Source: Candidatus Moraniibacteriota bacterium (GTDB lineage Bacteria; Patescibacteriota; Minisyncoccia; Moranbacterales; GWC2-37-73). From it: DNA of 64,000 bases. The number at the start of each line of letters is the position of its first letter. Position 1 is the stretch's first letter. Shown here one piece after another: positions 1 through 64,000 of the stretch. The stretch spans positions 32,421-96,420 of the forward strand of contig JAAXUC010000004.1 in the NCBI GenBank assembly GCA_013336225.1, written 5' to 3'. Below the pieces are notes generated by a model. It was not told the DNA's origin and searched no databases. It saw nothing but the letters and a program-made list of their open reading frames with translations. The position numbers and the translations under genes are program-made.

Positions 1-225
1 TTCTATTGGGATAGTAGTGCGCTATTTTTGTCGCCGGATGCAAAGGCAATTTTCTTTGTGGATGAGTTGGATGAAATTGTGGATGAAACAGTTTTGGCCA
101 ATGCGGAAAATTCAACAGATGAGCCGACTGTTACATATGTCAACATGCTCAAAAAAATTGATCTTGAAAATGGCAAAGTGGTGAGTCAAATAACTTCCGG
201 CAATGGTTTGAGTCTGAAGAAATAG
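1..225 (+). CDS. hypothetical protein, C-terminal fragment (ORF open to window start)
   Basis: Frame of the 28..225 ORF has no stop back to nt 1, so the gene likely starts upstream of the window; acidic C-terminus; no recognisable motif. Confidence 0.3.
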   Translation, partial: FYWDSSALFLSPDAKAIFFVDELDEIVDETVLANAENSTDEPTVTYVNMLKKIDLENGKVVSQITSGNGLSLKK

Positions 226-244
226 CTAATAGTTAAAGTTAGCC

Positions 245-280
245 AATAAAAAAAGAAGTCCTTTGGGGACTTCTTTTTGA
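245..280. terminator. bidirectional rho-independent terminator (hairpin agaagtcc-tttgg-ggacttct, A-run before and T-run after)
   Basis: Stem 254-261 / 267-274 flanked by A-run 243-253 and T-run 275-278, lying between converging genes. Confidence 0.6.
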
Positions 281-295
281 ATATTTTGGCAAAAT

Positions 296-550
296 TTACT
301 TCACTTCTTTTTTCACACGTTCTTTCTTGGGAGCAACTTTCTTGGCTGCAGATTTCTCAGCCAATTTTTTGAAGCGATCAACTCGTCCAGTGGTGTCGAG
401 AACTTTCTTCTTACCAGTGTAAAAAGGATGACAGGCTGAGCAAATTTCAACGCTCATTTCTTTGATTGTTGCGCCAGTCTCAAGGACTGCTCCGCAAGAA
501 CATTTGATTTTTGCGTCGCTGTGATATTCTGGGTGAATTTTCTTTTTCAT
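296..550 (-). CDS. rpmE: 50S ribosomal protein L31 (Zn-ribbon type)
   Basis: [10 protein letters not shown]...CSCG...[19 protein letters not shown] matches the L31 signature with its two Cys pairs. Confidence 0.9.
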
Positions 551-826
551 ATAGTCTAGGAATTACAAATGTGTAAATTAAGTACCTAAATACTCTATCA
601 TAGTGTTTGGAAATTGACAAGGGGCAGGGCCTACGCTATAATAACTCTTGTATTACTAATTAACAAAAAAGCATACTTTTTCTGACCAGTCCTGTCCTGA
701 TAAATTGGGATTTCTGGCCATTTTAAAGGAAAAGTAGGTGATCAGGTCACTATTTGTGGTTTGATATAAAGGAAACGCCGGAAGCCAAATTGCCTCATTT
801 CGGGGAGGTTTGGTGGGCAAAAAAAC

Positions 827-1588
827 ATGCAAAACGACGAAACAAAGGTTGCCGGCGAGGCAATCGTGGAAAAAGAAGGGCGAGAAAGCTATTTCGCTTC
901 TGTTGATGTGTCCAAAATTGAACAAAGCTTGGAAGAAATGATGAAAGCTGGTGTGCATTTTGGTCATCAAAAAGCTCGCAGAAACCCAAAAATGGATGAA
1001 TACATCTTCACCACCCGCAAAGGAATCAACATTATTGATCTTCAAAAGACTCAAGAAAAAATCCAAGAAGCTCTTGATTTTCTTGTGAGTGTGAAAAAAA
1101 GCGGTAAAAGCATCTTGTTTGTGGGGACAAAAATTCAAGCCAAGGAACTTGTGCGAGATGTGGCTGAAACTTTGCAAATGCCGTTTGTTTGCGAAAGATG
1201 GCTTGGTGGAACATTTACAAACTTCAAAGTTATTCGCGGACGCACACGTTATTTAGTTGACAGTGAAGGAATGCTTGCACGCGGAGAATTCAAGAAATAT
1301 ACCAAATTTGAGCAAATGAAGAAAATGGAAGAATTGGAGAAAATGGAAAAACGCATGGGAGGAATCAAGAATATGGCAGATCTTCCAGGAGTTGTGTTTG
1401 CTGCCAGCATCAAGGAAGACAATTTGGCCATCACTGAAGCCAAGAAAATGGGGATTCCTGTGATCGCAATTGCTGATACCAACATTGATCCATCGCAAAT
1501 TGATTTTCCAATCCCAGCTAATGATGATGCAATCTCATCTCTTAAACTTATCCTAACTTATATCTTCAAGGCAATTAAAGAAGCATAA
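827..1588 (+). CDS. rpsB: 30S ribosomal protein S2
   Basis: GVHFGHQKARRNPKM, IFVGTK and LPGVVF..D motifs typical of S2; followed by tsf as in the canonical rpsB-tsf operon. Confidence 0.95.
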   Translation: MQNDETKVAGEAIVEKEGRESYFASVDVSKIEQSLEEMMKAGVHFGHQKARRNPKMDEYIFTTRKGINIIDLQKTQEKIQEALDFLVSVKKSGKSILFVGTKIQAKELVRDVAETLQMPFVCERWLGGTFTNFKVIRGRTRYLVDSEGMLARGEFKKYTKFEQMKKMEELEKMEKRMGGIKNMADLPGVVFAASIKEDNLAITEAKKMGIPVIAIADTNIDPSQIDFPIPANDDAISSLKLILTYIFKAIKEA

Positions 1589-1596
1589 TAAAAATA

Positions 1597-1705
1597 AATT
1601 TTTAATTTTTAATTTTTAATTTTTAATCAAATCTGAATGTCTCAATGTTTAATGATTTAAGCATTTGAAAATTCATTTCAAATTTCAAATTTCAAATTTC
1701 AAATT
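1597..1705. repeat. AT-rich intergenic element: 4x ATTTTTA heptamers, a conserved ~55-nt core (aatcaaatctgaatg..aatgttta..aaacatt hairpin), then 4x AAATTTC heptamers
   Basis: Direct reading; the core recurs at 34119-34172 and 60241-60288, and related modules at 3908-4020 and 41400-41550. Confidence 0.6.
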
Positions 1706-1717
1706 ATTGGTATTACT

Positions 1718-2296
1718 ATGTTTGAACTAGTAAAAAAAATCAGAGAGCGCACTGGTGCTGGTATGGTTGCAATCAAAAAAGCAGTTGATGAAGCTGGTGG
1801 CGATGAAGAAAAAGCCATTGAAATTCTGCGCAAGCAAGGACAAAGCAAAGCAGCCAAAAAGGCTGATCGCGCTGCAAATGAAGGAGTTGTGGTTTCATAT
1901 GTTCATTCCAACAACAAAGTTGGGGCATTAGTGAAAGTTCTTTGCGAAACTGATTTTGTTGCTCGCAATGAGGAATTCATTGCTTTTGCTAAAGATATCG
2001 CAATGCACATCACTGCTATGAGTCCAAAATTCATCAAACCTGAAGATATGCCAATAGAGGTTGTTGAAAAAGAAAAGGAAATTTGGCGCGCGCTTTTGGC
2101 TAGTGAAGGAAAACCTGCTGACATGGTTGAAAAAATCATGGCAGGAAAGGAAAAGAAATTCAGAGAGGAATCAGCTTTGCTCACTCAACCTTTTGTCAAA
2201 AATCCCGAAATTACGATCGGTGAAATGATTGTGGAGAAGATTGGAAAGATGGGAGAGAACATTCAGATTGGTGAAATTTCTCGCATCGAATTGTAA
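1718..2296 (+). CDS. tsf: elongation factor Ts (short form)
   Basis: N-terminal UBA-like MVAIKKAVDEAGGDEEKAIEILRKQG and the LCETDFVARNEEF dimerisation motif. Confidence 0.9.
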   Translation: MFELVKKIRERTGAGMVAIKKAVDEAGGDEEKAIEILRKQGQSKAAKKADRAANEGVVVSYVHSNNKVGALVKVLCETDFVARNEEFIAFAKDIAMHITAMSPKFIKPEDMPIEVVEKEKEIWRALLASEGKPADMVEKIMAGKEKKFREESALLTQPFVKNPEITIGEMIVEKIGKMGENIQIGEISRIEL

Positions 2297-2346
2297 TTTA
2301 GTGGTGGATTGTTGATCAAGAGAAATTAACTATAGGCAAAAGCAAT

Positions 2347-3123
2347 ATGTATAAATATTCAGTTCGTGTGTATAGTTGGGAACCGGCAAGGATTTGCAAG
2401 AGTGATCTTGAATTGCACCCTGGCGACGCTATTGTTGTGAAAGAAGATATGTGCAATGAAATTGCATATATTGAAGATGGTGGAGGAATTGTGATGAAGG
2501 AGAGAAATACAACAATTGCACGCCGAGCAACCGAAAGGGATCTGGAAATGCTTGCAAAAAATATTGAGAAAAAGAATGAAATCTTGAAATTGAGCAAGAT
2601 TGAAATCAAGCGTCTTTTGCTCAACATGAAGCTGGTTGATGTGCATATCAGTCTTGATGGGAGTAATGCTGTGATTCTTTTCACGGCAGATGAGCGCGTG
2701 GATTTTAGAGAGTTGGTGAAGAACCTTTCCAAGATTTTTCATCGAAGCGTGCGCATGCATCAAGTTGGTTCTCGCGATGAGGCCAGGAAGCTTGGTGGTT
2801 GTGGAGTTTGCGGACGGGATCTTTGCTGCTTGCGTTTCCCAGGCAGTTTGCCGAGCATCTCAATTGACATGGCACGCGTGCAGCAAGTCGCACACAGAGG
2901 CAGTGAGAGGATCTCTGGCGTCTGTGGACGTTTAATGTGCTGTCTTTCATATGAAGCTGCTCAATATCAGCAGATGTCAGTAGGCATGCCGGAAGTGCGA
3001 AGTCATGTAAAGATGCGTGAAGGAAAAGGCGAGGTCATTGAATTGAACATATTAACTGGAGATGTTAAGATAAGAATGGCTGATGGGACAATTGTGGTTG
3101 TGAAGAAAGAAGCCCTACTCTAA
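2347..3123 (+). CDS. ricT: PSP1-domain protein RicT/YaaT homolog
   Basis: C-terminal KLGGCGVCGRDLCCLRF...ISGVCGRLMCCLSYE closely parallels the B. subtilis YaaT GPCGRMLCC...GLCGRLMCCLKYE PSP1 motifs. Confidence 0.75.
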   Translation: MYKYSVRVYSWEPARICKSDLELHPGDAIVVKEDMCNEIAYIEDGGGIVMKERNTTIARRATERDLEMLAKNIEKKNEILKLSKIEIKRLLLNMKLVDVHISLDGSNAVILFTADERVDFRELVKNLSKIFHRSVRMHQVGSRDEARKLGGCGVCGRDLCCLRFPGSLPSISIDMARVQQVAHRGSERISGVCGRLMCCLSYEAAQYQQMSVGMPEVRSHVKMREGKGEVIELNILTGDVKIRMADGTIVVVKKEALL

Positions 3124-3151
3124 ATTTTTTTCAAAATTATCCTCAAACAGA

Positions 3152-3811
3152 ATGTTGAATTATATTTTGCCGCCAATCATAATTGTTATCAGCATTTCAA
3201 TTTTGATAATGTTTCTTTTTCGCAAGGCTGCGCAAATTCCAGCGGGGGAGTTTGCCGTTGATGAGGACAATGGAAGAAATCATGAAAAAAATGCCACCAA
3301 GATGATGTCAGGGCTTGGGCAATTCGGCTTGAAAATCTTGGAAAGATTAATGCATCATTCGAAACTGCTTTCACTCAAATTTCACAATGTGAGCAATGTG
3401 TGGTTTCAGACAATTCGCGAAAAAAGAAAGCAAAGCGCGCAATTGCAAAAGGACAGGCAAGCTCAGCAGGAGGAGCAAGTAGCATTTTCTCGAAAGAGCA
3501 ATCTCAATGTTGATGTGCAAGCCGACAGCCTTGTTTTGCAAGAAAGGCAAACATTGAGGCCAATGGTGCGATCAACCATGACAATGCCGCAAAAGAATAA
3601 TGCCAAAGAAAAGAATCAGTTGGAGGACACTTTGATAAAAAGAATCGCCATCAATCCTAAGGATATTGAAGCTTATGAGCGATTAGGGGATTATTATCTG
3701 GAAAGTGAGAATTTTGGCGATTCATTGGAATGCTTTAAGCAAGTGCTGAAATTGAGCCCAGCTCATCACAAAGCCAGGCTGCGAATTAGAAGACTTGAAA
3801 AATTGAAATAG
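3152..3811 (+). CDS. hypothetical membrane-anchored protein with C-terminal TPR-like helix pair
   Basis: N-terminal TM helix (ILPPIIIVISISILIMFLF), Q/K-rich middle, C-terminal AYERLGDYYLESENFGDSLECFKQVLKLSP TPR-like region. Confidence 0.4.
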   Translation: MLNYILPPIIIVISISILIMFLFRKAAQIPAGEFAVDEDNGRNHEKNATKMMSGLGQFGLKILERLMHHSKLLSLKFHNVSNVWFQTIREKRKQSAQLQKDRQAQQEEQVAFSRKSNLNVDVQADSLVLQERQTLRPMVRSTMTMPQKNNAKEKNQLEDTLIKRIAINPKDIEAYERLGDYYLESENFGDSLECFKQVLKLSPAHHKARLRIRRLEKLK

Positions 3812-3834
3812 ATAGTATAGAATAAAAAGATATT

Positions 3835-3907
3835 GCCACCCTAGCTCAACGGTAGAGCTACTGTTTTGTAAACAGTAGGTTATCGGTTCAAATCCGGTGG
3901 GTGGCTC
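3835..3907 (+). tRNA. tRNA-Thr (anticodon UGU)
   Basis: Manual cloverleaf: acceptor GCCACCC/GGGTGGC, D-stem GCTC/GAGC, anticodon stem ACTGT/ACAGT with loop TTTGTAA, T-loop TTCAAAT. Confidence 0.85.
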
Positions 3908-4020
3908 ATAAATGGAAAATTTCGAATTATGAATTTTGAATTTCGAATGAATTGTTGATGTTTTAAACATTTTGTCATTGGAAATTTTTTAAAAATTAAA
4001 AATTGGAAATTGAAAATTTG
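3908..4020. repeat. AT-rich intergenic repeat module (cgaattatgaattttgaatttcgaat ... ttttaaacatt)
   Basis: The cgaattatgaattttgaatttcgaat block is shared with 60212-60245; the spacer between the two tRNAs also contains aaaatt/gaaatt repeats. Confidence 0.5.
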
Positions 4021-4043
4021 AGCCCGTAAGGGCGATGCATTTC

Positions 4044-4126
4044 GGGTAGTTACCAAAGCGGTCAACTGGATCTGGCTGTAAACCAGACGGCGTAAGCCTT
4101 CGGGGGTTCGAGTCCCTCACTGCCCA
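4044..4126 (+). tRNA. tRNA-Tyr (anticodon GUA, long variable arm)
   Basis: Acceptor GGGTAGT/ACTGCCC, anticodon stem TCTGG/CCAGA with loop CTGTAAA, long variable arm CGGCGTAAGCCTTCG, T-arm GGGGG-TTCGAGT-CCCTC. Confidence 0.85.
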
Positions 4127-4139
4127 CATATGATATTTT

Positions 4140-4170
4140 AAAGACACCCTTTTGGGTGTCTTTAAAATTT
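4140..4170 (+). terminator. rho-independent terminator (aaagacaccc-tttt-gggtgtcttt + A/T tail)
   Basis: Perfect 10-bp stem immediately 3' of tRNA-Tyr. Confidence 0.6.
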
Positions 4171-4178
4171 TATTTGTA

Positions 4179-4400
4179 GTGGGCAGTGAGGGACTCGAAC
4201 GGGTCGAAGTGAGCTAGAAATTTTCAGTAGAAAATTCGCAGCGAACGCCGATGAATGAGAGCGTGCGAGCATTCAGCGCGACCCTGGGCAAGGAGCGAAG
4301 GCGACGCGTAAATCCCTCACTCTTTGTGCAGTGAGGAACTCGAACCGGCAGAAGCGAGCATTAAGCAAAGGCGAGATGGGTGCAGGAATATGACTTAAAT
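4179..4400. repeat. tRNA-Tyr-linked repeat: two inverted copies of the tRNA-Tyr 3' end (4179-4200 and 4332-4356) flanking a conserved core (cgatgaatgagagcgtgcgagcattcagcgc...ggcaaggagcg)
   Basis: 4179-4200 gtgggcagtgagggactcgaac is the exact reverse complement of the tRNA-Tyr T-arm/acceptor 3' end; the core is near-identical to cores at 57657-57700 and 57846-57890. Confidence 0.7.
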
Positions 4401-4494
4401 ACGTGATATTTCAGCTATGGACAAAAATCCAATAAAGCCTTATACTGCTTGATAGTTGCTGATTTCAGTATCTAATCCATATCGCTACCAAAAT

Positions 4495-4567
4495 GCCGTT
4501 GTAGCTCAGTTGGTAGAGCACATCCTTGGTAGGGATGAGGTCTGCGGTCCGATTCCGCACAACGGCT
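4495..4567 (+). tRNA. tRNA-Thr (anticodon GGU)
   Basis: Acceptor GCCGTTG/CAACGGC, anticodon stem CATCC/GGATG with loop TTGGTAG, T-stem TGCGG/CCGCA with atypical T-loop TCCGATT. Confidence 0.8.
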
Positions 4568-4686
4568 CAGGTTTGATAAATTAAAAGATTTTAAAATAAG
4601 TTTCTATTTTCATTGTTTTAAGCCAGAAACAAATGAACATATGAACTAATGACAATTGTATGGCAACAAAGACAAAGGAGAATTTA

Positions 4687-4824
4687 GTGAAACTTAAATG
4701 CAGTGAATGCAAAGAGATCAACTATTACACTTCAAGAAATAAGAAGAAGATCAAAGAAAAGCTTGAGCTCAACAAGTATTGCAAAAAATGTCGCAAGCAC
4801 ACTGAACATAAGGAAATGAAATAA
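4687..4824 (+). CDS. rpmG: 50S ribosomal protein L33
   Basis: Below the 60-aa ORF-track cutoff. [45 protein letters not shown] aligns with B. subtilis L33 (CTECGERNYISKKNK...KKYC). GTG start at 4687 sits 6 nt after AAGGAG; an in-frame ATG at 4660 would add 9 aa. Confidence 0.85.
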
Positions 4825-4832
4825 CCTTTAAA

Positions 4833-4858
4833 GGGGCGGGTTTTCCCCGCCCCTTTAT
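4833..4858 (+). terminator. rho-independent terminator (aaaggggcggg-tttt-cccgcccctttat)
   Basis: GC-rich 10-bp stem plus T-rich tail directly after the rpmG stop. Confidence 0.6.
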
Positions 4859-4862
4859 ATTT

Positions 4863-4933
4863 GCGGGATTCGTATAGTGGTAGTACGTCGGTCTCCAAAA
4901 CCGTTGGCGTAGGTTCGATTCCTACATCCCGTG
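4863..4933 (+). tRNA. tRNA-Trp (anticodon CCA)
   Basis: Acceptor GCGGGAT/ATCCCGT (G1-U72 wobble), anticodon loop CTCCAAA, T-arm GTAGG-TTCGATT-CCTAC. Confidence 0.8.
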
Positions 4934-5096
4934 CATGCAGCAATAAAAACAGATACTTAATTAAATTAGGTACCTGTTTTTATTTATTGTTAACATTCTT
5001 TTTTTGTATCAGTTTATTTTGATTATATTTTGTTTGGATAATATGCTAGGATGAATTTTGGGTGAATTATTCTAAGAAAATATCAAAATAAAAATA

Positions 5097-6455
5097 ATGA
5101 AAAAAATATTGGCAATCGGTTGTGGAGGAGCTGGCATGTTCAGCGGCATTGTTGCAACTCAGCTCAAAAAAGAAAAATTTGAGGCCATTGCACTTTCTGA
5201 GGAAGCTGACATCTATTGTCGTTGCAGCACCCCTTATGTTTTGACGGGGGAAGCCAAGCTGGCAGATGCGATTCAATCTGACAGCATGGCTGGAGATTAT
5301 GGTGTCAAGGTTGTGCATGAAAAAGCCTTGAAAATAAACACTAATAAGAAAGAGGTCTATACCGACAAGGGAAATACTTTCGAGTATGATTATTTGGTTA
5401 TCTCCACTGGTGCAACTCCCGTTAGCCCAAAAATAAAGGGTATAAATCTTGAAAAAATATATACAGTCAGAACCAGCAACGACGTTGAAAAAATCAAAGC
5501 GACACTTGGAAAAGCCAAAAGCGCTCTTGTTATTGGCGCTGGTGTTATTGGAATTGAAATGGCTGGATCTCTTGCCGCCAATGGTTTGGAAGTGGTTTTG
5601 GTTGAAGCAAATTCTTCGATTTCAAATAGTCTTGCTGATTTGGAATTTTCTGAAAAAATCACTAAGCATCTGCAGGCAAATAAAATTGAAGTTCTTTTTA
5701 ATACCAAGGTTTCTGAAATAAAGGAAAATAAAACGAAACAAAAAGAGATTGCTGTGGTGACCAATCGCAAAAAAAGAATCATTACAGCTGATTTGATTGT
5801 TGTGGCGGCAGGCGTGAGGCCTAATTTAGATGTAATTGCTGGCACGAAAATCAAAGCCAATGAAAAGGGAATCATTGTGGATGACAGAATGCGAACTAAT
5901 ATTGCCGATGTCTATGCCTGTGGAGATTGCTGTGTGTCTCCCTCGGCAATTACGGGAGAACTGAGACCTAGTCCATTGGCCAGTACTGCCATTCAGCAAG
6001 CCAAGATTGTTGGATTTCAAATTGCTGGTTTTCCGATAAAATATAACGGCTCAACAGGAGCTTTTGCTTTTCAAACGCTGGGCAAAGAATTTGCAGGTGT
6101 GGGACTCACTGAAACAGAAGCGCGCAAAAAATTCAAATGGGTGATAACTGGAACAGCCATGACCACTGATATTTATAAGGATTTGACGGTGGCAAAAGAT
6201 CTTGAAGTTAAACTCATCTTTGCAGGACCAATGATGAGATTGGTTGGATATCAAGCCTTTGGAAATGGGGTGATTGCTTCGGCTGAGGTTGCAAGTTTTG
6301 CAATTGGGCTGCGTTTGAACATTTTGAAAATGCTGAAATTTAATTATATCGCACATCCCAGTATGACAGCTTGGCCTTTTATGAATCCAATCATCATGGC
6401 CACGGAAGATGCGATGAGCAAGATTATGGAAAAAGTGAAAAGATTTTTCAAGTAA
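5097..6455 (+). CDS. FAD-dependent pyridine nucleotide-disulfide oxidoreductase, NADH oxidase/CoA-disulfide reductase-like (single active-site Cys type)
   Basis: N-terminal FAD Rossmann KILAIGCGGAGMFSG, Cys42-like YCRCSTPYV, second Rossmann ALVIGAGVIGIEMAG, C-terminal FAD motif DVYACGDC. Confidence 0.75.
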   Translation: MKKILAIGCGGAGMFSGIVATQLKKEKFEAIALSEEADIYCRCSTPYVLTGEAKLADAIQSDSMAGDYGVKVVHEKALKINTNKKEVYTDKGNTFEYDYLVISTGATPVSPKIKGINLEKIYTVRTSNDVEKIKATLGKAKSALVIGAGVIGIEMAGSLAANGLEVVLVEANSSISNSLADLEFSEKITKHLQANKIEVLFNTKVSEIKENKTKQKEIAVVTNRKKRIITADLIVVAAGVRPNLDVIAGTKIKANEKGIIVDDRMRTNIADVYACGDCCVSPSAITGELRPSPLASTAIQQAKIVGFQIAGFPIKYNGSTGAFAFQTLGKEFAGVGLTETEARKKFKWVITGTAMTTDIYKDLTVAKDLEVKLIFAGPMMRLVGYQAFGNGVIASAEVASFAIGLRLNILKMLKFNYIAHPSMTAWPFMNPIIMATEDAMSKIMEKVKRFFK

Positions 6456-6480
6456 ACATTTCATTTTAAATGCAAAATTA

Positions 6481-6510
6481 AAAGCGCTTGAATTTTTCAA
6501 GCGCTTTTTG
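6481..6510 (+). terminator. rho-independent terminator (aaaagcgcttgaa-tttt-tcaagcgcttttt)
   Basis: Perfect 11-bp stem between A-run and T-run, 25 nt after the oxidoreductase stop. Confidence 0.65.
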
Positions 6511-6531
6511 TTGTGAGAGTGTCTTTTGTGA

Positions 6532-6669
6532 TTATATTGCTTTTTGCAACAGTGTTTCAATGTAATCAGTGGTGAAGCAGCAACCATCGCACATGATTTT
6601 GCCAAGAAGGCACTTGTTTACATGTGAGATTATCTCCTTGGCTTCTCTGGCTGACTGCACTCCGACCAT
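6532..6669 (-). CDS. possible small Cys-containing protein (45 aa; MVGVQ...KCLLGKIMCDGCCFTTDYIETLLQKAI)
   Basis: Only non-shadow ORF in the 297-bp gap between two convergent genes. Start trimmed to an internal Met because the longer ORF overlaps the LT gene end. C-terminal CxGCC motif; weak call. Confidence 0.2.
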   Translation of the reverse strand: MVGVQSAREAKEIISHVNKCLLGKIMCDGCCFTTDYIETLLQKAI

Positions 6670-6751
6670 AGCATCGACATTTTCGATTTTGGTTTGATCG
6701 ATGTCGACCTTGCCTCGAAAACCCAATGGGTTCAGGGCTTGCCCTGGGGTA

Positions 6752-7960
6752 TTAAGACTCTTTGATTTCAGCAATGCGTTCAAAAATGGCATTGCAGCGG
6801 GCAGCATAATTCAGATTTTCTCCAATGCCGGCAATTTTTTGAGCAAAGATTTTGCGCTTGTTTTCTTCATTAATAGGAATAAGTAGTGATTTGCCTTTCA
6901 TGATTTTGCTTTTTTCATTCAGGTGATTGTGCGCAAGCAAAGCAGGCAAATTCATATGATATTTCTCAGCAATTTTTCCCAGCGTTTCTCCTGCCTTGAT
7001 GGTGTGCAAAAGATTTTTGCTGTTTTTGATTTCACTGCGCGTGTCATTGGCAAGATCGGAAAGATGAGACAAAAAACCTTCAAAAGTGATCACTTCTCCA
7101 TGCTTATATGCTCCATTGAGATATTTCCAAGCAAAGCCACCATTATAGGCTGAAAGCGCAATGTTCCAATCCTGGGAAACTTTGTAGAGATCTTTGAGTA
7201 GCTTGGCCGCAGCTTGGCCGCTGCGCAAAGCGTTGGTGCGCTCATCATTTTTTCCATTGACTTTCAAGCCATATTTTTTTCCAGTGTCGGCAGTGATTTG
7301 ATACGGTCCCACAGCGCCCACGGGGGAATGCGCATCAAGCTTGAAATGCGATTCAGGAATGGCAAGATAGGCCAGATGCGCTGGGATTCCTTCTTTGATG
7401 AAAATATCTTTAAGTTTATTTTCCCAAGGCGCCATTCTTTTGAGTCCAGAGCTGAGCGAATCTTTTAAGTTGGGATTTTCTTTATATCCATCTTTCCAAT
7501 ATTTTTTCAAACTCGCCGTGGTTTCCTGATCAAAAGCAAATTTTCCTGGATGATCATAATCCAGCACTTGAGCAATTGAAAGACTTTGTTGTTCTTGCTT
7601 GGGTGTCGTTTCAACCTCACTTTTTTCAACTGCTGCGGCACTTTCTTTCGTTTGCTCTGAAGTTACTTCTTTGGCGGCTGTAAATTTTTGAAACAATTTC
7701 AAAAGTTGCGATGCTGGCTTGGTTTGACTGGCAATGGCGGTGCCCAAAATGGCAGCGCCACCCAGCAGAAACATCCGCCTTTGCTTGTCAGCAACTTCAT
7801 CATCCAAATCAATGACATCATCCTCAATTGAATTATATGAATTGCTTTGTTGCTCCTTTTTGCCTAACCATTTCAAAAGATTGAATGATTTTTCTTGAGC
7901 GTTGTTTTGATTTTTGATTGAAGATATCTTGGGCGCAAAATCTTTTTCCATGATGTTCAT
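6752..7960 (-). CDS. lytic transglycosylase (SLT domain) with C-terminal LysM domain; N-terminal TM anchor
   Basis: SLT-like HSPVGAVGPYQI...LSAYNGG block; LysM-like IKAGETLGKIAEKYHMNLPALLAHNHL...LLIP; TM helix MFLLGGAAILGTAIA. Confidence 0.75.
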   Translation of the reverse strand: MNIMEKDFAPKISSIKNQNNAQEKSFNLLKWLGKKEQQSNSYNSIEDDVIDLDDEVADKQRRMFLLGGAAILGTAIASQTKPASQLLKLFQKFTAAKEVTSEQTKESAAAVEKSEVETTPKQEQQSLSIAQVLDYDHPGKFAFDQETTASLKKYWKDGYKENPNLKDSLSSGLKRMAPWENKLKDIFIKEGIPAHLAYLAIPESHFKLDAHSPVGAVGPYQITADTGKKYGLKVNGKNDERTNALRSGQAAAKLLKDLYKVSQDWNIALSAYNGGFAWKYLNGAYKHGEVITFEGFLSHLSDLANDTRSEIKNSKNLLHTIKAGETLGKIAEKYHMNLPALLAHNHLNEKSKIMKGKSLLIPINEENKRKIFAQKIAGIGENLNYAARCNAIFERIAEIKES

Positions 7961-8021
7961 TTAAGTAGGTTAATTTCTTTCTCTGATTATAGCAGGATAA
8001 TCAATTTCCTGCGATGCAATT

Positions 8022-8082
8022 TGTCATTCCCGTGAAAACGGGAATCCAGGGCTAGGCATCACTCTGGATCCCCAGTCAAGCT
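8022..8082. repeat. foldback (MITE-like) element with TGTCAT termini, internal ATTCCCG-N7-CGGGAAT palindrome and GGATCC motifs
   Basis: tgtcattcccgtgaaaacgggaatccaggg... arm pairs with rc arm tgtcatcctcagcttgactggggatccagag; related copies at 54041-54093 and 54967-55051. Confidence 0.55.
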
Positions 8083-8121
8083 GAGGATGACAAAAAATAT
8101 TTAGTGTCATATGAATTTTGC

Positions 8122-8157
8122 AAAAAAAAGAGATTGCAATCAAGCAATCTCTTTTTG
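8122..8157. terminator. bidirectional terminator (agagattgc-aatcaa-gcaatctct, A-run / T-run)
   Basis: 9-bp stem with flanking A8 and T5; serves the minus-strand helicase gene. Confidence 0.6.
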
Positions 8158-8176
8158 AAAATTTGGCAAAAGTTTT

Positions 8177-9439
8177 TTAGACAAAAGTCAGAGCTGTTCC
8201 GGTTTTGCCGGCGCGGCCTGTTCGTCCGATGCGATGCACATAATCATCATATGTTGCAGGCACATCAAAGTTGATCACATGTGAAACATCAGGGATGTCC
8301 AAACCGCGAGCGGCCACATCAGTTGCAACCAAAATTTCCACGTAGTTTTCTTTGAAAAGTTTCAAAGCTTTCTGACGTTTGGCGTGTGATTTGTCTCCAT
8401 GAATTGATTGAGCTTTGAATCCATTTTTACTCAAAATGATGGAAAGTTTTTCAGCGCCATGCTTGGTGCGTGAGAAAATTAAAACTTTTGAGAAATTTGC
8501 TTTGCGCAAAAGATCTTGCAAAACCTCGATTTTGTCTTCACCTTGTTTCACGCGCACAACATCTTGATCGATGTTTGAAGATGTTTCGCGAGTTTTGATG
8601 GAAATCTTAATCGGTTCAACTAAGAATTCCTGAATCAATCTTTCAATTTCGGGAGCCAAGGTGGCTGAGAAAAACAAAGTCTGTCTTTTTGGAGCAACCA
8701 ATGAAAGAAGATATCGCACGTCAGGCATGAATCCCATGTCGAGCATGCGGTCAGCTTCATCAAGCACCACGTTGGCAAAAGAATTGAGATGCAAATTTTT
8801 ACGTTGAATCAAATCCTTAAGTCGTCCTGGTGTTCCAATCACAACATTGTAGCGTGAACGCAGACATTCGATTTGAGTTCGGATGTTTGCTCCGCCAACC
8901 ACAACCACTGAGCCAATGCGAAGACCGGCTGCAAAAGCGCGGAATTCTTCTTGAATCTGAATGGCCAATTCGCGAGTCGGCACAACCACGAGCAATTTTT
9001 CACTTGGGTTTTTGATGATTTTATCAAGCATCGGAAGCAAGAATGCTCCAGTTTTCCCAGTTCCAGTGTTAGCCAAACCAATCAAATCTTTGCCCTCAAG
9101 AATGTGGGGGATGGTTTTGTCTTGAATTGGAGTTGGATGTTCAAAGCCACGAGCTGCAATGTTTTTCTTAATTGATTCCTCAATTTTGAAATCAGCAAAA
9201 ATGGTGTCAGGAACATATTTTTCCTCAACAGTTTGTGGAGTTGCTTTGTTGATAAAGCGATTTACATCAATAAAATTGCCAGTGAAGCGCTTTTTGCGAC
9301 CACCACCATTGTTATTGAATGAATTCTTTTGTCCACCTTGGAATGGCGCTCTTGAGCGCGTAGGGCGTGAACTGCCCGCCTTAAAGTTTCTGCTATGCAT
9401 GTATATTTTAAACAAAACAAACTGGGAAGAAGCTTCCAA
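8177..9439 (-). CDS. DEAD-box ATP-dependent RNA helicase with N-terminal R/G-rich tail
   Basis: Q-motif FEHPTPIQ, Walker A ANTGTGKTGAF, PTRELA, DEAD (VLDEADRMLD), SAT, HRIGRTGRAG. Start may instead be the Met at ~9400 (MHSRNF). Confidence 0.9.
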   Translation of the reverse strand: MEASSQFVLFKIYMHSRNFKAGSSRPTRSRAPFQGGQKNSFNNNGGGRKKRFTGNFIDVNRFINKATPQTVEEKYVPDTIFADFKIEESIKKNIAARGFEHPTPIQDKTIPHILEGKDLIGLANTGTGKTGAFLLPMLDKIIKNPSEKLLVVVPTRELAIQIQEEFRAFAAGLRIGSVVVVGGANIRTQIECLRSRYNVVIGTPGRLKDLIQRKNLHLNSFANVVLDEADRMLDMGFMPDVRYLLSLVAPKRQTLFFSATLAPEIERLIQEFLVEPIKISIKTRETSSNIDQDVVRVKQGEDKIEVLQDLLRKANFSKVLIFSRTKHGAEKLSIILSKNGFKAQSIHGDKSHAKRQKALKLFKENYVEILVATDVAARGLDIPDVSHVINFDVPATYDDYVHRIGRTGRAGKTGTALTFV

Positions 9440-9610
9440 GCAAGAATCGTATACATAAAAAATTAAATTTTCATTTTCAAATCACTAGCAGGTGAAAAGA
9501 AAACTAGTTTTATGTATAGATACGCTTGATGACTAAACAACTGAAGGTATTAACATAAAAGTCAATTGTAATACGTTTAGGCTGGCTTGTCAAGTGTTTG
9601 GAGGCATATA

Positions 9611-9639
9611 TTGACTTTTGACTTTAAAAGGAGTATAAT
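9611..9639 (+). promoter_or_regulatory. sigma70-like promoter (TTGACT -17- TATAAT) driving the glyQS T-box leader
   Basis: -35 at 9611-9616, -10 at 9634-9639, 17-nt spacer. Confidence 0.55.
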
Positions 9640-9818
9640 AGAGCTATGTGAGGTTGAGAAGAGGGTGGCTCCTTTTTGCCCTAATTGAGGGAAAATCGAA
9701 CTTGCATGCAAAAGAGATGTCCACCAGAAAAGGTGGAAAGTCGGGTGGAACCGCGAGTCAAGACTCGTCCCGTGCATATCAAACACTTGTTTGGTTTGTG
9801 CAGGATGGGTCTTTTTTA
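9640..9818 (+). promoter_or_regulatory. T-box riboswitch leader (Gly-specific expected) with terminator
   Basis: Canonical T-box sequence AGTCGGGTGGAACCGCGAG at 9738-9756, followed by terminator gtgcaggatgggtc + T7 (9799-9817). Confidence 0.6.
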
Positions 9819-9843
9819 TTTTATGAAAATTATTTATTATAAA

Positions 9844-9910
9844 TTAACGAATTGCGAATTAACGAATTAAAAAATGCATAACAAATCCGTTAATGCGTTA
9901 ATACGTTAAT
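9844..9910. repeat. tandem NCGTTAAT octamers (ttaacgaattgcgaattaacgaattaa ... ccgttaat gcgttaat acgttaat) between the T-box terminator and the glyQS start
   Basis: Direct reading; the same octamer triplet lies upstream of proS at 20831-20855. Confidence 0.65.
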
Positions 9911-9926
9911 AAGTAATTTAAATCAT

Positions 9927-11297
9927 ATGGAAGAAAAAAAGGTGACAAAAATGGAAGACATTGTTTCATTTTGCAAACGCAGGGGATTTGTTTTTCCAAC
10001 TTCAGAAATTTATGGAGGATTGGCAAATTCATATAGCTATGGTCCGTATGGGGCAGAGTTGAAAAATAACATCAAGAAAATGTGGTGGAAAAAATTCGTG
10101 CAAAAGCGCGAAGATGTGGTGGGCATGGATGGTCCAATTTTGCTCAACACGAAACTTTGGGAAGCTTCTGGTCACATTGGAGGTTTCAATGATGCTTCAG
10201 TTGATTGCAAAAAGTGCAACAAAAGATTTCGAGCTGATCATGTGGTGAAGGAACTGACTGGAGAAGACATGGAAGGTGAACTGGAAAAGATGACCGCAAC
10301 TTTGCAGGCTGGGCTTAAATGTCCTGAATGCGGAAAATCTGATTGGACCGAGGTGCGCAACATGAGTCAGATGTTTCAAACAGAAATGAATGGGGTGGAT
10401 GGACCGATCTATCTTCGTCCGGAAACAGCCGGAGCAATTTTTTCTGACTACAAGAACGTGGTTGATTCAATGCGCGTGAAAATTCCTTTTGGAATTGCGC
10501 AAATTGGAAAAGCTTTTCGCAATGAAATTGTGGCGAGAAATTTCATTTTCAGAATTCGAGAATTTGAACAAATGGAAATTGAATATTTCATCGAGCCAGA
10601 AGCGAAGTGGGAAGCAATGTTTGAAAAGTGGTTGGATGAGCAGGAAGAATTCGCACTTTCGCTTGGTGCTAAAAAAGAAGATTTGAGGCGCTATGAACAT
10701 CCTAAAGCAAAGCTCTCACATTATTCCAGAAAAACTGTGGATACTGAATATAATTTCCCCTTTGGATTTGGCGAATTGTTTGGCTTGGCGCATCGTGGTG
10801 ATTTTGATTTGACACAACATTCGAAATTTTCAGGACAAAAACTTGATTATTTTGATGCAGCTGCCAACAAGAGATATGTTCCACACGTGCTTGAGCCAAC
10901 CGTTGGTTTGGATCGTTTAATTTTGACAACCATCTGCGCAGGTTATACTGAGGAAAAATTGGAAGATGGTGAGCGCATTGTGATGAAGTTTCCCAATGCA
11001 GTGGCGCCAATCAAAGTGGCGGTTTTCCCACTGATGAAAAACAAGCCAGAACTTGTTTCCAAGGCCAAAGAAATTTTTGGAAATTTGAGTGAAGATTTCA
11101 TGTGCGAGTTTGATGATAATGGAAATGTTGGAAAACGTTATCGTCGCCAAGATGAAATTGGAACTCCATATTGCGTGACTGTTGATTTTGAAACACTTGA
11201 AGATGGCGCCGTCACCGTGCGCGACCGCGACACCATGAAACAGGAGCGAATCAAAATTTCCGAGCTGCAAACATTCTTCGCAGAGAAATTGCGATAA
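9927..11297 (+). CDS. glyQS: glycyl-tRNA synthetase, alpha2 dimeric type
   Basis: MEDIVSFCKRRGFVFPTSEIYGG...YGPYG N-terminus, class II motifs (FRNEI, GLDR), anticodon-binding C-terminus. The second ATG at 9951 has the better SD. Confidence 0.9.
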   Translation: MEEKKVTKMEDIVSFCKRRGFVFPTSEIYGGLANSYSYGPYGAELKNNIKKMWWKKFVQKREDVVGMDGPILLNTKLWEASGHIGGFNDASVDCKKCNKRFRADHVVKELTGEDMEGELEKMTATLQAGLKCPECGKSDWTEVRNMSQMFQTEMNGVDGPIYLRPETAGAIFSDYKNVVDSMRVKIPFGIAQIGKAFRNEIVARNFIFRIREFEQMEIEYFIEPEAKWEAMFEKWLDEQEEFALSLGAKKEDLRRYEHPKAKLSHYSRKTVDTEYNFPFGFGELFGLAHRGDFDLTQHSKFSGQKLDYFDAAANKRYVPHVLEPTVGLDRLILTTICAGYTEEKLEDGERIVMKFPNAVAPIKVAVFPLMKNKPELVSKAKEIFGNLSEDFMCEFDDNGNVGKRYRRQDEIGTPYCVTVDFETLEDGAVTVRDRDTMKQERIKISELQTFFAEKLR

Positions 11298-11396
11298 AGT
11301 TGTCTCACTTTTTTAAAGCGTTCCACGTTGTTGGAACGCTTTTTGCATAAAAATCCATCCCTTTTATTAAAAATGATTGTGCTTGGAAAAATTAAA

Positions 11397-11430
11397 ACCC
11401 GGTATAGACTCTGTCTATACCGGGTTTAGA
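11397..11430. terminator. bidirectional terminator (aaaacccggtatagac-tctg-tctataccgggttt)
   Basis: 13-bp near-perfect stem between convergent glyQS and the PEP-CTERM gene. Confidence 0.65.
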
Positions 11431-11452
11431 ATCACACTTTGCAATTCTTTTT

Positions 11453-12082
11453 TTATGCAGTCATTTTGTTTGTGCGGCGTTTCCCGTACACTGCAATCCC
11501 AAGCAGGCCAACTGAAAACAGTGCCATGGTTCCTGGTTCAGGAACGGGTGCAACCGAAGTCATGTTTATGCCAATTTCGTTTAAACTGAAATCATTCCAG
11601 CAGAGATCTCCAGCCAGGACACTTACTTGAATCAGGCCATCCTTGAGATATTCTTCAAGTCCAGCTTGCTTGAGGTCAATGGTGAATATTTTGCTGGCAG
11701 GACTCATTTGAAACCAGGAAAAATTTCCCAAAAATAGAGTCTTGTCCAGGAGTTTCGTGTCTCCATCCATTGCTCCGGAAGAAATCACAATTCTTTCTGG
11801 CAAAAGATCTGCAGAAGAAATTGTGACTCCCAGGAGCGCAGACGTGATGCTTGAGCCTGGCAAAAATCCAAGAGCATCAGTTGTGGCTCCATTGGTTTGG
11901 TTTACGAAGTCAAAGTTAAAGACCGCGGACTGACCCTGCGATAGTGTTACACTTTGATTGCCATTTAAAAAAGCTTCCTGTTGAGTCATTGGCAGTGCGA
12001 ATGCCATCCCAGCTGTCATCAACATCATCAACATTACAATTAAAAAGTTTTTCATTAAAAATCTCCTTTTCGGTTGAACCAC
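11453..12082 (-). CDS. secreted protein with C-terminal PEP-CTERM sorting signal
   Basis: Signal peptide with basic n-region (KRRFLMKNFLIVMLMMLMTAGMAFA); C-terminus VPEPGTMALFSVGLLGIAVYGKRRTNKMTA = PEP motif + TM helix + basic cluster. Confidence 0.65.
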   Translation of the reverse strand: MVQPKRRFLMKNFLIVMLMMLMTAGMAFALPMTQQEAFLNGNQSVTLSQGQSAVFNFDFVNQTNGATTDALGFLPGSSITSALLGVTISSADLLPERIVISSGAMDGDTKLLDKTLFLGNFSWFQMSPASKIFTIDLKQAGLEEYLKDGLIQVSVLAGDLCWNDFSLNEIGINMTSVAPVPEPGTMALFSVGLLGIAVYGKRRTNKMTA

Positions 12083-12261
12083 GTAATTGTCAATAGAAAC
12101 GGCTGCAATAATCTCCTTTCTGCCCCCAATGGGCGTATTTAACTCATTAAAGAACGAAAGACAAGTGTAACACGAAACATCAATCTTGGAAAGTGTTTAG
12201 ATTTATTGACTTATATCCTGAATTCACTGCTGAAATATTTTTTTCAAAAAAAGACAAGAAA

Positions 12262-12294
12262 AAAGGAATTATACGTTTGTGTAATTCCTTTTTG
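12262..12294. terminator. terminator hairpin (aaaaaaggaatta-tacgtttgtg-taattccttttt)
   Basis: Stem ggaatta/taattcc with A-run and T-run; lies downstream of the minus-strand 12317..12829 gene. Confidence 0.45.
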
Positions 12295-12316
12295 GAATTT
12301 TGCGATACACCCTTTG

Positions 12317-12829
12317 TCACCGTGCTCGAAATGAAGTCCTATTGGTTCTCTTCATTAGGTTATATTGCTTGCCATTGAAAATGTAATATTCTGTTATTCC
12401 TGGCTGGAAGTTTCCATCAGGATATTCCATTATCATGTCATTTATTCCATTGTGCTTGCCTGGCATGAAAATAAGTTGGTCAGGATATTCTGGGCCAAAT
12501 ATTTTTGAAAAACTTTTTTTGTCATCGCTTCTTTTGTAAACCCATACATCACATCTTTTTGCTCCAGTGCAACAGCCCTCGGTTGATTCGGCTTCCACTT
12601 GAAACAGATTGTTGTTTTCATTGTCATCACCAAGATGCAAGGCTTCGACTTTGATCATCTTATTTATGTTGCCACCGGCATTTTTGATGCATGTTTTGCT
12701 AAGTTCCTTGCTGTGAATCATCTGCTGGGCGATTTTCTTGATGATTGCCTCATTTTCTGCTGCAAGGCAGTTGCTGGACAGAATATTGAGGCCAAACAAC
12801 GCAATAAGGATGGTGATAATTTTTCTCAT
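12317..12829 (-). CDS. hypothetical secreted protein
   Basis: Cleavable signal peptide MRKIITILIALFGLNILSSNCLAAE; four Cys; no recognisable domain. Confidence 0.45.
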   Translation of the reverse strand: MRKIITILIALFGLNILSSNCLAAENEAIIKKIAQQMIHSKELSKTCIKNAGGNINKMIKVEALHLGDDNENNNLFQVEAESTEGCCTGAKRCDVWVYKRSDDKKSFSKIFGPEYPDQLIFMPGKHNGINDMIMEYPDGNFQPGITEYYIFNGKQYNLMKRTNRTSFRAR

Positions 12830-12967
12830 GGCAAACTCCTTTTCTGAGGGGGGGGATTTGACGCAAGGCGTCTATTGAATTGACAAACAGCTATCTCGAG
12901 ATCACCTGACAATATAATACGATATAAGAACAATGTAAAGGGTTTGAATTCAGGCGGTTTTTTCTTT

Positions 12968-12997
12968 GTTTGACAGGATTGATGGTGCGTGGTAATG
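12968..12997 (+). promoter_or_regulatory. candidate promoter (TTGACA -17- TAATGT) for the small Gly-rich ORF
   Basis: gtttgacaggattgatggtgcgtggtaatgttac. Confidence 0.35.
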
Positions 12998-13059
12998 TTA
13001 CACGTCAAGCACAGTGTGTTTGATTGATGGAAAATCCAGAAAGAAAGGGGGTGAGTTCA

Positions 13060-13173
13060 ATGGGTAAGGGCAGCGGTTCAGGAGGTCATGGAGGCGGCAA
13101 TGCTGGTTCTGGCGGTCAAAGTGGCGGCGGTGGCGGAAGTGCAGGCGGCGGAAGTGGCAGTCGTGGAAAATAG
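13060..13173 (+). CDS. small glycine-rich peptide (37 aa: MGKGSGSGGHGGGNAGSGGQSGGGGGSAGGGSGSRGK)
   Basis: Below the ORF-track cutoff. Strong SD aaagaaagggggtga 7 nt upstream of ATG, and a rho-independent terminator 30 nt downstream. The leader is identical over 15 nt to the leader of the 32839 small ORF. Confidence 0.5.
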   Translation: MGKGSGSGGHGGGNAGSGGQSGGGGGSAGGGSGSRGK

Positions 13174-13202
13174 TAAAAAAGTTGAATGTTCCATGATATG
13201 CA

Positions 13203-13236
13203 AAAAAGAAGCTCTTTTCGAAACCGAAAAGAGCTT
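13203..13236 (+). terminator. rho-independent terminator (aagaagctcttttcg-aaac-cgaaaagagcttc + T)
   Basis: 14-bp stem after the Gly-rich ORF. Confidence 0.6.
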
Positions 13237-13310
13237 CACTTTATTTACGAATGAGTAATAGTAGAAAAGACTTGATATTCTTTTGTATTAAACAGTGGTA
13301 TGATTAAGAT

Positions 13311-14579
13311 ATGAAACATAAGATTGAAAAATTGAAACTTGCCAATGGGGCAATGCTTGTGAATGTGATTGTGAAGAATTTGCCAATTACGATTGTTTCA
13401 GCTTGGTTTAGAGCTGGATCAAGATTTGATCAAAATGGCAAAGAGGGAACAGCACACTTGCTTGAACATCTTTTAATAAAAAGAACAAAAAAATATACAG
13501 ATACCATTGAAAGACTCAAGGACATTGAGTCTAATGGTATTAAATTCAATGCTTTTACAAGTTATGAGACCGCGCATTACTATTACACTCAGCCAAAAGC
13601 AGAGACATGTGGAGCCTTGGATTTTCTGATAGATGGCTTGGAAAATTATGCATTTAATGATGTTGATATTGAAGAAGAAAAAAAAGCCGTGATCAATGAA
13701 TTGATGGAAAACAGAGCAAATCCACGCGAATATATTTGGGAATTGTCCAATGGTTCTTTGTGGAATGGGTTGTCTATGGGAAAACAATTTTTTGGAAACA
13801 AAAAAAGCATAAAATCGATAAACAGAAAAGATTTGCAGGGCTTTATCGATAAATATTATACATCTGAAAATTGTTCATTTTTGGTTGTCGGTGATGGCAA
13901 TACTGAAAAAATCGGGAAATATTTGAATGCGAAACTTATACTTAATGATTCCAAAAAACCAAAACTAATAAAAGAAAAATCCGGCAAACCGAAAAAAATA
14001 TCAATCATTAATAATGATGAATCTCAGGCGATGATTTCAGTTGCTTTTAAAACACTTTCAATGGATGCTGATCCTTTGGAAATTGCTGTGATTGATTTTA
14101 TCCGAGATTATTTGGCAAACAATTGGACGTCAAAACTGATTGAAGAACTTCGCCTCAAGAAGAATGTGACATATTGGGTGGATGGGGCGTCAATTAATTT
14201 TTCAGATACTGGCATGCTCCGATTCACTTTTGCTTGCAATAAGAAAAATGTCACTGAATCCATAAAAATAGTGCTAGATGAGATTGAAAAGTTAAAAATA
14301 AATTCTTTTGATGATGGGGAACTTGCAATGCATAAAAAATCATTTTTGTCTTCAATGATCATGCGATTTGTTGATCCGTATGAATATTTGTGGTGGTATG
14401 GTTGGCAAGTCGTTGTTTCTGATGGAAAAAATGTGGTTAACGTTGAGGAATATTTAAAAATAATTCAGAAAATTAAAGGTGAGGACATTGCTCGCATTGC
14501 TTTGAAATATTTGAATAGAGAAAATATGTCCATTTCCATTATTGGCGATGTTGAAAAAGCTGATGTTATTCTTGCATAA
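13311..14579 (+). CDS. M16-family zinc metallopeptidase (pitrilysin/insulinase-like)
   Basis: Inverted zinc motif HxxEH in GTAHLLEHLLIKRT plus a downstream Glu region; ~420 aa two-domain layout. Confidence 0.8.
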   Translation: MKHKIEKLKLANGAMLVNVIVKNLPITIVSAWFRAGSRFDQNGKEGTAHLLEHLLIKRTKKYTDTIERLKDIESNGIKFNAFTSYETAHYYYTQPKAETCGALDFLIDGLENYAFNDVDIEEEKKAVINELMENRANPREYIWELSNGSLWNGLSMGKQFFGNKKSIKSINRKDLQGFIDKYYTSENCSFLVVGDGNTEKIGKYLNAKLILNDSKKPKLIKEKSGKPKKISIINNDESQAMISVAFKTLSMDADPLEIAVIDFIRDYLANNWTSKLIEELRLKKNVTYWVDGASINFSDTGMLRFTFACNKKNVTESIKIVLDEIEKLKINSFDDGELAMHKKSFLSSMIMRFVDPYEYLWWYGWQVVVSDGKNVVNVEEYLKIIQKIKGEDIARIALKYLNRENMSISIIGDVEKADVILA

Positions 14580-14689
14580 AAATTCATAAAATGCGCTATT
14601 TAAATTTAAGAAGGGATTGAATGATGATGTGAATGTGGAAAATGAGATTTTGTGATATAATAAAAACATCAATTAAAAAAATTTTTATT

Positions 14690-15307
14690 ATGGATAAAAA
14701 ATCAAAAATATTGCTTTGGGTGATTGCTCTTTTGATTGTTGGCAGTGTTGGTGCAACTTATTGGCGCATCATGATTAAAAAAGATTACATCATTGAGTCT
14801 CAGATTGATTGTGATCCATATGAAAACAAATGTTTCGTGTGGGAGTGTGATCCTGAGTCGTCAGTGGAAGGAGAAGCTTGCACGGGCGACCCTGAAAGTG
14901 ACATTTGGTATTTTCAAGTGGCGAAAAGAAATGCAGCAAACATTTCGCTTTGTGATCCTGAAACTGATGAAAATTGTGATCCGTGGACTTGCGCTGAAGA
15001 TGAAAAGGATTGTAGTGAAATTTTTTGCGATGAGGCAAATATGGAAGAGCAATTTGCCGCATCTTGCAATGATCCTGCTCAATATGTGATTGACAATCCA
15101 ATTGAAGAAGAAGGCGATTGCGCTGAAGATGATGAAGAATGCTTGGCTATTGAAGAGGAGTCTGCCTGTGAGGAGGGTGATGAGGAATGCTTGGCAGCAG
15201 AGGAGGAGGCTGTCTGTGAAGAAGGTGACGAGGAATGTGTCAATGCTGAATCTGCCACAGATGAAGATGTCGCGGCTGATGTTGTTGATGAAGATATAGC
15301 TCAATAG
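14690..15307 (+). CDS. membrane-anchored, highly acidic Cys-rich repeat protein
   Basis: N-terminal TM helix ILLWVIALLIVGSVGATYW, then an ectodomain with 18 Cys and repeated E-rich units (EEECLAIEEESACEEGDEECLAAEEEAVCEEGDEEC). Start taken at Met20 of the track ORF. Confidence 0.5.
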   Translation: MDKKSKILLWVIALLIVGSVGATYWRIMIKKDYIIESQIDCDPYENKCFVWECDPESSVEGEACTGDPESDIWYFQVAKRNAANISLCDPETDENCDPWTCAEDEKDCSEIFCDEANMEEQFAASCNDPAQYVIDNPIEEEGDCAEDDEECLAIEEESACEEGDEECLAAEEEAVCEEGDEECVNAESATDEDVAADVVDEDIAQ

Positions 15308-15405
15308 CAATAAAATACCCACGTGAAAAGATGGATTAAAACCCGTCTTTTTTGTGTAATAATTTCATAAAATGCTTTATTTAAGCTAAAAAGCAGTGCT
15401 TGCAT

Positions 15406-15434
15406 TTGACAAGAACTGTTTTTAGGTGTATAAT
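15406..15434 (+). promoter_or_regulatory. sigma70-like promoter (TTGACA -17- TATAAT)
   Basis: Consensus hexamers with 17-nt spacer, 42 nt upstream of a strong SD (GGGAGGTG) and the TTG start of the 15476 gene. Confidence 0.6.
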
Positions 15435-15475
15435 AGAAAATCAGTTAATTTAAAAATCGAATAGGGAGGTGCACT

Positions 15476-16240
15476 TTGAAAAATGCACTAGTGGATGGAT
15501 TCAGAGCCTTCCTTGATATCAAGGAAGAAGAGGAGATCGTGTCAGCAGCAGTTGCAAAAAAAGCTTCTTTTTTGGCAGCTGGCAGAGCAGTGTTTGCTTT
15601 TACTGATTGGATCATTGCAGCTGGACTTGGCGCATTTGTTTTTTGGATGCAGTCAAAAAACTTTTCCTCTGTAAATGTTTGGCTGGCAACATTTTTGTAT
15701 GATCTTGTTGCCTCGGCTGCATTTTTCTTTTTGAGTGACATGACAAAGTGTGATTTCACATTTGGTCAATCATTCAGAAGAGTCGCTGACAGTCTTTCCG
15801 GAAATGGATTTTTTGGGAAAATTTTTGCTGGCATGCTCCTTTTGGGAGTATCAGCAAAGGCCATCATCTGGGAAGGTCCGGAAGTTATCTGCTTTCTTTT
15901 TCAAAAAGAATTGAAAAGTAGGCGTAACATCTGGCTGGCATTGATTGTCTTGTCGGCACTGCAGGGATTGTTTGGTGCTTGGCTCTATTCTACAGGCTAT
16001 GAATTATGGAGAGCATTTGCACCAAAGTTGGTTGATTCCCATCTTGTTTTAATGGGAATAGCAACGTTTGCCATTGTTGCAATCATTGTTGCGCTGGCAA
16101 AGAAGATTGTGAAATTAGTAACAAAAGCGATTCGTTTTTTCTTTGAATGTTCAAAAAAACAGCAGTTAATGATGGTCTTTCAATTGGCAGTATTTATATT
16201 TTGCACAATGCTGCTTTTACGGAAAATTATATTTACTTGA
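15476..16240 (+). CDS. hypothetical polytopic membrane protein
   Basis: TTG start after GGGAGGTG; 6-7 predicted TM helices; no motif recognised. Confidence 0.4.
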   Translation: MKNALVDGFRAFLDIKEEEEIVSAAVAKKASFLAAGRAVFAFTDWIIAAGLGAFVFWMQSKNFSSVNVWLATFLYDLVASAAFFFLSDMTKCDFTFGQSFRRVADSLSGNGFFGKIFAGMLLLGVSAKAIIWEGPEVICFLFQKELKSRRNIWLALIVLSALQGLFGAWLYSTGYELWRAFAPKLVDSHLVLMGIATFAIVAIIVALAKKIVKLVTKAIRFFFECSKKQQLMMVFQLAVFIFCTMLLLRKIIFT

Positions 16241-16332
16241 ATCGTATCAGGCGTGAATCTTATAAAGTAAGATTCACGCCTTTTTTCTTTTGCATTTTCA
16301 TCATCTTGCAAAAATAATAAAATTAGCCTAAT

Positions 16333-17706
16333 ATGAACATAATGAATATATTATTAGTTTCACTGGATCTTTCAGGCGCTGATTTGGCGCACCGCTTCAA
16401 AAAAGAAGGACATGACGTCCGTCTTTTTATTGAGGATAAAGATCAAAAAAATAATTACGACGGAATCGTTGCCAAAGTTTCTGATTGGAAAAATGAGCTT
16501 GCTTGGGTTGGAAAAAATGGACTCATCGTTTTTGACAGTTGTGGATATGGAAAAGAGCAAGATGATCTTCGAAGAGAAGGTTTTTCCGTGGTTGGTGGCT
16601 GCGAATTGGGTGATAAGCTTGAACATGACAGGCAATATGGTCAAAAAATATTTTCTGTTTGTGGAATACCTATCGTTGACTCTCAAAGCTTCACAAATAT
16701 GCAGGAAGCCATTGAATTTGTTCGTGGCAATAAAGGACCTTGGGTCATAAAACAAAATGGACATGCTGATAAGATGTTCAATTATGTGGGAAGCCTTGAG
16801 GACGGAAGAGATGTCATTGACGTGCTTAATAATTATTGTGAATATGAAAAAGATGAATGTGCAGTCATCGACCTTCAAAAGAAAATAGAAGGCATCGAAA
16901 TCGGCGTGGCTAGATATTTCAATGGAAATGATTGGGTTGGACCAATTGAGATAAATATTGAACATAAAGATTTGTTTGCTGGGGGCGTGGGTCCAAAAAC
17001 TTTCGAAATGGGGACTTTGATGTGGTTTGATGATGATGAAAACAATAAACTTTTTCTAATGACCCTGGCAAAGCTTAAGGATTATTTAAAAAAAATAAAT
17101 TTCATAGGAGATGTTGACATTAATTGTATTGTAAATGATCAAGAGGTATATCCGCTTGAAGTTACAACTCGTTTTGGATGGCCTTCAACTCACCTGCACT
17201 GCGAATTGATTGAATCTCCAATGAGTGATTTCCTGAAAGCGGTGGCTGATGGAAAACAATATGACTTGAAATATAAAAAAGAGTTTGGCATTGTGGTGCT
17301 TGTGGCAACCCCGCCATTTCCATATCAGCTGCAGTTGAAAAAATATTCAGCTCAAGACGAGAAGATTTATTTTGGTGCTGGGATTTTACAAGATGATTTT
17401 GATCACATTCATTTGGAGGAAATTTCAAAAAACAATGATGGAGAATATTATATTTCAGGCGATTCTGGTTTCATTTTGCATGTGACAAGCACTGGGGGCA
17501 CTGTTGAGAAAGCAAGAGCAAATGGAATTGAAATTATAGATAAAATAATAATACCAAAAAAATTCTATCGTAATGATATCGGTCTTAAATTTGAGCAGAC
17601 AGATGGTGATAAATTGAGGCAATGGGGGTGGATATCAAAAATGAATGCAAAAAAGCAAAATCGCATCATAACTTTTTTTAAATCTTTTCATGAGAAGCGA
17701 AAATAA
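16333..17706 (+). CDS. ATP-grasp enzyme of the phosphoribosylamine-glycine ligase (PurD) family, divergent
   Basis: Collinear with E. coli PurD: GPWVIKQNGHADKMF ~ APIVIKADGLAAGKG; DLFAGGVGPKTFEMG ~ GDKDTGPNTGGMG; YPLEVTTRFGWP ~ VIEFNCRFGDPE; C-terminal domain GFILHVTSTGGTVEKAR ~ RVLCVTALGHTVAEAQ. The conserved N->T and D->W substitutions suggest altered chemistry. Confidence 0.7.
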   Translation: MNIMNILLVSLDLSGADLAHRFKKEGHDVRLFIEDKDQKNNYDGIVAKVSDWKNELAWVGKNGLIVFDSCGYGKEQDDLRREGFSVVGGCELGDKLEHDRQYGQKIFSVCGIPIVDSQSFTNMQEAIEFVRGNKGPWVIKQNGHADKMFNYVGSLEDGRDVIDVLNNYCEYEKDECAVIDLQKKIEGIEIGVARYFNGNDWVGPIEINIEHKDLFAGGVGPKTFEMGTLMWFDDDENNKLFLMTLAKLKDYLKKINFIGDVDINCIVNDQEVYPLEVTTRFGWPSTHLHCELIESPMSDFLKAVADGKQYDLKYKKEFGIVVLVATPPFPYQLQLKKYSAQDEKIYFGAGILQDDFDHIHLEEISKNNDGEYYISGDSGFILHVTSTGGTVEKARANGIEIIDKIIIPKKFYRNDIGLKFEQTDGDKLRQWGWISKMNAKKQNRIITFFKSFHEKRK

Positions 17707-18244
17707 ACCTGAAGAAATTTTCGAATTGACCACGGTTGTTGAAAATTGTTTCAAGCAGGAATTTTTGGACGACATATTATTGCTTGAAAAAAAATGTTTT
17801 CCGTTGGAAATGCAATATGAGCGCAATGTTGCAATTGAATACTATAAAGGGGCACTGAAAAATAGTGACAATATTAATGTTTTCTTAAAAGAAGGCGCTG
17901 AAACAATCGGATATGTTTTGGCGGTTTTTCATGATAATGGATTCGATGAAATTCATGAATATGACAAGGAGTTTAAAAAACAAAAAGATTTTTTCTACAT
18001 TGAAACAATTCAAGTTTTGCCTGAAAAAGGTGGCAGAGGTGGTGCAAAAAAGTTGCTTATGGCTGCTTGCAAAGAAGCTCAAAAAAGAGGAATCAACAAA
18101 TTTTCAATACATGCTCGAAAAACCAATGGTCTCAGTGAAACAGTCAAAAAGCTTTTTGAAGGAAAAACAATCACAGTGCGAGAAATTGAAAGTTGGAATC
18201 CAGCAAATGGAGAGCCTTATGAATATATTGAGTGGAGATGCTAG
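17690..18244 (+). CDS. GNAT-family N-acetyltransferase
   Basis: GNAT motif A IQVLPEKGGRGGAKKLLMAACKEAQKRG (Q/RxxGxG/A); overlaps the upstream gene by 17 nt. Confidence 0.6.
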   Translation: MRSENKPEEIFELTTVVENCFKQEFLDDILLLEKKCFPLEMQYERNVAIEYYKGALKNSDNINVFLKEGAETIGYVLAVFHDNGFDEIHEYDKEFKKQKDFFYIETIQVLPEKGGRGGAKKLLMAACKEAQKRGINKFSIHARKTNGLSETVKKLFEGKTITVREIESWNPANGEPYEYIEWRC

Positions 18245-18449
18245 GGATTATCATTTGAAAATGCGTTTTTTACTGTGTGACAATGTTTCATCTTCTTGTT
18301 GATCTGCAAAAATTGTTATTTCTTGTGCATGAAAATGGAATTGTTTTCCTTTCTCAAAAGTTTGTTTTAGTGTATAATTTGATTAGTAAATGTTTTTTTA
18401 TTTGAACTTAATTGATGATGATAAATTTGAATTAATAGCAGCTAATATT

Positions 18450-19001
18450 ATGAAAAAGACAAAAGAAGGGAGAAGTGTTTTTTCATGGATGAATCCTTGT
18501 TTGGAGGTTAGATCAATATCTAAGTATGGCAATAATGGAAAAGGAATTTTTACATTAAAAGAAATAAAAAAAGGTGAGGAGTTGGCTGTCTTTGGTGGTT
18601 ATATTGTAGCAGTTAAAGATCTGATTGATTTACCAGAGAAATACAGAGATCTCGGATTTCAGATATCTGATAAATTTTCAATAACTAGTAAGAATATAAA
18701 TGAAGACTCTGATAATTTTAATCATAGTTGTGATCCTAATGCTGGGATATGTGGACAAATATTTTTAGTTTCAATGAGGGATATTAAAAAAGGAGAGGAA
18801 GTTGTTTTTGATTATGCTATGGTTTTAAGTAAAAGTACTGGTGCTGAAAAATATGAAATTAAATGTTTATGTGGATCAGTAAAATGTAGAGGTAAGATAA
18901 CTGAGAATGATTGGAAGATGCCAGAATTACAAAAAAAATACAATGGATACTTCCAACATTTCTTGCAGGAAAAAATTAATAAAATAAATACAAAAAAATG
19001 A
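18450..19001 (+). CDS. SET-domain protein (putative protein lysine methyltransferase) with post-SET Cys cluster
   Basis: SET signature FNHSCDPNA, EEVVFDY, and post-SET CLCGSVKCRG. Start taken at internal ATG 18450; stop overlaps the HK start (ATGA). Confidence 0.8.
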   Translation: MKKTKEGRSVFSWMNPCLEVRSISKYGNNGKGIFTLKEIKKGEELAVFGGYIVAVKDLIDLPEKYRDLGFQISDKFSITSKNINEDSDNFNHSCDPNAGICGQIFLVSMRDIKKGEEVVFDYAMVLSKSTGAEKYEIKCLCGSVKCRGKITENDWKMPELQKKYNGYFQHFLQEKINKINTKK

Positions 19002-20719
19002 TTTGTCCAAGCTTCGCAGATCCAAAGTTTTTGATCATTGCCACTGATGTTCCAGCTTTGCTTTATTATTCACACATTCCAGCAATCATAATATCATTGT
19101 TGATTGGTTTCTTTGTTTTTTTGAAGGACAGATCGTCTTTGGCTGGTAGACTTTTATTGTTTATTTCATTGAGTTTCTCCCTGTGGACTTTCTTTAGCTT
19201 GATAACATGGACAAATAATAATAGTGAGTTAATTATGCTTGTCTGGTCTTTTTTTGGCGCCCTATATGTATTGCTTTGTATATTATCCTTATACTTCGTG
19301 TATGTATTTATAGATAAGAGAGACGTTTCATTTAAGATAAAAATTATTCTGGGTCTCATATTTTTACCTGCAATTATTTTAGTTTCAACTGCTTTTAATA
19401 TTTTTAATTTCAACTTAACACTCTGTGGCGTTACAAATGAAGGTGTTTATTATACCAATTATTATTACGGAGTTGGCTTTCTGATGTTTCTATGGATTCT
19501 CTTCTTGTTGATTGCTCGTTATAGAAAGGCTGAGAAAGAAATGAAAAAACAAATCATTCTGCTTGGGTTTGGTATTGAATTTTTTCTACTTTCTTTTTTT
19601 GCCAGCGGATATATTGCAAGTCTCTTGACTGAGAATTCATATGATCTTGAATTCTATGGTCTTTTTGGGATGACTTTTTTTATGGCAGTGTTGGCTTTCT
19701 TGATTGTCAAATATAAAGCTTTTGAAATCAAGCTCATTGGCGCTCAAGCATTGGTGGTGTCTCTGATAATTTTGGTTGGCTCTCAATTTTTCTTTGCAAA
19801 AAATCAAACCAGCATCATTTTGACAGGCGTGACAATGGCACTTTCACTCGGATTTGGATACTATTTGATTCGCTCTGTTAAGCATGAAGTTGAGCGCAAA
19901 GAAGAATTGCAGCTTATGGCGGACAAGTTGGCGCAGGCCAATGATGCGCTGCGGAAATTGGACAATGCCAAGACGGAATTCATTTCGATTGCTTCTCATC
20001 AACTCAGAACTCCGATCACAGCCATCAAGGGTTTTGCTTCACTTTTGCTTGAGGGTGCATATGGAGAACTTTCTGAAGGTGTGCATGGAGCCTTGGAAAA
20101 AGTGTATTCTTCCAGTGAACGTTTGGTTTCCCTTATTGAAGATCTGCTCAATGTTTCGCGCATTGAATCTGGACGTATGGTTTTTGCTTTTGAAAAAGCA
20201 ACAGTTGAAAAATTGATCAAAGAGTTGTATGACAACTTCATTTTGATTGCCAAGACCAAGAAATTCTATCTTGATTTGAAGCTGCCGGAAACTCCACTGC
20301 CTGAAGTTATGATGGACTATTCCAAAATTCGCGAATTGGTTTCCAATTTCATTGACAATGCGCTCAAGTATACAGAAAAAGGTGGCGTGACTGTCAAAGC
20401 TGAGCTCAGGGATGAAGGTGTGGTGATTGATGAAAGTGGTTTTGTGATTGAGGGCAAGAAATCTGAATTTGGCAAAGTGGTGCGGGTCACAGTTTCCGAC
20501 ACCGGAATCGGAATTCCGCGCGAAGAAATTCCATATCTTTTCAAAAAGTTTTCACGCGGCAAAGATGTGTCGCGCCTTCATGTTGGTGGAACCGGCCTTG
20601 GGCTCTATGTGGGCAAGGCCATCGCTGAAAACCATCATGGCGCAGTCTGGATCGAATCCGAAGGTGCCGACAAGGGAAGTCGCTTCATCATTGAAATCCC
20701 AGTGGAACACGTCGGGTAG
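18998..20719 (+). CDS. sensor histidine kinase with N-terminal 7TM sensing domain
   Basis: ~280-aa polytopic N-terminus; H-box SIASHQLRTPITAIKGF; N/G1/G2 boxes (NALKYT, DTGIGIP, GGTGLGLYV). Confidence 0.85.
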   Translation: MICPSFADPKFLIIATDVPALLYYSHIPAIIISLLIGFFVFLKDRSSLAGRLLLFISLSFSLWTFFSLITWTNNNSELIMLVWSFFGALYVLLCILSLYFVYVFIDKRDVSFKIKIILGLIFLPAIILVSTAFNIFNFNLTLCGVTNEGVYYTNYYYGVGFLMFLWILFLLIARYRKAEKEMKKQIILLGFGIEFFLLSFFASGYIASLLTENSYDLEFYGLFGMTFFMAVLAFLIVKYKAFEIKLIGAQALVVSLIILVGSQFFFAKNQTSIILTGVTMALSLGFGYYLIRSVKHEVERKEELQLMADKLAQANDALRKLDNAKTEFISIASHQLRTPITAIKGFASLLLEGAYGELSEGVHGALEKVYSSSERLVSLIEDLLNVSRIESGRMVFAFEKATVEKLIKELYDNFILIAKTKKFYLDLKLPETPLPEVMMDYSKIRELVSNFIDNALKYTEKGGVTVKAELRDEGVVIDESGFVIEGKKSEFGKVVRVTVSDTGIGIPREEIPYLFKKFSRGKDVSRLHVGGTGLGLYVGKAIAENHHGAVWIESEGADKGSRFIIEIPVEHVG

Positions 20720-20743
20720 ACTTGCGAAATTAAGAATTAAAAC

Positions 20744-20768
20744 AAAAACAGCTTCTTTAGCTGTTTTT
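20744..20768 (+). terminator. rho-independent terminator (aaaacagcttc-ttta-gctgttttt)
   Basis: Follows the HK stop. Confidence 0.55.
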
Positions 20769-20770
20769 GT

Positions 20771-20799
20771 TTGCAAAAGGCTGAAAATTTGCTATTATA
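20771..20799 (+). promoter_or_regulatory. candidate promoter (TTGCAA -17- TATTAT) for proS
   Basis: Hexamers at 20771-20776 and 20794-20799. Confidence 0.45.
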
Positions 20800-20830
20800 T
20801 CTATATTAAATTGAATTTAGATTTTATAAT

Positions 20831-20855
20831 GCGTTAATTCGTTAATGCGTTAATG
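20831..20855. repeat. tandem NCGTTAAT octamers (gcgttaat tcgttaat gcgttaat) immediately upstream of proS
   Basis: Same motif family as 9844-9910 upstream of glyQS. Confidence 0.65.
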
Positions 20856-20868
20856 AATAATAAGAACA

Positions 20869-22110
20869 ATGAAACAATCACAACTATTCACCAAAACTAA
20901 AAAAGAAGCTCCATCAGATGAGGTGGCCAAGAACGCGCAACTTTTGATTCGCGCCGGTTTTATTCACAAAGAAATGGCTGGAGTGTATGCATATATGCCG
21001 CTTGGTCTGCGAGTGCTGGAAAACATTAAGCGTATTGTTCGCGAAGAAATGAATGCTGTCGGCGGTCAGGAATTGATGATGACAACCTTGCAACCCAAAG
21101 AAATTTGGGAGAAGACTGGTCGTTGGGATGATGCCAAGGTGGATAATTGGTTCAAGACTAAATTGGTTAATGGCACAGAACTTGGAGTGGGACTGACTCA
21201 TGAAGAACCAATTGTTGATGCTGTTAGCAACTATCTCAATTCATACAAGGGCATGCCATTTTCAGTGTATCAAATTCAGAATAAATTTAGAAATGAAAAA
21301 CGGGCCAAGAGCGGAATTTTGCGTGGACGCGAATTTTTGATGAAAGATATGTACACATTTTGCAAAGATCAAGAGCAGCATGAGCAGGAATATGAAAAGA
21401 TTGTGGCTGCATATCATCGTGTTTATGCGCGCCTAGGGTTGGGGGAAATCACATATCGCACCTATGCTGATGGAGGAATTTTCACGCCTCGTTTTAGCGA
21501 TGAATTCCAAACACTCACTGAGGTGGGAGAAGATACGATTTATGTTGATGAGAAAAAACGAATTGCAATCAATGAGGAAATTTTGACGGATGAGAACTTG
21601 AAAAAACTCGGCCTTGATCGCAATGATCTTGTGGCGAAAAAAGGCGTTGAAGTCGGAAACACTTTTCATTTGGAAAGCAAATATACTGACGCATTGGATT
21701 TGTTCTATATTGATGAAAAAGGTGAAAAGCAATCAATTTTGATGGGATGCTATGGAATTGGAGTTAGTCGCTTGATGGGAGTTGTTGCGGAACTTTTTTC
21801 TGATGACAAGGGCTTGGTGTGGCCGGAAAATGTTGCGCCGTTTGCTGTGCATCTTTTGAGTCTTGGACAAGATGAAGAAACTGAAAAAATTTGCATCGAA
21901 CTTGAAAAAAACGGAATTGAAGTTTTGTTTGATGATCGCGACGCACAGGCTGGTGCAAAATTTGCCGACTCAGATTTGATTGGAATTCCATGTCGAGTGG
22001 TTGTTAGTAAAAAATCTTTGGCTGCTGGGGGACTTGAAGTGAAAATGCGAAATGAAAGTGAAAGCAAGATTATGACAGTGGAGGAATTGTTGCAAATGCT
22101 AAAAAAGTAA
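20869..22110 (+). CDS. proS: prolyl-tRNA synthetase, short form lacking the INS editing domain
   Basis: N-terminus MKQSQLFTKTKKEAPSDEVAKNAQLLIRAGFIHK...GVYAYMPLG parallels bacterial ProRS; class II motifs and anticodon-binding C-terminus present. At 413 aa there is no room for the ~180-aa insertion domain. Confidence 0.85.
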   Translation: MKQSQLFTKTKKEAPSDEVAKNAQLLIRAGFIHKEMAGVYAYMPLGLRVLENIKRIVREEMNAVGGQELMMTTLQPKEIWEKTGRWDDAKVDNWFKTKLVNGTELGVGLTHEEPIVDAVSNYLNSYKGMPFSVYQIQNKFRNEKRAKSGILRGREFLMKDMYTFCKDQEQHEQEYEKIVAAYHRVYARLGLGEITYRTYADGGIFTPRFSDEFQTLTEVGEDTIYVDEKKRIAINEEILTDENLKKLGLDRNDLVAKKGVEVGNTFHLESKYTDALDLFYIDEKGEKQSILMGCYGIGVSRLMGVVAELFSDDKGLVWPENVAPFAVHLLSLGQDEETEKICIELEKNGIEVLFDDRDAQAGAKFADSDLIGIPCRVVVSKKSLAAGGLEVKMRNESESKIMTVEELLQMLKK

Positions 22111-22149
22111 TACGTATTGATTTGCGAAAATGTGCTAATATTTAATCAG

Positions 22150-22270
22150 TTATGGGTTAAATTCCCCTCGGCTTGCCGGGTGGAAAGTATCAAGAGAAAT
22201 TCCTCTTGATACCTCGTGCGCTTGCCACGAGGTAATTCATTGTTGTATTGATTGTACACATTTGCTTAAT
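22150..22270 (+). other. three consecutive stem-loops of unknown role (cggcttgccg; atcaagag-aaattc-ctcttgat; cctcgtg-cgcttgc-cacgagg)
   Basis: Direct reading; may be the 5' part (Stem I with AUC specifier) of the ileS T-box leader or a separate structured RNA. Confidence 0.3.
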
Positions 22271-22279
22271 TAAATAAAT

Positions 22280-22510
22280 AATGCTAGTATTATTTTAATA
22301 AAAAGATGAATTAAAAGCGTTTGAGGGAATATCAATCCCGAGCTGCAGGAAGAAATGTTTCAGTATATATGATACTTGTGACAAAATAGAACCTGTCGGA
22401 TAAGTCCGTTATAGCCGTTTGAGTCTGGTTGATATGAGAAATAACCAGAAAATTAAGGTGGCACCACGTTTCCAAGACGTCCTTATATCAAGGGATGTTT
22501 TTATTTTATT
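22280..22510 (+). promoter_or_regulatory. T-box riboswitch leader upstream of ileS
   Basis: T-box consensus AAATTAAGGTGGCACCACG at 22450-22468, followed by a terminator-like hairpin and T-run (22470-22508). An AUC Ile codon sits in a candidate specifier loop (gtATCaagaga). Confidence 0.6.
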
Positions 22511-22543
22511 TAAAATATTTTTAATTGTTTAATTTTAAATTTT

Positions 22544-25483
22544 ATGCAATTCAAGAAAGTAGATGCAAGAAAAAAATATTCAGAAATGGAGAAAGAAATA
22601 ATTCAATTTTGGAAAGATGATGGAACTTTCCAAAAATCCATTGAGCAAAAAAAAAATAATAAATATTTTAGTTTTTATGATGGTCCACCATTTATTACTG
22701 GTGTTCCACATTATGGAACATTGTTATCCTCTATCGTGAAGGATGCTGTTCCTAGATATTGGACAATGAAGGGATATCGTGTTGAGCGTCGATGGGGATG
22801 GGACTGTCATGGTCTTCCAGCTGAAAATATGGTGGAGAAGAAATTGGGAATCAAAAATAAACGTGAAATTGAGGAAAAAGTTGGTATTGCTACCTTTGTC
22901 GAGGAATGCATTAAGGAAACATCTCAAATTGCCTCTGAATGGGAAACTGTTATTGATAGAGTTGGTCGCTGGGTGGAGTTTAAAAATGCATACAAGACGA
23001 TGGATAAGAATTATATGGAATCCGTATGGTGGGCATTTTCGCAGCTTCACAAAAAAGGATTGATTTATGAAGATGTGAGAGTATCGCTATATTGTCCTAG
23101 ATGTTCAACGCCTTTATCAAATTTTGAAATTGCGATGGATAATAGCTATGAGATGGATAGTGATCCTTCAGTATATGTAAAAATGAAGATAAATGGTCAA
23201 GAAAATTCATATTTCTTGGTTTGGACAACAACTCCATGGACACTACTTGCTAATGTGGCCTTGGCTGTTGGCGGCGATATTGACTATGTTAAAGTTAGAT
23301 ATAATGATAAAAATGGCAATCCTGAATTTTTTATACTAGCTAAGAATGTATATGAGAAAAGAAGAGACGATTTTTTCCCTGGTGTTAAGAATCTTGGGCC
23401 AGATGAAGTTCCTCCAGTTGCATCAGAAATAGTTGAAGAATTTAAGGGCAATGATTTATTGATTAAGGAGTATGAATCAATATTCCCACATGAAATCGAA
23501 AACGGATATAAAGTAATTGCGGCAGATTTTGTTACAACTGATGATGGTTCGGGGATTGTGCATATCGCTCCAGCATTTGGAGAGGATGATTTTCAAGTTA
23601 GAAAGTCCAATGATTTACCAATAATCATGAATGTTAATGAAGAAGGTCAATTTACTGATGGACTATGGAGTGGACAGAAAGTTTGGGATGCTAATAATGA
23701 GATAGTTAAATGGCTCAAGGAAAACAATATACTTTTTAAGCGCGAACAGATTACACATAGTTACCCCCATTGTCATAGGTGTCATACAAAGCTTATTTAC
23801 AAAGCACAACCAGCTTGGTATGTGAATGTTTCAAAAATTCGTAAAGATTTGATTGCGGAAAACGAAAAAATAAATTGGTTTCCTGAATTTTTAAAACATG
23901 GTCGTTTTCAAAATGGTATTGAAGGTGCTCCAGATTGGAACATTTCTCGTGATCGTTATTTTGGAACAGCAATTCCAGTTTGGAAATGTGATGAATGTGA
24001 TGAAATGAAAGTTTTTGGGTCCTATGAAGAATTGAAAAATGCCTCTGGTATTGAGCTTGACGACTATCATCGTCCAAAGGTTGACGATGTTACTTTTGCT
24101 TGTGAAAAATGTCACGGTAAAATGAAGAGAATACCGCAAGTTTTTGATTCTTGGATTGAATCAGGCTCAATGCCGTTTGCTCAATTTCATTATCCATTTG
24201 AAAATAAAGAGGTTTTTGAAAAGAGTTTTCCTACGGACTTTATTTCAGAATATATTGCCCAAACAAGAGCTTGGTTTTATGTGCTGCACGTTCTTTCTGT
24301 GGGAATTTTTGGAAAAATAAGTTTCAAAAATGTTGTAACAACAGGAACAATTGCTGGAAATGATGGAAAAAAGATGTCAAAATCACTGGGGAATTATACG
24401 CTGCCCGATGTCGTTTTAGAGCAATACAGCGCTGATGCACTTCGACTTTATCTTTTGTCTTCACCGCTACTCAATGCTCAAAATATTAGTTTTTCAGAGA
24501 AATCCATACAAGATATTCAAAGAAAGGTATTGTCAACGCTTTGGAACAGCTATGCTTTCTTTACTCTCTATGCTGATGTTGATAAGTGGACGCCAAAAAA
24601 TAATGCTGGTTCTCCAGCCGATTCTGATAATCTTTTGGATCTTTGGATCGTGTCTGAGCTAAACAAGCTTATTAGAGAGGTTGATACTAATATGGAAGCA
24701 TACGAATTAGTAAAAGCAATCAGACCCTTTGAGAATTTTGTTGATAACTTATCAAACTGGTATATTCGTCGAAGTCGTAAACGTTTTTGGCGAAGTGAGA
24801 ATGATGATGATAAAGGCAATGCGTATCAAACCTTGCACTATGTGTTAGTTACTCTTTCAAAAATAATGGCGCCATTTGCACCATTTATATCTGAAGAGAT
24901 TTATAAGAATTTAACCGGATTGGAATCTGTTCACTTGGAAGATTTTCCTATTGCTGATGCAAAAAGAATAGATGAGGAACTGAACAACAATATGAGTGAT
25001 TTGCGTGAAATTATAACAATAGGTTTGCAAGATCGCGCAAAAAACAAAATTAAGGTTAGACAACCGTTGAGTGGAGTTTTTCTTGGTCAGAAATATAGTA
25101 AAGTCTTCAATGAAACTATAAACAAGCCAGAGTGGAGTATTATTTTAACAGAAGAGTTAAATGTGAAAGGTGCAACACTTGGAACCGAAACGGAAACTGT
25201 AGCAATTGATTCAAATATTACTGCAGAGCTTAAGCTTGAGGGTCAGGCAAGGGAAATCGTTCGTTATATCCAAGAAATGCGTAAGGAGGCTGGTTATGAA
25301 GTTGATAACCATATTATTGTGGGTTATTCCGGGGTAGAGGAAGTCTTTAATGAATTTGGAGATCTTATATCTAGGGAAATATTAGCGGATAAAATACAAT
25401 CTAATAATTTGCCCGAATATGACTTACAAAAAGAGTTCACATTTGATGAGAAAGTGTTTTCAATTACAATAAAAAAACTGTAA
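22544..25483 (+). CDS. ileS: isoleucyl-tRNA synthetase
   Basis: Class I HIGH-region variant PHYGT, KMSKS (KKMSKSLGN), CP1 editing domain and Zn-binding C-terminus; 979 aa. Confidence 0.95.
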   Translation: MQFKKVDARKKYSEMEKEIIQFWKDDGTFQKSIEQKKNNKYFSFYDGPPFITGVPHYGTLLSSIVKDAVPRYWTMKGYRVERRWGWDCHGLPAENMVEKKLGIKNKREIEEKVGIATFVEECIKETSQIASEWETVIDRVGRWVEFKNAYKTMDKNYMESVWWAFSQLHKKGLIYEDVRVSLYCPRCSTPLSNFEIAMDNSYEMDSDPSVYVKMKINGQENSYFLVWTTTPWTLLANVALAVGGDIDYVKVRYNDKNGNPEFFILAKNVYEKRRDDFFPGVKNLGPDEVPPVASEIVEEFKGNDLLIKEYESIFPHEIENGYKVIAADFVTTDDGSGIVHIAPAFGEDDFQVRKSNDLPIIMNVNEEGQFTDGLWSGQKVWDANNEIVKWLKENNILFKREQITHSYPHCHRCHTKLIYKAQPAWYVNVSKIRKDLIAENEKINWFPEFLKHGRFQNGIEGAPDWNISRDRYFGTAIPVWKCDECDEMKVFGSYEELKNASGIELDDYHRPKVDDVTFACEKCHGKMKRIPQVFDSWIESGSMPFAQFHYPFENKEVFEKSFPTDFISEYIAQTRAWFYVLHVLSVGIFGKISFKNVVTTGTIAGNDGKKMSKSLGNYTLPDVVLEQYSADALRLYLLSSPLLNAQNISFSEKSIQDIQRKVLSTLWNSYAFFTLYADVDKWTPKNNAGSPADSDNLLDLWIVSELNKLIREVDTNMEAYELVKAIRPFENFVDNLSNWYIRRSRKRFWRSENDDDKGNAYQTLHYVLVTLSKIMAPFAPFISEEIYKNLTGLESVHLEDFPIADAKRIDEELNNNMSDLREIITIGLQDRAKNKIKVRQPLSGVFLGQKYSKVFNETINKPEWSIILTEELNVKGATLGTETETVAIDSNITAELKLEGQAREIVRYIQEMRKEAGYEVDNHIIVGYSGVEEVFNEFGDLISREILADKIQSNNLPEYDLQKEFTFDEKVFSITIKKL

Positions 25484-25526
25484 ATGTGCATATAGGAGCA
25501 ATCTTTAATGATTATAACCTCGTCTT

Positions 25527-25558
25527 AAAAAGTAGCCACTAAGTGGCTACTTTTTTTT
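25527..25558 (+). terminator. rho-independent terminator (aaaaagtagccac-taa-gtggctacttttttttt)
   Basis: Perfect 11-bp stem plus T9 after ileS. Confidence 0.7.
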
Positions 25559-25608
25559 GCGCCTTTTGGGGCGTTGATGTATGTCATTATGGGATATATT
25601 ATCATTAC

Positions 25609-25672
25609 TTGACATTAATTAGCGATAGCAATAGAATAAGATCATATTAAAGGTTAACTTATAGGTTAACTA
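25609..25672 (+). promoter_or_regulatory. promoter (TTGACA -17- TAGAAT) followed by a tandem GGTTAACT palindromic pair (candidate operator) upstream of the HTH-XRE gene
   Basis: -35 at 25609-25614, -10 at 25632-25637; ggttaact at 25652-25659 and 25664-25671 (GTTAAC is self-complementary). Confidence 0.5.
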
Positions 25673-25678
25673 CTATGT

Positions 25679-26707
25679 ATGCTTATTGAATCAAAAATTA
25701 TTGGTATAAATATTAAAAAGCAAAGGCTTTTGAATAAGATGTCACAAGTTGATGTTGGAAATCTTTTAAGTACTACAAAATCTTATATATGTAGCTTGGA
25801 GCGTGGTAATAGGAACCCTTCTTTGAAAACTTTAAAAAAAATAGCACTTATCTTCAATGTACCCGTAGAAATTCTTTTGAGGGGTAATGATATAGCTGAT
25901 TCAAAATATCAAAAGATAAGGGATGATAAATTTCAGCAATTTGAGAAGAAGATAAAAAATTGGAATATTACTTCACAGAAAAAATGGTGCAATTTTTTCA
26001 TCGATGAAGAAAGTATGTTTTTCAATAAAAATAGAATTAATCAGATAAAGACTATAGTGAAAAGATATGCTGATAATAAAAACTTATCAGTTATAGATTC
26101 GTCATGTGGAACTGGAAGACTTACGGAATTACTTGCAAAAGATGGCTTTAAAAAAATATATGGAATTGATGCCAATCCATATGTTGTAGAGATAGCAAGA
26201 GAGCAAGCAATACAAAAAGCATTAATGATAAACTATGATATATCTATTCCGCCAAGTTTTGAAAAAAAAGTATTTGATGTGGTTTTTAACATAGGAACAT
26301 CGATAGGGTATTTGCAAAGTGAGGAGGATAATTTTGAGAATATCAGAAGAATAAGTTGTTTAGTCAGTAGGGGTGGAAAAATAATAATTGAGGCAGTTAA
26401 TCCTATTGGGATATTGCGTAATTTTAGTTCAAGCGAAACACTTAAATTGGATGGAAAGAAGCGATCATATCAACGTTTTTTTGATGTAAGGAGTTCAACA
26501 AGTATTGAAAATGTTATTGATACTTATGATAATAAAAAACAAATTGAATATTTTAGCAGTATTCGATTATTTTTTCCCCACGAATTAATATCTATTTTTT
26601 TGAATAGTGGGTTTATTTTAGTTGATCTGCTTGATAATAATTTAACCAGGAAAAATACCGTTAATTCACCTAGGCTATGGTATATTTTTCAGAAAAAAAA
26701 TGTTTAA
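25679..26707 (+). CDS. HTH-XRE (Cro/C1-type) DNA-binding domain fused to a class I SAM-dependent methyltransferase domain
   Basis: N-terminus QVDVGNLLSTTKSYICSLERGNRNPSLKTLKKIALIFNVPVEILL = XRE HTH; C-terminal motif I VIDSSCGTGRLT, post-I GIDANP, motif II FDVVFN. Confidence 0.7.
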   Translation: MLIESKIIGINIKKQRLLNKMSQVDVGNLLSTTKSYICSLERGNRNPSLKTLKKIALIFNVPVEILLRGNDIADSKYQKIRDDKFQQFEKKIKNWNITSQKKWCNFFIDEESMFFNKNRINQIKTIVKRYADNKNLSVIDSSCGTGRLTELLAKDGFKKIYGIDANPYVVEIAREQAIQKALMINYDISIPPSFEKKVFDVVFNIGTSIGYLQSEEDNFENIRRISCLVSRGGKIIIEAVNPIGILRNFSSSETLKLDGKKRSYQRFFDVRSSTSIENVIDTYDNKKQIEYFSSIRLFFPHELISIFLNSGFILVDLLDNNLTRKNTVNSPRLWYIFQKKNV

Positions 26708-27797
26708 TTTTATTGGTAAAATGCAATTTCATCAGAATAAAATAAATTCTCTCCTTGAGGATAGAATTGAAAATTCACTAACTACTGTCTTTATTGATCT
26801 GGTTAGCGGTGTTTGTAATCATAAGTGTGTGTTTTGTGATGGAAATTTTAATCCAATAAAAAAGCTAATTTTTTCCAAGAGTAAGTTGCTTGAAATAGCT
26901 AATGATCTTGGTGATATGAATGTTGATTCCGTGATTATGGTTGGCGAGGGTGGAGAATCATTATTGAATCCCAATTTTTGTTTTTTTTCAAAGAAATTGT
27001 TGGATAAAAAAATTCATCTTGGAATGTATACGAACGGTGGCATGTTGAATAAGAAAAATCTCGGTGTTATTTCAAGGTTTGATTTTATTAGAATTTCTTT
27101 GGACTCTGGATCATCGATAACTCATCAGCAAGTGCATGGGTATGAGGATAGAGATGATTTTAATAAGATATTTGAATCAATTGAATATTTAAGAAAAAGA
27201 AGCAAAATACAAATAGGATCATCATTCTTGCTATTACCACAGAACGTAGATGATTTATATGAGGCTGCAAAGAGATTAAAGGAGGCTGGTGCGAATTATA
27301 TAGAGGTTAGGCCAGCATATTTAAGGGATTACGGCTTTGATTTAAAGGCTTTTAAATCGATAAAGGATCGTTTCTTATACCAATTGGATAAAATGGACGT
27401 CCTAAATGATGATAGCTTTAAGGTGATTATTAATAATCAGTTAAAGGAGATAATTAAAAATAAAAAAACAATTCGTGGTGATGTTACAAGGTTGAAAAGA
27501 TCAAGAAATTGTTTAACTTGTAGGTTGAGATTAGTTGTGAGTCCAACGGGATGTTATATTTGTCCACCAAATAGAAGTAAAGAAGATTTTCGCATAGGTG
27601 ATATTTGGAATAATCCTTTACGTAGCATTTGGAATAATAGGGAACATTTGGATAAGATTAATAAAAAATGTGATTTAAAATGTCCTTACCATAAGCAAAA
27701 TAATTTTTTAATTAAATTAAAGAAAAATAATTTAATTTTTGATGATAAGTGCTTGCTGCCAGCTGGCAAATTAATTACTCAGAAAAATTTTCTATAA
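26700..27797 (+). CDS. radical SAM enzyme with C-terminal SPASM/twitch-like Cys-rich domain
   Basis: CX3CX2C (VSGVCNHKCVFCDG); C-terminal CLTCRLRL...GCYICPP...GDIWNNPLRSIWNN...CDLKCPYH resembles SPASM auxiliary-cluster motifs; overlaps the upstream gene by 8 nt. Confidence 0.8.
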   Translation: MFNFIGKMQFHQNKINSLLEDRIENSLTTVFIDLVSGVCNHKCVFCDGNFNPIKKLIFSKSKLLEIANDLGDMNVDSVIMVGEGGESLLNPNFCFFSKKLLDKKIHLGMYTNGGMLNKKNLGVISRFDFIRISLDSGSSITHQQVHGYEDRDDFNKIFESIEYLRKRSKIQIGSSFLLLPQNVDDLYEAAKRLKEAGANYIEVRPAYLRDYGFDLKAFKSIKDRFLYQLDKMDVLNDDSFKVIINNQLKEIIKNKKTIRGDVTRLKRSRNCLTCRLRLVVSPTGCYICPPNRSKEDFRIGDIWNNPLRSIWNNREHLDKINKKCDLKCPYHKQNNFLIKLKKNNLIFDDKCLLPAGKLITQKNFL

Positions 27798-27801
27798 AAA
27801 T

Positions 27802-28899
27802 ATGATAAAACCTATAAACTTTACAAAATATTATAAAGAAATTTTATCAGAATTGATGCTAGCATTTAGCGAGTTTATTTTAAGTGGGCAATATATCGGA
27901 GGTAAATTGGTGGAAAAATTTGAAGATAAAGTTAAAAAATATTTGGGTGCTAAACATGCAATAGGATGTAAGAGCGGAACACATGCTCTTCAGCTTGCGC
28001 TTTTAGCTGCTGGTGTTGAGAAAGGTGATGAAGTTATTACGGTTGCTAATACATATTACGCAACGGTATATGCAATTACTGCTGTAGGAGCAACGCCAAT
28101 TTTTTGTGATATTTTACCAGAAAATGGGCAAATTGATCATAATAAAATTGAAGCTAAAATTACTAAAAAAACAAAGGTTATTTTGCCAGTTCATTTGTAT
28201 GGGATACCTGTTAATTTGGGGGAAATTAGAAAAATTTGCAAAAAATATAAGTTAATATTAATTGAGGATTGTTCTCATGCATTTGGAACAAGGTTAAATG
28301 GTGAATATATAGGAAGTGATTCAGATTTTGGATGCTTTAGTATGTATCCAACAAAAAATCTCGGTGCTTTTGGTGATGCTGGATTTATAACAACAAAAAA
28401 TAAGAAATATGAAAGCAAGATTCGCGAATTGATTTATTTGACAGATGCTAAGCGGGTAAAATTTAATCCAAAAGCTATTCATGCTATGCTGGATCCTCTT
28501 CAGGCAGCCTTGCTTTTGGTAATGCTAGATAAGATGGATCAAGCACGCAAAGATAGAATTGAGAGAGCGGATGAATATAGGAAAAATCTAGAGGAATATA
28601 TCAGGATAAGTAAGGTTGGAAGTGATAGTGTTGTGAATCCTCACATGTTCCCAATTTTTATTAAAAATAGGAACAAGTTGATAAAATTTTTGGCAGATTC
28701 CTCTGTGCATGTGCAAGTTCATTATCCAACCAATCTGCATTGTCTGTCACAGTTTGGATCATACGCCAAAGGGTATCTCCCAGAAACGGAGAGGCACAAT
28801 AGAGAAGAGGTCAGTCTTTCTGTTCATCCATCTGTTTCAATATCTGAAGTTAAGAAAATATGTAAATTAATTAAGCAGTATGTCGAAATTAACAAATAG
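27802..28899 (+). CDS. DegT/DnrJ/EryC1/StrS-family PLP-dependent (sugar) aminotransferase
   Basis: Family N-terminus GGKLVEKFEDKVKKYLGAKHAIGCKSGTHALQLAL; PLP-Lys motif FSMYPTKNLGAFGDAGFI. Confidence 0.8.
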   Translation: MIKPINFTKYYKEILSELMLAFSEFILSGQYIGGKLVEKFEDKVKKYLGAKHAIGCKSGTHALQLALLAAGVEKGDEVITVANTYYATVYAITAVGATPIFCDILPENGQIDHNKIEAKITKKTKVILPVHLYGIPVNLGEIRKICKKYKLILIEDCSHAFGTRLNGEYIGSDSDFGCFSMYPTKNLGAFGDAGFITTKNKKYESKIRELIYLTDAKRVKFNPKAIHAMLDPLQAALLLVMLDKMDQARKDRIERADEYRKNLEEYIRISKVGSDSVVNPHMFPIFIKNRNKLIKFLADSSVHVQVHYPTNLHCLSQFGSYAKGYLPETERHNREEVSLSVHPSVSISEVKKICKLIKQYVEINK

Positions 28900-29884
28900 A
28901 AAGAAAATTGTTGTTTTGGTTCTTGGATTTAGGGCGCTTTCTTTTATTAAGAAGGGTTATTTAGCGTCAATTATTAAGGCTGCCGATAAAATAAAAAATG
29001 CAAAAGTTGATATTGTTTATCTTGATAATTATTCAAGAGATGGATCAGTACCATACATCATGAAAAATTATAAAAATATCGATCTATTATCTGCGACTGA
29101 AAATTATTTTTACTGTAAGGGTGTAAATGTCGGTTTGCAATTTTCATATCAAAAATATAGACCAGATTACTTTATGCTTGTAGATGCTGATAATCCATGT
29201 GAAGAGAGCGCTTATGGTAAGTTGATTGATTTTGCAAATAAAAATGCAAAAGTGGGAATTGTTCAGCCGCTAGTTAAGGGTCTAAGTGATTCAAATAGAG
29301 TATATTCATGTGGGCACGTATATGAAAATGGTATTTCATGTAGGCCATTAAGAGAAATCCCAAAAAACAAAAAAATATTATTAAATCTTCAAAGTTGTTC
29401 AATATCATCAACACTTGTCAAAACAAAGGTTTTTGAAAAATGTGGTTTGCTTGATCCTATTTTCAAGATTTATTATGAAAGTAGCGACTTATCATTCAGA
29501 GCAAGAAAAGCGGGCTTCTTGTGTGCTTGCCATGTTGAGGCTGTGTGTTTTAATGAGGGTGCAAAAGTTTCAAAAACTGATAATTTTCATGAGGGTTATT
29601 TTAGAAATAGAAACAATTTAATTTTCTGGAAAAAACATGATAATGAAAAATATGAAATTTTAAAAAAGATATATCAAGAAAGGCATAAGCAATTAAATGT
29701 AAAATTGGCTAATTTGAAATATGTCACAGACATGGAAGAGGAGAGTGAGCGAAGGGGGATTGAGGACGGCATAAAAATTACTAAAAAAATGGTTGCAGGT
29801 ATCAAGAATGAAGAGAGGATAGATAAATTTGATAAAACTGATGCTATTGTGATTCAGGAAGCATGCAAAAATAATGAAAAATAA
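28880..29884 (+). CDS. family 2 glycosyltransferase
   Basis: GT2 motifs DIVYLDNYSRDGS, DxD (LVDADN), and YESSDLSFRARKAGF (ED-DLS-R-R-AG). Confidence 0.65.
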   Translation: MSKLTNRKKIVVLVLGFRALSFIKKGYLASIIKAADKIKNAKVDIVYLDNYSRDGSVPYIMKNYKNIDLLSATENYFYCKGVNVGLQFSYQKYRPDYFMLVDADNPCEESAYGKLIDFANKNAKVGIVQPLVKGLSDSNRVYSCGHVYENGISCRPLREIPKNKKILLNLQSCSISSTLVKTKVFEKCGLLDPIFKIYYESSDLSFRARKAGFLCACHVEAVCFNEGAKVSKTDNFHEGYFRNRNNLIFWKKHDNEKYEILKKIYQERHKQLNVKLANLKYVTDMEEESERRGIEDGIKITKKMVAGIKNEERIDKFDKTDAIVIQEACKNNEK

Positions 29885-32150
29885 CATGTCAAAATCATTT
29901 CATCTTTTCTTATTGAAATTTTTCTATTCCATGTTATGCATTAAGGATTATTTCATGATGGGTTTTGAAATCAAAAAGCTTAAGAAGATAGCCAGCAAAT
30001 CAGTAGACACATTGCAATTTAATGATAAATTGAATGAAAATATCGTTGTTGGTGTGGACGAAAAAGAAGGATATTATATTGATTCAAAAAAGCCATCTTA
30101 TTACAAGAAGCACTTTAATGATTTTTTTCATAATGATTTGTATGGTAAATATAGATCAGATGAAAATATTATTTTAAGTACTGGTGCTCTTAATCAGGAT
30201 GAATTTTGTCTTCCGCGTTCGTTGAAATTTGCCATAAGCTATGCTCTTACGAGAAATTGGTATGGTTATTCTTGCAGCTTAGGTAGGGAATCAGCTCGCT
30301 TGGCTATAGCTGATCTGGAAAACCATAAAATTAATAGCAATATCTACAATGAAAATAATGTAGCATTGATACAGGGTGTTACGGCCGGATTATTTCACTT
30401 ATTATCATTTTTGAAAGAGAGAGAGGAAGATGGTAACTTCGGCATTTTGACGCATTATCCAACTTACGTGCCTTTTGCAGCAACTTGCGAAAAAATCGCA
30501 CCCACAAAAATAATAAATTTTTTTGGTGATAAAAAATTTAGCATCGAAGCGTTTAAGCGAAATATAGATAAAACAACAAAGGTGATTTTATTGCTTGGAG
30601 ATTTTAATCCATTAGGAAAACTTATGGATGTTTCTTTTGTTAATGAATTGATTGATATTTGTGATGAGAAGTCGATATATCTTATTATTGATGAGGCTGG
30701 TTCAAAATATCCGGAAAATAATTGGAATAATTTGAAAAATAGTGATTTCTTAATCAGGATGGATAGCTTATCTAAAAAAGTTTCAGTTCCTGGTATGAAA
30801 TTGGGATATTTTATTGCAAATGAGGAGATAATCTCTGAATTTTATGAGCGAGCATCAACAACCTATGGTGGCCCATCATCTTTTTTTTACATCCTACAAG
30901 AACTTGATGCAAGGTTCGATCTTTTTTTCCGCAAGGGTTTGCTTAAGATTGGATCAGGAGAGTTGGCATTATTTGATAAAAATTACAATCTAGGATTATT
31001 TTTTTTGAATATTCTCTATGGTCAATATATTAAAAATAAACATTTTTTTGAGTTAAAAATAAAACAGCATCGCAGTATCGTTATTGATAAGCTTATCAGT
31101 CATCATCCTCAATTGGTGAAAAAAATAATCATGCCAGAAACTGGTATTAATATTTTTTTGCAATTAGATGTCGATTACGGCAGTTATGAATTTTTCAGAA
31201 AATTGATAGTTGAAAAAAGGACAGCAGTTTTTCCGGGACTTTGTTCTGCTACAGATAAAGAATGCTGGATAAGAATAACATGTGGTGTTGATAAAAAAAC
31301 TTTGCAAACTGGTTTGGATAATTTGGTTGATTTTCTTAAGACTGAGTGGATCAAGAAACAAATACAAAAAGAGCCATTTTTTGAAAAATTACTTCTTGAT
31401 TTTGGTCAGTATGGGAGTTATGGTTACTTGTCATTTTTTGAACACATTTATGATGTTCAAAAAAATGGAATGAAAATATTGGATATTTTTGAGCTGAAAA
31501 CTAGAAGAAAGTTGGATCGTGATTTACTTAGGGAGGTGATATTTTGTCATGATGCTGGGAAAGTTGTGAGTGTGATAGTGTTTCGAATTATGAGAATTTT
31601 GCAACTTCAAAAAAAATATGGAAAAATCCCATTTTCAGTTTTTTCTAAATTGAGAGACGAGGATTTACTGTTTTTGCGAAAGGAAATAGTGGATTGTTTT
31701 GTTTTTACAAAAGAATATTTTTACGAAATGTTTCCATTTTTGCATGATTATTCTGAATTAATGAATTTAGATAGTGATAAATATCTTAAAGATACCGTCT
31801 TTACTGAGAAGATGCTTCAGCTTGCTCTGGATAAATATCCAAATTATGAGAAAAAAATAGAAGAAATGAAATTTATAATATTGAACAATTCCGCAAAAAT
31901 TAATATCAATAATTTAATGATTGGATATAATCCGTATATTTTCATTTTGGATTTTGCAGATAAAATTGCTGATTATAATCTTCCAGAAGAACCAACTCTG
32001 GCAAAAATAGATGAACTTTTGAGAAAAAAGAAAAAATATGTAATTAAACGATATTGTCATAATAATCGATCCATGGAAGCTATTGTCCATTGCGAGTTTA
32101 GTCATCTGTATGAGCTAATTAGGGAATCAAGAGTTTTTCATAAATGTTAA
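29874..32150 (+). CDS. fusion protein: class I/II PLP aminotransferase domain + C-terminal putative HD-type phosphohydrolase domain
   Basis: Aminotransferase PLP-Lys motif SLSKKVSVPGMKLGYFIAN (cf. SFSKxxxxxGxRxGY); C-terminal H...HDAGK (FEHIYD...VIFCHDAGKV) resembles HD-domain motifs I and II. Confidence 0.55.
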   Translation: MKNNMSKSFHLFLLKFFYSMLCIKDYFMMGFEIKKLKKIASKSVDTLQFNDKLNENIVVGVDEKEGYYIDSKKPSYYKKHFNDFFHNDLYGKYRSDENIILSTGALNQDEFCLPRSLKFAISYALTRNWYGYSCSLGRESARLAIADLENHKINSNIYNENNVALIQGVTAGLFHLLSFLKEREEDGNFGILTHYPTYVPFAATCEKIAPTKIINFFGDKKFSIEAFKRNIDKTTKVILLLGDFNPLGKLMDVSFVNELIDICDEKSIYLIIDEAGSKYPENNWNNLKNSDFLIRMDSLSKKVSVPGMKLGYFIANEEIISEFYERASTTYGGPSSFFYILQELDARFDLFFRKGLLKIGSGELALFDKNYNLGLFFLNILYGQYIKNKHFFELKIKQHRSIVIDKLISHHPQLVKKIIMPETGINIFLQLDVDYGSYEFFRKLIVEKRTAVFPGLCSATDKECWIRITCGVDKKTLQTGLDNLVDFLKTEWIKKQIQKEPFFEKLLLDFGQYGSYGYLSFFEHIYDVQKNGMKILDIFELKTRRKLDRDLLREVIFCHDAGKVVSVIVFRIMRILQLQKKYGKIPFSVFSKLRDEDLLFLRKEIVDCFVFTKEYFYEMFPFLHDYSELMNLDSDKYLKDTVFTEKMLQLALDKYPNYEKKIEEMKFIILNNSAKININNLMIGYNPYIFILDFADKIADYNLPEEPTLAKIDELLRKKKKYVIKRYCHNNRSMEAIVHCEFSHLYELIRESRVFHKC

Positions 32151-32166
32151 TATAATTTTAAAAAGT

Positions 32167-32748
32167 ATGATCAAGATGGAATATTTTATTAAAAAAATTG
32201 TTGATATATTAAGCAAAAAAGGCTTGGAAGATAAGGAAATTTCCAATATCATGCTTACTTCCAATGAAACACTTATTAATGAGATAGCTGATGTCATTTT
32301 TGATTTTATGAATCGTGGAAAAAAAATAATATACAATGTGCAAGTTGATTATTCTAAAAATGTGGAGGAGATGGTTGAGATTACAATGCATGAATGGGCT
32401 AATGAAGACATCACCTCGGAACATTTCCTTAATATCAGGGGTAAATCCGCAGAAGTGAGTGTTGAGCTTATACATTTCAATCGAAGCATCCTAAGCGATG
32501 ATGCACTTCTTGAGATGAGTGCTATGGGTTATCGTGCGGCTAATATGCAGGAATTCTTGGCATTTGGTGCGAAATATCCTGATCTGCAACGCAAATTTCC
32601 AATTGTGGGATTGGGGTCAGTTTGGCACAGTGAAGACAGTCATCTTGTTGCATATATGAGCTGGGGAGCTTCTGGCCGTTACCTCCATTTGTGGCATCTT
32701 GATCTTGTTTGGGGTGACGGTTGTCGTTTTGCTGCCGTTAAAGAATAA
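32167..32748 (+). CDS. hypothetical protein (193 aa), last gene of the AT-rich operon
   Basis: No motif recognised; distinctive HLWHLDLVWGDGC C-terminus. Confidence 0.35.
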   Translation: MIKMEYFIKKIVDILSKKGLEDKEISNIMLTSNETLINEIADVIFDFMNRGKKIIYNVQVDYSKNVEEMVEITMHEWANEDITSEHFLNIRGKSAEVSVELIHFNRSILSDDALLEMSAMGYRAANMQEFLAFGAKYPDLQRKFPIVGLGSVWHSEDSHLVAYMSWGASGRYLHLWHLDLVWGDGCRFAAVKE

Positions 32749-32838
32749 TTATTTTTAATGGCATATGAGGTTGTGGATATTCTGAAAAGGTAATATATAT
32801 TGAAAGCAGAATAAATCAAAAAGAAAGGGGGTGATGAT

Positions 32839-32985
32839 ATGCTAGATGGAAATCCTTGGGTTGGGGCAGCTATGAGTGGACACTACAATTACAAAGAAGC
32901 AGCGCCTATGTTTATATTTGCTGTAGTTATTGTTTGTGTGTTGCTTGTTATTGGTGTGGTAGTTTTTTTAAAAGAAAGAAAATAA
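32839..32985 (+). CDS. small membrane peptide (48 aa: MLDGNPWVGAAMSGHYNYKEAAPMFIFAVVIVCVLLVIGVVVFLKERK)
   Basis: Below the ORF-track cutoff. SD aaagaaagggggtga identical to the 13060 ORF leader. Single TM helix followed by KERK; hairpins follow (32990-33015 and 33079-33122). Confidence 0.5.
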   Translation: MLDGNPWVGAAMSGHYNYKEAAPMFIFAVVIVCVLLVIGVVVFLKERK

Positions 32986-33078
32986 CTATTATTATCATCT
33001 TTGATGATAATAATAAGGCAGTAGGCCCTTGTTGACAGTGATGGGTGAAAATTATTATTGCGCTGCATTTTGAAAAAT

Positions 33079-33122
33079 TGAAAACCGATATTTGGCTATT
33101 ATGCAAAATATCGGTTTTATTT
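33079..33122 (+). terminator. rho-independent terminator (gaaaaccgatattt-ggctattatgca-aaatatcggttttatttttt)
   Basis: 14-bp stem plus T-run; closes the AT-rich operon. Confidence 0.6.
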
Positions 33123-33138
33123 TTTCATATTGCATGGG

Positions 33139-33167
33139 TTGCTTTTTTTGCTGATGCTGGATATAAT
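33139..33167 (+). promoter_or_regulatory. candidate promoter (TTGCTT -17- TATAAT) for ispH
   Basis: Hexamers at 33139-33144 and 33162-33167. Confidence 0.45.
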
Positions 33168-33196
33168 TGGGCGAATAAGCAGTGTCGAAAAAAATA

Positions 33197-34069
33197 ATGA
33201 AAATTACATTAAGTGCGTATGCTGGTTTTTGCGAAGGTGTGGAGCGGGCATATGATATTGTGGAAAAAATCGCCAAAGACCCGCTGGTAAAGCGGCCTAT
33301 TTTTGTGTTGGGCTCCTTGGTGCATAACGACGATGTGGTGCAGCGAATTGAGGACATGGGTGTCAGGAAAGTGCACGTGGAAGGTCCACTGGAAGAGTTC
33401 TTTGAGAAAATAAAAGGGGAGGTGGGAACTTTGGTCATCACGGCTCATGGCATTGGACCAAAAATATATGAGTTGGCCAAAAAATATGAAGTTGATTTGG
33501 TAGACACAACTTGTCCGCGCGTTATCAAGGTGCAAAGATTGGCCAAAGCTTTTTTTGATCGCAATACACAAATTGTGATTATTGGCGAAAGAAATCATAA
33601 GGAAGTTAAGGGAATTTATGAATGGGCCAATAAGCAAGCAATTTTCATTGAAACTGATGAAGATCTTTGTGGTTTCGATGTTGATCCAAAAAAGAAATTG
33701 GCAGTGATTTCTCAGACCACACAAGATCAGGAATTTGTCGATCGCGCAGCTGCGCAAATTTCCAAAAAATATCCGCACGCCCAAGTGGTGGATTCAATTT
33801 GCCTCACCACTCATCATCGTCAAACCGAAATCAAGCAGCTTGCCAAAGAAAATGATGTGGTAATTGCGATTGGTTCGCCTGAAAGTGCCAATTCCACGCG
33901 TCTTTGGGAAATTGCTCAAAGGGTTAATCCTTCCTCATATTTCATTCAGCGGGCGGCTGATCTTGAAAATGCTTGGTTTCTTGATTGCAAAAGTGTGGCA
34001 GTTACTGCGGGTGCAAGTACGCCAAAATGGATTATAGATGAGGTTATAAACAGATTGGAGACCTTATAG
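33197..34069 (+). CDS. ispH: 4-hydroxy-3-methylbut-2-enyl diphosphate reductase (IspH/LytB)
   Basis: MKITLSAYAGFCEGVERA (cf. MKIxLAxPRGFCAGVDRA) and conserved Cys/His positions. ATG 33197 is preferred over the GTG at 33182. Confidence 0.8.
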   Translation: MKITLSAYAGFCEGVERAYDIVEKIAKDPLVKRPIFVLGSLVHNDDVVQRIEDMGVRKVHVEGPLEEFFEKIKGEVGTLVITAHGIGPKIYELAKKYEVDLVDTTCPRVIKVQRLAKAFFDRNTQIVIIGERNHKEVKGIYEWANKQAIFIETDEDLCGFDVDPKKKLAVISQTTQDQEFVDRAAAQISKKYPHAQVVDSICLTTHHRQTEIKQLAKENDVVIAIGSPESANSTRLWEIAQRVNPSSYFIQRAADLENAWFLDCKSVAVTAGASTPKWIIDEVINRLETL

Positions 34070-34118
34070 TGTTTACTGTCGTATTTGGGTTTTCGTGTTT
34101 TATATTACTTCTAATTTT

Positions 34119-34200
34119 GAATCAAATCTGAATGACATAATGTTTAAAAATTAAAACATTAAAAATTCATTCAAAATTCAAAATTGGAAATTCAAAATTT
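34119..34200. repeat. conserved AT-rich intergenic element (aatcaaatctgaatgacataatgtttaaaaattaaaacattaaaaattcattc + aaaattc repeats)
   Basis: Near-identical core to 1625-1680 and 60241-60288. Confidence 0.6.
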
Positions 34201-34277
34201 CCCTGTAGTGGCTTGATATTTATTACTATCTTAGATATACTGGATATATTGAAAAATCATAATAAAATGTAAAGATT

Positions 34278-35078
34278 ATGGCTAAAATAATGCTAGTTGA
34301 AGACGATCCGATGATCGCCGAAATATATCAAAAAAAATTCGAATTGGCAGGATTTGAGGTTGTTAATGCTGTGACTGGAAAAGAGGTTTTGAAATATGCG
34401 CTTGAGCAGAAATTCGACCTCATTTTGTTGGATTTGGTTTTGCCTGAGATGAGCGGGATGGATGTGCTTAAAGAGCTGCGCAGCAATGTTGCATATGACA
34501 GTGAATTAAAGGTGATAGTGCTTAGCAATTTGGATAAAACTGAAAATGAAAAAAAGGCCAAGGATTTGGGGGCAAATGATTTTATTGGAAAAACTCAATA
34601 CAGTCCGTCCGAACTTGCAATTGAGGTGCAACGACGCTTGAATGAATATGACGAACAAAAGAAAAATAAGGAACGCTTGAGTAATGGAGGAGGTGCTGGC
34701 ATCGTGTGCGCTGGCAAGAAAATTCTTTTCATTGAAGATGAGGAAATTTTCCTGGAAATGTTTGGTGGGAAATTGGAAAACGAGGGATATTGCGTGGAAT
34801 ATGCCAAAAATGGTGTTTGGGGTAGCAAGCTTGCAACTGAAAAAGATTTTGATTTGATAATCACTGATATGGTCATGCCGGCTATGGGCGGCGAAGAAAT
34901 TGTCAGACGGCTCAAGCTGGATGATAGAACAAAAAACTTGCCGATTATTGTGCTTTCCGCCTCGCTGATCGAAGAAGATATTCAGCCGGTGCGAGAATTG
35001 GGAGTGACTGATTTTTTTGAAAAAACACATTTAGTCCCAAGTGATCTTGCCCGGCGAGTCGGAGAAATATTGAATTAA
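34278..35078 (+). CDS. response regulator with two tandem receiver (REC) domains and no output domain
   Basis: REC1: MLVEDDPMIAEIY...DLILLDLVLPEMSGMDVLKELR; REC2: KILFIEDEEIFLEMF...DLIITDMVMPAMGGEEIVRRLK; conserved Asp/Lys positions present. Confidence 0.75.
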   Translation: MAKIMLVEDDPMIAEIYQKKFELAGFEVVNAVTGKEVLKYALEQKFDLILLDLVLPEMSGMDVLKELRSNVAYDSELKVIVLSNLDKTENEKKAKDLGANDFIGKTQYSPSELAIEVQRRLNEYDEQKKNKERLSNGGGAGIVCAGKKILFIEDEEIFLEMFGGKLENEGYCVEYAKNGVWGSKLATEKDFDLIITDMVMPAMGGEEIVRRLKLDDRTKNLPIIVLSASLIEEDIQPVRELGVTDFFEKTHLVPSDLARRVGEILN

Positions 35079-35095
35079 CATTAATTTTAAAATAT

Positions 35096-36511
35096 ATGCA
35101 GCGAACAAATATTGTCGACACACCTAAGTTTATTGGACAAACTGTCAAATTAGCAGGCTGGGTTCACATTCGTCGTGATCACGGAAAGTTGATCTTTGTG
35201 GATTTGCGCGATCGCAGTGGAATCATCCAAACCGTGATCATTCCTGATCACGTGGAAGCGCATGACAATGCTAAAAGACTGCGCAGTGAGTTTGTGATTG
35301 AAATGGAAGGATTGGTCAAAGAACGTCCCATGAGTGCTAAGAATGAAAAATCAGTCACTGGGGGAGTTGAGCTGGAAGTGACTTCAATCAACATTTTGAA
35401 TGAAGCAAAAAACACCCCATTTGAAATTTCCAAAGACACTAAGGAGGTTGATGAGAAATTGCGTTTGAAATATCGCTATCTCGATTTGCGCAGCGAACGA
35501 ATGCGAGATAATATTTTGACTCGCTATAATGTGATTAAATTCTTCCGAGATTTCTTGGGGGAGCAAGGTTTTATTGAAGTTGAAACTCCAATTTTGGGCA
35601 AAACCACTGCTGAAGGTTCAAGGGATTATGTGGTGCCATCACGAATTTATAAGGGAAAGTTTTATGCGCTTCCACAATCACCGCAACAATACAAACAATT
35701 GTTGATGGTGGCTGGAATTGAAAAATATTTTCAAATTGCCAGATGTTTTCGCGACGAAGACACTCGCGGTGATCGTCAACCAGAATTCACTCAATTGGAC
35801 ATGGAAATGAGTTTTGTGGAGCAAGAAGATGTGATGAATGTGGTGGAAGAAATGCTCATTAAGCTTGTGCAAACTCAATTTCCTGAAAAGAGAATTCAGT
35901 CCATTCCATTTCCACGCCTCACCTACAAGGAATCCATGGAAAAATATGGCAATGATAAACCAGATATTCGCGAAGACAAGAATGATCCAAATCTGCTCGC
36001 TTTTTGTTGGGTGGTGGACTTTCCGTTCTTTGAAAAAGATGAAGAATCTTCAACTGGTTGGACATTCACTCACAATCCTTTTTCTCGTCCAAAACCAGAA
36101 TTCATGGAGCAATTGATGAACAAAGAAAACATCGCTGAGATTTTGACCACACAATATGACATCGTGCTGAATGGTTATGAAGCTGGCGGGGGAAGCATTC
36201 GAAATCATGAGCCGAAAGCGCTGCGCAAGGTTTTGGAAATCATGGGAATTTCAGAAGAAAATGTGCAACGAGATTATGGACATATGTTGGAAGCTTTCAA
36301 ATATGGCGCTCCACCGCACGGAGGAATTGCGCCAGGAGTTGATCGCTTGGTGATGATTCTGCGCAATGAGCCAAACATTCGCGAAGTGATTGCTTTTGCA
36401 AAAACAGGGGAAGCTGAAGATCCGATGATGGAAGCTCCAAGTGTGCTGGATGAAAAACAACTCATTGAGGCTGGCATTAAAATTGTCACCAAAAAGAAAA
36501 AAGTTGTCTAA
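35096..36511 (+). CDS. aspS: aspartyl-tRNA synthetase, short form without the GAD insertion
   Basis: N-terminal OB fold; class II motif 2 FRDEDTRGDRQPEFTQLDMEMSF; motif 3 GGGSIRNH; C-terminus GAPPHGGIAPGVDRLVMIL. Confidence 0.85.
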   Translation: MQRTNIVDTPKFIGQTVKLAGWVHIRRDHGKLIFVDLRDRSGIIQTVIIPDHVEAHDNAKRLRSEFVIEMEGLVKERPMSAKNEKSVTGGVELEVTSINILNEAKNTPFEISKDTKEVDEKLRLKYRYLDLRSERMRDNILTRYNVIKFFRDFLGEQGFIEVETPILGKTTAEGSRDYVVPSRIYKGKFYALPQSPQQYKQLLMVAGIEKYFQIARCFRDEDTRGDRQPEFTQLDMEMSFVEQEDVMNVVEEMLIKLVQTQFPEKRIQSIPFPRLTYKESMEKYGNDKPDIREDKNDPNLLAFCWVVDFPFFEKDEESSTGWTFTHNPFSRPKPEFMEQLMNKENIAEILTTQYDIVLNGYEAGGGSIRNHEPKALRKVLEIMGISEENVQRDYGHMLEAFKYGAPPHGGIAPGVDRLVMILRNEPNIREVIAFAKTGEAEDPMMEAPSVLDEKQLIEAGIKIVTKKKKVV

Positions 36512-36592
36512 CTCTTTGTTTCTCTAACAAAAAACAAATATAAACCCCCGTTAAATGTTCGCAAAAAAGCGAATTTAACGGGGCAAGAATCA

Positions 36593-37810
36593 ATGGCAAA
36601 TAAAAAACATAAAGAAAAGCTCAATGATGGAAAATTGAGATTGATAACCTTCATCTCTTTCCTACTTGGTTTTTCACAATCCTTATTGGTCTATGTTGAG
36701 TCGTCATATTTCAAATTGTCATTGGGTAGTGAAAATGTGAGTGTTTTTTATTTCCTAGCTTATAGTGTGGCACTGATAGGTCTTTTAAATATGCATAAGA
36801 TCATCAAATGGTTGGGGAAATCGACGACCTTCTTCCTGTTTTTTTTCCTGCAAATCTGCGCCATGGCGGTGCTGATTATGGTGCCACCATCAATTTTGGG
36901 AATATTTTTACTGATGATAAATATTGTCACAGCCTATTTGATGTATGTGATTTTGGATATCATCATGGAGTCATATTCTGAAGATAAGAAATCTGGCAGA
37001 ATCAGGGGATTGCACTTGATGATCATCAGTGCTGGTTTCATGTTGGGTCCGATTCTTTCCACGCGTATTTTGGAAAAATATGATTATTCTGGATTGTTCT
37101 TTTTATCAATGATCATCAGCATGTTGATTTTCATCATTGGTTTGGTTGGCTTGCGCGGTGGCAACAATAAATTCAATGGAAACATCACTATCAGGGATTT
37201 GGTGAAGAAGATTTTTGTGAATAAAAATCTGATGCGCATCTATTGGGTGTCTTTTGTGTTGGAATTTTTCTATGCCTTAATGACTGTCTATACACCACTT
37301 TACTTGCTTGATCTAGGAATGGATTGGGGAAAAATCGGAGTTATTTTCACTATCATGCTCATTCCGTTCATCGTGGTTAACTATCCAGTGGGATTAATTG
37401 CTGACAAAAAACTGGGTGAAAAGGAGATGATAATCTTCGCGTTATTTGTGATGGCTCTTTCAACTCTCAGTATTTTCTTTGTCACCACAACCTCGATTAT
37501 GGTTTGGGGATTCGTACTGTTCATGACCAGGGTTGGTGCGGCCATGATTGAAACTTTGCGCGATTCATATTTTTACAAAAGAATTGATGGCGACGATATG
37601 GATATCATCAGTTTTTTCAGAACCTCTCGAAGCGTGGCATATATCGCAGCCACAGCTGTTTCAGCCATGATTCTGGCAGTTTTTTCAATTAAAATTCTGT
37701 TTCTATTCCTCACTGTCGTGATTTTGCTGGCATTATATCCTGCTTTCATGTTGGTTGACAATAAAAGCGAGGCCGAGCTTAATTTAAAGAAGAAATATTT
37801 GCGGGCATAA
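36593..37810 (+). CDS. MFS-type polytopic membrane transporter
   Basis: ~12 predicted TM helices in two 6-helix halves with a central basic loop. Confidence 0.5.
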   Translation: MANKKHKEKLNDGKLRLITFISFLLGFSQSLLVYVESSYFKLSLGSENVSVFYFLAYSVALIGLLNMHKIIKWLGKSTTFFLFFFLQICAMAVLIMVPPSILGIFLLMINIVTAYLMYVILDIIMESYSEDKKSGRIRGLHLMIISAGFMLGPILSTRILEKYDYSGLFFLSMIISMLIFIIGLVGLRGGNNKFNGNITIRDLVKKIFVNKNLMRIYWVSFVLEFFYALMTVYTPLYLLDLGMDWGKIGVIFTIMLIPFIVVNYPVGLIADKKLGEKEMIIFALFVMALSTLSIFFVTTTSIMVWGFVLFMTRVGAAMIETLRDSYFYKRIDGDDMDIISFFRTSRSVAYIAATAVSAMILAVFSIKILFLFLTVVILLALYPAFMLVDNKSEAELNLKKKYLRA

Positions 37811-37847
37811 GCTTGGATTTTTTCGGTTATTGATTATTGAAATTATT

Positions 37848-38564
37848 ATGGCCTATCACATTAAAATTGAACAATTTGAAGGGCCACTTGATTTGCTTTT
37901 GCAACTCACTGAGCAGGAAAAGTTGGACATCACTCGCGTGAGTTTGGCTAAAATCGCTGATCAGTATTTGGCATATATTTCCGAAACCAAGAATATTACC
38001 TTGGCGCATCTGGCTGATTTTTTAACTGTAGCTTCGCGTCTTATTTTGATCAAGTCCAAGGCATTGCTTCCAATGCTGGAATTCACCGAGGAAGAGGAAG
38101 AAGAAATCAAGGATTTGGAATATCAATTGGCTGAATACAAGAAATTCAAAGATGCTTCAGCAAAGTTGGCGCTTGTTTTTGATGCGCCGCAAATGAATTT
38201 TTCGCGCGAAGGATTTCTGGGTTTTGGCACAGTTTTCTATCCACCTGAAAAAATTGTAGCTGAGGATTTGCAAAAAGCTTTTGCGAAAGTTTTGGGTGAA
38301 ATTCCGGTGGTGGAAAAATTGGAAGAAGAAATGGTCAAGGAAATCCTGACTTTGGAGGACAAAATTTTGCATTTACAGGAGACATTGAGAGAAAAAGTGC
38401 AGACATCGTTTGCGGAATTGGTGGCCAATGCGAAAGATAAGGTTGAAGTGGTGGTTTCATTTTTGGCTATGCTGGAACTGGTCAAACAACGAATCATTCA
38501 TGTGGAGCAAGGTGAATTATTTTCGGAAATACGTTTGAAACATAAAGAAGTTAAAAATTTGTAA
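37848..38564 (+). CDS. scpA: segregation and condensation protein A
   Basis: MAYHIKIEQFEGPLDLLLQLTEQEKLDITRVSLAKIADQYL matches the ScpA N-terminus; followed by scpB. Confidence 0.8.
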   Translation: MAYHIKIEQFEGPLDLLLQLTEQEKLDITRVSLAKIADQYLAYISETKNITLAHLADFLTVASRLILIKSKALLPMLEFTEEEEEEIKDLEYQLAEYKKFKDASAKLALVFDAPQMNFSREGFLGFGTVFYPPEKIVAEDLQKAFAKVLGEIPVVEKLEEEMVKEILTLEDKILHLQETLREKVQTSFAELVANAKDKVEVVVSFLAMLELVKQRIIHVEQGELFSEIRLKHKEVKNL

Positions 38565-38585
38565 AGTTTTAAAGTTTATAAAGTT

Positions 38586-39134
38586 ATGGAAAAAGATAAA
38601 TTGATTTCAGCCATTGAGAGCGTGTTGTTTGTGAGTGGTGAGCCGATCAAAAAAGTCAAAATTGCAAATGTCACAGATGAGACATTGGAAGATGTTGAAT
38701 TGGCATTGGCGGAACTTTCAAAAAAATATGCTGATTGTCAAAGTGGATTGGCACTGCTTTCAAAGGGTGAGGAAGTGCAATTGGTGAGCAGAGCTGAAAA
38801 TGCTGAGTTTGTTGAAGGCTTGGTCAAAGGCGAGCTGCAAGATTCGCTTTCAAACGCGGCGATGGAAGTGGTTTCTATCATTGCTTATCGCGGTCCAATT
38901 TCAAAGACAGAAATTGAGGCAATCAGAGGCGTCAATTGTGCATATACGCTGAGGAATCTTTCATTGCGCGGACTCATTGAGCGCAATGATAATCCGAAAG
39001 ATTCACGAGGATATGTTTATGCGATTTCATTTGATTTCCTCAAAAAACTCGGAATAGATAATGTGAAAAATCTGCCAGAATATGGTATACTTTCAGTGGA
39101 TGAGAGAATTAATTCCATAATCGAAAAAGAGTAA
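38586..39134 (+). CDS. scpB: segregation and condensation protein B
   Basis: Winged-helix N-terminus LISAIESVLFVSGEPIKKVKIA and second wHTH (ISKTEIEAIRGV). Confidence 0.8.
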   Translation: MEKDKLISAIESVLFVSGEPIKKVKIANVTDETLEDVELALAELSKKYADCQSGLALLSKGEEVQLVSRAENAEFVEGLVKGELQDSLSNAAMEVVSIIAYRGPISKTEIEAIRGVNCAYTLRNLSLRGLIERNDNPKDSRGYVYAISFDFLKKLGIDNVKNLPEYGILSVDERINSIIEKE

Positions 39135-40174
39135 TGAGTATAGGGGCAACCATTTTAATGATTGTGTTTTTTCCACTCAATTCTTTCTTGTTTTTGCATG
39201 AAAGCTGGATTGGTGGAAATCAAGTTCAGGCTGATTCTTCTGTTGGCAGTGAGAGCATTGTTGGATTGGTTAAAGGTGTGGAAATTCAAAAACAAATTGA
39301 GCTTCCCAAGCCAAAAGCTCAGGCTTCAGATGATCCTCAGTTTTTGCCGGCCAGAAAAAATGGAATCGATGATCTTGTCGTTTCAAATGCGCATGCCTCA
39401 GTGGTGATTGATGCTGACAGTGGAACAATCTTGCATTATGCTGACGGCCGCACTCATCGGCAGATAGCTTCTCTCACGAAGCTCATGACTGCAGTTTTGA
39501 CAATGGAAAAGGTGAAAGATCTCGATGAGGTTGTGACTATTGATGAAGAAGCTGTCTATGCGGAAGGCACGAAAATAGGTTGTCCACGCTCCGGTTATTG
39601 CATAAGTCCACGACTTAAGGTTGGAGAAAAAATTACTGTGAGAAGTTTGCTTCAAGCCATGCTTATGAATAGTGCCAATGATGCAGCAATTGCATTGGCA
39701 AATCATATGGCAGGTTCGCAAGATGCCTTTGCGAAAATGATGAACAAAAAAGCTGATGACCTGGGATTGGTTGATACGAATTTTTGCACATCATCAGGCC
39801 TTGATCTGGATGATGAGAATGCTGCGGCAGGATGTTATTCTTCAGCCTATGATATTGCTCGCATTGCAGCCTATTCACTGCGCTATGACACTATCTGGAA
39901 AATTGCGCGCTTGCCGAGCAACACGATCGTAACTTCCGTCGATGGAAAAATTGAACATACGATTTTGAACACTGATCAATTGCTTGATCAAATGCCAAAC
40001 ATTATTGGCGCAAAAACCGGCTTCACCCCATTGGCTGGATATTCATTGTTGATGGTGGTGGCTGATCCCAGCACGAAACACAGAATTGTCGGTGTGGTTC
40101 TGGATGATCCTCAGCGATGGCAGGACATCAAAACCATGGTCAGTTGGACTTTCAATTCATATACTTGGAACTAG
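39134..40174 (+). CDS. D-alanyl-D-alanine carboxypeptidase (S11 peptidase / low-MW PBP)
   Basis: SxxK (ASLTKLMT), SxN (MNSANDAA), KTG (GAKTGFT); N-terminal signal/TM. Confidence 0.8.
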   Translation: MSIGATILMIVFFPLNSFLFLHESWIGGNQVQADSSVGSESIVGLVKGVEIQKQIELPKPKAQASDDPQFLPARKNGIDDLVVSNAHASVVIDADSGTILHYADGRTHRQIASLTKLMTAVLTMEKVKDLDEVVTIDEEAVYAEGTKIGCPRSGYCISPRLKVGEKITVRSLLQAMLMNSANDAAIALANHMAGSQDAFAKMMNKKADDLGLVDTNFCTSSGLDLDDENAAAGCYSSAYDIARIAAYSLRYDTIWKIARLPSNTIVTSVDGKIEHTILNTDQLLDQMPNIIGAKTGFTPLAGYSLLMVVADPSTKHRIVGVVLDDPQRWQDIKTMVSWTFNSYTWN

Positions 40175-40275
40175 CGCGCAAGTGTGAGTTGGGAAGTTTC
40201 TAAAGCAGCTGGAAAAGAATGTTTTGTGTGATACTGGAAGGCTGATAGTTTTATAAATTTATTAAACTTATTTTT

Positions 40276-41382
40276 ATGCAATTTGCTCAAATTCAAACAA
40301 TTCCGGAAGTTGTCAATGTGCTTAAAATTCTTGTCACAGGACTGGCTGCTTTTATTTTGGCTTTCGCAATCACGCCTCTTTGGACGCATCTGCTATATAA
40401 ATATAAGATTGGAATTAAAATTAAAAGCACTGATGTAAATGGTGAGCAATTAAATTTTGTCAACAAATTGCATGCTGTTAAAGCTGGAACACCAACTATG
40501 GGAGGTGTCATTATTTGGCTCCCAATTATTATTTTAGCCTTTGCTTCACATTTCTTGTTTCCACTGCTGGCAAATCTTTTTGGGATAGATTTTATTGCGC
40601 GACTTGATTTTCTGAGTCGCAAACAAGTGTGGTTGCCACTCTTTGCGCTTGCTGCGGCTGGAATTCTGGGTCTTTTTGATGATGTGATGAGTGTGCGCGG
40701 TTGGGGAAAAAATAAGGGTGGAGGAATGCGCTTTGCGATGCGTTTTGGCTGGCTCATTGCTATTGCCTCAGCAGGGGGATGGTGGTTTTTTTATAAGCTT
40801 GGATGGGATGTTTTACATATTCCTGCCATTGGTGACTTCTCAATTGGTTTTTGGTATATTCCGCTTTTCATTTTTGTAATTTTATTTGCAGCTGTTTCTT
40901 CAAACGAAACTGATGGTCTGGATGGCTTAAATGGAGGGGTGCTTCTATTTGCTTTCTTTTCTTTTGCAATCATTGCTTTTTTTGAAAATAAAATTGACTT
41001 GGCATCCTTTTGTAGTGCGGCTGCTGGTGCAATGCTGGCATTTCTTTGGTTCAATGTCTATCCGGCCAGATTTTTCATGGGGGACACGGGTGCCGTTTCA
41101 CTTGGCGCAACTCTAGGTGTTGTGGCAATGCTCACCAATTCAGCTGCCGTACTTTTTATCATTGTATTTTTCTATGTATTGGAATCTGGGAGTGTAGCGA
41201 TTCAATTGACCAGTAAGAAATTTTTTCACCGCAAGATTTTTTTGGCAGCGCCATTGCATCATCATTTTGAAGCTAAAGGTTGGCCGGAAACTAAGGTTAC
41301 AATGCGAGCTTGGATTTTTACGATGATTACTGCGCTTATAGGCGTGGTGGTTGCAATTTTTGGAATGGGGAGACATCAGTAA
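40276..41382 (+). CDS. mraY: phospho-N-acetylmuramoyl-pentapeptide transferase
   Basis: KAGTPTMGG, NETDGLDGL, FMGDTGAVSLG, APLHHHFE motifs; 10 TM helices. Confidence 0.9.
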   Translation: MQFAQIQTIPEVVNVLKILVTGLAAFILAFAITPLWTHLLYKYKIGIKIKSTDVNGEQLNFVNKLHAVKAGTPTMGGVIIWLPIIILAFASHFLFPLLANLFGIDFIARLDFLSRKQVWLPLFALAAAGILGLFDDVMSVRGWGKNKGGGMRFAMRFGWLIAIASAGGWWFFYKLGWDVLHIPAIGDFSIGFWYIPLFIFVILFAAVSSNETDGLDGLNGGVLLFAFFSFAIIAFFENKIDLASFCSAAAGAMLAFLWFNVYPARFFMGDTGAVSLGATLGVVAMLTNSAAVLFIIVFFYVLESGSVAIQLTSKKFFHRKIFLAAPLHHHFEAKGWPETKVTMRAWIFTMITALIGVVVAIFGMGRHQ

Positions 41383-41399
41383 TGCCGCACTGTGTGCGA

Positions 41400-41550
41400 A
41401 TTTACAATTTTTAATTTATAATTTTTAATCAATTTACAATTTTTAAATGCTCGAATTTTGAATATAATTTTTTTTATTGATGTCCAGTTTAAAACTGATG
41501 ATATTATGGGGAATATTTCAAATTTCAAATTTAAAATTTAAAATTATTTA
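41400..41550. repeat. AT-rich intergenic repeat block (aatttacaatttttaat x2, cgaattttgaat, aatttcaaatttcaaatttaaaatttaaaatt)
   Basis: Shares modules with the other AT-rich intergenic elements (1597-1705, 60205-60330). Confidence 0.45.
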
Positions 41551-41554
41551 GACT

Positions 41555-42613
41555 ATGGATGATATTCAAAAAGTTCAAGAAGGTGTTTTCTTGAATAAAA
41601 AAGTTCTGGTGCGAGCTGATTTCAATGTGGCGATTGTGAATGGAAAAGTGAAGGAGAAATTCAAGTTGGAGGCTTGCAAGAAGACAGTTGATTTTTTGTC
41701 AGCTCAAGATGGAGCAAAGATTGCGCTCATTTCACATCTTGGACGTCCTGAAGGGAAGGTGCTGAAAGAATTTTCTCTTGAACAACTCAAAGGTGAACTG
41801 GAAACTATTCTGGGCAGAAAAATTGTTTTTGTTGCTGATTGTATTGGAGGGGAAGTGAAAAAAGCTCTGGCAGCATTGAATTCAGGAGAGATTCTGCTGT
41901 TGGAAAACGTGCGTTTTCATGAAGGGGATGAAAAAAATGACAGTGAATTTTCTGCCAAACTAGCTGAAAACTTTGATGTATTTGTGAATGACGCTTTCAG
42001 TGTTTGTCATCGAAATCAAGCTTCTGTTACTGGCGTTGCAAAGTGCATCAATGGTTTTGCTGGTCTCTGGCTGCAGGAAGAACTGAAAAATCTCAACTGC
42101 GTTATCCATGAGCCGGAATATCCTGCCACTGCGATCATTGGAGGCGCAAAAATTGAAACAAAATTGCCATTGATACAAAGATTTGAAAAAATGTATACAA
42201 ATATTTTGGTTGGGGGTAGAGTTGCAAATGAGGCGATTGATCAAAAAACGGTGCTCTCTCCGAAAGTTATATTGCCATTTGATTTTGCTGATGATCGTTT
42301 GGATATTGGAGAAAAGACCATTCTGAGATTTAAGGAAATTATTGCTAATTCAAAAGTCATCATTTGGAATGGGCCGATGGGAAAATTTGAGCAACCCCCA
42401 TATGATCGTGGAACGCGTGAAATCTTGGATGCCATAATTGAAAGCGATGCCTTCACTCTTATTGGTGGTGGAGAGTCGGTGCAGGTGCTGGAAGAGCGAG
42501 GATTGATGGATAAAATATCCTTTGTTTCAACAGGTGGCGGTGCGATGTTGGAATATTTGAGTGGGAATGTGATGCCAGGAATTGAAGCTTTACGTGTTAA
42601 AGAAAAAAAGTGA
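41555..42613 (+). CDS. pgk: phosphoglycerate kinase (short form)
   Basis: VRADFNV and ISHLGRPEG N-domain motifs; C-terminal GGGA (IGGGESV) nucleotide-binding region. Confidence 0.85.
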   Translation: MDDIQKVQEGVFLNKKVLVRADFNVAIVNGKVKEKFKLEACKKTVDFLSAQDGAKIALISHLGRPEGKVLKEFSLEQLKGELETILGRKIVFVADCIGGEVKKALAALNSGEILLLENVRFHEGDEKNDSEFSAKLAENFDVFVNDAFSVCHRNQASVTGVAKCINGFAGLWLQEELKNLNCVIHEPEYPATAIIGGAKIETKLPLIQRFEKMYTNILVGGRVANEAIDQKTVLSPKVILPFDFADDRLDIGEKTILRFKEIIANSKVIIWNGPMGKFEQPPYDRGTREILDAIIESDAFTLIGGGESVQVLEERGLMDKISFVSTGGGAMLEYLSGNVMPGIEALRVKEKK

Positions 42614-42702
42614 TAAATTGATGCAATCCAGATAATTTCAATTTAGCTTCTGCTTCCAAATGTGGTATACTAAAATTGAACTTAACATTAAAATTGTGAA
42701 AT

Positions 42703-43323
42703 TTGAATTTAAATATGAATAGTCCTCAATTTAAAGGTGGAGGTGTTGCTATTTTCAACAAAAAAATAAACTTCAATGAATTTAGGGCTGTCGATGCACG
42801 TTCATTGCTTGGGCTGTATGTTTCGCAGACCTTGCTGTTCTTGGGAATTTTGTTGATATTGTTCAACAATGCGGACATTGTTGAACCAGGAAATTATCTG
42901 GGTTCATATGGTTGGCTCACTGTCACTGTTTTTTCAATCGGACTTCTGATTAATTTTGTTTCTATTCCGTTTTTATATTTTTCAAGCCTCAGTCATTTTA
43001 AAAGAGAAAATGAATTTTGGGATAAGGAGACTTTCTGGATTTTGCCGTTGTTCTTTTTTGGAACATTCTTTTTGTATAGCAGTCAGATTTACATGGCATT
43101 GATTTTGCTGGCGCTTTCAGTTTTAGTAATCATGATAATTCATGTGATATTCGTCATTGAGGCTCGTCAAATTGTCAGGAGAAATTCCGATCGCACACTT
43201 TCCAATTGTGGACAATATCTCATGACTTTGAAATATTTGAGCGCCTATTACTTTCTGTTGTTGGGACTGTTGATTTCGGTTAATCCGTTGGGATATTTTT
43301 TCAATTGGATTCATCTATATTAA
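42703..43323 (+). CDS. hypothetical polytopic membrane protein
   Basis: Five hydrophobic helices; no motif recognised. Confidence 0.3.
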   Translation: MNLNMNSPQFKGGGVAIFNKKINFNEFRAVDARSLLGLYVSQTLLFLGILLILFNNADIVEPGNYLGSYGWLTVTVFSIGLLINFVSIPFLYFSSLSHFKRENEFWDKETFWILPLFFFGTFFLYSSQIYMALILLALSVLVIMIIHVIFVIEARQIVRRNSDRTLSNCGQYLMTLKYLSAYYFLLLGLLISVNPLGYFFNWIHLY

Positions 43324-43355
43324 TAAAAAAAATTAAAAATTAAAAAGAAAAAAAT

Positions 43356-44651
43356 ATGTTGAAAATTGCAAATATTGTTGCCAGGGAAATTTTGGATTCA
43401 CGTGGAAATCCCACCGTGGAAGTCGAAGTTTTCTTGAGTGGTGGAGAAAGTGCTGTGGCTGCTGTTCCATCTGGCGCCTCAACAGGTAAGTTCGAAGCAC
43501 TTGAACTCAGGGATGGCGACGCCACGCGCTATGGCGGACTTGGCGTGCTTCAGGCTGTGAAAAATGTGAACACAAAAATCAAGGATGCGCTTATTGGAAA
43601 AGATGCAAGCTCGCAAGCGGAAATTGATGAGATCATGTTGGAGCTTGATGGGACTGAGAATAAGTCAAATTTAGGAGCAAATGCAATCTTGGGTGTTTCA
43701 TTGGCAGTTTGTCGGGTTGTTGCTAAAGCAAAAAAAATTCCACTCTATCAATATATCAATGAAATCTCTGGATTGAAGGTGAAGCCTGCCATGCCAGTGC
43801 CAATGTTTAATGTGCTCAATGGGGGAATGCATAGCGACAGTGGACTTAGTATTCAAGAATTCAAGATGATTCCAACCGGAGTCAAAACATTTACTGAGCA
43901 GCTCAGAGCTGGCAGTGAGGTTTTCCATAAACTTAAAAAAATTCTGGAAGCTGGTCATCATAGCAGTGGTGTTGGAGATGAAGGAGGGTTTTCTCCGAAG
44001 CTTGAAAGTAATACGCGAGCTTTGGAATTAATCAATCAAGCTGTCACTGAAAGTGGCTATGAGCTTGGCACCCAAATCAATCTTGGAATTGATGCCGCAG
44101 CAAGCAATTTTTTCGTGGAAGAAGAAAATCATTATTTGGTCAAGCCTGAAGGAGTGCATTTGGAAAAAGAGCGCTTGATCAGCATGTATAAAGAATGGAT
44201 TGATAAATATCACGTGGTTTCAATTGAGGATGGATTGGCAGAAGATGATTGGGAGGGTTGGAGGATGCTGACTGAAAAAGTTGCTGGTAAAAAAATCCTC
44301 CCTGGAATTCCGAAAGATGTGTTGACTGAAAATTTATTGGTGGGAGATGATCTGTTGGTGACAAATGTGAAAAGAGTGGAGCGCGCCATCAAGGAAAAAG
44401 CTTGCAACACGGTGCTGATCAAAGTTAATCAAATCGGTAGTCTTTCTGAAACTCTTGATTGCATACGCTTGGCCAAGAAAAACAAGTTGAAGATCATGAT
44501 CTCTCATCGCTCCGGGGAAACCACTGATGATTTTATTGCTGATCTTGCTGCTGGAACTGCAGCTGAATTCATCAAATCAGGATCATTGTCACGCGGAGAA
44601 AGACTTTGCAAATATAATCGTTTGATGAAGATTGAGCAGGAAATAAAATAA
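43356..44651 (+). CDS. eno: enolase
   Basis: ILDSRGNPTVEVEV N-terminus; active-site SHRSGETTD. Confidence 0.95.
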   Translation: MLKIANIVAREILDSRGNPTVEVEVFLSGGESAVAAVPSGASTGKFEALELRDGDATRYGGLGVLQAVKNVNTKIKDALIGKDASSQAEIDEIMLELDGTENKSNLGANAILGVSLAVCRVVAKAKKIPLYQYINEISGLKVKPAMPVPMFNVLNGGMHSDSGLSIQEFKMIPTGVKTFTEQLRAGSEVFHKLKKILEAGHHSSGVGDEGGFSPKLESNTRALELINQAVTESGYELGTQINLGIDAAASNFFVEEENHYLVKPEGVHLEKERLISMYKEWIDKYHVVSIEDGLAEDDWEGWRMLTEKVAGKKILPGIPKDVLTENLLVGDDLLVTNVKRVERAIKEKACNTVLIKVNQIGSLSETLDCIRLAKKNKLKIMISHRSGETTDDFIADLAAGTAAEFIKSGSLSRGERLCKYNRLMKIEQEIK

Positions 44652-44738
44652 AAAAAATCTACATTTGACAATTAACAATTGACCAGGGAAAAAATAGTCA
44701 AATATCAAAGGTTAAAGGTCACATGTTATCTCGAATAA

Positions 44739-45734
44739 ATGGCGAAAATACTCACAATTGGATCGGTTTGTAAGGATATGTTTTTTCCAACAAGTGAAGG
44801 CGTTGTCTTGGAGACGCCAAGGGATCTTGTTGCGCAAAAAAAAATCATGTTTGAATTGGGCGCAAAATATCATGTCGAACAGCGATATGAAGCTCTGGGT
44901 GGAATCTCTGTTAATGTGGCTGCTGGCTTAGTGAAGCTTGGAGAAAATGTTTCATGCTATACTAGAATAGGTGATGATGAAATTGGAAAATGGATTGTGC
45001 GGGAATTGAAAAAGATCGGCGTCAATCATAGTATGGATATTATTGAAAAAGATTGCCAAAGCGATCTCTCAACTATTTTGATTGACATGAAAAGTGCTGA
45101 TCGGGTTATTTTTTCCAATCAGATTGCGAATCAGAAACTCGTCATTGAAACTGAGAAGATTGGACATCATGACTGGATTTTCATTGGTGATTTGAGCGGT
45201 GCTTGGCAACAAAATATTGACACAGTGCTGGCTTTTGCGAAAAAACATAATATGCCGATAGTTTTCAATCCTCGCCAAAAAACAATTCATGATGATGTGA
45301 AGAAGATAATAGAAACAGTTTCCAAATGCGAGCTATTTTTTGCAAATAAAGATGAAGCAATTGAAATTATCAGCGGTTGTGATAAGCACGTGTTGCATGA
45401 ATTGCTGAATGAGGAAGAATATTTAGTTAAGACTTTGCATCAAATTGGGGCAAAGGTGGTGGCAATCACTGATGGAGCCAGGGGAGCATGGGCATATGAT
45501 GGCGTGGCTGTTTTGCATGTGAATGCTTTGATGCAGCAAGCAGTTGACACAACTGGAGCGGGAGACGCCTTTACTAGTGGATTTTTTGCAGCTCATCTCA
45601 AAGGGAAGAATCTGATGACAGCTTTGAAATGGGGAGTTGCAAATAGCAGCAGTTCGGTTACTGAGTATGGTGGGCAAAAAGGACTGCTGACTCAAGTGGA
45701 AATAGAATCAATGATATTGAAAAAGAAAATTTAG
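44739..45734 (+). CDS. PfkB-family carbohydrate/nucleoside kinase
   Basis: C-terminal DTTGAGDAFTSGF anion-hole motif; N-terminal GG dipeptide region. Confidence 0.8.
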   Translation: MAKILTIGSVCKDMFFPTSEGVVLETPRDLVAQKKIMFELGAKYHVEQRYEALGGISVNVAAGLVKLGENVSCYTRIGDDEIGKWIVRELKKIGVNHSMDIIEKDCQSDLSTILIDMKSADRVIFSNQIANQKLVIETEKIGHHDWIFIGDLSGAWQQNIDTVLAFAKKHNMPIVFNPRQKTIHDDVKKIIETVSKCELFFANKDEAIEIISGCDKHVLHELLNEEEYLVKTLHQIGAKVVAITDGARGAWAYDGVAVLHVNALMQQAVDTTGAGDAFTSGFFAAHLKGKNLMTALKWGVANSSSSVTEYGGQKGLLTQVEIESMILKKKI

Positions 45735-45753
45735 CATTATAATCTTTGTCGCT

Positions 45754-47013
45754 ATGGGAATTTTTTCAAAAATTTTTGCAAAAAGCAGTGGTGAATACTA
45801 CTTAGCTCTTGATATTGGGACGGAAGTTGCCAAGGCTTTAGTTTTCCAAATAGATCCGGACGGAAAAACTGGACACATTATTGGGGTTGGAAAAGAAAGA
45901 CAGAAGCGGGGCAACATGCAAAGTGGTGCAGTCTCGGATATTTCCGGGGTTATTGAGACTTGCAAGATATCTATTGGCAAGGCACTGGAAAAGGCTCAGA
46001 TAAAAAAAGTCAAAAAGGCTATTGTGGGTATTGCTGGCGAATTGGTTAAGGGCACAACGACCACTGTTCATTATGAACGTGGAAATCCTGATGCGCGCAT
46101 CGATTTCCCTGAACTTAAGAATATCATTCAAAAAGTTCAAACCAAGGCTTATGAAAGAATTCAGGAACAGATTGCTTGGGAAACCGGACAAGATATTGAT
46201 GTGAAGCTTATCAATGCGGCAATTGTGGATGTGCGAATCGATGGATATCAGGTCACCAATCCAGTTGGATTTCAAGGTAAGGATGTTTCAGTCAGCATCT
46301 TCAACGCTTATGCTCCCATGATTCATCTGGGTGCGCTGCAGGCCATTGCTGATGAGCTTAACATCGATTTGCTTAGTATTGCTGCAGAACCATATGCTGT
46401 TGCACGCTCTGTGGACTATGACGACGCCTTGGATTTTAGTGCAATCTTCATTGATATAGGTGGTGGTACAACTGATATTGCAGTGGTGCGAAATGGCGGT
46501 CTTGAAGGAACAAAGATGTTTGCTTTTGGTGGGCGAGCCTTCACTAAAAAATTGGCGCAAGAATTGCGAATTGAATTTGAAGAAGCGGAAGAGTTGAAAA
46601 TAAAATATGCCGAAGGAAAATTGAGCGCGGATGTGAGTGGCAAGATTGAGCAAATCCTGCAGAACGATGCTTCGGTTTGGCTTAGTGGCGTGGAACTTTC
46701 GCTTTCGGAATTTGCAGGATCAGACGTTTTGCCGTCAAAAATATTGCTATGCGGCGGAGGTTCCGGTTTGCCAGATATTAAGAATATATTGTTGACAACG
46801 GACTGGGTGCGCAGTTTGCCTTTTTCAAAAACTCCTACGGTGAATTATTTGCAACCGCGCGACGTGGTGCGCATCATTGATGAAACGAATGAGCTCAAAA
46901 ATCCACAAGATGTGACTCCGATGGGCTTGGCAAATTTGGTCATGGATGTGACTGGTGAAGAGAAAGTTATGGCTGGAATTCTGCGCAGAGTTCTGCAGAC
47001 AATGCAAGACTAA
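45754..47013 (+). CDS. actin-like ATPase of the FtsA/PilM family
   Basis: LALDIGTE phosphate-1, IDIGGGTTDIAV phosphate-2, ILLCGGGSGLPDI adenosine motif. No ftsZ follows, so an FtsA vs PilM assignment is open. Confidence 0.6.
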   Translation: MGIFSKIFAKSSGEYYLALDIGTEVAKALVFQIDPDGKTGHIIGVGKERQKRGNMQSGAVSDISGVIETCKISIGKALEKAQIKKVKKAIVGIAGELVKGTTTTVHYERGNPDARIDFPELKNIIQKVQTKAYERIQEQIAWETGQDIDVKLINAAIVDVRIDGYQVTNPVGFQGKDVSVSIFNAYAPMIHLGALQAIADELNIDLLSIAAEPYAVARSVDYDDALDFSAIFIDIGGGTTDIAVVRNGGLEGTKMFAFGGRAFTKKLAQELRIEFEEAEELKIKYAEGKLSADVSGKIEQILQNDASVWLSGVELSLSEFAGSDVLPSKILLCGGGSGLPDIKNILLTTDWVRSLPFSKTPTVNYLQPRDVVRIIDETNELKNPQDVTPMGLANLVMDVTGEEKVMAGILRRVLQTMQD

Positions 47014-47018
47014 AAAAG

Positions 47019-47125
47019 TTTATAAAGTTATAAAGTTATAAAGTTTGTAAAGTGGTTATGTTTATTGAGAAATATTTATTTTGATATTTCTTTATGAACT
47101 TTAAAAACTTTAAAAACTTGAAACT
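47019..47125. repeat. opposed tandem repeats: ATAAAGTT x3-4 (47019-47055) and AACTTTAAA x3 (47097-47125)
   Basis: Direct reading; ATAAAGTT tandem copies also at 38562-38584 and 57361-57390. Confidence 0.6.
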
Positions 47126-47131
47126 AATCGT

Positions 47132-49036
47132 ATGCACCAAACATTCTACATCGATATTGAGGAAGAGATTTCATCAGTGGTTGACCGCCTGAATAAATCC
47201 ATGTCTATTGAGAACTATTTCGTGGTGCCTAAGCGAGCTCTTTTCTTGCAAAGCATTGTAAATCTGAAATTATTGAAGCGTGAGGCTGATAAGGTTCGAA
47301 AGCAAGTCATTATTGTTACGCAAGACGAAATAGGTGCTTCGATGGCGCAGCGTTCAGGATTGGAAGTGCGAGCAACCCTCGATGGCTTGGAGCCTGCTTC
47401 TGATGCAGGTGATCAGCAAGATGAGGATGATATGGGAGAGGAAGAAGTTGTTGCTCATCAAATTCCACACAGTGAGGTTAGGGAAGAACAAATCAAGCAA
47501 GTCAGATTGAGTGGTGTTGGATCAAGTGATTTCTATACCCCTTCTGTTGGTTTCAATGAGGATGATTTCAGAACAGTTGCTCCAACTGAGCCAATCAGAA
47601 GAAGTATTCCTGTTAATTCCATGCCTCCTGTGAAAAAAGAAACTGAACCTTTGCGCAGAGCAGTTGCAAGTAATTCATTTGGCAATCCTGTCGGACAAAA
47701 TATTACCTCCTTAAATCAGCCAAGACCTATGAATATTGGGCAAGTGAAAAATGAAAGAAGTCTTGATTCGCAAAAAGAAAAAGCTTTGGAAAAAATGTAT
47801 TCACAAAGAGAATTCATGTCAGGTGCAGCAATTGAAAACAAATCAGTTCTTGATACTGGAGAAATAAGAACGGGAGGAAGAGTAAAAAAAATATTCTTTG
47901 CGTTTATTGGATTGTGTGCGTTTGCTTTTGTTGGTGTGGCTGTGTATCTGTTTTTGCCAAGTGCAAAAATAAGTGTTGAGCCTAACATCTTGAAAAGCAA
48001 AGTTGATTTGGAGCTACGTGGTAGTGCTGATCTTGTAGAAGTTGATGATCTCAATATCCCAATTCGAATAATTGACAAAAATGAAACCATCTCACTTTCA
48101 TATGATGTCAAAGGACTATCTGCGGTGGCAGGCAAAAAAGCTCATGGCAGCGTTGTCATCTATAATGAATATGATTCTTCGGTTCAAACATTGATTGCCA
48201 CCACTAGGCTTGAGTCAGCAGATGGGAAAATATTTAGACTTGTGAAAAATGTAGCTGTGCCAGGCATGACAAAAGTTGGTGGTGAAATTAAGCCTGGAGT
48301 GATTACGGCAGAAGTGATTGCTGATCAAGCAGGAACTGAATGCAACATTGAGGCAGCCGACTTTACCATTCCAGGATTTAAGGATGGGCCAAAATATGCA
48401 AAATTTTATGCAAAATCAAGTCAGGCTATGGTTGGCGGTTCGCTCGAGGGCAGTGAGCAAACAGGAGGCAAGGTTACACAAAGAGATCTTGATAGCGCTA
48501 AGCAAAAAACAGAATTGGCAATCAGGGAAAAGATAGCTCAAGCAGTTAAAGATGGCTTGAATGATGGAGAAGTGGCTCTCGAACAAGCTGAAAAAATTAC
48601 AATTTCAAGATCCAGCTCCAATGCGAAATTGAATGACATGATGAGTACTTTTGAATATAATGTGTCAGCCTCAGTTCGTGTGTTGGTTTTTGCTGAAAGT
48701 GATGTGAGAAAAATCATGGAGCAATCATTAAAAGCTAGTGATCAACTGCAGGAAGTCAAAAAAAGCATTTCGAAAGTGGAATATGGTACGGTGGATGCTG
48801 ATTTTGAGAAAAATACCTTGAAATTGAAAGTGTATGGGGAAATAACTGCAACTCCAGTGATAGATAGTGAGAAGATAAAAAAAGAACTTTTGGGAAAAGC
48901 AGATGATCAATTGGCTGCAATTTTGAGAAAATACCCAGCTATAAAGAGTGCCAATGTTGAATTTCAACCGACATTTGTTTCCCGAATTCCGCAATATGCT
49001 CAGCGCGTAACGGTGCAAATAGATGATAATGAATAA
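47132..49036 (+). CDS. hypothetical bitopic membrane protein (acidic cytoplasmic N-domain, single TM, ~360-aa extracytoplasmic domain)
   Basis: TM helix IFFAFIGLCAFAFVGVAVYLFL near residue 250; no recognisable motif; directly downstream of the FtsA/PilM-like gene. Confidence 0.4.
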   Translation: MHQTFYIDIEEEISSVVDRLNKSMSIENYFVVPKRALFLQSIVNLKLLKREADKVRKQVIIVTQDEIGASMAQRSGLEVRATLDGLEPASDAGDQQDEDDMGEEEVVAHQIPHSEVREEQIKQVRLSGVGSSDFYTPSVGFNEDDFRTVAPTEPIRRSIPVNSMPPVKKETEPLRRAVASNSFGNPVGQNITSLNQPRPMNIGQVKNERSLDSQKEKALEKMYSQREFMSGAAIENKSVLDTGEIRTGGRVKKIFFAFIGLCAFAFVGVAVYLFLPSAKISVEPNILKSKVDLELRGSADLVEVDDLNIPIRIIDKNETISLSYDVKGLSAVAGKKAHGSVVIYNEYDSSVQTLIATTRLESADGKIFRLVKNVAVPGMTKVGGEIKPGVITAEVIADQAGTECNIEAADFTIPGFKDGPKYAKFYAKSSQAMVGGSLEGSEQTGGKVTQRDLDSAKQKTELAIREKIAQAVKDGLNDGEVALEQAEKITISRSSSNAKLNDMMSTFEYNVSASVRVLVFAESDVRKIMEQSLKASDQLQEVKKSISKVEYGTVDADFEKNTLKLKVYGEITATPVIDSEKIKKELLGKADDQLAAILRKYPAIKSANVEFQPTFVSRIPQYAQRVTVQIDDNE

Positions 49037-49158
49037 AAAGGTTGATAATAAGCCAAAAAATCATGAATAATTGCTTGATTTCAGACTTTTAATTGCAAGG
49101 CTTGAAATCGCCAAATCCTCGTGAAAAAGGGGAGTGGTTTTGCTTCCACTTAAAGGGG

Positions 49159-49187
49159 TTGACAAGAAAAGAATACTTTGTTAAGAT
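49159..49187 (+). promoter_or_regulatory. sigma70-like promoter (TTGACA -17- TAAGAT) for the infA-rpmJ-rpsM-rpsK-rpsD-rpoA-rplQ operon
   Basis: Hexamers at 49159-49164 and 49182-49187; ~130-nt leader before infA. Confidence 0.55.
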
Positions 49188-49317
49188 TTATATACGTTTT
49201 TGGAAAAACTTAATAAAGTATACCAATTAGAGGAACTTACTATTTGAATTTCATGAATGAGGATAGTGTGTTGGAAGTAAATCCCCTCTATTTTTATGTT
49301 GTAATTGAAAGCAAAAT

Positions 49318-49542
49318 ATGGCCCCAAAACAGGAAAAAGAGTTGATAAAACTCGAAGGAACTATCATTGAAACGCTTCCTAGCACGACGTTTCGAGTGCG
49401 TTTGGATAATGGTCATGAAGTGCTGGCACATATATCAGGAAGAATGAGAGTGAATTATATACGATTGCTTCCCGGCGATCGAGTGCTCATGGAAATGAGT
49501 CCCTACGACCTTACTAAAGGACGGGTAACGCAAAGAATGTAA
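49318..49542 (+). CDS. infA: translation initiation factor IF-1
   Basis: [43 protein letters not shown] matches the IF-1 S1-like fold. Confidence 0.9.
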
Positions 49543-49632
49543 ATAACTAATAACTAAAGACTCACAACTAATGACAGTTGCCAATATGGCAACTGGAGAA
49601 AAAGTTATAAGTAATTGGTGGTAAATAAAAGT

Positions 49633-49746
49633 ATGAAAGTAAGAGCATCAGTAAAAAAAATGTGCGCCAAATGTAAAGTTGTTAGACGCAGAGGTAGAGT
49701 GTACATAGTTTGTTCCACCCCTAAGCATAAACAACGACAAGGCTAA
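49633..49746 (+). CDS. rpmJ: 50S ribosomal protein L36
   Basis: Below the ORF-track cutoff. [37 protein letters not shown] is near-identical to canonical L36. Confidence 0.9.
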
Positions 49747-49812
49747 ATAATAAATAATAATTTTCGATTTTCTTCGCCAATCGGCGGATAGAGATTAGAA
49801 ATTGAGCAAGAT

Positions 49813-50199
49813 ATGATACGTATTGCCGGAATAAATCTTCCTGATGAAAAAAGAATAGAAATCGCTTTGACTTATGTCTTTGGAATCGGACCTTCAACTA
49901 GCCGTAAGCTTTTGAAGCTTCTTGAAATTGACATGACAACTCGCACCAAAGACCTTTCAGCTGAAGATGCAAACAGACTTCGAGATGAAATCGAAAAGAA
50001 ATATAAGGTTGAAGGAGAGCTCAAGCATGAAGTTAAAATGAACATCAAACGTTTGAAAGAAATTGGAAGCTATCGTGGTTCCAGGCATCAAAAAGGACTT
50101 CCAGTGAATGGTCAACGAACAAAGACTAACAGTCGAACAGTTCGAGGAAACGTCCGAAGAACCATGGGAAGTGGACGACGAAGTGAATCAAAGACATAG
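49813..50199 (+). CDS. rpsM: 30S ribosomal protein S13
   Basis: MIRIAGINLPDEKRIEIALTYVFGIG, with K/R-rich C-terminus. Confidence 0.95.
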   Translation: MIRIAGINLPDEKRIEIALTYVFGIGPSTSRKLLKLLEIDMTTRTKDLSAEDANRLRDEIEKKYKVEGELKHEVKMNIKRLKEIGSYRGSRHQKGLPVNGQRTKTNSRTVRGNVRRTMGSGRRSESKT

Positions 50200-50201
50200 C
50201 A

Positions 50202-50320
50202 GTAGCTTATTAGGCGTTAGCTTCTTAGCTTGTTAGTCTAATAATGGGGATGATACAGATTATAAACATTTTATAAAAAGCTTAGAAGCTAAAAAGCTAA
50301 AAAGCTAAAACCTGATTAAT
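50202..50320. repeat. duplicated intergenic spacer (agcttattaggcgttagcttcttagctt ... aaaaagctaa x3) between rpsM and rpsK
   Basis: Near-identical spacer at 50797-50881 between rpsK and rpsD; an AAAAGCTAA tandem also occurs at 55065-55095. Confidence 0.6.
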
Positions 50321-50788
50321 ATGGTAGACGAAATTAAAAAAATTGAAGAACTTTTAGCTGCAGAATCTGGTGAAATTTCTGCAGAAACTGCTAGCGCAAC
50401 TGAAGCTGAAACAAAGAAGAAGAAAAAGAAGATCAAGCGACAAATCAGCAAAGGACAGGCACACATCAAATGCACCTACAACAATACAATGGTGATGATT
50501 TCTGATGCTAATGGCGCCATGCTTGGATGGTCAAGCTCTGGACTGCTTGGTTTCAAGGGAGCAAAGAAGGCAACTCCATATGCTGCAACTCAAGTTGTGC
50601 ATGATGTGACTGAGAAAGTGAAGAAATTTGGAATGCATGAGTTGGATGTTTTCGTGAGAGGAGTTGGCTCCGGACGAGAATCATCAATTCGCTCATTGGC
50701 CAACAAAGGTTTTGAACTTACTGCAATCAAAGATGTAACACCAATTCCTCATAATGGATGCAGAGCAAAGAAACCGAGACGAGTATAA
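50321..50788 (+). CDS. rpsK: 30S ribosomal protein S11 with ~25-aa acidic then K-rich N-terminal extension
   Basis: Core GQAHIKCTYNNTMVMISDANG...GFKGAKKATPYAA matches S11. Confidence 0.9.
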   Translation: MVDEIKKIEELLAAESGEISAETASATEAETKKKKKKIKRQISKGQAHIKCTYNNTMVMISDANGAMLGWSSSGLLGFKGAKKATPYAATQVVHDVTEKVKKFGMHELDVFVRGVGSGRESSIRSLANKGFELTAIKDVTPIPHNGCRAKKPRRV

Positions 50789-50796
50789 TATATAAC

Positions 50797-50881
50797 AGCT
50801 TATTAGGCGTTAGCTTCTCAGCTTCTCAGGAAAACAATTTCCTAAAAAGCTAAAAAGCTAAATAGCTAAAACCTGATTTTT
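50797..50881. repeat. second copy of the ribosomal-operon intergenic spacer (agcttattaggcgttagcttctcagctt ... aaaaagctaaaaagctaaatagctaaaacctgat)
   Basis: Paralogous to 50202-50320. Confidence 0.6.
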
Positions 50882-51517
50882 ATGGCACGAGATTTATTAG
50901 GATCAAAATGTAAAAGATGTCGCAGAGCTCAAGAAAAGCTTTTCTTGAAAGGTGATCGATGCAATAGCGCAAAATGTGCCATTTCACGTCGTCCATATGC
51001 TCCAGGTGTGCATGGCAAAAGTATTTCCAGGGGACTTAGTGAATTTGGAAAGCAATTAGCCATGAAACAACGCATTAAGCGTATGTATGGTGTGTTGGAA
51101 AGACAATTTCGCAAGCATTATGATGAAATCAGTGGAAAACCAGGTGTGACTGGTGACTTATTGATGAGTCGTCTTGAAATGCGTTTGGACAATGTGGTTC
51201 GCAAAATGGGACTTGCATCTTCTCCAATTCAGGCCAGACAACTTGTGACTCATGGAGCTTTCTTGGTTAATGGCAAAAAACTTACAATTCCTTCATGTTG
51301 GATGAAAGTTGGGGATGTGGTTTCAGTCAAAGAATCAAAGAAGGACAATGCATATTTCAAAAATCAAATTCAGACTCTCGCTAATAAGAAAGATTTTCCT
51401 CGTTGGATTAAATTTGACCAATCGAAACTAGAAGGAACAGTGATTTCACTTCCAACTCGCGAAGATGTTGGAGTGCAAGTTGATCCGCAAATGGTGGTTG
51501 AATCATATTCACGTTAA
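50882..51517 (+). CDS. rpsD: 30S ribosomal protein S4
   Basis: N-terminal Zn-ribbon-like KCKRCRR...CNSAKC; S4 domain (LESRLDNVVRKMG). Confidence 0.95.
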   Translation: MARDLLGSKCKRCRRAQEKLFLKGDRCNSAKCAISRRPYAPGVHGKSISRGLSEFGKQLAMKQRIKRMYGVLERQFRKHYDEISGKPGVTGDLLMSRLEMRLDNVVRKMGLASSPIQARQLVTHGAFLVNGKKLTIPSCWMKVGDVVSVKESKKDNAYFKNQIQTLANKKDFPRWIKFDQSKLEGTVISLPTREDVGVQVDPQMVVESYSR

Positions 51518-51610
51518 TATTATTTTTGTTTAGAGCTTTATTTAACTTTTTTAATCGAAAAACGCCTTTCTTGTGGATAATCTCCATGATTAATGTGTTA
51601 GAAAGAGGAT

Positions 51611-52576
51611 ATGCAAATAGTGTCGCTTCCTCAAAAGCCAAAATACACCCCAATTGATCAGAATAGTGGGAAATTCGAAATCATGGGATGTTATCCGGGT
51701 TATGGTATGACCCTTGGTAATGCGCTTAGGCGTGTTCTTTTAGCATCTTTGGAAGGTGCTGCAGTTACCACCGTTAAAATAAAAGGAGTTTCTCATGAAT
51801 TTTCAACTCTTGATGGAGTTATGGAAGATGCAGTGCAAATTATTTTGAATCTTAAAAAAATTCGTTTCAAAATGCATAGCGAAGAACCTGTGAAAGTGAC
51901 TCTTAAATTCAAAGGTGAAGGAAAAGTTACTGCTAAGGAAATTAAATGTCCTTCAAGCGTGGAAGTGGTGAACACCGATCAAATCATTGCAACTGTGACT
52001 GATAAAAAGGTTGAATTTGAAATGGAATTGGAAATCTCAAGAGGTTTGGGATATGTGCCAATCGATCAGCAAAACAGAACAGAAAAGGAAATCGGTGTCA
52101 TTGCAATTGATGCAGTCTACACTCCAATCCGTCGTGTGAACTATGAAGTTGAAAACATGCGAGTTGGAAAGCGAACTGACTATAACAAAATCACCCTTGA
52201 GGTTGTGACTGATGGAAGCATTACTCCAGAAGAAGCATTCAAAAAAGCTGTTACAATTTTGGTCGAACAATTTTCAGTGCTTGGTGGTATCGAACTTATT
52301 GAAGAAGTTGCTCCTGAAGAAGTTAAGGAAGCTGAAATCGTCGAGGAAAAAGTAGTTGAGGAAGCTGCTGACCCTTTGAAGATCAAAGTTACTGAACTGA
52401 AAAATCTTTCAACTCGAACACTTAATGTCCTTGAAGCAAGTAAAATTGTGAAAATCAAAGATATTGTGAAGTTCAATGAAGAAGGATTGCTTGCCTTGGA
52501 AGGAATGGGCGACAAAGGAGTCAAGGAAATTAAAAAATCAATCGGAGAATTTGGAATTACCCTTAAACAGGACTAG
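51611..52576 (+). CDS. rpoA: DNA-directed RNA polymerase subunit alpha
   Basis: GYGMTLGNALRRVLLAS N-terminal domain; C-terminal alpha-CTD (LSTRTLNVLEASKIVKIKDIV). Confidence 0.95.
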   Translation: MQIVSLPQKPKYTPIDQNSGKFEIMGCYPGYGMTLGNALRRVLLASLEGAAVTTVKIKGVSHEFSTLDGVMEDAVQIILNLKKIRFKMHSEEPVKVTLKFKGEGKVTAKEIKCPSSVEVVNTDQIIATVTDKKVEFEMELEISRGLGYVPIDQQNRTEKEIGVIAIDAVYTPIRRVNYEVENMRVGKRTDYNKITLEVVTDGSITPEEAFKKAVTILVEQFSVLGGIELIEEVAPEEVKEAEIVEEKVVEEAADPLKIKVTELKNLSTRTLNVLEASKIVKIKDIVKFNEEGLLALEGMGDKGVKEIKKSIGEFGITLKQD

Positions 52577-52589
52577 CAATTGAAAATAT

Positions 52590-52955
52590 ATGAATCATCT
52601 TGGAAGAACACGAAAATTTAGCAGAGTGAAAAAACAACGAGTAGCGCTTCTTAAAACGCTCTTGGGTAGTTTTATTATGAAGGAAAAAATCACTACAACC
52701 GAGGCGAAAGCCAAGGAAATTAAGCCAATGATGGATAAAATCATCACGAAAGTGAAGAAGATATCTAATGATGAGGCTAAAAAGGTTGCAGTTTTGCGTG
52801 ATTTAAGAAAGGGTCTTCCACTAATCGCTGTAAAAAAACTTTCTGGTGAGTTTGCCCAGAAGTTTGCAGGCCGAACAAGTGGATACACTCGTATCATGAA
52901 GATCGCTCAACGAAAAAGTGATGGAGCAGAAATGGCAATAATTGAATTTGTATAA
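52590..52955 (+). CDS. rplQ: 50S ribosomal protein L17
   Basis: MNHLGRTRKFSRVKKQRVALLKTLL...TTTEAKAKE. Confidence 0.9.
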   Translation: MNHLGRTRKFSRVKKQRVALLKTLLGSFIMKEKITTTEAKAKEIKPMMDKIITKVKKISNDEAKKVAVLRDLRKGLPLIAVKKLSGEFAQKFAGRTSGYTRIMKIAQRKSDGAEMAIIEFV

Positions 52956-52975
52956 ATTAGAGAATTATAACGCAT

Positions 52976-53365
52976 ATGAACAGACAATATCATCTCTTTG
53001 ATGCTCAGGGAAAAGTGCTTGGACGCTTGGCAACTGAAATTGCAAAGACATTAAGTGGCCGAAATAAGGTTGACTACATCCCGCACATTGACGGAGGCGA
53101 TTTCGTTACTGTTATTAACGCGGATAAAATCAAGGTTACTGGCAACAAACTTGAAGGAAAGATTTATCATAAATATAGTGGATATCCAGGTGGAATTTCA
53201 TCTATTTCTTTGAAAGATTTGCTTGCAAAAGATGCTGGTAAAGTCATCCAAAACGCAGTGTATGGAATGCTTCCGAAGAATAAGCTTAGAGATAAGATGA
53301 TGCTTCGTTTGACAGCTGTCGCTGGAATTGAGCACACAACTAAGAAGATAGATGTAACACACTAA
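52976..53365 (+). CDS. rplM: 50S ribosomal protein L13
   Basis: VLGRLATEIAKTLSGRNKVDYIPHIDGGDFVTVINADKIKVTGNK. Confidence 0.9.
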   Translation: MNRQYHLFDAQGKVLGRLATEIAKTLSGRNKVDYIPHIDGGDFVTVINADKIKVTGNKLEGKIYHKYSGYPGGISSISLKDLLAKDAGKVIQNAVYGMLPKNKLRDKMMLRLTAVAGIEHTTKKIDVTH

Positions 53366-53386
53366 TTTTCATATAACACATAAGAT

Positions 53387-53977
53387 ATGGCAGTAAAAAA
53401 AGTAGAGAAAACTGAAAAAGTTGCAAAACCTAAAGCAGCAAAAGTTGTGAAACCAAAAGCTGAAAAGGTTGTTAAGGCTGCAAAAGTTGCTAAGGTTGTG
53501 AAAACTGCTGCTCCTGCTGAAGCTAAAGAAGCAACTGTGAAAGTTGAAAAAGTGGCAAAGGTTACAAAAAAAGAAAGCGGCGTATATTTCTATGCTGTTG
53601 GACGAAGAAAAACCTCTGTTGCTCAAGTCAGATTGTATGCAGATGAGAAAGCTACTGAAAATGAACTTGTGATCAATGATAAGAAGCTTAAGGATTATTT
53701 CCCAACAGTTTCACTTCAGAATAACATGCTGACACCGTTTAAGGCTGTTGGTTTGCACAACAAATTCCGCATGACAGTGCTTGTCCGTGGTGGAGGAGTG
53801 ACCGGTCAAGTTGAAGCTGTGCGATTGGGAATTGCTCGTGCGTTGGTTGTTTTCAATCCTGAACTCAAAAAGACTTTGAAAGATCTTGGACTCATGACTC
53901 GCGATGCTCGCGAAGTTGAACGAAAGAAAGCCGGTCTCAAGAAAGCTCGAAAAGCTCCACAATGGGCAAAACGATAG
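53387..53977 (+). CDS. rpsI: 30S ribosomal protein S9 with ~65-aa Lys/Ala-rich (histone H1-like) N-terminal extension
   Basis: Core YFYAVGRRKTSVAQVRL...GGGVTGQVEAVRLGIARAL...KKARKAPQWAKR. Confidence 0.9.
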   Translation: MAVKKVEKTEKVAKPKAAKVVKPKAEKVVKAAKVAKVVKTAAPAEAKEATVKVEKVAKVTKKESGVYFYAVGRRKTSVAQVRLYADEKATENELVINDKKLKDYFPTVSLQNNMLTPFKAVGLHNKFRMTVLVRGGGVTGQVEAVRLGIARALVVFNPELKKTLKDLGLMTRDAREVERKKAGLKKARKAPQWAKR

Positions 53978-53991
53978 TTATTGCAATTTAT

Positions 53992-54024
53992 ACAAAAGAC
54001 ATCTCGAAAGAGATGTCTTTTTTT
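53992..54024 (+). terminator. rho-independent terminator (aaaagacatctc-gaaa-gagatgtcttttttt)
   Basis: Perfect 12-bp stem plus T7 after rpsI. Confidence 0.7.
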
Positions 54025-54040
54025 GTCTACATAAAACTTT

Positions 54041-54093
54041 ATCATTCCCGCACCCGCTTAAAGGCAAGCATAAACTCTGGCGGGAATCCAGGA
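54041..54093. repeat. palindromic ATTCCCGC...GCGGGAATCCAGG element (relative of the 8022 foldback element)
   Basis: atcattcccgcacccgcttaaaggcaagcataaactctggcgggaatccagga. Confidence 0.45.
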
Positions 54094-54365
54094 TTTAGCA
54101 AGATCTCCTATTTCGCATCTATATTTTTTATGCCTGATGAAGATACTGTGGCAAAGACTTCACTCTTCGCTAGAATTTACACTGCGCGTCTTCGTCTGCT
54201 GACGGACGCTACGTTTCAAAATTCCTTAACGCTCATCACTCGTCTTTCGCCTACGTACTTCATATGGCAAAAAAATATAGATACGAAATGGCTATAAAAA
54301 TGCGATAAAGCTTTAGGCGCTATTAATGCCTAAAACAAGGCATTAATAAACTTGTCCTCATTTTG

Positions 54366-54395
54366 CTTGACTTTTTGTTGAAAAAGAAGTATAAT
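54366..54395 (+). promoter_or_regulatory. candidate promoter (TTGACT -18- TATAAT)
   Basis: Upstream of the 54478 gene. Confidence 0.45.
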
Positions 54396-54477
54396 AATAG
54401 GTCAGTATAAAAACTGTCAAAAAGCAGCTGATTTAACAATCTAGAGTCGGCAGACTAAAAACGTAAAAGGAGAATAA

Positions 54478-54867
54478 ATGAGTAAAATATTAGATAAAAT
54501 TGGTTTCTTCATTTTTATGTTGACACTTTTTTCTGGAGTTCCATTGTCTGCATTTTTAATTGCTAATGCTTTTAATGAGCATGACAAAATTGCTTTGTTC
54601 TTTGGTATTATTCTTTTGATAATCACTGTATCTATTTTTGGATTTGTTCGTGGTATTAATCAATATTTTACTGGTGAGGTCGTGCAATTTGAAAGAATCA
54701 AGGAAGGGGTTTATAAACTTTTTGGTAGAATTGAAAATATAACAATTCTGAAAAAAGTTGCAGATGATGGGACAGAGAAATATTTCTCTATTATTGATTT
54801 TCCTGATAATAGTATGGAACAAGGAGTGGTATTTAGGCGAACCAAAAAAGATCTGGTTGTTATTTGA
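54478..54867 (+). CDS. hypothetical small membrane protein
   Basis: Two N-terminal TM helices; followed by terminator 54891-54929. Confidence 0.35.
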   Translation: MSKILDKIGFFIFMLTLFSGVPLSAFLIANAFNEHDKIALFFGIILLIITVSIFGFVRGINQYFTGEVVQFERIKEGVYKLFGRIENITILKKVADDGTEKYFSIIDFPDNSMEQGVVFRRTKKDLVVI

Positions 54868-54890
54868 TTGAGGATTGATGAATGTTTACG

Positions 54891-54929
54891 GCTTGTGTGT
54901 CTGGAAATTCAGACGCACAAGCCTTTTTT
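54891..54929 (+). terminator. rho-independent terminator (gcttgtgtgtc-tggaaattcaga-cgcacaagc + T6)
   Basis: Direct reading. Confidence 0.6.
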
Positions 54930-54966
54930 AATATCAAAAAACGCATTTTGCAATGCGTTCTTATCT

Positions 54967-55051
54967 TGTCATCCTGAATGCAATGAAGGATCCCGTGCTC
55001 AGTATTAGTAGCTAAGATATTTAGGGATTCTTCGCTTCACTCAGAATGACA
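54967..55051. repeat. 85-bp imperfect foldback (MITE-like) element with TGTCATYCTGA termini and internal GGATCC
   Basis: Left arm tgtcatcctgaatgcaatgaaggatccc vs rc of right arm tgtcattctgagtgaagcgaagaatccc; same family as 8022-8082. Confidence 0.55.
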
Positions 55052-55097
55052 CACTTTTGTATTTTTCTAAGAAGCTAAAAAGCTAAAGCCTGGTAAG

Positions 55098-56633
55098 CTA
55101 GTTTGTTGCAGTGGTTGTTCCGGCTGGGAAGAGGCTTTGCAGGAAGGTGGTGCGCTCAGGAAAGTAAATTGCATGGAGGGCGTTTTGCCCTTGGTCATTT
55201 TTTTCAGTGTAATAGAGTTTGCTGTCGGTGAAGTTGTTCACGAGCAGAGAAGTGTTGTCATTGAGCGACAGGATGTCTGCCATGTTGCGTTTGTCGCGGT
55301 TGTCCAATTCAATCAATTTGATCTTATTGTTATTGGTAAACAAGGCATGCTCGTAGTCTCTGGTCCATTGCACATTTCCAATTTGGTCTGAAAATTTAGT
55401 GATTGACATTAAATCATTTTCATTGCGGGTCGGTTGAACTTCCCATTTACGCACAAAATAGGCTGAGATTTCATGATCATTCCAAAAGAGCAGCTTCTTG
55501 CCATCATCGGAAAATTGGCTTCCCGTGGCATTGCTTGAGAGCTCACGGAAATATGTATCTCCATCTTCGCCCAGATTATAGATGAATAGGTCATTGCTTT
55601 TGTTTAGGAAAACAACGCGATCATCATCATAGACGATGATTTGATATGAGGCATCGCTCATGTTTGCTGGACCAGAAGTGGTGATTTGAGTTGGAAAATC
55701 AGTTGCATCAAAATTGGTCTTATAGACGATTCCTTCTGGCAATTGAAAATAGAAGAGTGCTTTTGGAGAAAGGTCATAGCTGGCGATATTTTCAGCTACC
55801 AATTTTTTGCTGGTCAAATCATTGAGGTCAAAGCGGTAGAGATTGTTGTTGGACATGTAAAAAAGAACGTCTTTGTTTTTTGGATCCCAACGTGAATGAG
55901 AAAGATTATTGTCTCCAGTGAGGTCTCTGATGTTGACGATGTCTTGAGTGTTGTCTGCTGATACAATGAAATAATTTTTTTCGCCGCCTTCATTTTTGAT
56001 TGCGGGAATGATGAGTCGATGAGCTTGGGGCGACCACTCAATGTTTTCCTTGCTGTCATTGGTGAATTTATAATCATCTGCAATAAAAACTTGCCCCATC
56101 TCGAGAGTGCCAGGATTAAAAATTTTCACCAAGAAGTTGTTTTCAATTTGCTGTGAGAAAGCTGCCAAGTTTTTGCGAGGAGAAATGAAGAATTTTCCAA
56201 TGCCAGGGGAGTCGTAATCTTCGCGAGCGTATGAATTTTGAGCTAGGGTAATGTTCCAGAATTCAGTTGAGATTCCGCTGTGCACTGATATTTTTTTTGA
56301 CCAAGCTTGATAGCCTGGAGCTTTGACTTCAACCAAATAGTTTCCTGGCACAATACCTCCGATATGATATGAATTATTGAGACGATTGAATGATTTTGAG
56401 GGCATGATCACGCCATCAATATAGACATCAACTTGTTGAGGTGTTGTTTTCAGGGAAATTGAACCGGCATAGACAAAAATTCCATTTTGAAAATTGAAAC
56501 GGTAACCGAAGGCATAGCCAATAATGGTGGCTGAGGTAAGCCAAAAAAGGACAACTAGTGTCCAAAAAAAGATCGCTTTGGGTATTTCAGGATTGTTCAT
56601 TTGGCAGTAGAAATTCGAAAGGCTCTTGGCCAA
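55098..56633 (-). CDS. membrane-anchored PEGA-domain protein with large beta-rich C-terminal region
   Basis: N-terminal TM helix; PEGA-like VDVYIDGVIMPSKSF...GNYLVEVKAPGYQAWSKKISVHSG. Confidence 0.5.
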   Translation of the reverse strand: MAKSLSNFYCQMNNPEIPKAIFFWTLVVLFWLTSATIIGYAFGYRFNFQNGIFVYAGSISLKTTPQQVDVYIDGVIMPSKSFNRLNNSYHIGGIVPGNYLVEVKAPGYQAWSKKISVHSGISTEFWNITLAQNSYAREDYDSPGIGKFFISPRKNLAAFSQQIENNFLVKIFNPGTLEMGQVFIADDYKFTNDSKENIEWSPQAHRLIIPAIKNEGGEKNYFIVSADNTQDIVNIRDLTGDNNLSHSRWDPKNKDVLFYMSNNNLYRFDLNDLTSKKLVAENIASYDLSPKALFYFQLPEGIVYKTNFDATDFPTQITTSGPANMSDASYQIIVYDDDRVVFLNKSNDLFIYNLGEDGDTYFRELSSNATGSQFSDDGKKLLFWNDHEISAYFVRKWEVQPTRNENDLMSITKFSDQIGNVQWTRDYEHALFTNNNKIKLIELDNRDKRNMADILSLNDNTSLLVNNFTDSKLYYTEKNDQGQNALHAIYFPERTTFLQSLFPAGTTTATN

Positions 56634-56851
56634 ATTGCGATTTTCTTTATTAAAAAAAGCCTTATTTAAAGCAAAAATTCATGTTAAAATTGGCGATGAA
56701 TCATTCTTGAGATTTTCACTGCAGGATTCATCCTGGTTTGTATTGTAGCCTTTATTTCAAATTTTGTCCATCTGTAATTGCGCTTGCTCACAATGTCAAA
56801 TAAGGCTAAAATATAGTAAAGGCAGTGTAATAATTCATCATATAATTCCAT

Positions 56852-57349
56852 ATGCAATTGGATAAAATCTTCATGAATTTCGGATTGGCGAGTGGCGCCG
56901 CAGAGATGGCAACATTGGCTTTGGTTTTGTTGGTGCTGAGCACTCTTTTTTGGGTTTTGATAGGCAGGTTTCGTTTGCACAATTTTTTGATAAACATCTA
57001 TATTTCACTGGCAATTTTGCAGTTTATTCCTAGTGATATCATGAGTTTTACTAGGAATTCTTCAATTTTATTTTTTCTGATCATTGTCACTTTGTTGACA
57101 CTTTTGAATCCATATTTGTTCGACATTCATCAGTCTGGCTCCGGACTGGCTCTCTGGCAAGTTTTCATGATGAGTTTTCTGGAGGTGTTACTTTTACTTA
57201 GTATCATCATATCTGCTCTTCCAGCTAAAGATGCTGCACTATACATCTCTAAAAACTCCTTGGTTTATTTCACTTATCCTTGGTGGAAATTGGCTTGGAT
57301 AATCGCACCTTTGGCATTCTTGGTGTTTGTTAAGAGACGCGATAAATAG
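56852..57349 (+). CDS. hypothetical polytopic membrane protein
   Basis: Four or five TM helices; no motif recognised. Confidence 0.35.
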   Translation: MQLDKIFMNFGLASGAAEMATLALVLLVLSTLFWVLIGRFRLHNFLINIYISLAILQFIPSDIMSFTRNSSILFFLIIVTLLTLLNPYLFDIHQSGSGLALWQVFMMSFLEVLLLLSIIISALPAKDAALYISKNSLVYFTYPWWKLAWIIAPLAFLVFVKRRDK

Positions 57350-57463
57350 GGGGAAATAGCTATAAAGTTTATAAAGTTTGAAAGTCCATAAAGCGGTCTG
57401 AATATTGTCTTGTTGACTTAATTTTCATTTCAGATATAATTAATATCGTTGACTTAATAATTC

Positions 57464-57536
57464 GGGCACATAGCTCAGTTGGTAGAGCAGCGGCCTTTTA
57501 AGCCGATGGTCGGGGGTTCGAATCCCTCTGTGCCCA
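57464..57536 (+). tRNA. tRNA-Lys (anticodon UUU)
   Basis: Acceptor GGGCACA/TGTGCCC, anticodon loop CTTTTAA, T-arm GGGGG-TTCGAAT-CCCTC. Confidence 0.85.
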
Positions 57537-57549
57537 CATATGATAATTT

Positions 57550-57580
57550 AAAAACACCCTTTGGGGTGTTTTTAAATTTT
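57550..57580 (+). terminator. rho-independent terminator (aaacaccc-tttg-gggtgttttt)
   Basis: Immediately 3' of tRNA-Lys; same architecture as the tRNA-Tyr terminator. Confidence 0.6.
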
Positions 57581-57586
57581 TATTAG

Positions 57587-57970
57587 AGGCACAGAGGGAT
57601 TCGAACGGGCAGAAGCTAAGCAAATTGTTTTTCAGCAGAAAAGCAATGCGGCGTGCGTCGATGAATGCGAGGAATACGAGCATTCAGCGCTGCCCAGGAC
57701 AAGGAGCAAGTGAGCGACGGCGAACGAGCGACGCGTGACAGACTGTGCCCACAAAGAGAAAAATCCCTATTGGGGATTTTTTTGTCTTTGTGCACAGAGG
57801 GATTCGAACCGGCAGGAGTGAGATATGAGCGAAGGCGAATAATCGAACGCCGATGAATGAGAGCGTGCGAGCATTCAGCGCTGCCGCGGGCAACGAGCTG
57901 TCAGCAGACAGTGAGGCGGAAATCCTTTGTCTAAATTGTACACACAGAGGGATTCGAACGGGCAGGAGTT
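57587..57970. repeat. tRNA-Lys-linked repeat array: three inverted copies of the tRNA-Lys 3' end (57589-57612, 57790-57815, 57939-57966) interleaved with the conserved core (cgatgaatg[a/c]gag..cgagcattcagcgctgcc)
   Basis: cacagagggattcgaac is the reverse complement of GGTTCGAATCCCTCTGTG; cores at 57657-57700 and 57846-57890 are near-identical to the core at 4247-4290 in the tRNA-Tyr locus. Confidence 0.7.
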
Positions 57971-57971
57971 T

Positions 57972-58012
57972 AGATAAAAAAAGAAGTCCATTGGATTTAC
58001 CAATAGGACTTC
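57972..58012 (-). terminator. rho-independent terminator for the minus-strand 58039..58284 gene (agaagtcc-attggatttaccaat-aggacttct, T-run on minus strand)
   Basis: A7 at 57972-57978 on the plus strand equals a T-run after the hairpin in the minus-strand sense. Confidence 0.5.
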
Positions 58013-58038
58013 TGTTTGAAATAATCTGCAGGAGAGAA

Positions 58039-58284
58039 TCAGATGAAACCAAATGTTAATTTATCTGAAACGCCAGCCTCTTTTAGCGATCCTTCCATAA
58101 AAATTAAAAGTAGTTCTCTGGGATTTTCAGTTCTGATAATCAATTCAATGTCGCGAAATTGACCGCCAGTTGAATTCATGTTGAAGTCTGATTCTCCTAC
58201 GCCGTTTTTCTTGAGTTCAGCGAGTAGTTCATCAATCTCAATTGGCTCAAGGCTGCCTGTTGCTGTCAATGTGCTTTTTAACAT
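58039..58284 (-). CDS. hypothetical small protein (81 aa)
   Basis: ORF with its own terminator; no motif recognised. Confidence 0.3.
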   Translation of the reverse strand: MLKSTLTATGSLEPIEIDELLAELKKNGVGESDFNMNSTGGQFRDIELIIRTENPRELLLIFMEGSLKEAGVSDKLTFGFI

Positions 58285-58478
58285 AGTAATTTCCTCCTGT
58301 TGTTTTAGTGGTACTGCTAATCATTTCGAGACTAAAGGATAATATGTTGAACTTGTTTTGTCAATATGATCCGGAGTTGTTGCTTGTTCATATTTTTGAA
58401 TGCACTGCTGGATTCTTTCTGATTTCTTTGATATAATACCGATATCGATTATCAATCAAAAGTAAAAAGCTGAAAAAT

Positions 58479-59540
58479 ATGACAAAAAAAATATTATCAA
58501 TTTTGCCTGTGGTTGCTGTAACTTTTTTCCTGTCAGGCTGCAGCCTCACTTCGCTGGTGCCTTCCAAGAACACCATGGCCAATGCTACTTTGATAAAAAC
58601 TGAGGATAGTGGAAGCACCTGGAATCCCAAGATGAAGATTGATGACAAAAAAACCATTGCAGGGGTGGACGTTCTGTCGATCGCAATTCATCCCACTGAT
58701 CCAAGCATCATCTATCTTGGCACAATGAGCAGCGGCTTGTTTGTTTCAAAGGATGCGGGAGATAATTGGACGGCAGTCGCATATCCAGACAAAGCATACG
58801 GACTGGTTTTCAATCCTGCCAATCCTGACATCATGTATGGCAGCGGAGTGTTTAATGGGAGAGCAAAAATTTTCAAGCGATTAGCTGAAGGTCAGGAATG
58901 GAAAGAGATTTATACTGAACCAGCTGACGGCACTACCATCTCAGCTCTTGCCATCAGCAAATTCAATCCAAATGTCATCTATGCTGGCACAAATGAAGGC
59001 GTGATTGTGAAGACTGTTGATGGAGGGCAAACTTGGGTCAACTTGAAAAAGGATCCTGGCTTGGTCGGACCAATTGTCAGCATCGGATTTGATGCAGCCA
59101 GTGATGCACATGTGTTTTTTGCAGTTTTTCAAATCGGAGTGCTTGAGACAAAAAATGCAGGAACGACTATTGAAAATATCACTGAAAAAATCGATACCGC
59201 TACGCACACTACAAGCATCTATAATTTGGTGACTGATCCATATTTAGGGGGAGTGGCCTATGTCGGAACGGATGCTGGAATTTTCAGACGTTCAGGCTCC
59301 GATGAATGGAGTCCATTGAATTTGATTCAGAGTTCCAAGGCATTTGGAATCAGAGTTATTGCAATCAATCCTAAAAATTCAAAAGAGCTTATGTATTCTT
59401 CTGCCAAGGCGATTTATAAATCAACGGATGGCGGAGCAAAATGGGCAACCTTTCAATTGGACACAGCAAAAGAAATCAGTGTTCTTAAATATGATATGAT
59501 TAATCCAGTTAAGATTTATGCGGGATTGAGAAGTTTTTAA
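58479..59540 (+). CDS. lipoprotein with BNR/Asp-box repeats (beta-propeller, sialidase/Ycf48-like fold)
   Basis: Lipobox LSGCSL; Asp-box S/TxDxGxxW repeated five times (TEDSGSTWN, SKDAGDNWT, EGQEWKE, TVDGGQTWV, STDGGAKWA). Confidence 0.6.
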   Translation: MTKKILSILPVVAVTFFLSGCSLTSLVPSKNTMANATLIKTEDSGSTWNPKMKIDDKKTIAGVDVLSIAIHPTDPSIIYLGTMSSGLFVSKDAGDNWTAVAYPDKAYGLVFNPANPDIMYGSGVFNGRAKIFKRLAEGQEWKEIYTEPADGTTISALAISKFNPNVIYAGTNEGVIVKTVDGGQTWVNLKKDPGLVGPIVSIGFDAASDAHVFFAVFQIGVLETKNAGTTIENITEKIDTATHTTSIYNLVTDPYLGGVAYVGTDAGIFRRSGSDEWSPLNLIQSSKAFGIRVIAINPKNSKELMYSSAKAIYKSTDGGAKWATFQLDTAKEISVLKYDMINPVKIYAGLRSF

Positions 59541-59641
59541 AAAGTTGAATAGTTAAGTGGCTGCTTAGTTAAATAGGCAATACACTTAAATTTATCTAAC
59601 TAATTAACTAAGAAACTAATTAACTAATTTACTACGTATCT

Positions 59642-60199
59642 ATGTATAACGAAATCATAAATTTGCACAAAGAAGATTTGGAAAAAACGATTGAACATTT
59701 TAAAAGTGAAGGCTCAAAAATAAGGACTGGCAGAGCTAATGCCTCTTTGGTGGAGGATTTGTTGGTCGACTATTATGGAGCCAAAACTCCACTCAAACAA
59801 GTCGCCAGCATCAACACGCCTGAGCCAAGAACTATTGCCATCCAACCCTGGGACAGAGGAGCATTGGCTGCAATTGAAAGTGCAATTAGAAATTCTGATT
59901 TGAACATGAATCCAACCAATGATGGAGTTTTGGTGCGAATCAACATTCCGATGCTTACTGAGGAAAGACGCAGGGAGATGGTGAAAGTTTTGAATCAAAA
60001 AGGTGAGGAAGCGCGTATTGGAATTCGCAGCGTGCGGGAAGATGTTTTGAAGGAAATTAAAGATGCGGAAAAAGCTGGTGAAATGTCTGAGGATGATGCA
60101 TTTACTGGAAAAGAAAAATTGCAGGTGATTGTGGATGAATATAATAAAAAAATTGAAGAACTCAGAGCGAAAAAAGAAGTGGAAATCATGACAGTATAA
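59642..60199 (+). CDS. frr: ribosome recycling factor
   Basis: EDLLVDYYGAKTPLKQVASINTPEPRTIAIQPWD ... LTEERRREMVK. Confidence 0.9.
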   Translation: MYNEIINLHKEDLEKTIEHFKSEGSKIRTGRANASLVEDLLVDYYGAKTPLKQVASINTPEPRTIAIQPWDRGALAAIESAIRNSDLNMNPTNDGVLVRINIPMLTEERRREMVKVLNQKGEEARIGIRSVREDVLKEIKDAEKAGEMSEDDAFTGKEKLQVIVDEYNKKIEELRAKKEVEIMTV

Positions 60200-60204
60200 A
60201 AGCC

Positions 60205-60330
60205 GCTTCGCGAATTTTGAATTATGAATTTTGAATTTCGAATAAAATCAGAATGACAAAATGTTTAAAAATTCAAACATTAAAAATTAAAAAATTGATT
60301 CAAAATTAAAAATTAAAAATTAAAAATTAT
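60205..60330. repeat. conserved AT-rich intergenic element (cgaattttgaattatgaattttgaatttcgaat + aataaaatcagaatgacaaaatgtttaaaaattcaaacatt + AAAAATT x4)
   Basis: Core matches 1625-1680 and 34119-34172; the 5' module matches 3924-3950. Confidence 0.6.
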
Positions 60331-60371
60331 ACGTCATAATTAATGACTACAGTTTTTATTTTATTTCAATC

Positions 60372-61505
60372 ATGCTTACATTAGTTGTTTTTCTAATAAT
60401 TCTCGGTATTCTCGTTTTTGTCCATGAACTAGGGCATTTCGTGGTGGCTCGTCGCAATGGTATTAAATGTGAGGAATTCGGTTTTGGATTTCCTCCACGC
60501 GCAGTCGGCTATTATTTCAATGAAAAAACAGGCAAGTGGAAATTCATCAAAGGCAACAAACATGTTGAATCGAAAAATACTATATATTCTTTGAATTGGT
60601 TTCCTTTGGGCGGCTTTGTGCGCATCAAAGGTGAAGATGGTGAGGGCAAGGCAGATAAGGACAGTTTTGCTGCCAAGTCAGCTTGGATCAGAATCAAGGT
60701 TTTGGCTGCTGGAGTGTTTATGAATTTTGTGTTGGCTTGGGTGCTATTCTCATTCTTGTTGTTTTTGGGCATCAATCAAGAAGTTGATCAAAATGACACC
60801 ACAGTTAAGGGCGCCAAGATTCAGATTGCCGCAGTCGTGCCTAAGAGTCCTGCCTATGAGATGGGAATTCGAGAAGGTGACACGGTTGTCAGATGCGTGG
60901 GAGTTGACCAGCTTTGCAATGAATCTTTTTCCAACAGTGCTCAGTTGCAAGCATTTGTGAATGCAAACAAGGGTAAACAAATCACTTTGGAAATCTTGCG
61001 CGGCGACAAAACCATGAATCTGACTGGAATGCCAAGAATGGAGGCGCCAGCAGGAGAAGGTCTTTTGGGCGTCGGGCTGGCTCAAACAATTTTTGTGAAA
61101 TATTCACTATGGGAATCAATTAAGCAAGGGCCAATGGTGATGTGGAATGTTTTGCTGATGATGGGCACAGTGATTGTTGGTCTTTTTGCAGGCGACACTT
61201 CAAACATTGGTGGACCTTTAGCAATTGCACATTTCACCAAGCAAGCCACCGCGCTTGGGTTTGCCTCACTTGTGCAGCTGGCAGCGCTTCTCAGTGTCAA
61301 TCTTGGAATCGTCAATATTTTGCCAATCCCAGCTCTTGACGGTGGTCGCATCTTATTCATTTTGATTGAAAAAATTAAAGGTTCAAAAATCAGTCAAAAA
61401 ACTGAAAATGCCATGCATACAACTGGTTTTTTCTTGTTGATGATGTTGATGGCATATTTGGTCATTCATGATTTGATGCGTTATGGACTTGGTGGGATAT
61501 TTTAA
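60372..61505 (+). CDS. rseP: RIP zinc metalloprotease RseP (M50 site-2 protease) with PDZ domain
   Basis: HEXXH (VHELGHFVVAR) in TM1; PDZ region (GIREGDTVV); LDGG motif (PIPALDGGRILF). Confidence 0.85.
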   Translation: MLTLVVFLIILGILVFVHELGHFVVARRNGIKCEEFGFGFPPRAVGYYFNEKTGKWKFIKGNKHVESKNTIYSLNWFPLGGFVRIKGEDGEGKADKDSFAAKSAWIRIKVLAAGVFMNFVLAWVLFSFLLFLGINQEVDQNDTTVKGAKIQIAAVVPKSPAYEMGIREGDTVVRCVGVDQLCNESFSNSAQLQAFVNANKGKQITLEILRGDKTMNLTGMPRMEAPAGEGLLGVGLAQTIFVKYSLWESIKQGPMVMWNVLLMMGTVIVGLFAGDTSNIGGPLAIAHFTKQATALGFASLVQLAALLSVNLGIVNILPIPALDGGRILFILIEKIKGSKISQKTENAMHTTGFFLLMMLMAYLVIHDLMRYGLGGIF

Positions 61506-61599
61506 ATTTTTGCAAATATTTCAATGAAGTATAGACCCTTGACAGGGTCTTATTTTATAGCTATTATAGACGTGCTAACAAATCATGAAAAGCATGATT

Positions 61600-61735
61600 T
61601 CTGCCGTTGTTAAACGGTATTTTTTAATCACTAAGCCCCCACACCCATGAACTCATACTTCTGGCGGTGGGTAAAATCTATCCCGTATTTCCATGCAATA
61701 TTATTTCGTGGGTGTGGGGGTAAACTAAAAACACA
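61600..61735 (+). promoter_or_regulatory. long imperfect inverted repeat in the greA leader (gcccccacacccatgaa ... ttcgtgggtgtggggg)
   Basis: 16-nt arms separated by ~50 nt directly upstream of the greA ATG. Confidence 0.35.
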
Positions 61736-62191
61736 ATGGTACGATTTATCACAAAGGAAGGATTGAAGAAGCTTCATGATGAAGTTGAAGATCGCAAAAC
61801 TCGTCTTCGACAAGAAATCGCACAAGCAATCAAGGAAGCCAAGGAGCAGGGTGATTTGAGTGAAAATGCTGAATATGCTGAAGCCAAGTCTCAACAAAAT
61901 GAAAATGAATCTCGCATTGGCGAACTTGAAATGATCATCAAAAATTCTCAAGTTGTTGAGAGAGATGATTCTCAAAAGGGCGCACAAATGAGCTCAGTGG
62001 TGGCCGTTGAATCAAATGGCAGCAAAATGGAATTTACAATTGTCGGTTCCAATGAAGCTGATCCTGCAAATTTCAAAATTTCAAATGAATCTCCACTTGG
62101 AAAATCTTTCATGGGGAAAAATGGCGGAGAGACTGTTGATGTGACAACTCCAAGAGGCGTGATCACCTACAAAATTCTTTCTGTAAAATAG
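61736..62191 (+). CDS. greA: transcription elongation factor GreA
   Basis: N-terminal coiled coil with acidic tip (KEQGDLSENAEYAEAKSQQ), C-terminal FKBP-like domain. Confidence 0.9.
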   Translation: MVRFITKEGLKKLHDEVEDRKTRLRQEIAQAIKEAKEQGDLSENAEYAEAKSQQNENESRIGELEMIIKNSQVVERDDSQKGAQMSSVVAVESNGSKMEFTIVGSNEADPANFKISNESPLGKSFMGKNGGETVDVTTPRGVITYKILSVK

Positions 62192-62371
62192 TTCAGCACT
62201 ATAAAAACGCGTAAACATCTAAGCATTAAAACAGGGGCAACCTTGTTTTTTTGTTGTGCATAAATACTTATATTTAAGTTGCTTGTTTTATGGTATAATA
62301 AAAGCAATTTGAATTATTATTAATCAGTCCTAGTTAAATATTTTTTTATAAAATTTAACAGGATAAACAAA

Positions 62372-63589
62372 ATGAAAAATAAAAAAAATATCATCATTGC
62401 AGCATTTTTTTTGTTTACGCTTTTTTTGTTTCAATTGAGAATTGCTTCTGCTAACACCGTTCTTACTGTGGGTGCTACAAGTTTTGATGCAACCTTCAAC
62501 AAAGCGTCATATGCTGCAGGAGAAAATATTGTCTTGTCTTTGAAATATCAATCAACAGTTAATGCTTCTAGTCGATATAATATTGTAGCTGTAACGATAA
62601 ATGGTAATACGTATGAATATGTAGCAGGTGGTCTTTCCTCGACTGGTGGCGCATGGGTTTCTCTCGGTAGTCACACTTTTACAGCGCCTTCCTCCGCTGG
62701 TACGTATAATGCAAGAATCTCTCTTGATGCATATACCAATTCAAGTCGAAGCGTATCCTTTAGGGGGTATCCCTTCATTGGTAATTTTTCATATTCCGTG
62801 ACAGCTGCCTGCACTCCTTCTATTTGGACTCCTCTGGCTTCAACAGTTTGCGCTGGATCACCATTTTCCCAGACCAGTAATTGTGGCACAACTCAATCTG
62901 CCATTGGCACTAAAACTGACGGAGTTTGCTGCATCGACTCAACTTGGACTCCTGACACTTCCAATGTGTGCTCAACTCAAACAGTCACACAAGCTAGCAA
63001 TTGTGGCACAATCAGGGTTGTCATGGGTACGAAACTCGCTGGAACATTTCTTCCGATTCCAAGTGATAAATGTTTGGGAGAAGTATACAGTCAAACAGAT
63101 GGCTGCACCTCTCTAGGTGCCACAGGCACCAATCCAGCACTTTGTCCCAACATTTCCATCATTGCAGCTCCAGCTGCAATTGCAAATGGCAGCAGCTCAA
63201 TCTTATCCTGGACTTCTTCAAATACGACAACTTGCACGGCTAGTGGCGATTGGAGTGGAGCTCAAGCAGTGAATGGTTCAGCTTCAGTCAATCCAACTCC
63301 AAATGCAACTTCTTCATACAACCTGACTTGTTTGGACACTTTCAATAACAGCTCCACAAAAACTGCCAACGTGACAGCAACATGTGCTCCAAGCTCGTAC
63401 ACCTGCTTCAATCCAACTCCAAGCTGCACTGGCAAAGCTGGTCAAACTTTGACTGAAGCTGCCTCTTGTGTGGACAATTGTAGTAATTCAGCACCGTTGT
63501 CCAATTGTGGTCCATCTTGCACTGCTCAAACAATAACCTGTCCAGCACCACGCGGAATTACCAGTTGGCAGGAAGTGGCACCGAATTAA
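62372..63589 (+). CDS. secreted Cys/Ser/Thr-rich repeat protein
   Basis: Signal peptide; internal ~40-aa repeats (S/T)xWTPxxSxVC...Q(T/A)SNCGT...GTK (twice); ~30 Cys in total. Confidence 0.45.
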   Translation: MKNKKNIIIAAFFLFTLFLFQLRIASANTVLTVGATSFDATFNKASYAAGENIVLSLKYQSTVNASSRYNIVAVTINGNTYEYVAGGLSSTGGAWVSLGSHTFTAPSSAGTYNARISLDAYTNSSRSVSFRGYPFIGNFSYSVTAACTPSIWTPLASTVCAGSPFSQTSNCGTTQSAIGTKTDGVCCIDSTWTPDTSNVCSTQTVTQASNCGTIRVVMGTKLAGTFLPIPSDKCLGEVYSQTDGCTSLGATGTNPALCPNISIIAAPAAIANGSSSILSWTSSNTTTCTASGDWSGAQAVNGSASVNPTPNATSSYNLTCLDTFNNSSTKTANVTATCAPSSYTCFNPTPSCTGKAGQTLTEAASCVDNCSNSAPLSNCGPSCTAQTITCPAPRGITSWQEVAPN

Positions 63590-63637
63590 AAAGAAAATTT
63601 AAAGTATAATTTTAATAAATTTTTAAAATAAAAAAAC

Positions 63638-64000
63638 ATGACTCAAAAAACAAAAACAATCATTGTGGTGGCAATCATCTTGATGGCAACAGTTATAGTT
63701 GGCACATATTTGCTGCAAAAAAACATTCCAGTGGCTAATGCTCCACAAGAAGCTTTGAATTCCGTGCAAATCACTCAGCAGCCAGCAGAAAACATGGGAG
63801 CGCAAGAAGCAAAAAAAGTCACCTTTCCAAAAGAAATTTCAGGGCGAGTGGTTGGCATGACTTCAGCAACCTGGATTGTTGAGCAACCAACCGGAGCCAG
63901 AGAAATTGGCATCAACATCAAAACTCCAGTTTTCAAAATGGAAGGCTCTGTGAAAAAAGCCATGACCGTGTTTGATGTCAAAGCTGGAAATGAAATCATC
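63638..64000 (+). CDS. hypothetical membrane-anchored protein, N-terminal fragment (runs off window)
   Basis: ATG 63638, TM helix IIVVAIILMATVIVGTYLL; open to the window end. Confidence 0.35.
   Translation, partial: MTQKTKTIIVVAIILMATVIVGTYLLQKNIPVANAPQEALNSVQITQQPAENMGAQEAKKVTFPKEISGRVVGMTSATWIVEQPTGAREIGINIKTPVFKMEGSVKKAMTVFDVKAGNEII

What the first reader, a model, noticed from the sequence alone, without database searches (positions are those of the whole stretch)
13031..13240. Small Gly-rich ORF (37 aa) with strong SD and own terminator, sharing an identical leader with a second small ORF at 32839
atgggtaagggcagc... encodes MGKGSGSGGHGGGNAGSGGQSGGGGGSAGGGSGSRGK. It is preceded by aaagaaagggggtga (SD plus spacer) and followed 30 nt later by a 14-bp terminator hairpin, so it looks like an independent small gene. 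The 15-nt leader agaaagggggtga, together with the preceding aa, is identical to the leader of the unrelated 48-aa hydrophobic peptide ORF at 32839. That is more than an SD alone would explain and implies a duplicated leader or regulatory cassette driving two different small peptides. The product is cysteine-free and essentially all Gly/Ser/Ala. It is reminiscent of Gly-rich RiPP or microcin precursors, or of intrinsically disordered secreted peptides.
Basis: seen in the sequence. Interest (0 to 1): 0.6.

Follow-up and report, generated by a model that had tools for sequence, protein, structure and literature searches.

The report
Conserved unannotated glycine-rich microprotein gene
The 37-codon glycine-rich ORF is a real, strongly conserved and almost never annotated small-protein gene found in at least two bacterial phyla, with unknown function, and the "shared leader" is just an unusually long ribosome-binding site.

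Summary
A 37-aa ORF (13060-13173, +) has a TTGACA-17-TAATGT promoter, the 15-mer AAAGAAAGGGGGTGA five bases before its ATG, and a 13-bp terminator hairpin (13208-13237). The same 15-mer precedes a 48-aa ORF at 32839.

The ORF is a real gene. Homologues with a near-invariant core, SGGHGxGNxGSGGQSGGxGGSxGGGxGxRG[KR]-stop, occur in at least 14 distinct lineages. These include Patescibacteria and one Phycisphaerae-like locus. Codon differences are mostly synonymous (14 versus 2 against the synteny-found orthologue). Each of the nine distinct loci whose DNA I read has its own terminator, and all but one have an SD. Gene callers miss it or give it false N-terminal extensions.

The shared "leader" is best read as an extended Shine-Dalgarno sequence. 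It complements a Bacillus-type 16S 3' tail (assumed, not checked) with one G-U. The two small ORFs have the strongest SDs among 56 genes in a window where most genes have none. The closest orthologue keeps only the SD core, so a duplicated cassette is not supported.

The RiPP or microcin reading is not supported. There is no leader, no Cys, and no maturase or exporter. The radical-SAM gene belongs to a sugar-modification cluster 13.5 kb away.

An active-site-bearing M16 peptidase is the only conserved neighbour, in 4 of 10 lineages with readable flanks. Function is unknown; no Pfam, NCBIfam, PDB or Rfam match, and AF2 gives no fold.

The parts
12970..12998 (+). Sigma-70-like promoter: -35 TTGACA (12970-12975), 17-nt spacer, extended -10 TGgTAATGT (12990-12998)
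   Evidence: Read from the sequence. The scan tool did not list it because TAATGT matches only 3 of 6 positions of TATAAT. Orthologues have TTGACA-17-TAATAT (L002) and TTGACA-17-TATAAT (L006) at the same relative place.
13041..13054 (+). Extended Shine-Dalgarno site AAGAAAGGGGGTGA, 5 nt before the ATG
   Evidence: Predicted duplex of -16.6 kcal/mol with GAUCACCUCCUUA, second strongest of 56 gene starts. Unpaired in the centroid fold. The core AAGGGGGTG is kept in orthologue L002.
13060..13173 (+). Coding sequence of the 37-aa glycine-rich microprotein (stop included)
   Evidence: Homologues appear. There are 10-21 synonymous against 0-6 non-synonymous codon differences over 29 codons. Differences fall 536 times on third positions against 86 and 70 on first and second. 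The stop falls directly after RG[KRS] in every member.
13208..13247 (+). Intrinsic terminator: 13-bp stem, 4-nt loop, tail ACTTTATTTA
   Evidence: A GC-rich hairpin followed by a T-run lies after the stop in each of the nine distinct loci whose DNA I read.
13311..14579 (+). M16 zinc peptidase (HLLEH active-site motif), a conserved downstream neighbour that is probably transcribed separately
   Evidence: Pfam PF00675 and PF05193. It lies directly downstream of the peptide gene in the window, L002, L013 and L005/L015, with M16 identities of 25-59%. It is the only protein shared between these neighbourhoods. TGgTATGAT ends 6 nt before its ATG, which suggests its own promoter (inference).
32820..32834 (+). 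Second copy of the 15-mer, the extended SD of the 48-aa ORF
   Evidence: Predicted duplex of -18.1 kcal/mol, the strongest in the window.
32839..32985 (+). 48-aa ORF with one hydrophobic segment, unrelated to the Gly-rich peptide
   Evidence: The only database match is itself, annotated as hypothetical protein HGA36_02355 of Candidatus Moranbacteria. Its status as a gene rests only on the SD and the ORF.

Best explanation
Shown: window 12970-13247 is a monocistronic unit made of a promoter, a roughly 55-nt leader, an extended SD, 37 codons and an intrinsic terminator. It encodes a member of an undescribed microprotein family. The family has a short variable N-terminus (2-17 residues) and a near-invariant 31-residue C-terminal core, SGGHGxGNxGSGGQSGGxGGSxGGGxGxRG[KR]. 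The family is under strong purifying selection. It occurs in Patescibacteria and in at least one Phycisphaerae-like (Planctomycetota) locus.

Inferred: the 15-mer shared with ORF 32839 is not a cassette. Both small ORFs carry a near-full complement of the 16S rRNA 3' tail, AGAAAGGgGGUGA pairing with UCACCUCCUUUCU through one G-U. In this genome most genes start without an SD, so the two sites point to SD-driven, probably efficient, initiation.

Inferred on mode of action: the product has no hydrophobic residue and no signal peptide, carries a net positive charge, and has no predicted fold. It therefore most likely stays in the cytoplasm. It probably acts as an extended (disordered or polyglycine-II-like) chain bound by a conserved partner, because only tight contacts along the whole chain would explain near-invariance of a peptide that is 60% Gly.

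In Patescibacteria the best candidate partner is the adjacent M16 peptidase. M16 enzymes enclose and cut unstructured peptides below about 70 residues (established knowledge of pitrilysin, IDE and PreP). On that reading the peptide would be a dedicated substrate or occupant of that enzyme. I put the M16-substrate step at about 0.3 and the real-gene and SD parts at about 0.9.
For: - **Coding and conserved.** Orthologue L002 was found through synteny alone. Its M16 neighbour is 59% identical, and its peptide differs from the window's by 14 synonymous and 2 non-synonymous codons.
- **Independent protein hits.** P0001 and P0002 came from a word-index search. An exhaustive profile search of 1.84 billion representatives gave 8 hits. 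All carry the motif at the extreme C-terminus behind unrelated N-terminal extensions.
- **Metagenome hits.** Eight metagenome loci have ATG starts directly before the core, all preceded by an SD or purine-rich RBS, and all have terminators.
- **Phylum range.** L002 and L005 are titled Moraniibacteriota and Patescibacteria. In L021 the neighbouring ComEC best matches Phycisphaerales, Tepidisphaeraceae and Fontivita at 50-70% identity.
- **SD reading.** Duplex energies, the 23-nt limit of similarity and the SD in L002.
- **M16 link.** The peptide-then-M16 order holds in 4 lineages, and no other neighbour is shared between them.
- **No fold.** AF2 pLDDT of 54-55.
Against: - Function is untested, and I have no expression data.
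- The 16S 3' tail of this organism is not in the window or in any fetched locus. The complementarity therefore assumes a canonical Bacillus-type tail.
- The M16 link is missing in 6 of 10 lineages: L006, L009, L011, L016, L018 and L021. L003, whose M16 is 58% identical, has no peptide upstream.
- The peptide and the M16 gene are separated by a strong terminator, and M16 seems to have its own promoter.
- The metagenome hits were retrieved with a pattern that forces 14 core residues to be conserved. Invariance at those positions in L009-L016 is partly built in. The residues outside the pattern and the independently found members are unaffected.
Confidence: 0.6

Rival explanations
1. The peptide is one of a set of abundant small hydrophilic stress or dormancy proteins. 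It would act without processing, as a protectant or as a binder of ribosomes or nucleic acids through its basic Gly/Arg-rich chain.
For: In the GC~50% loci L010 and L020 the peptide gene is the first in an array of monocistronic small hydrophilic genes. Each gene is preceded by the same box, CCGGCTCGACAGTAG, and followed by its own terminator. Three of the co-arrayed 65-68-aa proteins give faint matches to ribosome modulation factor at the same profile positions, with E-values of 0.001-0.08, below threshold. The peptide is hydrophilic, basic, shows no predicted fold and carries strong expression signals.
Against: Protectant-type disordered proteins usually drift fast, but this core is near-invariant across phyla. 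The array is seen only in two related lineages, not in the window. The RMF matches are all below threshold.
Confidence: 0.2
2. The peptide is the precursor of a ribosomally made product, either a RiPP or microcin-like compound or a peptide-derived cofactor as with PqqA, and the M16 peptidase matures it.
For: The layout resembles a highly expressed precursor gene followed by a terminator and then a processing gene. M16 peptidases do serve in PQQ biosynthesis (PqqF, my own knowledge) and in class III lanthipeptide leader removal (PMC10885120). The composition loosely recalls the Gly/Ser-rich core of microcin B17 (my own knowledge). Peptide and M16 are paired in 4 lineages.
Against: RiPP precursors have a conserved leader and a variable core. 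Here the N-terminus is short and variable and the C-terminus is invariant. There is no Cys, Glu, Tyr or Trp to modify. No YcaO, radical-SAM, lanthionine synthetase, ATP-grasp maturase or exporter lies next to the peptide in any locus. The window's radical-SAM gene lies in a sugar-modification cluster 13.5 kb away. NCBIfam precursor models do not match. Small-genome Patescibacteria are not known as RiPP producers (my own knowledge).
Confidence: 0.1
3. The ORF is a cis-acting, glycine-codon-rich leader peptide. It would sense Gly-tRNA supply and control read-through of the terminator into the M16 gene.
For: 23 of the 37 codons are Gly, a terminator follows 34 nt after the stop, a gene follows on the same strand, and glyS lies 1.8 kb upstream.
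Against: The non-Gly residues H, N, S, Q and R are invariant, which an attenuator does not need. In 6 of 10 lineages the peptide gene has no fixed downstream gene. No alternative antiterminator pairing stands out in the fold. M16 has its own -10 element next to its ATG.
Confidence: 0.03
4. The two small ORFs share a duplicated regulatory leader cassette, a common cis-element beyond the SD, that co-regulates them.
For: An exact 15-mer, extendable to 23 nt with one gap and one mismatch, lies before both ATGs. Both share the unusual G in GGGGG where a canonical SD has GGAGG.
Against: There are only two copies. Similarity stops at 23 nt, and the pair ranks 9th of 1540 upstream pairs. 13 of the 15 bases are accounted for by complementarity to a 16S tail. 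Orthologue L002 keeps 12 of 15 bases, essentially the SD core. Other orthologues have unrelated leaders. The promoters and the rest of the two leaders differ.
Confidence: 0.05
5. The ORF is a chance open frame in a GGN-rich non-coding stretch or a small RNA.
For: Gene callers did not call it. It is of low complexity. The transcript folds somewhat better than shuffled versions, z = -2.9.
Against: The substitution pattern has codon periodicity and synonymous sites are saturated. The start, stop and SD are conserved across GC contents from 31% to 54%. There is no Rfam match.
Confidence: 0.02

Closest known systems
PqqA, the PQQ precursor peptide, with PqqF, an M16 peptidase
   Same: Both are very small, highly conserved peptide genes that annotation often misses. 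Both have their own strong expression signals and a hairpin before the downstream genes. An M16 peptidase is encoded nearby.
   Different: There is no Glu or Tyr pair to cross-link and no radical-SAM PqqE, PqqB, PqqC or PqqD next to it. The peptide is 60% Gly. The pairing with M16 holds in only 4 of 10 lineages.
Microcin B17 precursor McbA and other linear azole peptides
   Same: Both have a Gly/Ser-rich stretch with scattered Asn, Gln and His.
   Different: There is no 26-aa leader, no Cys, no McbBCD/YcaO synthetase and no exporter or immunity genes. It is the core here that is invariant, not a leader.
KGG-repeat general stress proteins (YciG, YmdF, GsiB; Pfam PF10685), the bacterial hydrophilins
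   Same: Both are small, Gly-rich, very hydrophilic cytoplasmic proteins without a stable fold. In some lineages the new family is clustered with other small hydrophilic genes.
   Different: There is no sequence relationship (Pfam none, hhalign probability 0.8%). The family has no acidic residues and no repeat of the KGG unit. It is far more conserved.
Polyglycine-II helix proteins (snow flea antifreeze protein, N-terminal domain of Obg)
   Same: Gly falls at every third position over runs of 3-5 triplets (G-N-A, G-S-G, G-Q-S, G-G-K, G-G-S), with small polar residues between.
   Different: At 31 residues it is too short for a six-helix bundle on its own. AF2 predicts no such fold. The resemblance is of pattern only and was not tested further.
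Pup and UBact, the prokaryotic ubiquitin-like tags
   Same: Both are small disordered proteins with Gly runs and a GGQ. UBact is reported in Planctomycetes and some candidate phyla (my own knowledge).
   Different: Pup and UBact need a C-terminal Gln or Glu (GGQ/GGE or R[TS]G[EQ]). Here GGQ is internal and the chain ends in RG[KRS]. No PafA or Dop ligase lies nearby.
Extended Shine-Dalgarno sites of Firmicutes
   Same: AGAAAGGgGGTGA complements the full Bacillus-type 16S tail UCACCUCCUUUCU, with spacing of 4-5 nt to the ATG.
   Different: It occurs in a genome where about 49 of 56 genes have no SD. It carries a central G-U wobble at both sites.

Membership tests
RiPP precursor (LAP / microcin B17 type) | N-terminal leader of about 20 or more residues, conserved and recognised by the maturase, with a more variable core | tested here: not met
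   Alignments A1 and A3: only 2-17 variable residues precede an invariant C-terminal core.
RiPP precursor (LAP / microcin B17 type) | Cys/Ser/Thr core with adjacent YcaO-type cyclodehydratase, dehydrogenase and exporter | tested here: not met
   No Cys in the peptide. Pfam scans and gene tables of neighbours in the window, L005, L006, L009, L011, L016, L018 and L021 show none of these.
PqqA-like cofactor precursor | Conserved Glu-X3-Tyr and an adjacent radical-SAM/SPASM enzyme | tested here: not met
   No Glu or Tyr in the core. The only radical-SAM gene (26700-27797) lies 13.5 kb away among sugar-modifying genes.
PqqA-like cofactor precursor | M16 peptidase encoded with the precursor | tested here: inconclusive
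   Adjacent in 4 of 10 lineages and the only shared neighbour there. Absent in 6. L003 has the M16 without the peptide.
Class II microcin / double-glycine-leader bacteriocin | GG-type leader plus a C39-peptidase ABC exporter, and a hydrophobic or amphipathic mature peptide | tested here: not met
   No leader, no hydrophobic residue and no ABC exporter nearby.
KGG-repeat stress proteins (PF10685) | Match to the KGG repeat profile | tested here: not met
   No Pfam family at E up to 10 for 8 members.
Pup / UBact | C-terminal Gln or Glu after GG or R[TS]G | tested here: not met
   All 14 members end in RGK, RGR or RGS.
Attenuation leader peptide | Fixed downstream regulated operon and alternative terminator/antiterminator pairing | tested here: not met
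   The downstream gene differs or lies on the other strand in 6 of 10 lineages. No competing structure stands out.
Shine-Dalgarno site (for the 15-mer) | Complementarity to the 16S rRNA 3' tail, 4-9 nt before the start codon | tested here: met
   Energies of -16.6 and -18.1 kcal/mol with GAUCACCUCCUUA and spacing of 5 and 4 nt. Caveat: the organism's own 16S tail could not be read.
Known RNA families (Rfam) | Match at gathering score | tested here: not met
   Only tRNAs match in the window. Nothing above noise in 12830-13320.
Polyglycine-II bundle proteins | Packed left-handed PGII helices | not testable with these tools
   The AF2 monomer gives pLDDT 54-55 and no structure. Oligomers or complexes could not be modelled.

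The most novel reading that the evidence does not exclude
The peptide is an ancient microprotein shared by Patescibacteria and Planctomycetota. Its whole 31-residue Gly-rich core is read by a conserved partner. In CPR bacteria that partner would be the M16 "peptidasome", either as a dedicated ribosomal substrate that yields a defined Gly-rich product or as an occupant that regulates the enzyme. Alternatively it is a new ribosome- or RNA-binding factor built around its invariant GGQ and RG motifs. Either reading would define a new functional class of bacterial microprotein that current annotation cannot see.
Probability: 0.15. Interest if true: 0.8.

Novelty: new variant of a known kind. Interest (0 to 1): 0.5.

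Why it matters
CPR/Patescibacteria genomes are small, and much of their biology is unexplained. A highly expressed gene that is nearly invariant across lineages whose neighbouring enzymes share only 25-59% identity is likely to do something important.

It is absent from annotation. It was not called in the source assembly, and only 8 miscalled versions appear among 1.84 billion protein-cluster representatives. This shows that low-complexity microproteins are systematically missed.

The recurrent pairing with an M16 peptidase gives a directly testable idea for the role of these widespread but poorly understood stand-alone M16 enzymes.

The finding also documents strong, extended SD sites reserved for a few genes in an otherwise SD-poor genome.

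Tried and rejected
- **Rfam.** The whole window at gathering score and the locus at E up to 10 gave only tRNAs and noise. L010 also gave nothing.
- **Protein family libraries.** Pfam and NCBIfam on the peptide family found nothing, even at E = 10.
- **Solved structures.** A PDB sequence search found nothing.
- **Structure prediction.** AF2 with 3-row and 9-row alignments gave no confident structure, so no fold search was run.
- **Exact look-up.** The 37-aa product is not on record.
- **Viral contigs.** Two degenerate patterns gave no hits, so there is no sign of a phage origin.
- **Literature.** Full-text searches for the motif strings and for Gly-rich small proteins in Patescibacteria found nothing relevant. 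The only motif hit was zebrafish FUS.
- **KGG stress-protein relationship.** Rejected.
- **16S rRNA 3' end.** I looked for it in the fetched loci to check the anti-SD and found none.
- **Link to the radical-SAM "operon".** Rejected, because that gene belongs to a sugar-modification cluster.
- **Neighbours in non-M16 loci.** No recurrent partner (YgjP-like peptidase, DUF4143 ATPase, unknowns).
- **Cluster look-up for taxon names.** It added only "Patescibacteria group bacterium".

Full report
**1. What is in the sequence**

- The ORF starts at ATG 13060 and ends at TAG 13171-13173. It encodes MGKGSGSGGHGGGNAGSGGQSGGGGGSAGGGSGSRGK.
- Upstream lie TTGACA (12970-12975), a 17-nt spacer and TGgTAATGT (12990-12998).
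- AAAGAAAGGGGGTGA occupies 13040-13054, five bases before the ATG.
- A 13-bp hairpin (13208-13237) with a T-rich tail follows 34 nt after the stop. It is the dominant element of the predicted transcript fold, in which the SD stays unpaired.
- The identical 15-mer lies at 32820-32834, four bases before the ATG of a 48-aa ORF with one hydrophobic segment.
The stem is 13 bp rather than 14, the gap is 34 nt rather than 30, and coordinate 13031 lies in the leader.

**2. Is the shared 15-mer more than chance, and what is it?**

An exact 15-nt repeat is common here, because the window contains 56 direct repeat pairs of 15 nt or more. What is unusual is where the two copies sit.

- Most genes in this window have no Shine-Dalgarno sequence. 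For 56 gene starts the predicted duplex with GAUCACCUCCUUA has a median near -2 kcal/mol, and only about seven starts are below -8.
- The two small ORFs are the two strongest, at -18.1 and -16.6.
- AGAAAGGGGGTGA differs at a single position, a G-U wobble, from AGAAAGGAGGTGA. That sequence is the full complement of a Bacillus-type 16S 3' tail (established knowledge of that rRNA).
- I could not read this organism's own 16S, so this step is inference.
- Local alignment of the two 100-nt upstream regions covers only 23 nt and ranks 9th of 1540 gene pairs.
- The closest orthologue of the Gly-rich gene keeps GGAAGGGGGTG, which is 12 of the 15 bases. More distant orthologues use GGAGG-type sites, and one has no SD.

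The shared "leader" is best explained as two copies of a maximal ribosome-binding site, not as a duplicated regulatory cassette.

**3. The ORF is a real, conserved gene**

- *Source.* The source is a Candidatus Moranbacteria (Patescibacteria/CPR) MAG. The gene was not called in the only assembly where I could see gene calls. No database protein matches the ORF with either start.
- *Synteny-found orthologue.* Searching for relatives of the downstream M16 peptidase gave L002, a Moraniibacteriota MAG whose M16 is 59% identical. In the same position it carries MGGKGGHGGGNAGSGGQSGGGGGSTGGGSGTRGK with promoter, SD and terminator. This orthologue was found without reference to the peptide. It differs by 14 synonymous and 2 non-synonymous codons over the 29 aligned core codons.
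- *Protein searches.* These added P0001 (Patescibacteria group bacterium) and P0002. An exhaustive profile search of 1.84 billion cluster representatives gave just 8 hits. All have the motif at the extreme C-terminus behind unrelated, evidently miscalled, N-terminal extensions.
- *Metagenome scan.* A degenerate-codon scan of metagenome contigs gave 8 more loci, representing 4 further lineages.
- *Substitution pattern.* Across all pairs, differences fall 536 times on third codon positions against 86 and 70 on first and second.
- *Family consensus.* It reads SGGHGxGNxGSGGQSGGxGGSxGGGxGxRG[KR]-stop, preceded by 2-17 variable residues.
- *Caveat.* The metagenome pattern forces 14 residues to match, so conservation at those positions in L009-L016 is partly built in. 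The C-terminal third and the independently found members are not affected.
- *Phylum range.* In L021 the adjacent ComEC best matches Phycisphaerales, Tepidisphaeraceae and Fontivita at 50-70% identity. The family therefore reaches beyond CPR into Planctomycetota.
- *No recent transfer.* Synonymous sites are saturated, so this is not recent horizontal transfer.
- *Phage origin.* No copies occur in viral contigs.

**4. Context**

- In the window, L002, L013 and L005/L015 the gene lies directly upstream of an M16 zinc peptidase with an intact HxxEH motif.
- The M16 proteins are only 25-59% identical. An all-against-all comparison of neighbours shows M16 to be the only protein shared between these neighbourhoods. 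The pair is thus kept while the surroundings are not.
- Against a tight link, a strong terminator separates the two genes, and M16 seems to have its own -10 element six bases before its ATG.
- Six other lineages have no M16 within about 5 kb. L003 has the M16 without the peptide.
- In two related GC~50% lineages (L010, L020) the peptide gene heads an array of monocistronic small hydrophilic genes. Each carries the same upstream box, CCGGCTCGACAGTAG. Some give faint, sub-threshold matches to ribosome modulation factor.

**5. What it is not**

- *RiPP or microcin precursor.* There is no conserved leader, no Cys, and no maturase or exporter near it in any locus. No NCBIfam precursor model matches.
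- *Partner of the radical-SAM "operon".* That gene (26700-27797) sits with an HTH-methyltransferase, a DegT aminotransferase, a GT2 glycosyltransferase and another aminotransferase. This is a sugar-modification cluster 13.5 kb away.
- *Attenuator leader peptide.* The non-Gly residues are invariant, and the downstream gene is not fixed.
- *KGG-type stress protein.* No relationship was detected.
- *Pup or UBact.* The family ends in RG[KRS], not in Gln or Glu.
- *Known RNA.* No Rfam match.

**6. How it most likely works**

Shown: the locus is a monocistronic small gene with strong expression signals, and its product is under strong purifying selection.

Inferred: the product is cytoplasmic, because it has no hydrophobic residue and no signal peptide. 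It is basic and has no autonomous fold (AF2 pLDDT 54-55). Near-invariance of such a chain argues for contacts along its whole length with a conserved partner, in an extended or polyglycine-II-like form.

| Reading | Probability |
|---|---|
| Dedicated substrate or occupant of the adjacent M16 peptidase (CPR) | about 0.3 |
| Stress or dormancy small protein that binds ribosomes or nucleic acids | about 0.2 |
| Modified natural-product or cofactor precursor | about 0.1 |

The invariant internal GGQ and the C-terminal RG[KR] are unexplained.

**7. Novelty and verdict**

The gene architecture is ordinary. The family appears undescribed: it has no Pfam, NCBIfam or PDB match, and a full-text search for the motif found nothing relevant. 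It is almost invisible to annotation.

The independent-gene reading is supported. The duplicated-cassette and RiPP readings are not supported. Interest is moderate at 0.5: this is a solid new conserved microprotein family with a testable M16 link, but no function has been established.

Noticed in passing
L010 1480-3200; L020 50-1247 (also L009, L012, L014, L018, L019): There are arrays of monocistronic small hydrophilic genes. Each is preceded by the box CCGGCTCGACAGTAG and a second box, GGTGGCAAAG.CGAGAA.TCCG, about 35 nt before the ATG, and each has its own terminator. Members are the Gly-rich peptide, 65-68-aa proteins with a DY..GYQ.G.QQRLADEI motif (faint RMF-like Pfam matches) and 39-40-aa Asp/Gly-rich peptides ending GDGSTGEGV. 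This may be a small-protein regulon.
   Followed up: partly
window, all gene starts (e.g. 13311, 56852, 18390): About 49 of 56 genes lack any SD. Many have a TATAAT-like hexamer 6-12 nt before the ATG, for example TGgTATGAT 6 nt before the M16 start and TATAAT 6 nt before 56852. This suggests widespread leaderless or very short-leader mRNAs. Besides the two small ORFs, only 15476 (TTG start, GGGAGGTG) has a strong SD.
   Followed up: partly
window 9895-9926 and 20838-20868: The upstream regions of glyS (9927) and of the class II aminoacyl-tRNA synthetase at 20869 share a repeated CGTTAAT motif (GTTAATACGTTAATAAG against CGTTAATGCGTTAATGAAT). This pair had the third highest upstream-pair similarity in the window and may be a common regulatory site.
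   Followed up: no
window 50204-50310, 50797-50870, 55070-55090: AAGCTAAAAAGCTAAAA-type repeats and a 22-nt repeat (AGCTTATTAGGCGTTAGCTTCT) lie upstream of the genes at 50321 and 50882 and near 55070.
   Followed up: no
window 4242-4279 and 57844-57881; 57589-57960: A 38-nt exact repeat and several 17-23-nt repeats (CACAGAGGGATTCGAAC...) lie next to tRNA genes. They look like tRNA 3'-half fragments or duplicated tRNA-flanking sequence.
   Followed up: no
window 11453-12082 (-): A 209-aa protein carries a C-terminal PEP-CTERM sorting motif (Pfam E = 8.5e-07). This is unexpected in a Patescibacteria genome, because PEP-CTERM/exosortase systems are typical of diderm bacteria.
   Followed up: no
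window 25679-32150: This region has lower GC (30-32%). It encodes an HTH-methyltransferase, a radical-SAM enzyme, a DegT aminotransferase, a GT2 glycosyltransferase and a 758-aa aminotransferase-domain protein. It is probably a horizontally acquired sugar or glycan modification cluster.
   Followed up: partly
L003 3890-3985: At the position where relatives carry the Gly-rich gene, the M16 orthologue of L003 is preceded by an unrelated short ORF (MEKEKAQVTLNIEISLK...) that overlaps a terminator hairpin. The peptide gene has been lost or replaced there.
   Followed up: no
L021 124-1584: The ComEC next to the Planctomycete-type peptide gene is 486 aa and lacks the C-terminal metallo-beta-lactamase domain found in most homologues, which are about 840 aa. 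Several similarly short versions exist in the database.
   Followed up: no

Follow-up and report, generated by a model that had tools for sequence, protein, structure and literature searches.

Several described systems come close to parts of the locus analysed here. In phosphoribosylamine–glycine ligase (PurD), the residue equivalent to Asp283 is the proposed general base and a ligand of the PRA amine (PMC8880213, PMC2978367). Operons that combine AdoMetDC, an ATP-grasp enzyme and a small membrane protein are known (PMC11237479), SpeD homologs of CPR bacteria act as ornithine or arginine decarboxylases (PMC10407285), and phages encode polyamine acetyltransferases and Gss homologs (PMC9992855). 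Characterised SET enzymes all methylate protein lysines (PMC1282579), and effectors that are packaged in phage heads and injected are usually aimed at macromolecules (PMC5512222).

The locus lies on a contig of Candidatus Moranbacteria (CPR) and is, in our reading, one instance of a modular, often reshuffled and undescribed gene neighbourhood with a PurD-derived ligase at its core. The following features were located in the window, i.e. the whole stretch of 64,000 nucleotides that was analysed.

14633..15307, + strand: acid224, an ORF with a TM anchor at the N-terminus, a Cys-rich region and a highly acidic tail; a recurrent module member
15406..15434, + strand: sigma-70 promoter-like site 5' of memb254, TTGACA-17-TATAAT, 12/12, by consensus match only
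15476..16240, + strand: memb254, an all-helical membrane protein of the unclassified family fam4, homologous to f21
16249..16281, + strand: intrinsic-terminator-like hairpin between memb254 and the PurD-like gene, 15-bp stem and T-run
16333..17706, + strand: PurD-like ATP-grasp ligase, Pfam GARS_A (31.9 bits) and GARS_C
17690..18244, + strand: GNAT N-acetyltransferase, Pfam Acetyltransf_1 (31.5 bits)
18351..18378, + strand: promoter-like site in the gap between GNAT and SET, TTCTCA-16-TATAAT, 10/12, by consensus match only
18390..19001, + strand: SET-domain methyltransferase, Pfam SET (52.9 bits)
18998..20719, + strand: 7TM sensor histidine kinase, Pfam HisKA_7TM (36.1 bits), HisKA (68.1 bits) and HATPase_c (84.1 bits)
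20740..20772, symmetric, flagged on the minus strand: palindromic hairpin 3' of the kinase gene
34278..35078, + strand: response regulator, probably cognate, Pfam Response_reg in two stretches, RR2 HMM 338 bits

The ligase, GNAT, SET and kinase ORFs named in the initial annotation were all present, with their coordinates and domains borne out by Pfam; a Pfam search with acid224 returned no family. The same annotation had described the four genes as one overlapping string, and this is true only in part. Read directly from the sequence, the PurD-like and GNAT genes overlap by 17 nt (stop TAA at 17704-17706, GNAT ATG at 17690) and the SET and kinase genes by ATGA (SET TGA at 18999-19001, kinase ATG at 18998), but GNAT and SET are separated by 145 nt, or by 205 nt if SET begins at M21 (nt 18450), the probable start according to the family alignment. 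Since this gap also contains a promoter-like site, the four genes form two overlapping pairs. The PurD-like protein probably starts at M4 (nt 16342; family alignment and NCBI model P0001, 454 aa), and its 17-nt overlap comes from a C-terminal tail, residues 435-457, which is non-conserved, of low confidence and particular to the window protein. Putative promoter and terminator signals found in the consensus and hairpin scan split the module in the window into three or more transcription units, a point against the main reading given below.

To place the PurD-like ORF, its family was defined as 651 clusters at E<1e-30, and a site table was built over 270 members with residue roles taken from PMC2978367 and PMC8880213. 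The family keeps K140, E189, E210, K212, E276, R280, R413 and D415, so that the residues that bind ATP and Mg and stabilise the acyl phosphate are retained. In contrast, Arg and Glu are changed to S14 and G15, N278 to Thr, D283 to Trp, Phe or Tyr, E285 to Ala, Ser or Thr and R380 to Phe or Tyr, the B-loop is lost, and D262 and N264 are gained. Mapped on the alignment, the PRA-holding residues (the GGGREHA loop and the C-domain Arg) have thus become Ser/Gly and Phe/Tyr throughout the family, and the Asp and Glu of RFGDPE, which hold the glycine amino group, have become Trp/Tyr (Phe in some members) and Ala/Ser. This view of the pocket comes from alignment mapping rather than from coordinates or docking. 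The window protein itself, in which the reported motif EVTTRFGWP was found, has Trp for Asp283, Ser for Glu285 and Phe for Arg380, together with the PRA-loop and B-loop alterations seen across the family. Because every contact to PRA and to the glycine amino group is replaced family-wide, the protein is, judged from its residues, a PurD-derived ATP-grasp enzyme and not a GAR synthetase. In some homologs the catalytic domain is interrupted by an intein, which speaks for an enzyme that is both active and important. We also noticed that the change of ExN to ExT could weaken metal binding.

It is highly improbable that the ORF is a genuine but divergent PurD acting in purine synthesis. PurD is indeed the closest family by sequence and fold (the top 15 Foldseek matches in the PDB were all PurD, E 3e-28 to 1e-22), homologs go under the name phosphoribosylamine--glycine ligase in several sources, and one paper reconstructs purine synthesis for the CPR, with all CPR genomes pooled. 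However, the ORF scored 102 bits against the purD equivalog TIGR00877, far under the cutoff of 288, and the family has other residues in place of the general-base Asp, the glycine Glu, the Arg and Glu of the PRA loop, the GLAAGK B-loop and the C-domain Arg. The initial annotation had seen no purine gene nearby, and none was found among the annotated proteins of the window or the Pfam-annotated neighbours in related loci. Distant family members are phage-borne and lie among late structural genes, in one case together with a GNAT, and fusions to portal/MuF or SET domains occur. The scenario of an only purD completing a full purine pathway is likewise very unlikely from the sequences, because the PurD contacts are lost family-wide, members occur in phages and one is fused to SET. 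The earlier proposal that the ORF does not serve purine synthesis is supported.

Neighbourhoods were surveyed at 65 related loci representing 29 ligase clusters, and partners were counted within 5 kb. At least one recurring partner was present in 63 of the loci and in all 29 clusters, in 53 different arrangements. These partners are the 7TM kinase, the novel helical membrane protein, an EamA transporter, GNAT, an N-methyltransferase (SET or a guanidinoacetate-methyltransferase, GAMT, homolog) and an AdoMetDC-like enzyme or spermidine synthase. Kinase orthologs were found in 38/65 loci and 19/29 clusters; with a 4-kb cutoff they were found in 36/58 loci, 27 downstream and co-directional and 8 upstream and divergent. 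The memb254 family is the commonest partner after the kinase; homologs of acid224 were found in 28/65 loci, EamA in 25/65, GNAT in 13/65 and SET in 11/65. GNAT and SET are optional accessories, whereas the kinase, the novel membrane protein and EamA are more constant partners, which the initial annotation had not linked to the ligase. The SET–kinase neighbourhood is conserved: the genes are directly adjacent in L003, L029, L054, L074 and L083 and point away from each other in L048 and L096, while in L100 and L101 a single small ORF, a short acid224 paralog, lies between them.

The response regulator has two receiver domains without an output domain. It lies about 13.5 kb from the kinase in the window and directly 3' of the kinase gene in L028, L031, L035-L037, L043 and L083; it is probably the partner of the kinase. 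That the link between kinase and ligase module is functional seems somewhat probable to us. Lineage-wide synteny with AspRS and ScpA/B could inflate the kinase association.

One may suppose that these genes lie together only because synteny is conserved in a small genome with strand bias, and that ligase, GNAT, SET and kinase have unrelated functions. Downstream, synteny extends to the housekeeping genes AspRS, MFS, ScpA/B and PBP. The region is broken up by promoter- and terminator-like signals, fewer than 20 % of loci have a GNAT and fewer than 20 % a SET gene, and the regulator is distant in the window. Yet a partner persists through the many arrangements, and the kinase is still adjacent after inversion. 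A reciprocal scan anchored on SET in a different collection recovered the PurD-like gene, kinase, EamA, f20 and f21. In addition, overlapping operons of PurD-like, double-SET and f21 genes occur in bacteria of 57% GC, and PurD-like/SET/f21 overlaps span unrelated bacteria of 57-62% GC. The PurD-like–SET protein fusion P0157 largely refutes the synteny-only reading for SET, and for the module as a whole we consider that reading improbable.

With kept catalytic residues, recurring partners and the SET fusion, the earlier idea of an amide ligase coupled to acetyl- and methyltransferases and a sensor gains support. It is very likely that the ORF encodes an amide ligase that is active, is not a PurD and has a functional link to the N-modifying enzymes.

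What these enzymes act on is less clear-cut. By alignment and PDB match, the SET protein looks like a standard lysine methyltransferase: NHSCxPN, the Tyr of DYAM and C114, C159, C161 and C166 are invariant in the family alignment, the protein has the Zn cysteines of a post-SET region and a C-terminal tail that is specific to its family, and in the PDB it matches the MLL1 SET domain best (E=6e-19). For the GNAT, the only named relative was RimI, a weak match, and a PDB search gave no informative relative. Such features would suit a protein-modification module, in which the ligase would attach a small acid or an amino acid to the terminus or a side chain of a protein, like RimK or tubulin-tyrosine ligase. 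On the same target, SET would methylate lysines and GNAT would acetylate N-termini or lysines; a phage would send in the ligase along with its DNA, and host proteins would be modified. The PurD-like–SET fusion, a PrmA/MTS-type methyltransferase downstream of the ligase in L081, and the fusion of portal, PurD-like and Mu-F domains in P0228 together with the late-gene position in phage contigs, which match head-packaged effectors, point the same way. Against it, the partners are enzymes and transporters of small molecules (EamA, AdoMetDC-like enzyme, spermidine synthase, GAMT homolog), and the SET subfamily occurs inside polyamine biosynthesis operons. The ligase also retains the closed N/A/C-domain pocket of PurD, in which numerous loop residues are invariant, as one would expect if the substrate is small and fixed. 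None of the recurring neighbours is a candidate target protein, and acid224 is predicted from its N-terminal anchor to be extracytoplasmic. We regard a protein-lysine module as rather unlikely, though it is the strongest rival. The phage portal/MuF fusions fit the injected-effector paradigm and count against a small-molecule reading.

The initial annotation had left both small-molecule or peptide tailoring and protein modification as alternatives, and polyamine-pathway enzymes in relatives narrow this choice toward a polyamine-type amine. AdoMetDC-like genes adjoin the ligase, with the catalytic triad kept in 15/16, and a spermidine synthase gene lies directly 5' of it in L029 and L030. In L107, L124 and L143, AdoMetDC-SpeE/BpsA-Sacchrp_dh operons end with an overlapping gene of the same SET subfamily, and GAMT homologs (fam33; 1xcj, E=1.7e-48) hold the SET slot in L007, L032, L043 and L045. 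Only 12/65 loci have polyamine genes beside the ligase, and only 5/75 have them beside SET; none were found in the window. A polyamine-type small molecule is a tentative assignment for the substrate, a little short of an even chance. We propose, just as tentatively, an amide ligase acting on such an amine, with N-acetyl and N-methyl tailoring, membrane transport and sensing by the kinase. The ligase would still form an amide bond, with a carboxylate and ATP giving an acyl phosphate that is then attacked by an amine; its substrates would be new, and the acceptor would most likely be a cationic aliphatic primary amine of the polyamine or agmatine type. GNAT could N-acetylate, and SET (the GAMT homolog in other genomes) N-methylate, nitrogens of the ligase's substrate or product. 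The small helical membrane protein, with EamA in relatives, may carry the compound across the membrane, and the 7TM kinase and receiver-only regulator may sense it or regulate the module.

Compared with PurD (GAR synthetase, EC 6.3.4.13), the ligase shares the four-domain N-B-A-C architecture and fold (TM 0.67-0.73) and the ATP-grasp residues Lys, Glu, Glu/Asp-His-Lys, the Mg-binding Glu, the catalytic Arg and the C-domain YRxDIG. It differs in its identity of only 20-23%, the replaced substrate contacts and lost B-loop, the ExT in place of ExN, preceded by a new Asp-x-Asn where PurT has its Mg ligand, and a family that lacks purine-gene context, occurs in phages and is fused to SET or portal/MuF. 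The SET protein has the NHSCxPN pseudoknot, catalytic Tyr and four Zn-binding cysteines of MLL1/KMT2A. Unlike these, it stands alone, at ~180 aa; its conserved C-terminal helix, ITENDWKxPELQKKYxGYFQxYLQEKI, is unique, and its family is translationally coupled to histidine kinase, PurD-like ligase or polyamine-synthesis genes. The fam33 proteins are full-length homologs of GAMT/Rmt2; they are absent from the window, and their bacterial/CPR context beside kinase and PurD-like ligase is new. An amine-handling locus in which GNAT is paired with an MFS or EamA transporter recalls the BltD/Blt and SpeG-type pairs by analogy only, the window GNAT being without detectable specific similarity to either. 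Similarly, P0228 and the late structural blocks resemble MuF/portal phage effectors ('polyvalent proteins', PMC5512222), but ATP-grasp appears in that survey only as RNA ligases, with no PurD-type ligase as an effector domain, and the window copy is chromosomal, not phage-borne. The operon logic is that of the Gss-type ligases in AdoMetDC + DUF350 operons (Li et al., 2019, as cited in PMC11237479): a pyruvoyl decarboxylase/aminopropyl pathway, an ATP-grasp amide ligase and a small multi-TM protein. Both kinds of ligase occur in bacteria and phages (phage Gss homologs, PMC9992855), and the reaction of Gss, in which the glycine carboxylate is activated and coupled to a polyamine amine, would be a parallel. 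The ligase here, however, is of PurD type with no GSP_synth Pfam match, the membrane family is fam4/f21 instead of DUF350, and the module further contains methyltransferases, SET or GAMT-like, as well as a 7TM kinase.

The PurD-like gene and its neighbours are an instance of an undescribed modular neighbourhood around a paralog of PurD (GAR synthetase, phosphoribosylamine-glycine ligase). The window ORFs concerned are:
14633-15307, TM-anchored Cys-rich 'acid' protein
15476-16240, membrane protein of 254 amino acids (memb254, family fam4)
16333-17706, PurD-like ligase
17690-18244, GNAT acetyltransferase
18390-19001, SET-domain protein
18998-20719, 7TM histidine kinase
34278-35078, regulator with two receiver (REC) domains

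The window has a low GC content and a strong strand bias, and it holds ribosomal-protein, tRNA-synthetase and cell-division genes. The four ORFs of the initial annotation are present where it had placed them, with Pfam domains GARS_A/GARS_C, GNAT, SET and HisKA_7TM/HisKA/HATPase_c, and both reported overlaps, 17 nt between the PurD-like and GNAT genes and the ATGA shared by SET and the kinase, were read directly from the sequence. Its description of one overlapping gene string was not correct: 145-205 nt separate GNAT and SET, with a 10/12 promoter-like site. Family alignment placed the true start of the ligase at its M4 and that of SET at M21, and the PurD-like/GNAT overlap is due to a low-confidence, non-conserved C-terminal tail of the ligase. 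The memb254 gene has a perfect TTGACA-17-TATAAT sigma-70 consensus (15406-15434) on its 5' side and a terminator-like hairpin with a 15-bp stem (16249-16281) on its 3' side, which suggests a unit that is expressed strongly and on its own. Judged by the promoter-like sites and the hairpin, the ligase region appears to comprise three or more transcription units instead of a single string. Elsewhere in the window, a secreted protein (11453-12082, minus strand) of this CPR genome ends in a PEP-CTERM sorting motif (Pfam E=8.5e-7). The tRNA genes Thr-TGT, Tyr-GTA, Thr-GGT and Trp-CCA form a cluster of four at 3835-4934, and a single tRNA-Lys-TTT lies apart from them at 57464-57537.

The ligase has the four-domain PurD fold (AF2 model, pLDDT 87.4). 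The top 15 Foldseek matches of the model in the PDB were all PurD (E 3e-28 to 1e-22), with biotin carboxylase, PurK and PylC ranking well behind. A Pfam scan found GARS_A and GARS_C only and no GSP_synth-type domain, the GARS_C score of 27.9 bits being below the gathering score of 34.8. Identity to solved PurDs was about 20-23%, and the score against the purD equivalog TIGR00877 was 102.1 bits, short of the cutoff of 288. For individual residues, the family profile served as the frame for an alignment of 120 close homologs, two solved PurDs and 150 sequences that each represent a cluster at 50% identity, and from it we took the residues at positions with a described role in human and Aquifex PurD (PMC2978367, PMC8880213). 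The ATP-grasp active-site residues (Lys, ribose Glu, Mg acidic residues, catalytic Arg) are present in the window ligase. Throughout the 270 family sequences, ATP-binding K140, ribose-binding E189, Mg-binding E276 and R280, which stabilises the acyl-phosphate, are invariant or nearly so, and the Glu/Asp-His-Lys triad (here E210-H211-K212) and the C-domain YRxDIG are kept in essentially all members. We infer from these residues that the ligase would still form an acyl-phosphate and then an amide.

The Asp of the PurD motif RFGDPE is the proposed general base and a ligand of the amines of glycine and phosphoribosylamine (PRA), and its Glu is a glycine ligand (PMC2978367). The motif reads RFGWPS in the window ligase; W, F, Y or C takes the Asp position across the family, and A, S or T the Glu position. 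PRA is bound in PurD by the GGGREHA loop (Arg13/Glu14) and a C-domain Arg (Arg385 in the human enzyme) (PMC2978367, PMC8880213). This loop, S-L-D-L-S-G-A-D in the window ligase, is replaced across the family, and the C-domain Arg380 position holds Phe in the window and Phe or Tyr across the family. The GLAAGK B-loop, KQNGHADKMFNYVG in the window ligase, is lost family-wide and the family's B-loop is not Gly-rich, the Asn of the ExN metal motif has become Thr, and a near-invariant Asp-x-Asn (D262/N264) has been gained at the Mg-ligand position of PurT, where PurD has Gly. The acceptor pocket, basic and phosphate-binding in PurD, would be aromatic and acidic in the ligase family, which suits a cationic aliphatic amine. 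Given the TIGR00877 score and the family-wide replacement of the B-loop and of the contacts to PRA and the glycine amine, it is very improbable that the ORF is a genuine PurD, and the proposal that it does not serve purine synthesis is supported. Neither the annotated part of the window nor the annotated neighbourhoods of related loci contained pur genes. The ligase is most probably a neofunctionalised PurD paralog. The idea of its N-domain as a receiver-domain mimic was dropped as unsupported.

A word-indexed search returned more than 1,100 ligase homologs, the closest mostly from Moranbacteria, which their sources name 'hypothetical', 'GARS C domain-containing' or 'phosphoribosylamine--glycine ligase', and an exhaustive profile search gave 651 clusters at E<1e-30. 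Inteins (LAGLIDADG, Hint) lie within the catalytic A-domain of the homologs P0134 (one LAGLIDADG intein), P0140 (Hint_2, Intein_splicing and LAGLIDADG elements) and about 8 other long representatives, with insertion points close to profile positions ~222 and ~276, the second of which falls at the PLExTARFG motif. Inteins typically occupy conserved functional sites of important proteins, and that several homologs carry them in the catalytic domain speaks against the enzyme being dead.

To describe the neighbourhood, we fetched 74 loci, one genome per species, and clustered all ORFs without prior labels. A complete PurD-like ORF was present in 65 of the 74, representing 29 ligase clusters at 65% identity. 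A recurrent partner was found within 5 kb of the ligase in 63 of these 65 loci, in 53 distinct arrangements.

Table. Recurrent partners near the ligase (loci; ligase clusters)
Orthologous 7TM kinase: 38/65; 19/29
Membrane protein family fam4/f21: 34/65; 15/29
TM-anchored Cys-rich acidic protein: 28/65; 16/29
EamA transporter: 25/65; 13/29
N-methyltransferase (SET or fam33): 15/65; 12/29
GNAT: 13/65; 8/29
AdoMet-decarboxylase-like protein: 12/65; 9/29

Homology between the membrane families fam4 and f21 was detected by hhalign (probability 98.9%); the memb254 model is confident (pLDDT 91.6), and no structural relatives of it were found. Profiles of two further, uncharacterised partner families, f20 and f24, had no homolog in the PDB and one representative of each no Pfam match, and the 'acid' protein is without detectable homologs of known function. 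The GNAT protein scored 31.5 bits against Acetyltransf_1 (cutoff 20.7), and its acetyl-CoA motif A (R/Q-x-x-G-x-G/A) is seen in the window as EKGGRGGAKKLL; it had no informative relative in the PDB or NCBIfam, and the searches assigned it to no particular subfamily. None of eight module proteins matched the PADLOC defence-system models, and a known anti-phage defence system was therefore dropped as a reading. We found no prior description of the ligase family or the module in the searchable literature, which excludes the amidoligase survey of Iyer et al. 2009.

The kinase scored above the cutoffs for HisKA (68.1 bits), HATPase_c (84.1) and HisKA_7TM (36.1), and its phospho-His box in the window is SHQLRTP. 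With a 4-kb cutoff, flanks were usable at 58 loci and 36 of these had the kinase, downstream and co-directional in 27 and upstream and divergent in 8. Conservation of the SET/kinase juxtaposition in relatives, which had been set beforehand as a test, was observed: the two genes adjoin directly in L003, L029, L054, L074 and L083, are divergent in L048 and L096, and are separated by one small ORF in L100 and L101. Short proteins paralogous to the 'acid' protein lie between SET and kinase in the last two loci (L100:6659-7030, L101:6583-7008), and the L100 paralog overlaps the kinase by 4 nt; this hints that they may be an extracytoplasmic co-sensor of the 7TM kinase. A receiver-only regulator directly follows the kinase in relatives. 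Its window ortholog, with two REC domains and no output domain, does not adjoin the kinase, and ProRS, IleRS, a 31% GC island and IspH occupy the interval. The island (25679-32748; 31% GC against 36-40%) has genes for an HTH-methyltransferase, a radical SAM enzyme, a DegT aminotransferase, a GT2 glycosyltransferase and an aminotransferase-domain protein of 758 aa; it was probably acquired, as cargo for sugar modification. Signalling systems are very few in CPR bacteria. The case for a link between ligase and kinase is strong but contextual.

The SET protein scored 52.9 bits against Pfam SET (cutoff 22.4) and has NHSCxPN, the catalytic Tyr and the post-SET CxCx4C zinc site; N111, H112, C114, Y142, C159, C161 and C166 are invariant in its family. 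A reciprocal scan, anchored on SET, was performed in a separate collection of metagenomes. The closest SET homologs there are accompanied by a PurD-like gene in L083, L091, L097, L098 and L101, by the kinase in L083, L096, L100, L101 and L130, and also by EamA, GNAT, f20, f21 and the acidic protein; a more remote SET subfamily occurs without these neighbours. One protein, P0157, is a PurD-like-SET fusion. On contigs of a 57% GC bacterium, a PurD-like gene upstream and an f21 membrane gene downstream overlap a tandem double-SET gene (L063:11305-12399, L091:5398-6492), whose product, 364 aa long, contains two full SET modules that both bear the family-specific C-terminal tail. Synteny alone cannot explain the ligase-SET link, given the reciprocal scan, the fusion and the overlapping operons. 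For the module as a whole, mere synteny of unrelated genes is improbable. In four loci (L007:14249-14956, L032:11373-12080, L043:11373-12080, L045:6822-7532) the place of SET just upstream of the kinase is taken by fam33, a family from CPR-type genomes that gave no Pfam match and is homologous over its full length to guanidinoacetate N-methyltransferase (1xcj, E=1.7e-48). The initial view of an amide-forming ligase coupled to acetyl- and methyltransferases and a sensor is supported and made more specific by the recurrent partners, the fusion and the conserved SET/kinase juxtaposition.

Contexts were also fetched for five distant ligase representatives. Four lie on phage-like contigs of 36-40 kb and 33-38% GC (L082, L163, L164, L165), which also carry portal, terminase, DNA polymerase A, primase and Dam genes; the ligase is placed by portal or terminase, within the late block or at its edge or end, and the structural block of L165 contains a GNAT as well. 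The fifth is in a 66% GC bacterium, with an MTS/PrmA-type methyltransferase next after the ligase. The 1236-aa protein P0228 is a fusion of portal, PurD-like and Mu-F domains, an architecture of portal and Mu-F that is read as a head-packaged effector delivered to the host (PMC5512222). A tblastn search of a phage collection with the window ligase gave ordinary PurD-level matches only (20-27% identity), and scans of viral contigs with the family alignment and with the phage member P0236 gave no match.

As to the substrate, several independent lines of evidence favour polyamine-type amines. The Ser/His/Cys pyruvoyl triad is kept in 15 of 16 AdoMetDC-like partners, which split into a canonical type and divergent types; AdoMetDC homologs are ornithine or arginine decarboxylases in many lineages, CPR included (PMC10407285). 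In L029 and L030 the ligase is directly preceded by spermidine synthase, including a SpeD-SpeE fusion. The SET subfamily of the module is also the last, overlapping gene of genuine polyamine operons, which suggests a polyamine-related role of the SET enzyme.

Table. Polyamine operons containing the SET gene
L143:4045-6519: SpeE (equivalog level), saccharopine-dehydrogenase-like, SET
L107:2624-6516: AdoMetDC, BpsA-type branched-polyamine synthase, Sacchrp_dh-like, SET
L124:3620-7799: AdoMetDC, SpeE-like, Sacchrp_dh-like, SET, MFS

Other observations speak against a polyamine-type substrate. Every characterised SET is a protein-lysine methyltransferase (PMC1282579), the phage portal/MuF context suits effectors directed at macromolecules, and polyamine genes flank just 12 of 65 ligase loci and 5 of 75 SET loci, with none in the window. 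Our literature search found no paper linking SET domains to polyamines. The rival reading is a module for protein-lysine modification, against which stands the place of the module's SET subfamily in polyamine operons. Having weighed the evidence for and against polyamines, we consider a protein-lysine module rather unlikely and a polyamine-type small molecule as ligase substrate a serious, if tentative, possibility, with a chance not far below even.

A polyamine-type substrate would fit into an as yet unrecognised pathway that we put forward as speculative and, taken as a whole, unlikely. The PurD-derived ligase would acylate a polyamine or related cationic amine, the SET-domain enzyme would methylate the same amine, and the product would cross the membrane via the new helical membrane-protein family or EamA. 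The 7TM kinase would read it as a signal or envelope-charge cue in CPR bacteria, and phages would package the same ligase on a portal/MuF scaffold to manipulate amine chemistry on entry.

Hundreds to thousands of CPR proteins carry the label phosphoribosylamine-glycine ligase, score as such, or are left as 'GARS C-domain-containing'. Such labels may seed false purine-synthesis calls in metabolic reconstructions of CPR organisms, which are thought to be host-dependent for nucleotides. The ligase family appears to be a clean example from nature of a core purine enzyme adapted to another amide ligation, and its substitutions form a readable pattern. The potentially much more novel element is the SET enzyme tied to polyamine metabolism: its subfamily, which occurs both within polyamine operons and as a ligase fusion, is a testable candidate for a non-protein SET substrate, and a SET methyltransferase that uses a polyamine would, if true, be the first to act on a small molecule. 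The kinase together with an amine-modifying module offers a testable way into the question of how CPR episymbionts sense or remodel their surface or polyamine pool, and the portal/MuF-fused PurD-type ligase may be a new enzyme class among virion-delivered effectors.

The locus belongs among ATP-grasp amide-ligase modules. Glycine carboxylate is activated by glutathionylspermidine synthetase (Gss) and by PurD alike. Phage genomes include genes for polyamine N-acetyltransferases and for homologs of Gss (PMC9992855), and operons that bring together AdoMetDC, a Gss-type ATP-grasp ligase and a small membrane protein have been described before (PMC11237479). All three points likewise favour a polyamine-type amine. 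The window ligase resembles Gss in function and context alone, not in sequence family.

Follow-up and report, generated by a model that had tools for sequence, protein, structure and literature searches.

A CGTTAAT array before proS in a Moranbacteria genome and the dispersed class of start-codon-proximal repeats to which it very probably belongs

The DNA analyzed here, referred to as the window, is a 64,000-nt stretch of a Candidatus Moraniibacteriota genome. Its ProRS matches a protein from a Candidatus Moranbacteria MAG at 100% identity, and a Logan assembly contains the locus too. Within it, proS occupies 20869..22110 on the plus strand and encodes a 413-aa prolyl-tRNA synthetase of the bacterial type without the INS editing domain, scoring 416 bits against TIGR00409 (ProRS without editing domain; cut-off 306.7). 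A terminator-like hairpin lies just 3′ of the upstream histidine-kinase gene at 20740..20772, and was called on the minus strand by the scan. Next to it, a sigma-70-like promoter, TTGCAA-16-(TG)TATTAT, spans 20771..20798 on the plus strand. Between this promoter and the proS start codon, the plus strand at 20831..20854 reads gCGTTAATtCGTTAATgCGTTAAT, that is GCGTTAAT-TCGTTAAT-GCGTTAAT, leaving a gap of 14 nt to the ATG at 20869. The initial annotation had placed a triple NCGTTAAT array at just this distance, and its reading is borne out. Tandem Repeats Finder describes the array as period 8 with 3.6 copies. The following 14 nt (20855..20868, plus strand) hold a degenerate fourth unit, GAATAATA, and an A-rich spacer without a Shine-Dalgarno (SD) motif; a TAAT-phased unit is found 3′ of the arrays in all aligned copies.

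The promoter had been proposed with a 17-nt spacer. The consensus match stands, with the spacer corrected to 16 nt, and 32 nt separate the −10 hexamer from the array. Relatives keep the promoter in the form TTGCAA/TAYNAT. Because this conserved promoter is upstream of the array, transcription is expected to start ~25 nt before the array, which puts the array in the 5′ UTR. The predicted proS leader is ~64 nt long and is mostly array.

Promoter and terminator scans of the proS and glyQS regions found no sense-strand promoter or terminator inside the arrays. An Rfam cmscan of 20700-22560 at E ≤ 1 placed zero families within the proS leader (20700-20868), and a whole-window Rfam scan at gathering thresholds returned tRNAs only. 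When folded, the proS leader yields −12.2 kcal/mol with z = −1.6, which is not significant, and a stable RNA hairpin was rejected on that ground; nor is the leader unusually unstructured, because the array can self-pair. Only the start-proximal arm of the element is present at proS, with no clear inverted partner, and a decayed 5′ arm upstream of the array was rejected since the resemblance is weak only. A phase-variation (contingency) repeat does not fit well either: the units differ at the N position (G, T, G), an independent assembly (L115) has an array identical to that of the window, and the repeat is placed 3′ of the −10 hexamer and 5′ of the ATG, outside the promoter spacer and the ORFs.

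The window has one other array of this kind, before the dimeric-type glycyl-tRNA synthetase gene (NF003211, 614 bits) that starts at ATG 9927. This array, cCGTTAATgCGTTAATaCGTTAAT at 9887..9910 on the plus strand, is composed of CCGTTAAT-GCGTTAAT-ACGTTAAT and ends 16 nt before the ATG; the earlier pairing of the proS and glyQS arrays as one repeat family holds. The initial annotation overlooked two things here, an inverted arm and the T-box setting. The inverted arm, ATTAACGA-ATTGCGA-ATTAACGA-ATT with an irregular 7-nt middle unit, lies at 9843..9868, and a loop or spacer at 9869..9886 separates it from the array, both on the plus strand. Further upstream on the same strand, a T-box leader is called at 9608..9775 with 37.2 bits and E = 1e-6, short of the Rfam gathering score, and a promoter match (TTGACT-17-TATAAT) lies at 9611-9639. 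The terminator stem of the T-box leader and the U-run after it extend to ~9815, leaving the whole glyQS element downstream. The sense strand of the glyQS element folds at −19.4 kcal/mol with z = −3.2 against shuffles.

Incidentally, ileS also has a T-box leader, at 22311-22487 (RF00230, 57.6 bits, E = 2e-11, gathering score 93). Rfam gathering thresholds seem to pass over T-boxes of CPR, these two (37 bits for glyQS and 57.6 bits for ileS) being examples.

The pattern CGTTAATNCGTTAATNCGTTAAT, allowing up to 2 mismatches, hits two sites in the window, those at proS and glyQS, vs none in 100 dinucleotide shuffles. These two loci also hold 8 of the 11 CGTTAAT heptamers in the window. Arrays of other units are far from rare, however, when any short unit is admitted. 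Tandem Repeats Finder, set to 6-10-nt units and at least 2.5 copies, reports 25 arrays in the 64-kb window, 22 of which are intergenic, though non-coding sequence makes up 16% of the window. Segment-wise dinucleotide shuffles gave 1.66 ± 1.15 intergenic arrays (maximum 7). For eleven arrays, the distance from the end of the array to a plus-strand start codon is 0-15 nt.

At least five unit families recur in the window. Their units are CGTTAATN in family A, to which the proS and glyQS arrays belong; AAAGTTTAT/AACTTTAAA, and also CTTTATAA, in family B; TTAGCTTN/AAGCTAAA in family C; GAATTTT/AAAAATT, with a conserved centre of ~35 nt, in family D; and TAACTAAT in family E. The common build is 3-9 tandem copies of an A/T-rich 7-9-nt unit, often as two inverted arms around a variable loop, and the elements fill the space between a stop codon or promoter on the 5′ side and a point 7-16 nt short of the following start codon. 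Nine elements are two-armed, beginning 1-16 nt after a stop codon and ending 7-14 nt before the next ATG, except for the frr-rseP element, which ends 42 nt before it.

A family C two-arm element consisting of a TTAGCTTN arm, a loop and a AAGCTAAA arm occupies the rpsM-rpsK spacer (50204..50310), and a second family C two-arm element the rpsK-rpsD spacer (50797..50871); each ends 10 nt from the next ATG. A family B counterpart, with a AAAGTTTAT arm, a loop and a AACTTTAAA arm, lies at 47015..47123, 8 nt before ATG 47132. A family D element made of an AATTTTT arm, the conserved centre and an ATTTCAA arm lies between rpsB and tsf (1597..1705), and another family D element between frr and rseP (60212..60329). 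Single arrays are found as well: the family E array, TAACTAAT × 4.8, ends 7 nt before the frr ATG (59597..59634); an ATTTTAA × 3.9 array abuts the ileS start codon downstream of its T-box leader (22517..22544); and an orphan family C arm (55067..55087) stands 10 nt past the stop codon of the minus-strand gene 55098-56633. All of these are given on the plus strand. Two further arrays, AACAAATG (4628-4652) and AATAACT (49542-49572), precede small unlisted ribosomal-protein ORFs, which by eye are putatively rpmG (L33, near 4684) and rpmJ (L36, near 49635).

Operon-internal elements are present in the rpsB-tsf, rpsM-rpsK-rpsD, scpA-scpB and pyrH-frr spacers, where rpsB was named by a Pfam Ribosomal_S2 match and scpA and pyrH from operon order rather than by a scan. 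Elements in such positions must be transcribed. One copy of family D is flanked by tRNA genes on both sides, and no start codon follows it. As would be expected of multi-copy repeats, contigs assembled for this organism from short reads break at arrays: the ends of Logan contig L247 and the 3′ end of L248 fall within (AAAATTA)n, (AATTTTT)n or family D arrays. In ~5 kb of sequence added by the organism's other contigs, no further family A copy was found. Inspection of the flanks by eye gave no consistent target-site duplications.

Near two tRNA genes, a different kind of intergenic feature was noticed. In the stretches 4127-4420 and 57537-57700, tRNA-Tyr and tRNA-Lys respectively are each followed by a terminator-like hairpin, after which the 3′ end of that same tRNA recurs in inverted orientation (gtgggcagtgagggactcgaac and gcacagagggattcgaac), leading into GC-richer sequence. 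ARAGORN and Rfam called nothing at these copies, which could be minus-strand structured RNA or an integration remnant.

SD motifs are scarce in the window. Only 7 of 56 genes carry an SD-like motif (AGGA, GGAG or GAGG at −22 to −4), and all seven are genes without an array. Two small ORFs, at 13044-13173 and 32824-32985, share the same strong SD-like sequence AAAGAAAGGGGGTGA in this otherwise SD-poor genome; one product is a 37-aa Gly-rich peptide (MGKGSGSGGHGGGNAGSGG...) and the other has 48 aa with a hydrophobic stretch. As for stop codons, TAA occurs in all three frames within the last 40 nt before the ATG in 7 of 11 array leaders vs 1 of 24 array-less ones. Some families contain no stop codons (ATTTCAA) or have stops in two frames only, and a three-frame stop pad as a universal property was rejected, as it is seen in those 7 of 11 arrays only.

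The distribution of the array was examined in relatives. The proS ortholog set comprises 80 metagenomic loci at 59-88% protein identity, ~78 of them with upstream sequence, to which two more relatives, L202 and L203, were added. A CGTTAAT array upstream of proS is absent in the ~78 metagenomic orthologs with upstream sequence, and L202, which at 90% identity is the nearest relative found, and L203 lack it too, making 0 of ~80. The conservation expected of a proS element by the initial annotation is therefore not seen. What close relatives keep is the terminator and the promoter, with other short tandem repeats between the −10 hexamer and the ATG. CTTTAYRAA-type repeats fill the proS leaders of L202, L116, L118-121, L123, L130 and L203, and GAAGCTAAT × 4, which is C-like, fills that of L122. 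The same orthologous position is thus occupied by family A in the window, by family B in most relatives and by a C-like repeat in L122. In CPR genomes at a greater distance, proS is preceded by a plain AGGAG Shine-Dalgarno motif, without repeats.

Conservation is limited before glyQS as well, as one of five relatives (L199) has the array there. In L199 (85% identity) the same two-arm element is found in the same place after the T-box terminator, and in L196, L197, L200 and L203 there are other inserts or none. The spacer from the T-box terminator to the glyQS ATG carries different inserts in each relative. A GC-rich palindrome, CCTGCCTRCCGGYAGGCAGG, lies between the T-box terminator and the glyQS start in both L197 (9926-9945) and L203 (2301-2322), being another small repeat type at the same permissive glyQS site in two different relatives.

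L199 carries family A three times within 19.5 kb, ahead of glyQS and in the atpF-atpH and atpH-atpA spacers. These elements end 12-21 nt before an ATG. The two in the ATP synthase genes end 12 and 14 nt before their start codons, and one of them is inverted. In other CPR genomes, arrays in the CGTTAAT orientation precede ugd, murG, tuf, a GT4 glycosyltransferase gene, gatD and efp, and arrays in the ATTAACG orientation precede rplX (L100) and pheT (L058). Since the same array precedes many unrelated genes, family A is not specific to aminoacyl-tRNA synthetases (aaRS). In sense transcripts, the single-arm copies would read NCGUUAAU at proS and AUUAACGN in the rplX and pheT leaders of L100 and L058, and since both orientations occur, a strictly sequence-specific reader of the RNA is disfavoured.

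High array densities are confined to loci with a ProRS at least ~80% identical to that of the window; in CPR genomes at 75% ProRS identity or less, the density is near zero. The triple pattern as such matches more widely, at no fewer than 114 loci in the genome collection and at 22 in viral contigs. Three scrambled octamers of the same composition match 9, 5 and 7 viral loci, however, and the matches outside CPR are mostly perfect (TCGTTAAT)n microsatellites. The cross-phylum matches are therefore largely a generic simple-sequence background, and we rejected their spread as a sign of function or of a universal binding site. What is informative is the set of CPR copies that combine heterogeneous N positions with a common architecture.

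Two observations in other genomes concern the way in which units are combined. In Chitinophagaceae/Ferruginibacter (Bacteroidota; L014, L023, L051, L055, L089 and L107), CGTTAAT arrays are followed by a loop and ATTAACG arrays, forming intergenic two-arm elements with heterogeneous N positions in the opposite arrangement. In L114, a Moraniibacteriota locus, ATTAACGA × 3 is followed directly by AATTTCG × 3.5 at 4518-4582 and 6476-6539, and unit families can accordingly adjoin within one element.

Evidence bearing on selection was obtained by setting the elements against synonymous sites of the adjoining genes. Between the window and L199, 61 of the 69 columns of the glyQS element (88%) are identical, and all 35 canonical heptamer positions (five heptamers) are unchanged. 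Fourfold-degenerate sites of glyQS are 39% identical, composition alone giving an expectation of 28.5%. The changes affect one N position, the loop, the spacer that follows the array and the irregular middle unit, where GCG becomes ATG. For proS, the leaders of L202, L116, L120/L130, L121 and L123 keep 2.5-4.5 CTTTAYRAA units at fourfold identities of mostly 30-50%. Because the elements are conserved while synonymous sites are near saturation, the repeat leaders appear to be maintained by selection, and as judged from such comparisons this would be purifying selection. The swapping of families at proS fits either a function independent of the exact unit or switching between family-specific readers.

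Folding was less uniform. Families B and C fold with z of −2.1 to −6.0. Families A and B fold better as the sense strand and family C as the antisense strand; a consistent sense-strand advantage from G-U pairs, having been considered, is not seen. Arm complementarity co-varies at the level of families (A-E). Within a family, no compensatory changes between paired arms were found, and deviant units are uncompensated in the L199 atpA, L102 and L068 copies, while the seemingly irregular arm arises in part from ascertainment, as the search asked for three perfect CGTTAAT units. The inverted-arm architecture is a property of the class, and its source could be either a generating mechanism or selection.

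From these results, the proS array is very probably a one-armed family A copy of a clade-specific class of dispersed intergenic repeats, and one that took the place of ancestral family B repeats in the lineage of the window. The best overall explanation, which we put at somewhat below an even chance, is that this dispersed class acts as a transcribed leader or intercistronic module. Three other explanations were weighed against it.

The class could be a selfish or mutational by-product without host function, generated by replication slippage and template switching or by MITE/REP-like spread into permissive intergenic sites, with start and stop codons nearby simply because insertions are tolerated there. 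A clade-restricted burst, rapid family turnover with swaps at orthologous sites, uncompensated arm mismatches and assemblies that break at arrays would all follow, as would the glyQS T-box terminator-ATG spacer with its differing inserts per relative, including the palindrome of L197/L203. Similar octamers also form background × 3 arrays, at 5-9 viral loci when scrambled vs 22 for CGTTAAT. A functionless repeat would not be expected, however, to stay 88% identical in the orthologous glyQS element when synonymous sites are near saturation, or to be kept as family B in the proS leaders of five saturated lineages. Heterogeneous N positions are unlike recent slippage, no target-site duplications are seen by eye in the flanks, and the arrays end consistently 7-16 nt before the ATG. 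We consider this explanation unlikely, while giving it the most weight among the alternatives.

Alternatively, the array could be a DNA operator, in which a protein binds 8-bp-phased CGTTAAT heptamers cooperatively, direct or inverted, and represses or roadblocks transcription. Candidate binders would be ribbon-helix-helix repressors that read short tandem boxes (MetJ, omega, ParG). Operators of these proteins are tandem 7-8-bp boxes overlapping the promoters of a defined regulon, with a cognate ribbon-helix-helix gene, and met-boxes have an 8-bp period. The 8-bp period of the array, its position just downstream of the proS promoter and the presence of arrays in both orientations and as inverted pairs agree with this explanation. 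So does the perfect conservation of heptamers between orthologous copies, as N positions and irregular units vary. The likeness to MetJ, omega and ParG operators is one of box phasing only, with short boxes in direct and inverted arrangement and 3-4 units here; unlike those operators, the proS array begins 32 nt past the −10 hexamer, many other copies are operon-internal, and conservation does not follow the gene. With at least five unrelated unit families, one small CPR genome would have to encode an equal number of cognate proteins. Many copies sit inside operons or between tRNA genes, a long way from promoters, the array is missing at orthologous genes, orthologous leaders exchange unit family, and no candidate regulator was identified. 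The operator explanation is accordingly quite improbable.

The remaining explanation is that of the initial annotation, a cis-element specific to the class IIa synthetase genes proS and glyQS that would co-regulate them as operator or UTR site for a common factor; both window copies do precede aaRS genes at similar distances (14 and 16 nt) and the glyQS copy is conserved in L199, but with the array in 0 of ~80 proS orthologs and 1 of 5 glyQS relatives, with the same element before atpH, atpA, tuf, efp, murG, ugd, gatD, rplX and pheT elsewhere, and with this being one of many array families in the window (2 of 22 intergenic arrays), it can hardly be correct. While the placement of the array in a 5′ leader below a conserved promoter stands, a shared operator or UTR site tying proS to glyQS is not supported, and the specific hypothesis of a dedicated proS/glyQS regulator is largely refuted.

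Several known repeat systems resemble the class in part. The REP/BIME and ERIC sequences of enterobacteria, imperfect palindromes of between some tens and about 130 nt, are non-coding and dispersed, and occur within transcription units in either orientation; their sequence but not their location is conserved between species, and they are implicated in mRNA stability and translation. The elements here are likewise multi-copy, dispersed, inside transcription units and in either orientation (two family A loci in the window and three in L199). Unlike REP/BIME and ERIC, their arms are tandem 7-9-nt units, and the proS copy is one-armed. Cyanobacterial STRRs are heptamer repeats. LSSRs (Mrazek et al. 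2007, as cited in PMC4679880) are presented in the citing paper as a statistical class of long simple sequence repeats. Common to LSSRs, STRRs and the window arrays are a lineage-sporadic excess of mostly non-coding tandem repeats of 5-11-nt units, the prominence of heptamers and slippage as a likely source. Unlike LSSRs, which as described there have no defined position relative to start codons, the window arrays have heterogeneous N positions, recurrent families and inverted arms.

Among known systems, the class most resembles the heptamer direct repeats (TAACTGA) of marine Beggiatoaceae, also found in some Cyanobacteria and Bacteroidetes (MacGregor 2015, PMC4679880). A Beggiatoaceae genome contains 169 TAACTGA sets, mostly a few nt upstream of start codons without a ribosome-binding site (RBS), including sites at rpsD and pheS and in the interiors of ribosomal-protein operons; translational regulation via S1, Csp or CsrA is a proposal only (PMC4679880). 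Both systems consist of short tandem direct repeats (2-6 copies) in many sets per genome, almost all intergenic and a few nt upstream of RBS-less starts, in ribosomal-protein operons and at translation genes such as rpsD and pheS. In both, the forward orientation puts stop codons in all frames, and a translational role is proposed. The window arrays show the intergenic excess and the proximity to RBS-less starts that mark TAACTGA-type repeats and LSSRs, without a single dominant unit. Instead of the one dominant heptamer of TAACTGA, at least five families of 7-9-nt units occur here, with many inverted-arm, hairpin-like elements reaching from stop to start, in a CPR host. Family swapping at orthologous leaders and the comparative evidence for purifying selection are further differences. 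A search of a literature library gave no account of such elements in CPR, and none on the repeat string or on Moranbacteria tandem repeats.

How a transcribed leader or intercistronic module might act can be outlined tentatively. It would work at the RNA level, largely independent of the exact sequence, to support SD-independent expression. RNA-level action, involvement of the ribosome or S1 and a function of the hairpin are the parts that we infer. The array would be transcribed as most of the ~64-nt proS leader, and would be a generic, interchangeable RNA module in a genome with few Shine-Dalgarno motifs. Its A/U-rich octamers, at about −38 to −15, could be a standby or loading platform for the 30S subunit, like the A/U-rich enhancers of the S1 type. 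The repeats would also put UAA in all three frames just before the AUG, making a stop pad that is independent of frame. Where a complementary arm is present, as in glyQS and the operon-internal copies, an interrupted hairpin could bring the stop and the start together and mask the platform, with the outcome that initiation is coupled or limited, or that mRNA ends are protected. On action as RNA or as DNA, the evidence is mixed. The operon-internal copies, the conserved promoter ahead of the array, the scarcity of SD motifs and the exchange of families at proS favour the module. Against it, the proS leader is not unusually unstructured, the strand that folds better differs between families, deviant units are uncompensated, single-arm arrays occur in both orientations, one family D copy precedes no start codon, and some families do not supply stops in all three frames.

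Consistent with such a module, bS21 is often lost in Parcubacteria and CPR bS1 proteins have 3-4 domains only (PMC9297842). A more far-reaching proposal, which we regard as speculative and improbable as a whole, is that a Moranbacteria clade has largely given up SD pairing and uses interchangeable tandem-octamer cassettes (A-E) as plug-in modules for translation initiation or coupling. Their reader would be either a dedicated RNA-binding factor or the reduced CPR ribosome, with its 3-4-domain bS1 and frequent lack of bS21, and the cassettes would be copied between genes and genomes. If this is true, a gene such as proS could be rewired from one cassette family to another.

As a practical matter, the arrays break short-read assemblies and may be mistaken for gene-specific operators. 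With this class, start-codon-proximal repeats, a little-understood phenomenon described earlier from Beggiatoaceae and cyanobacteria, are seen in a further phylum, and comparison with relatives adds evidence of constraint. In CPR bacteria, regulatory repertoires are minimal and ribosomes unusual, and the start of translation on SD-less mRNAs is poorly understood. Dense modular repeats lie at the initiation regions of core genes in the window, those of aminoacyl-tRNA synthetases, ribosomal proteins, EF-Ts and RRF, and relatives add EF-Tu, EF-P and ATP synthase subunits to the genes preceded by arrays. The arrays thereby offer a concrete handle on SD-less gene expression in CPR.
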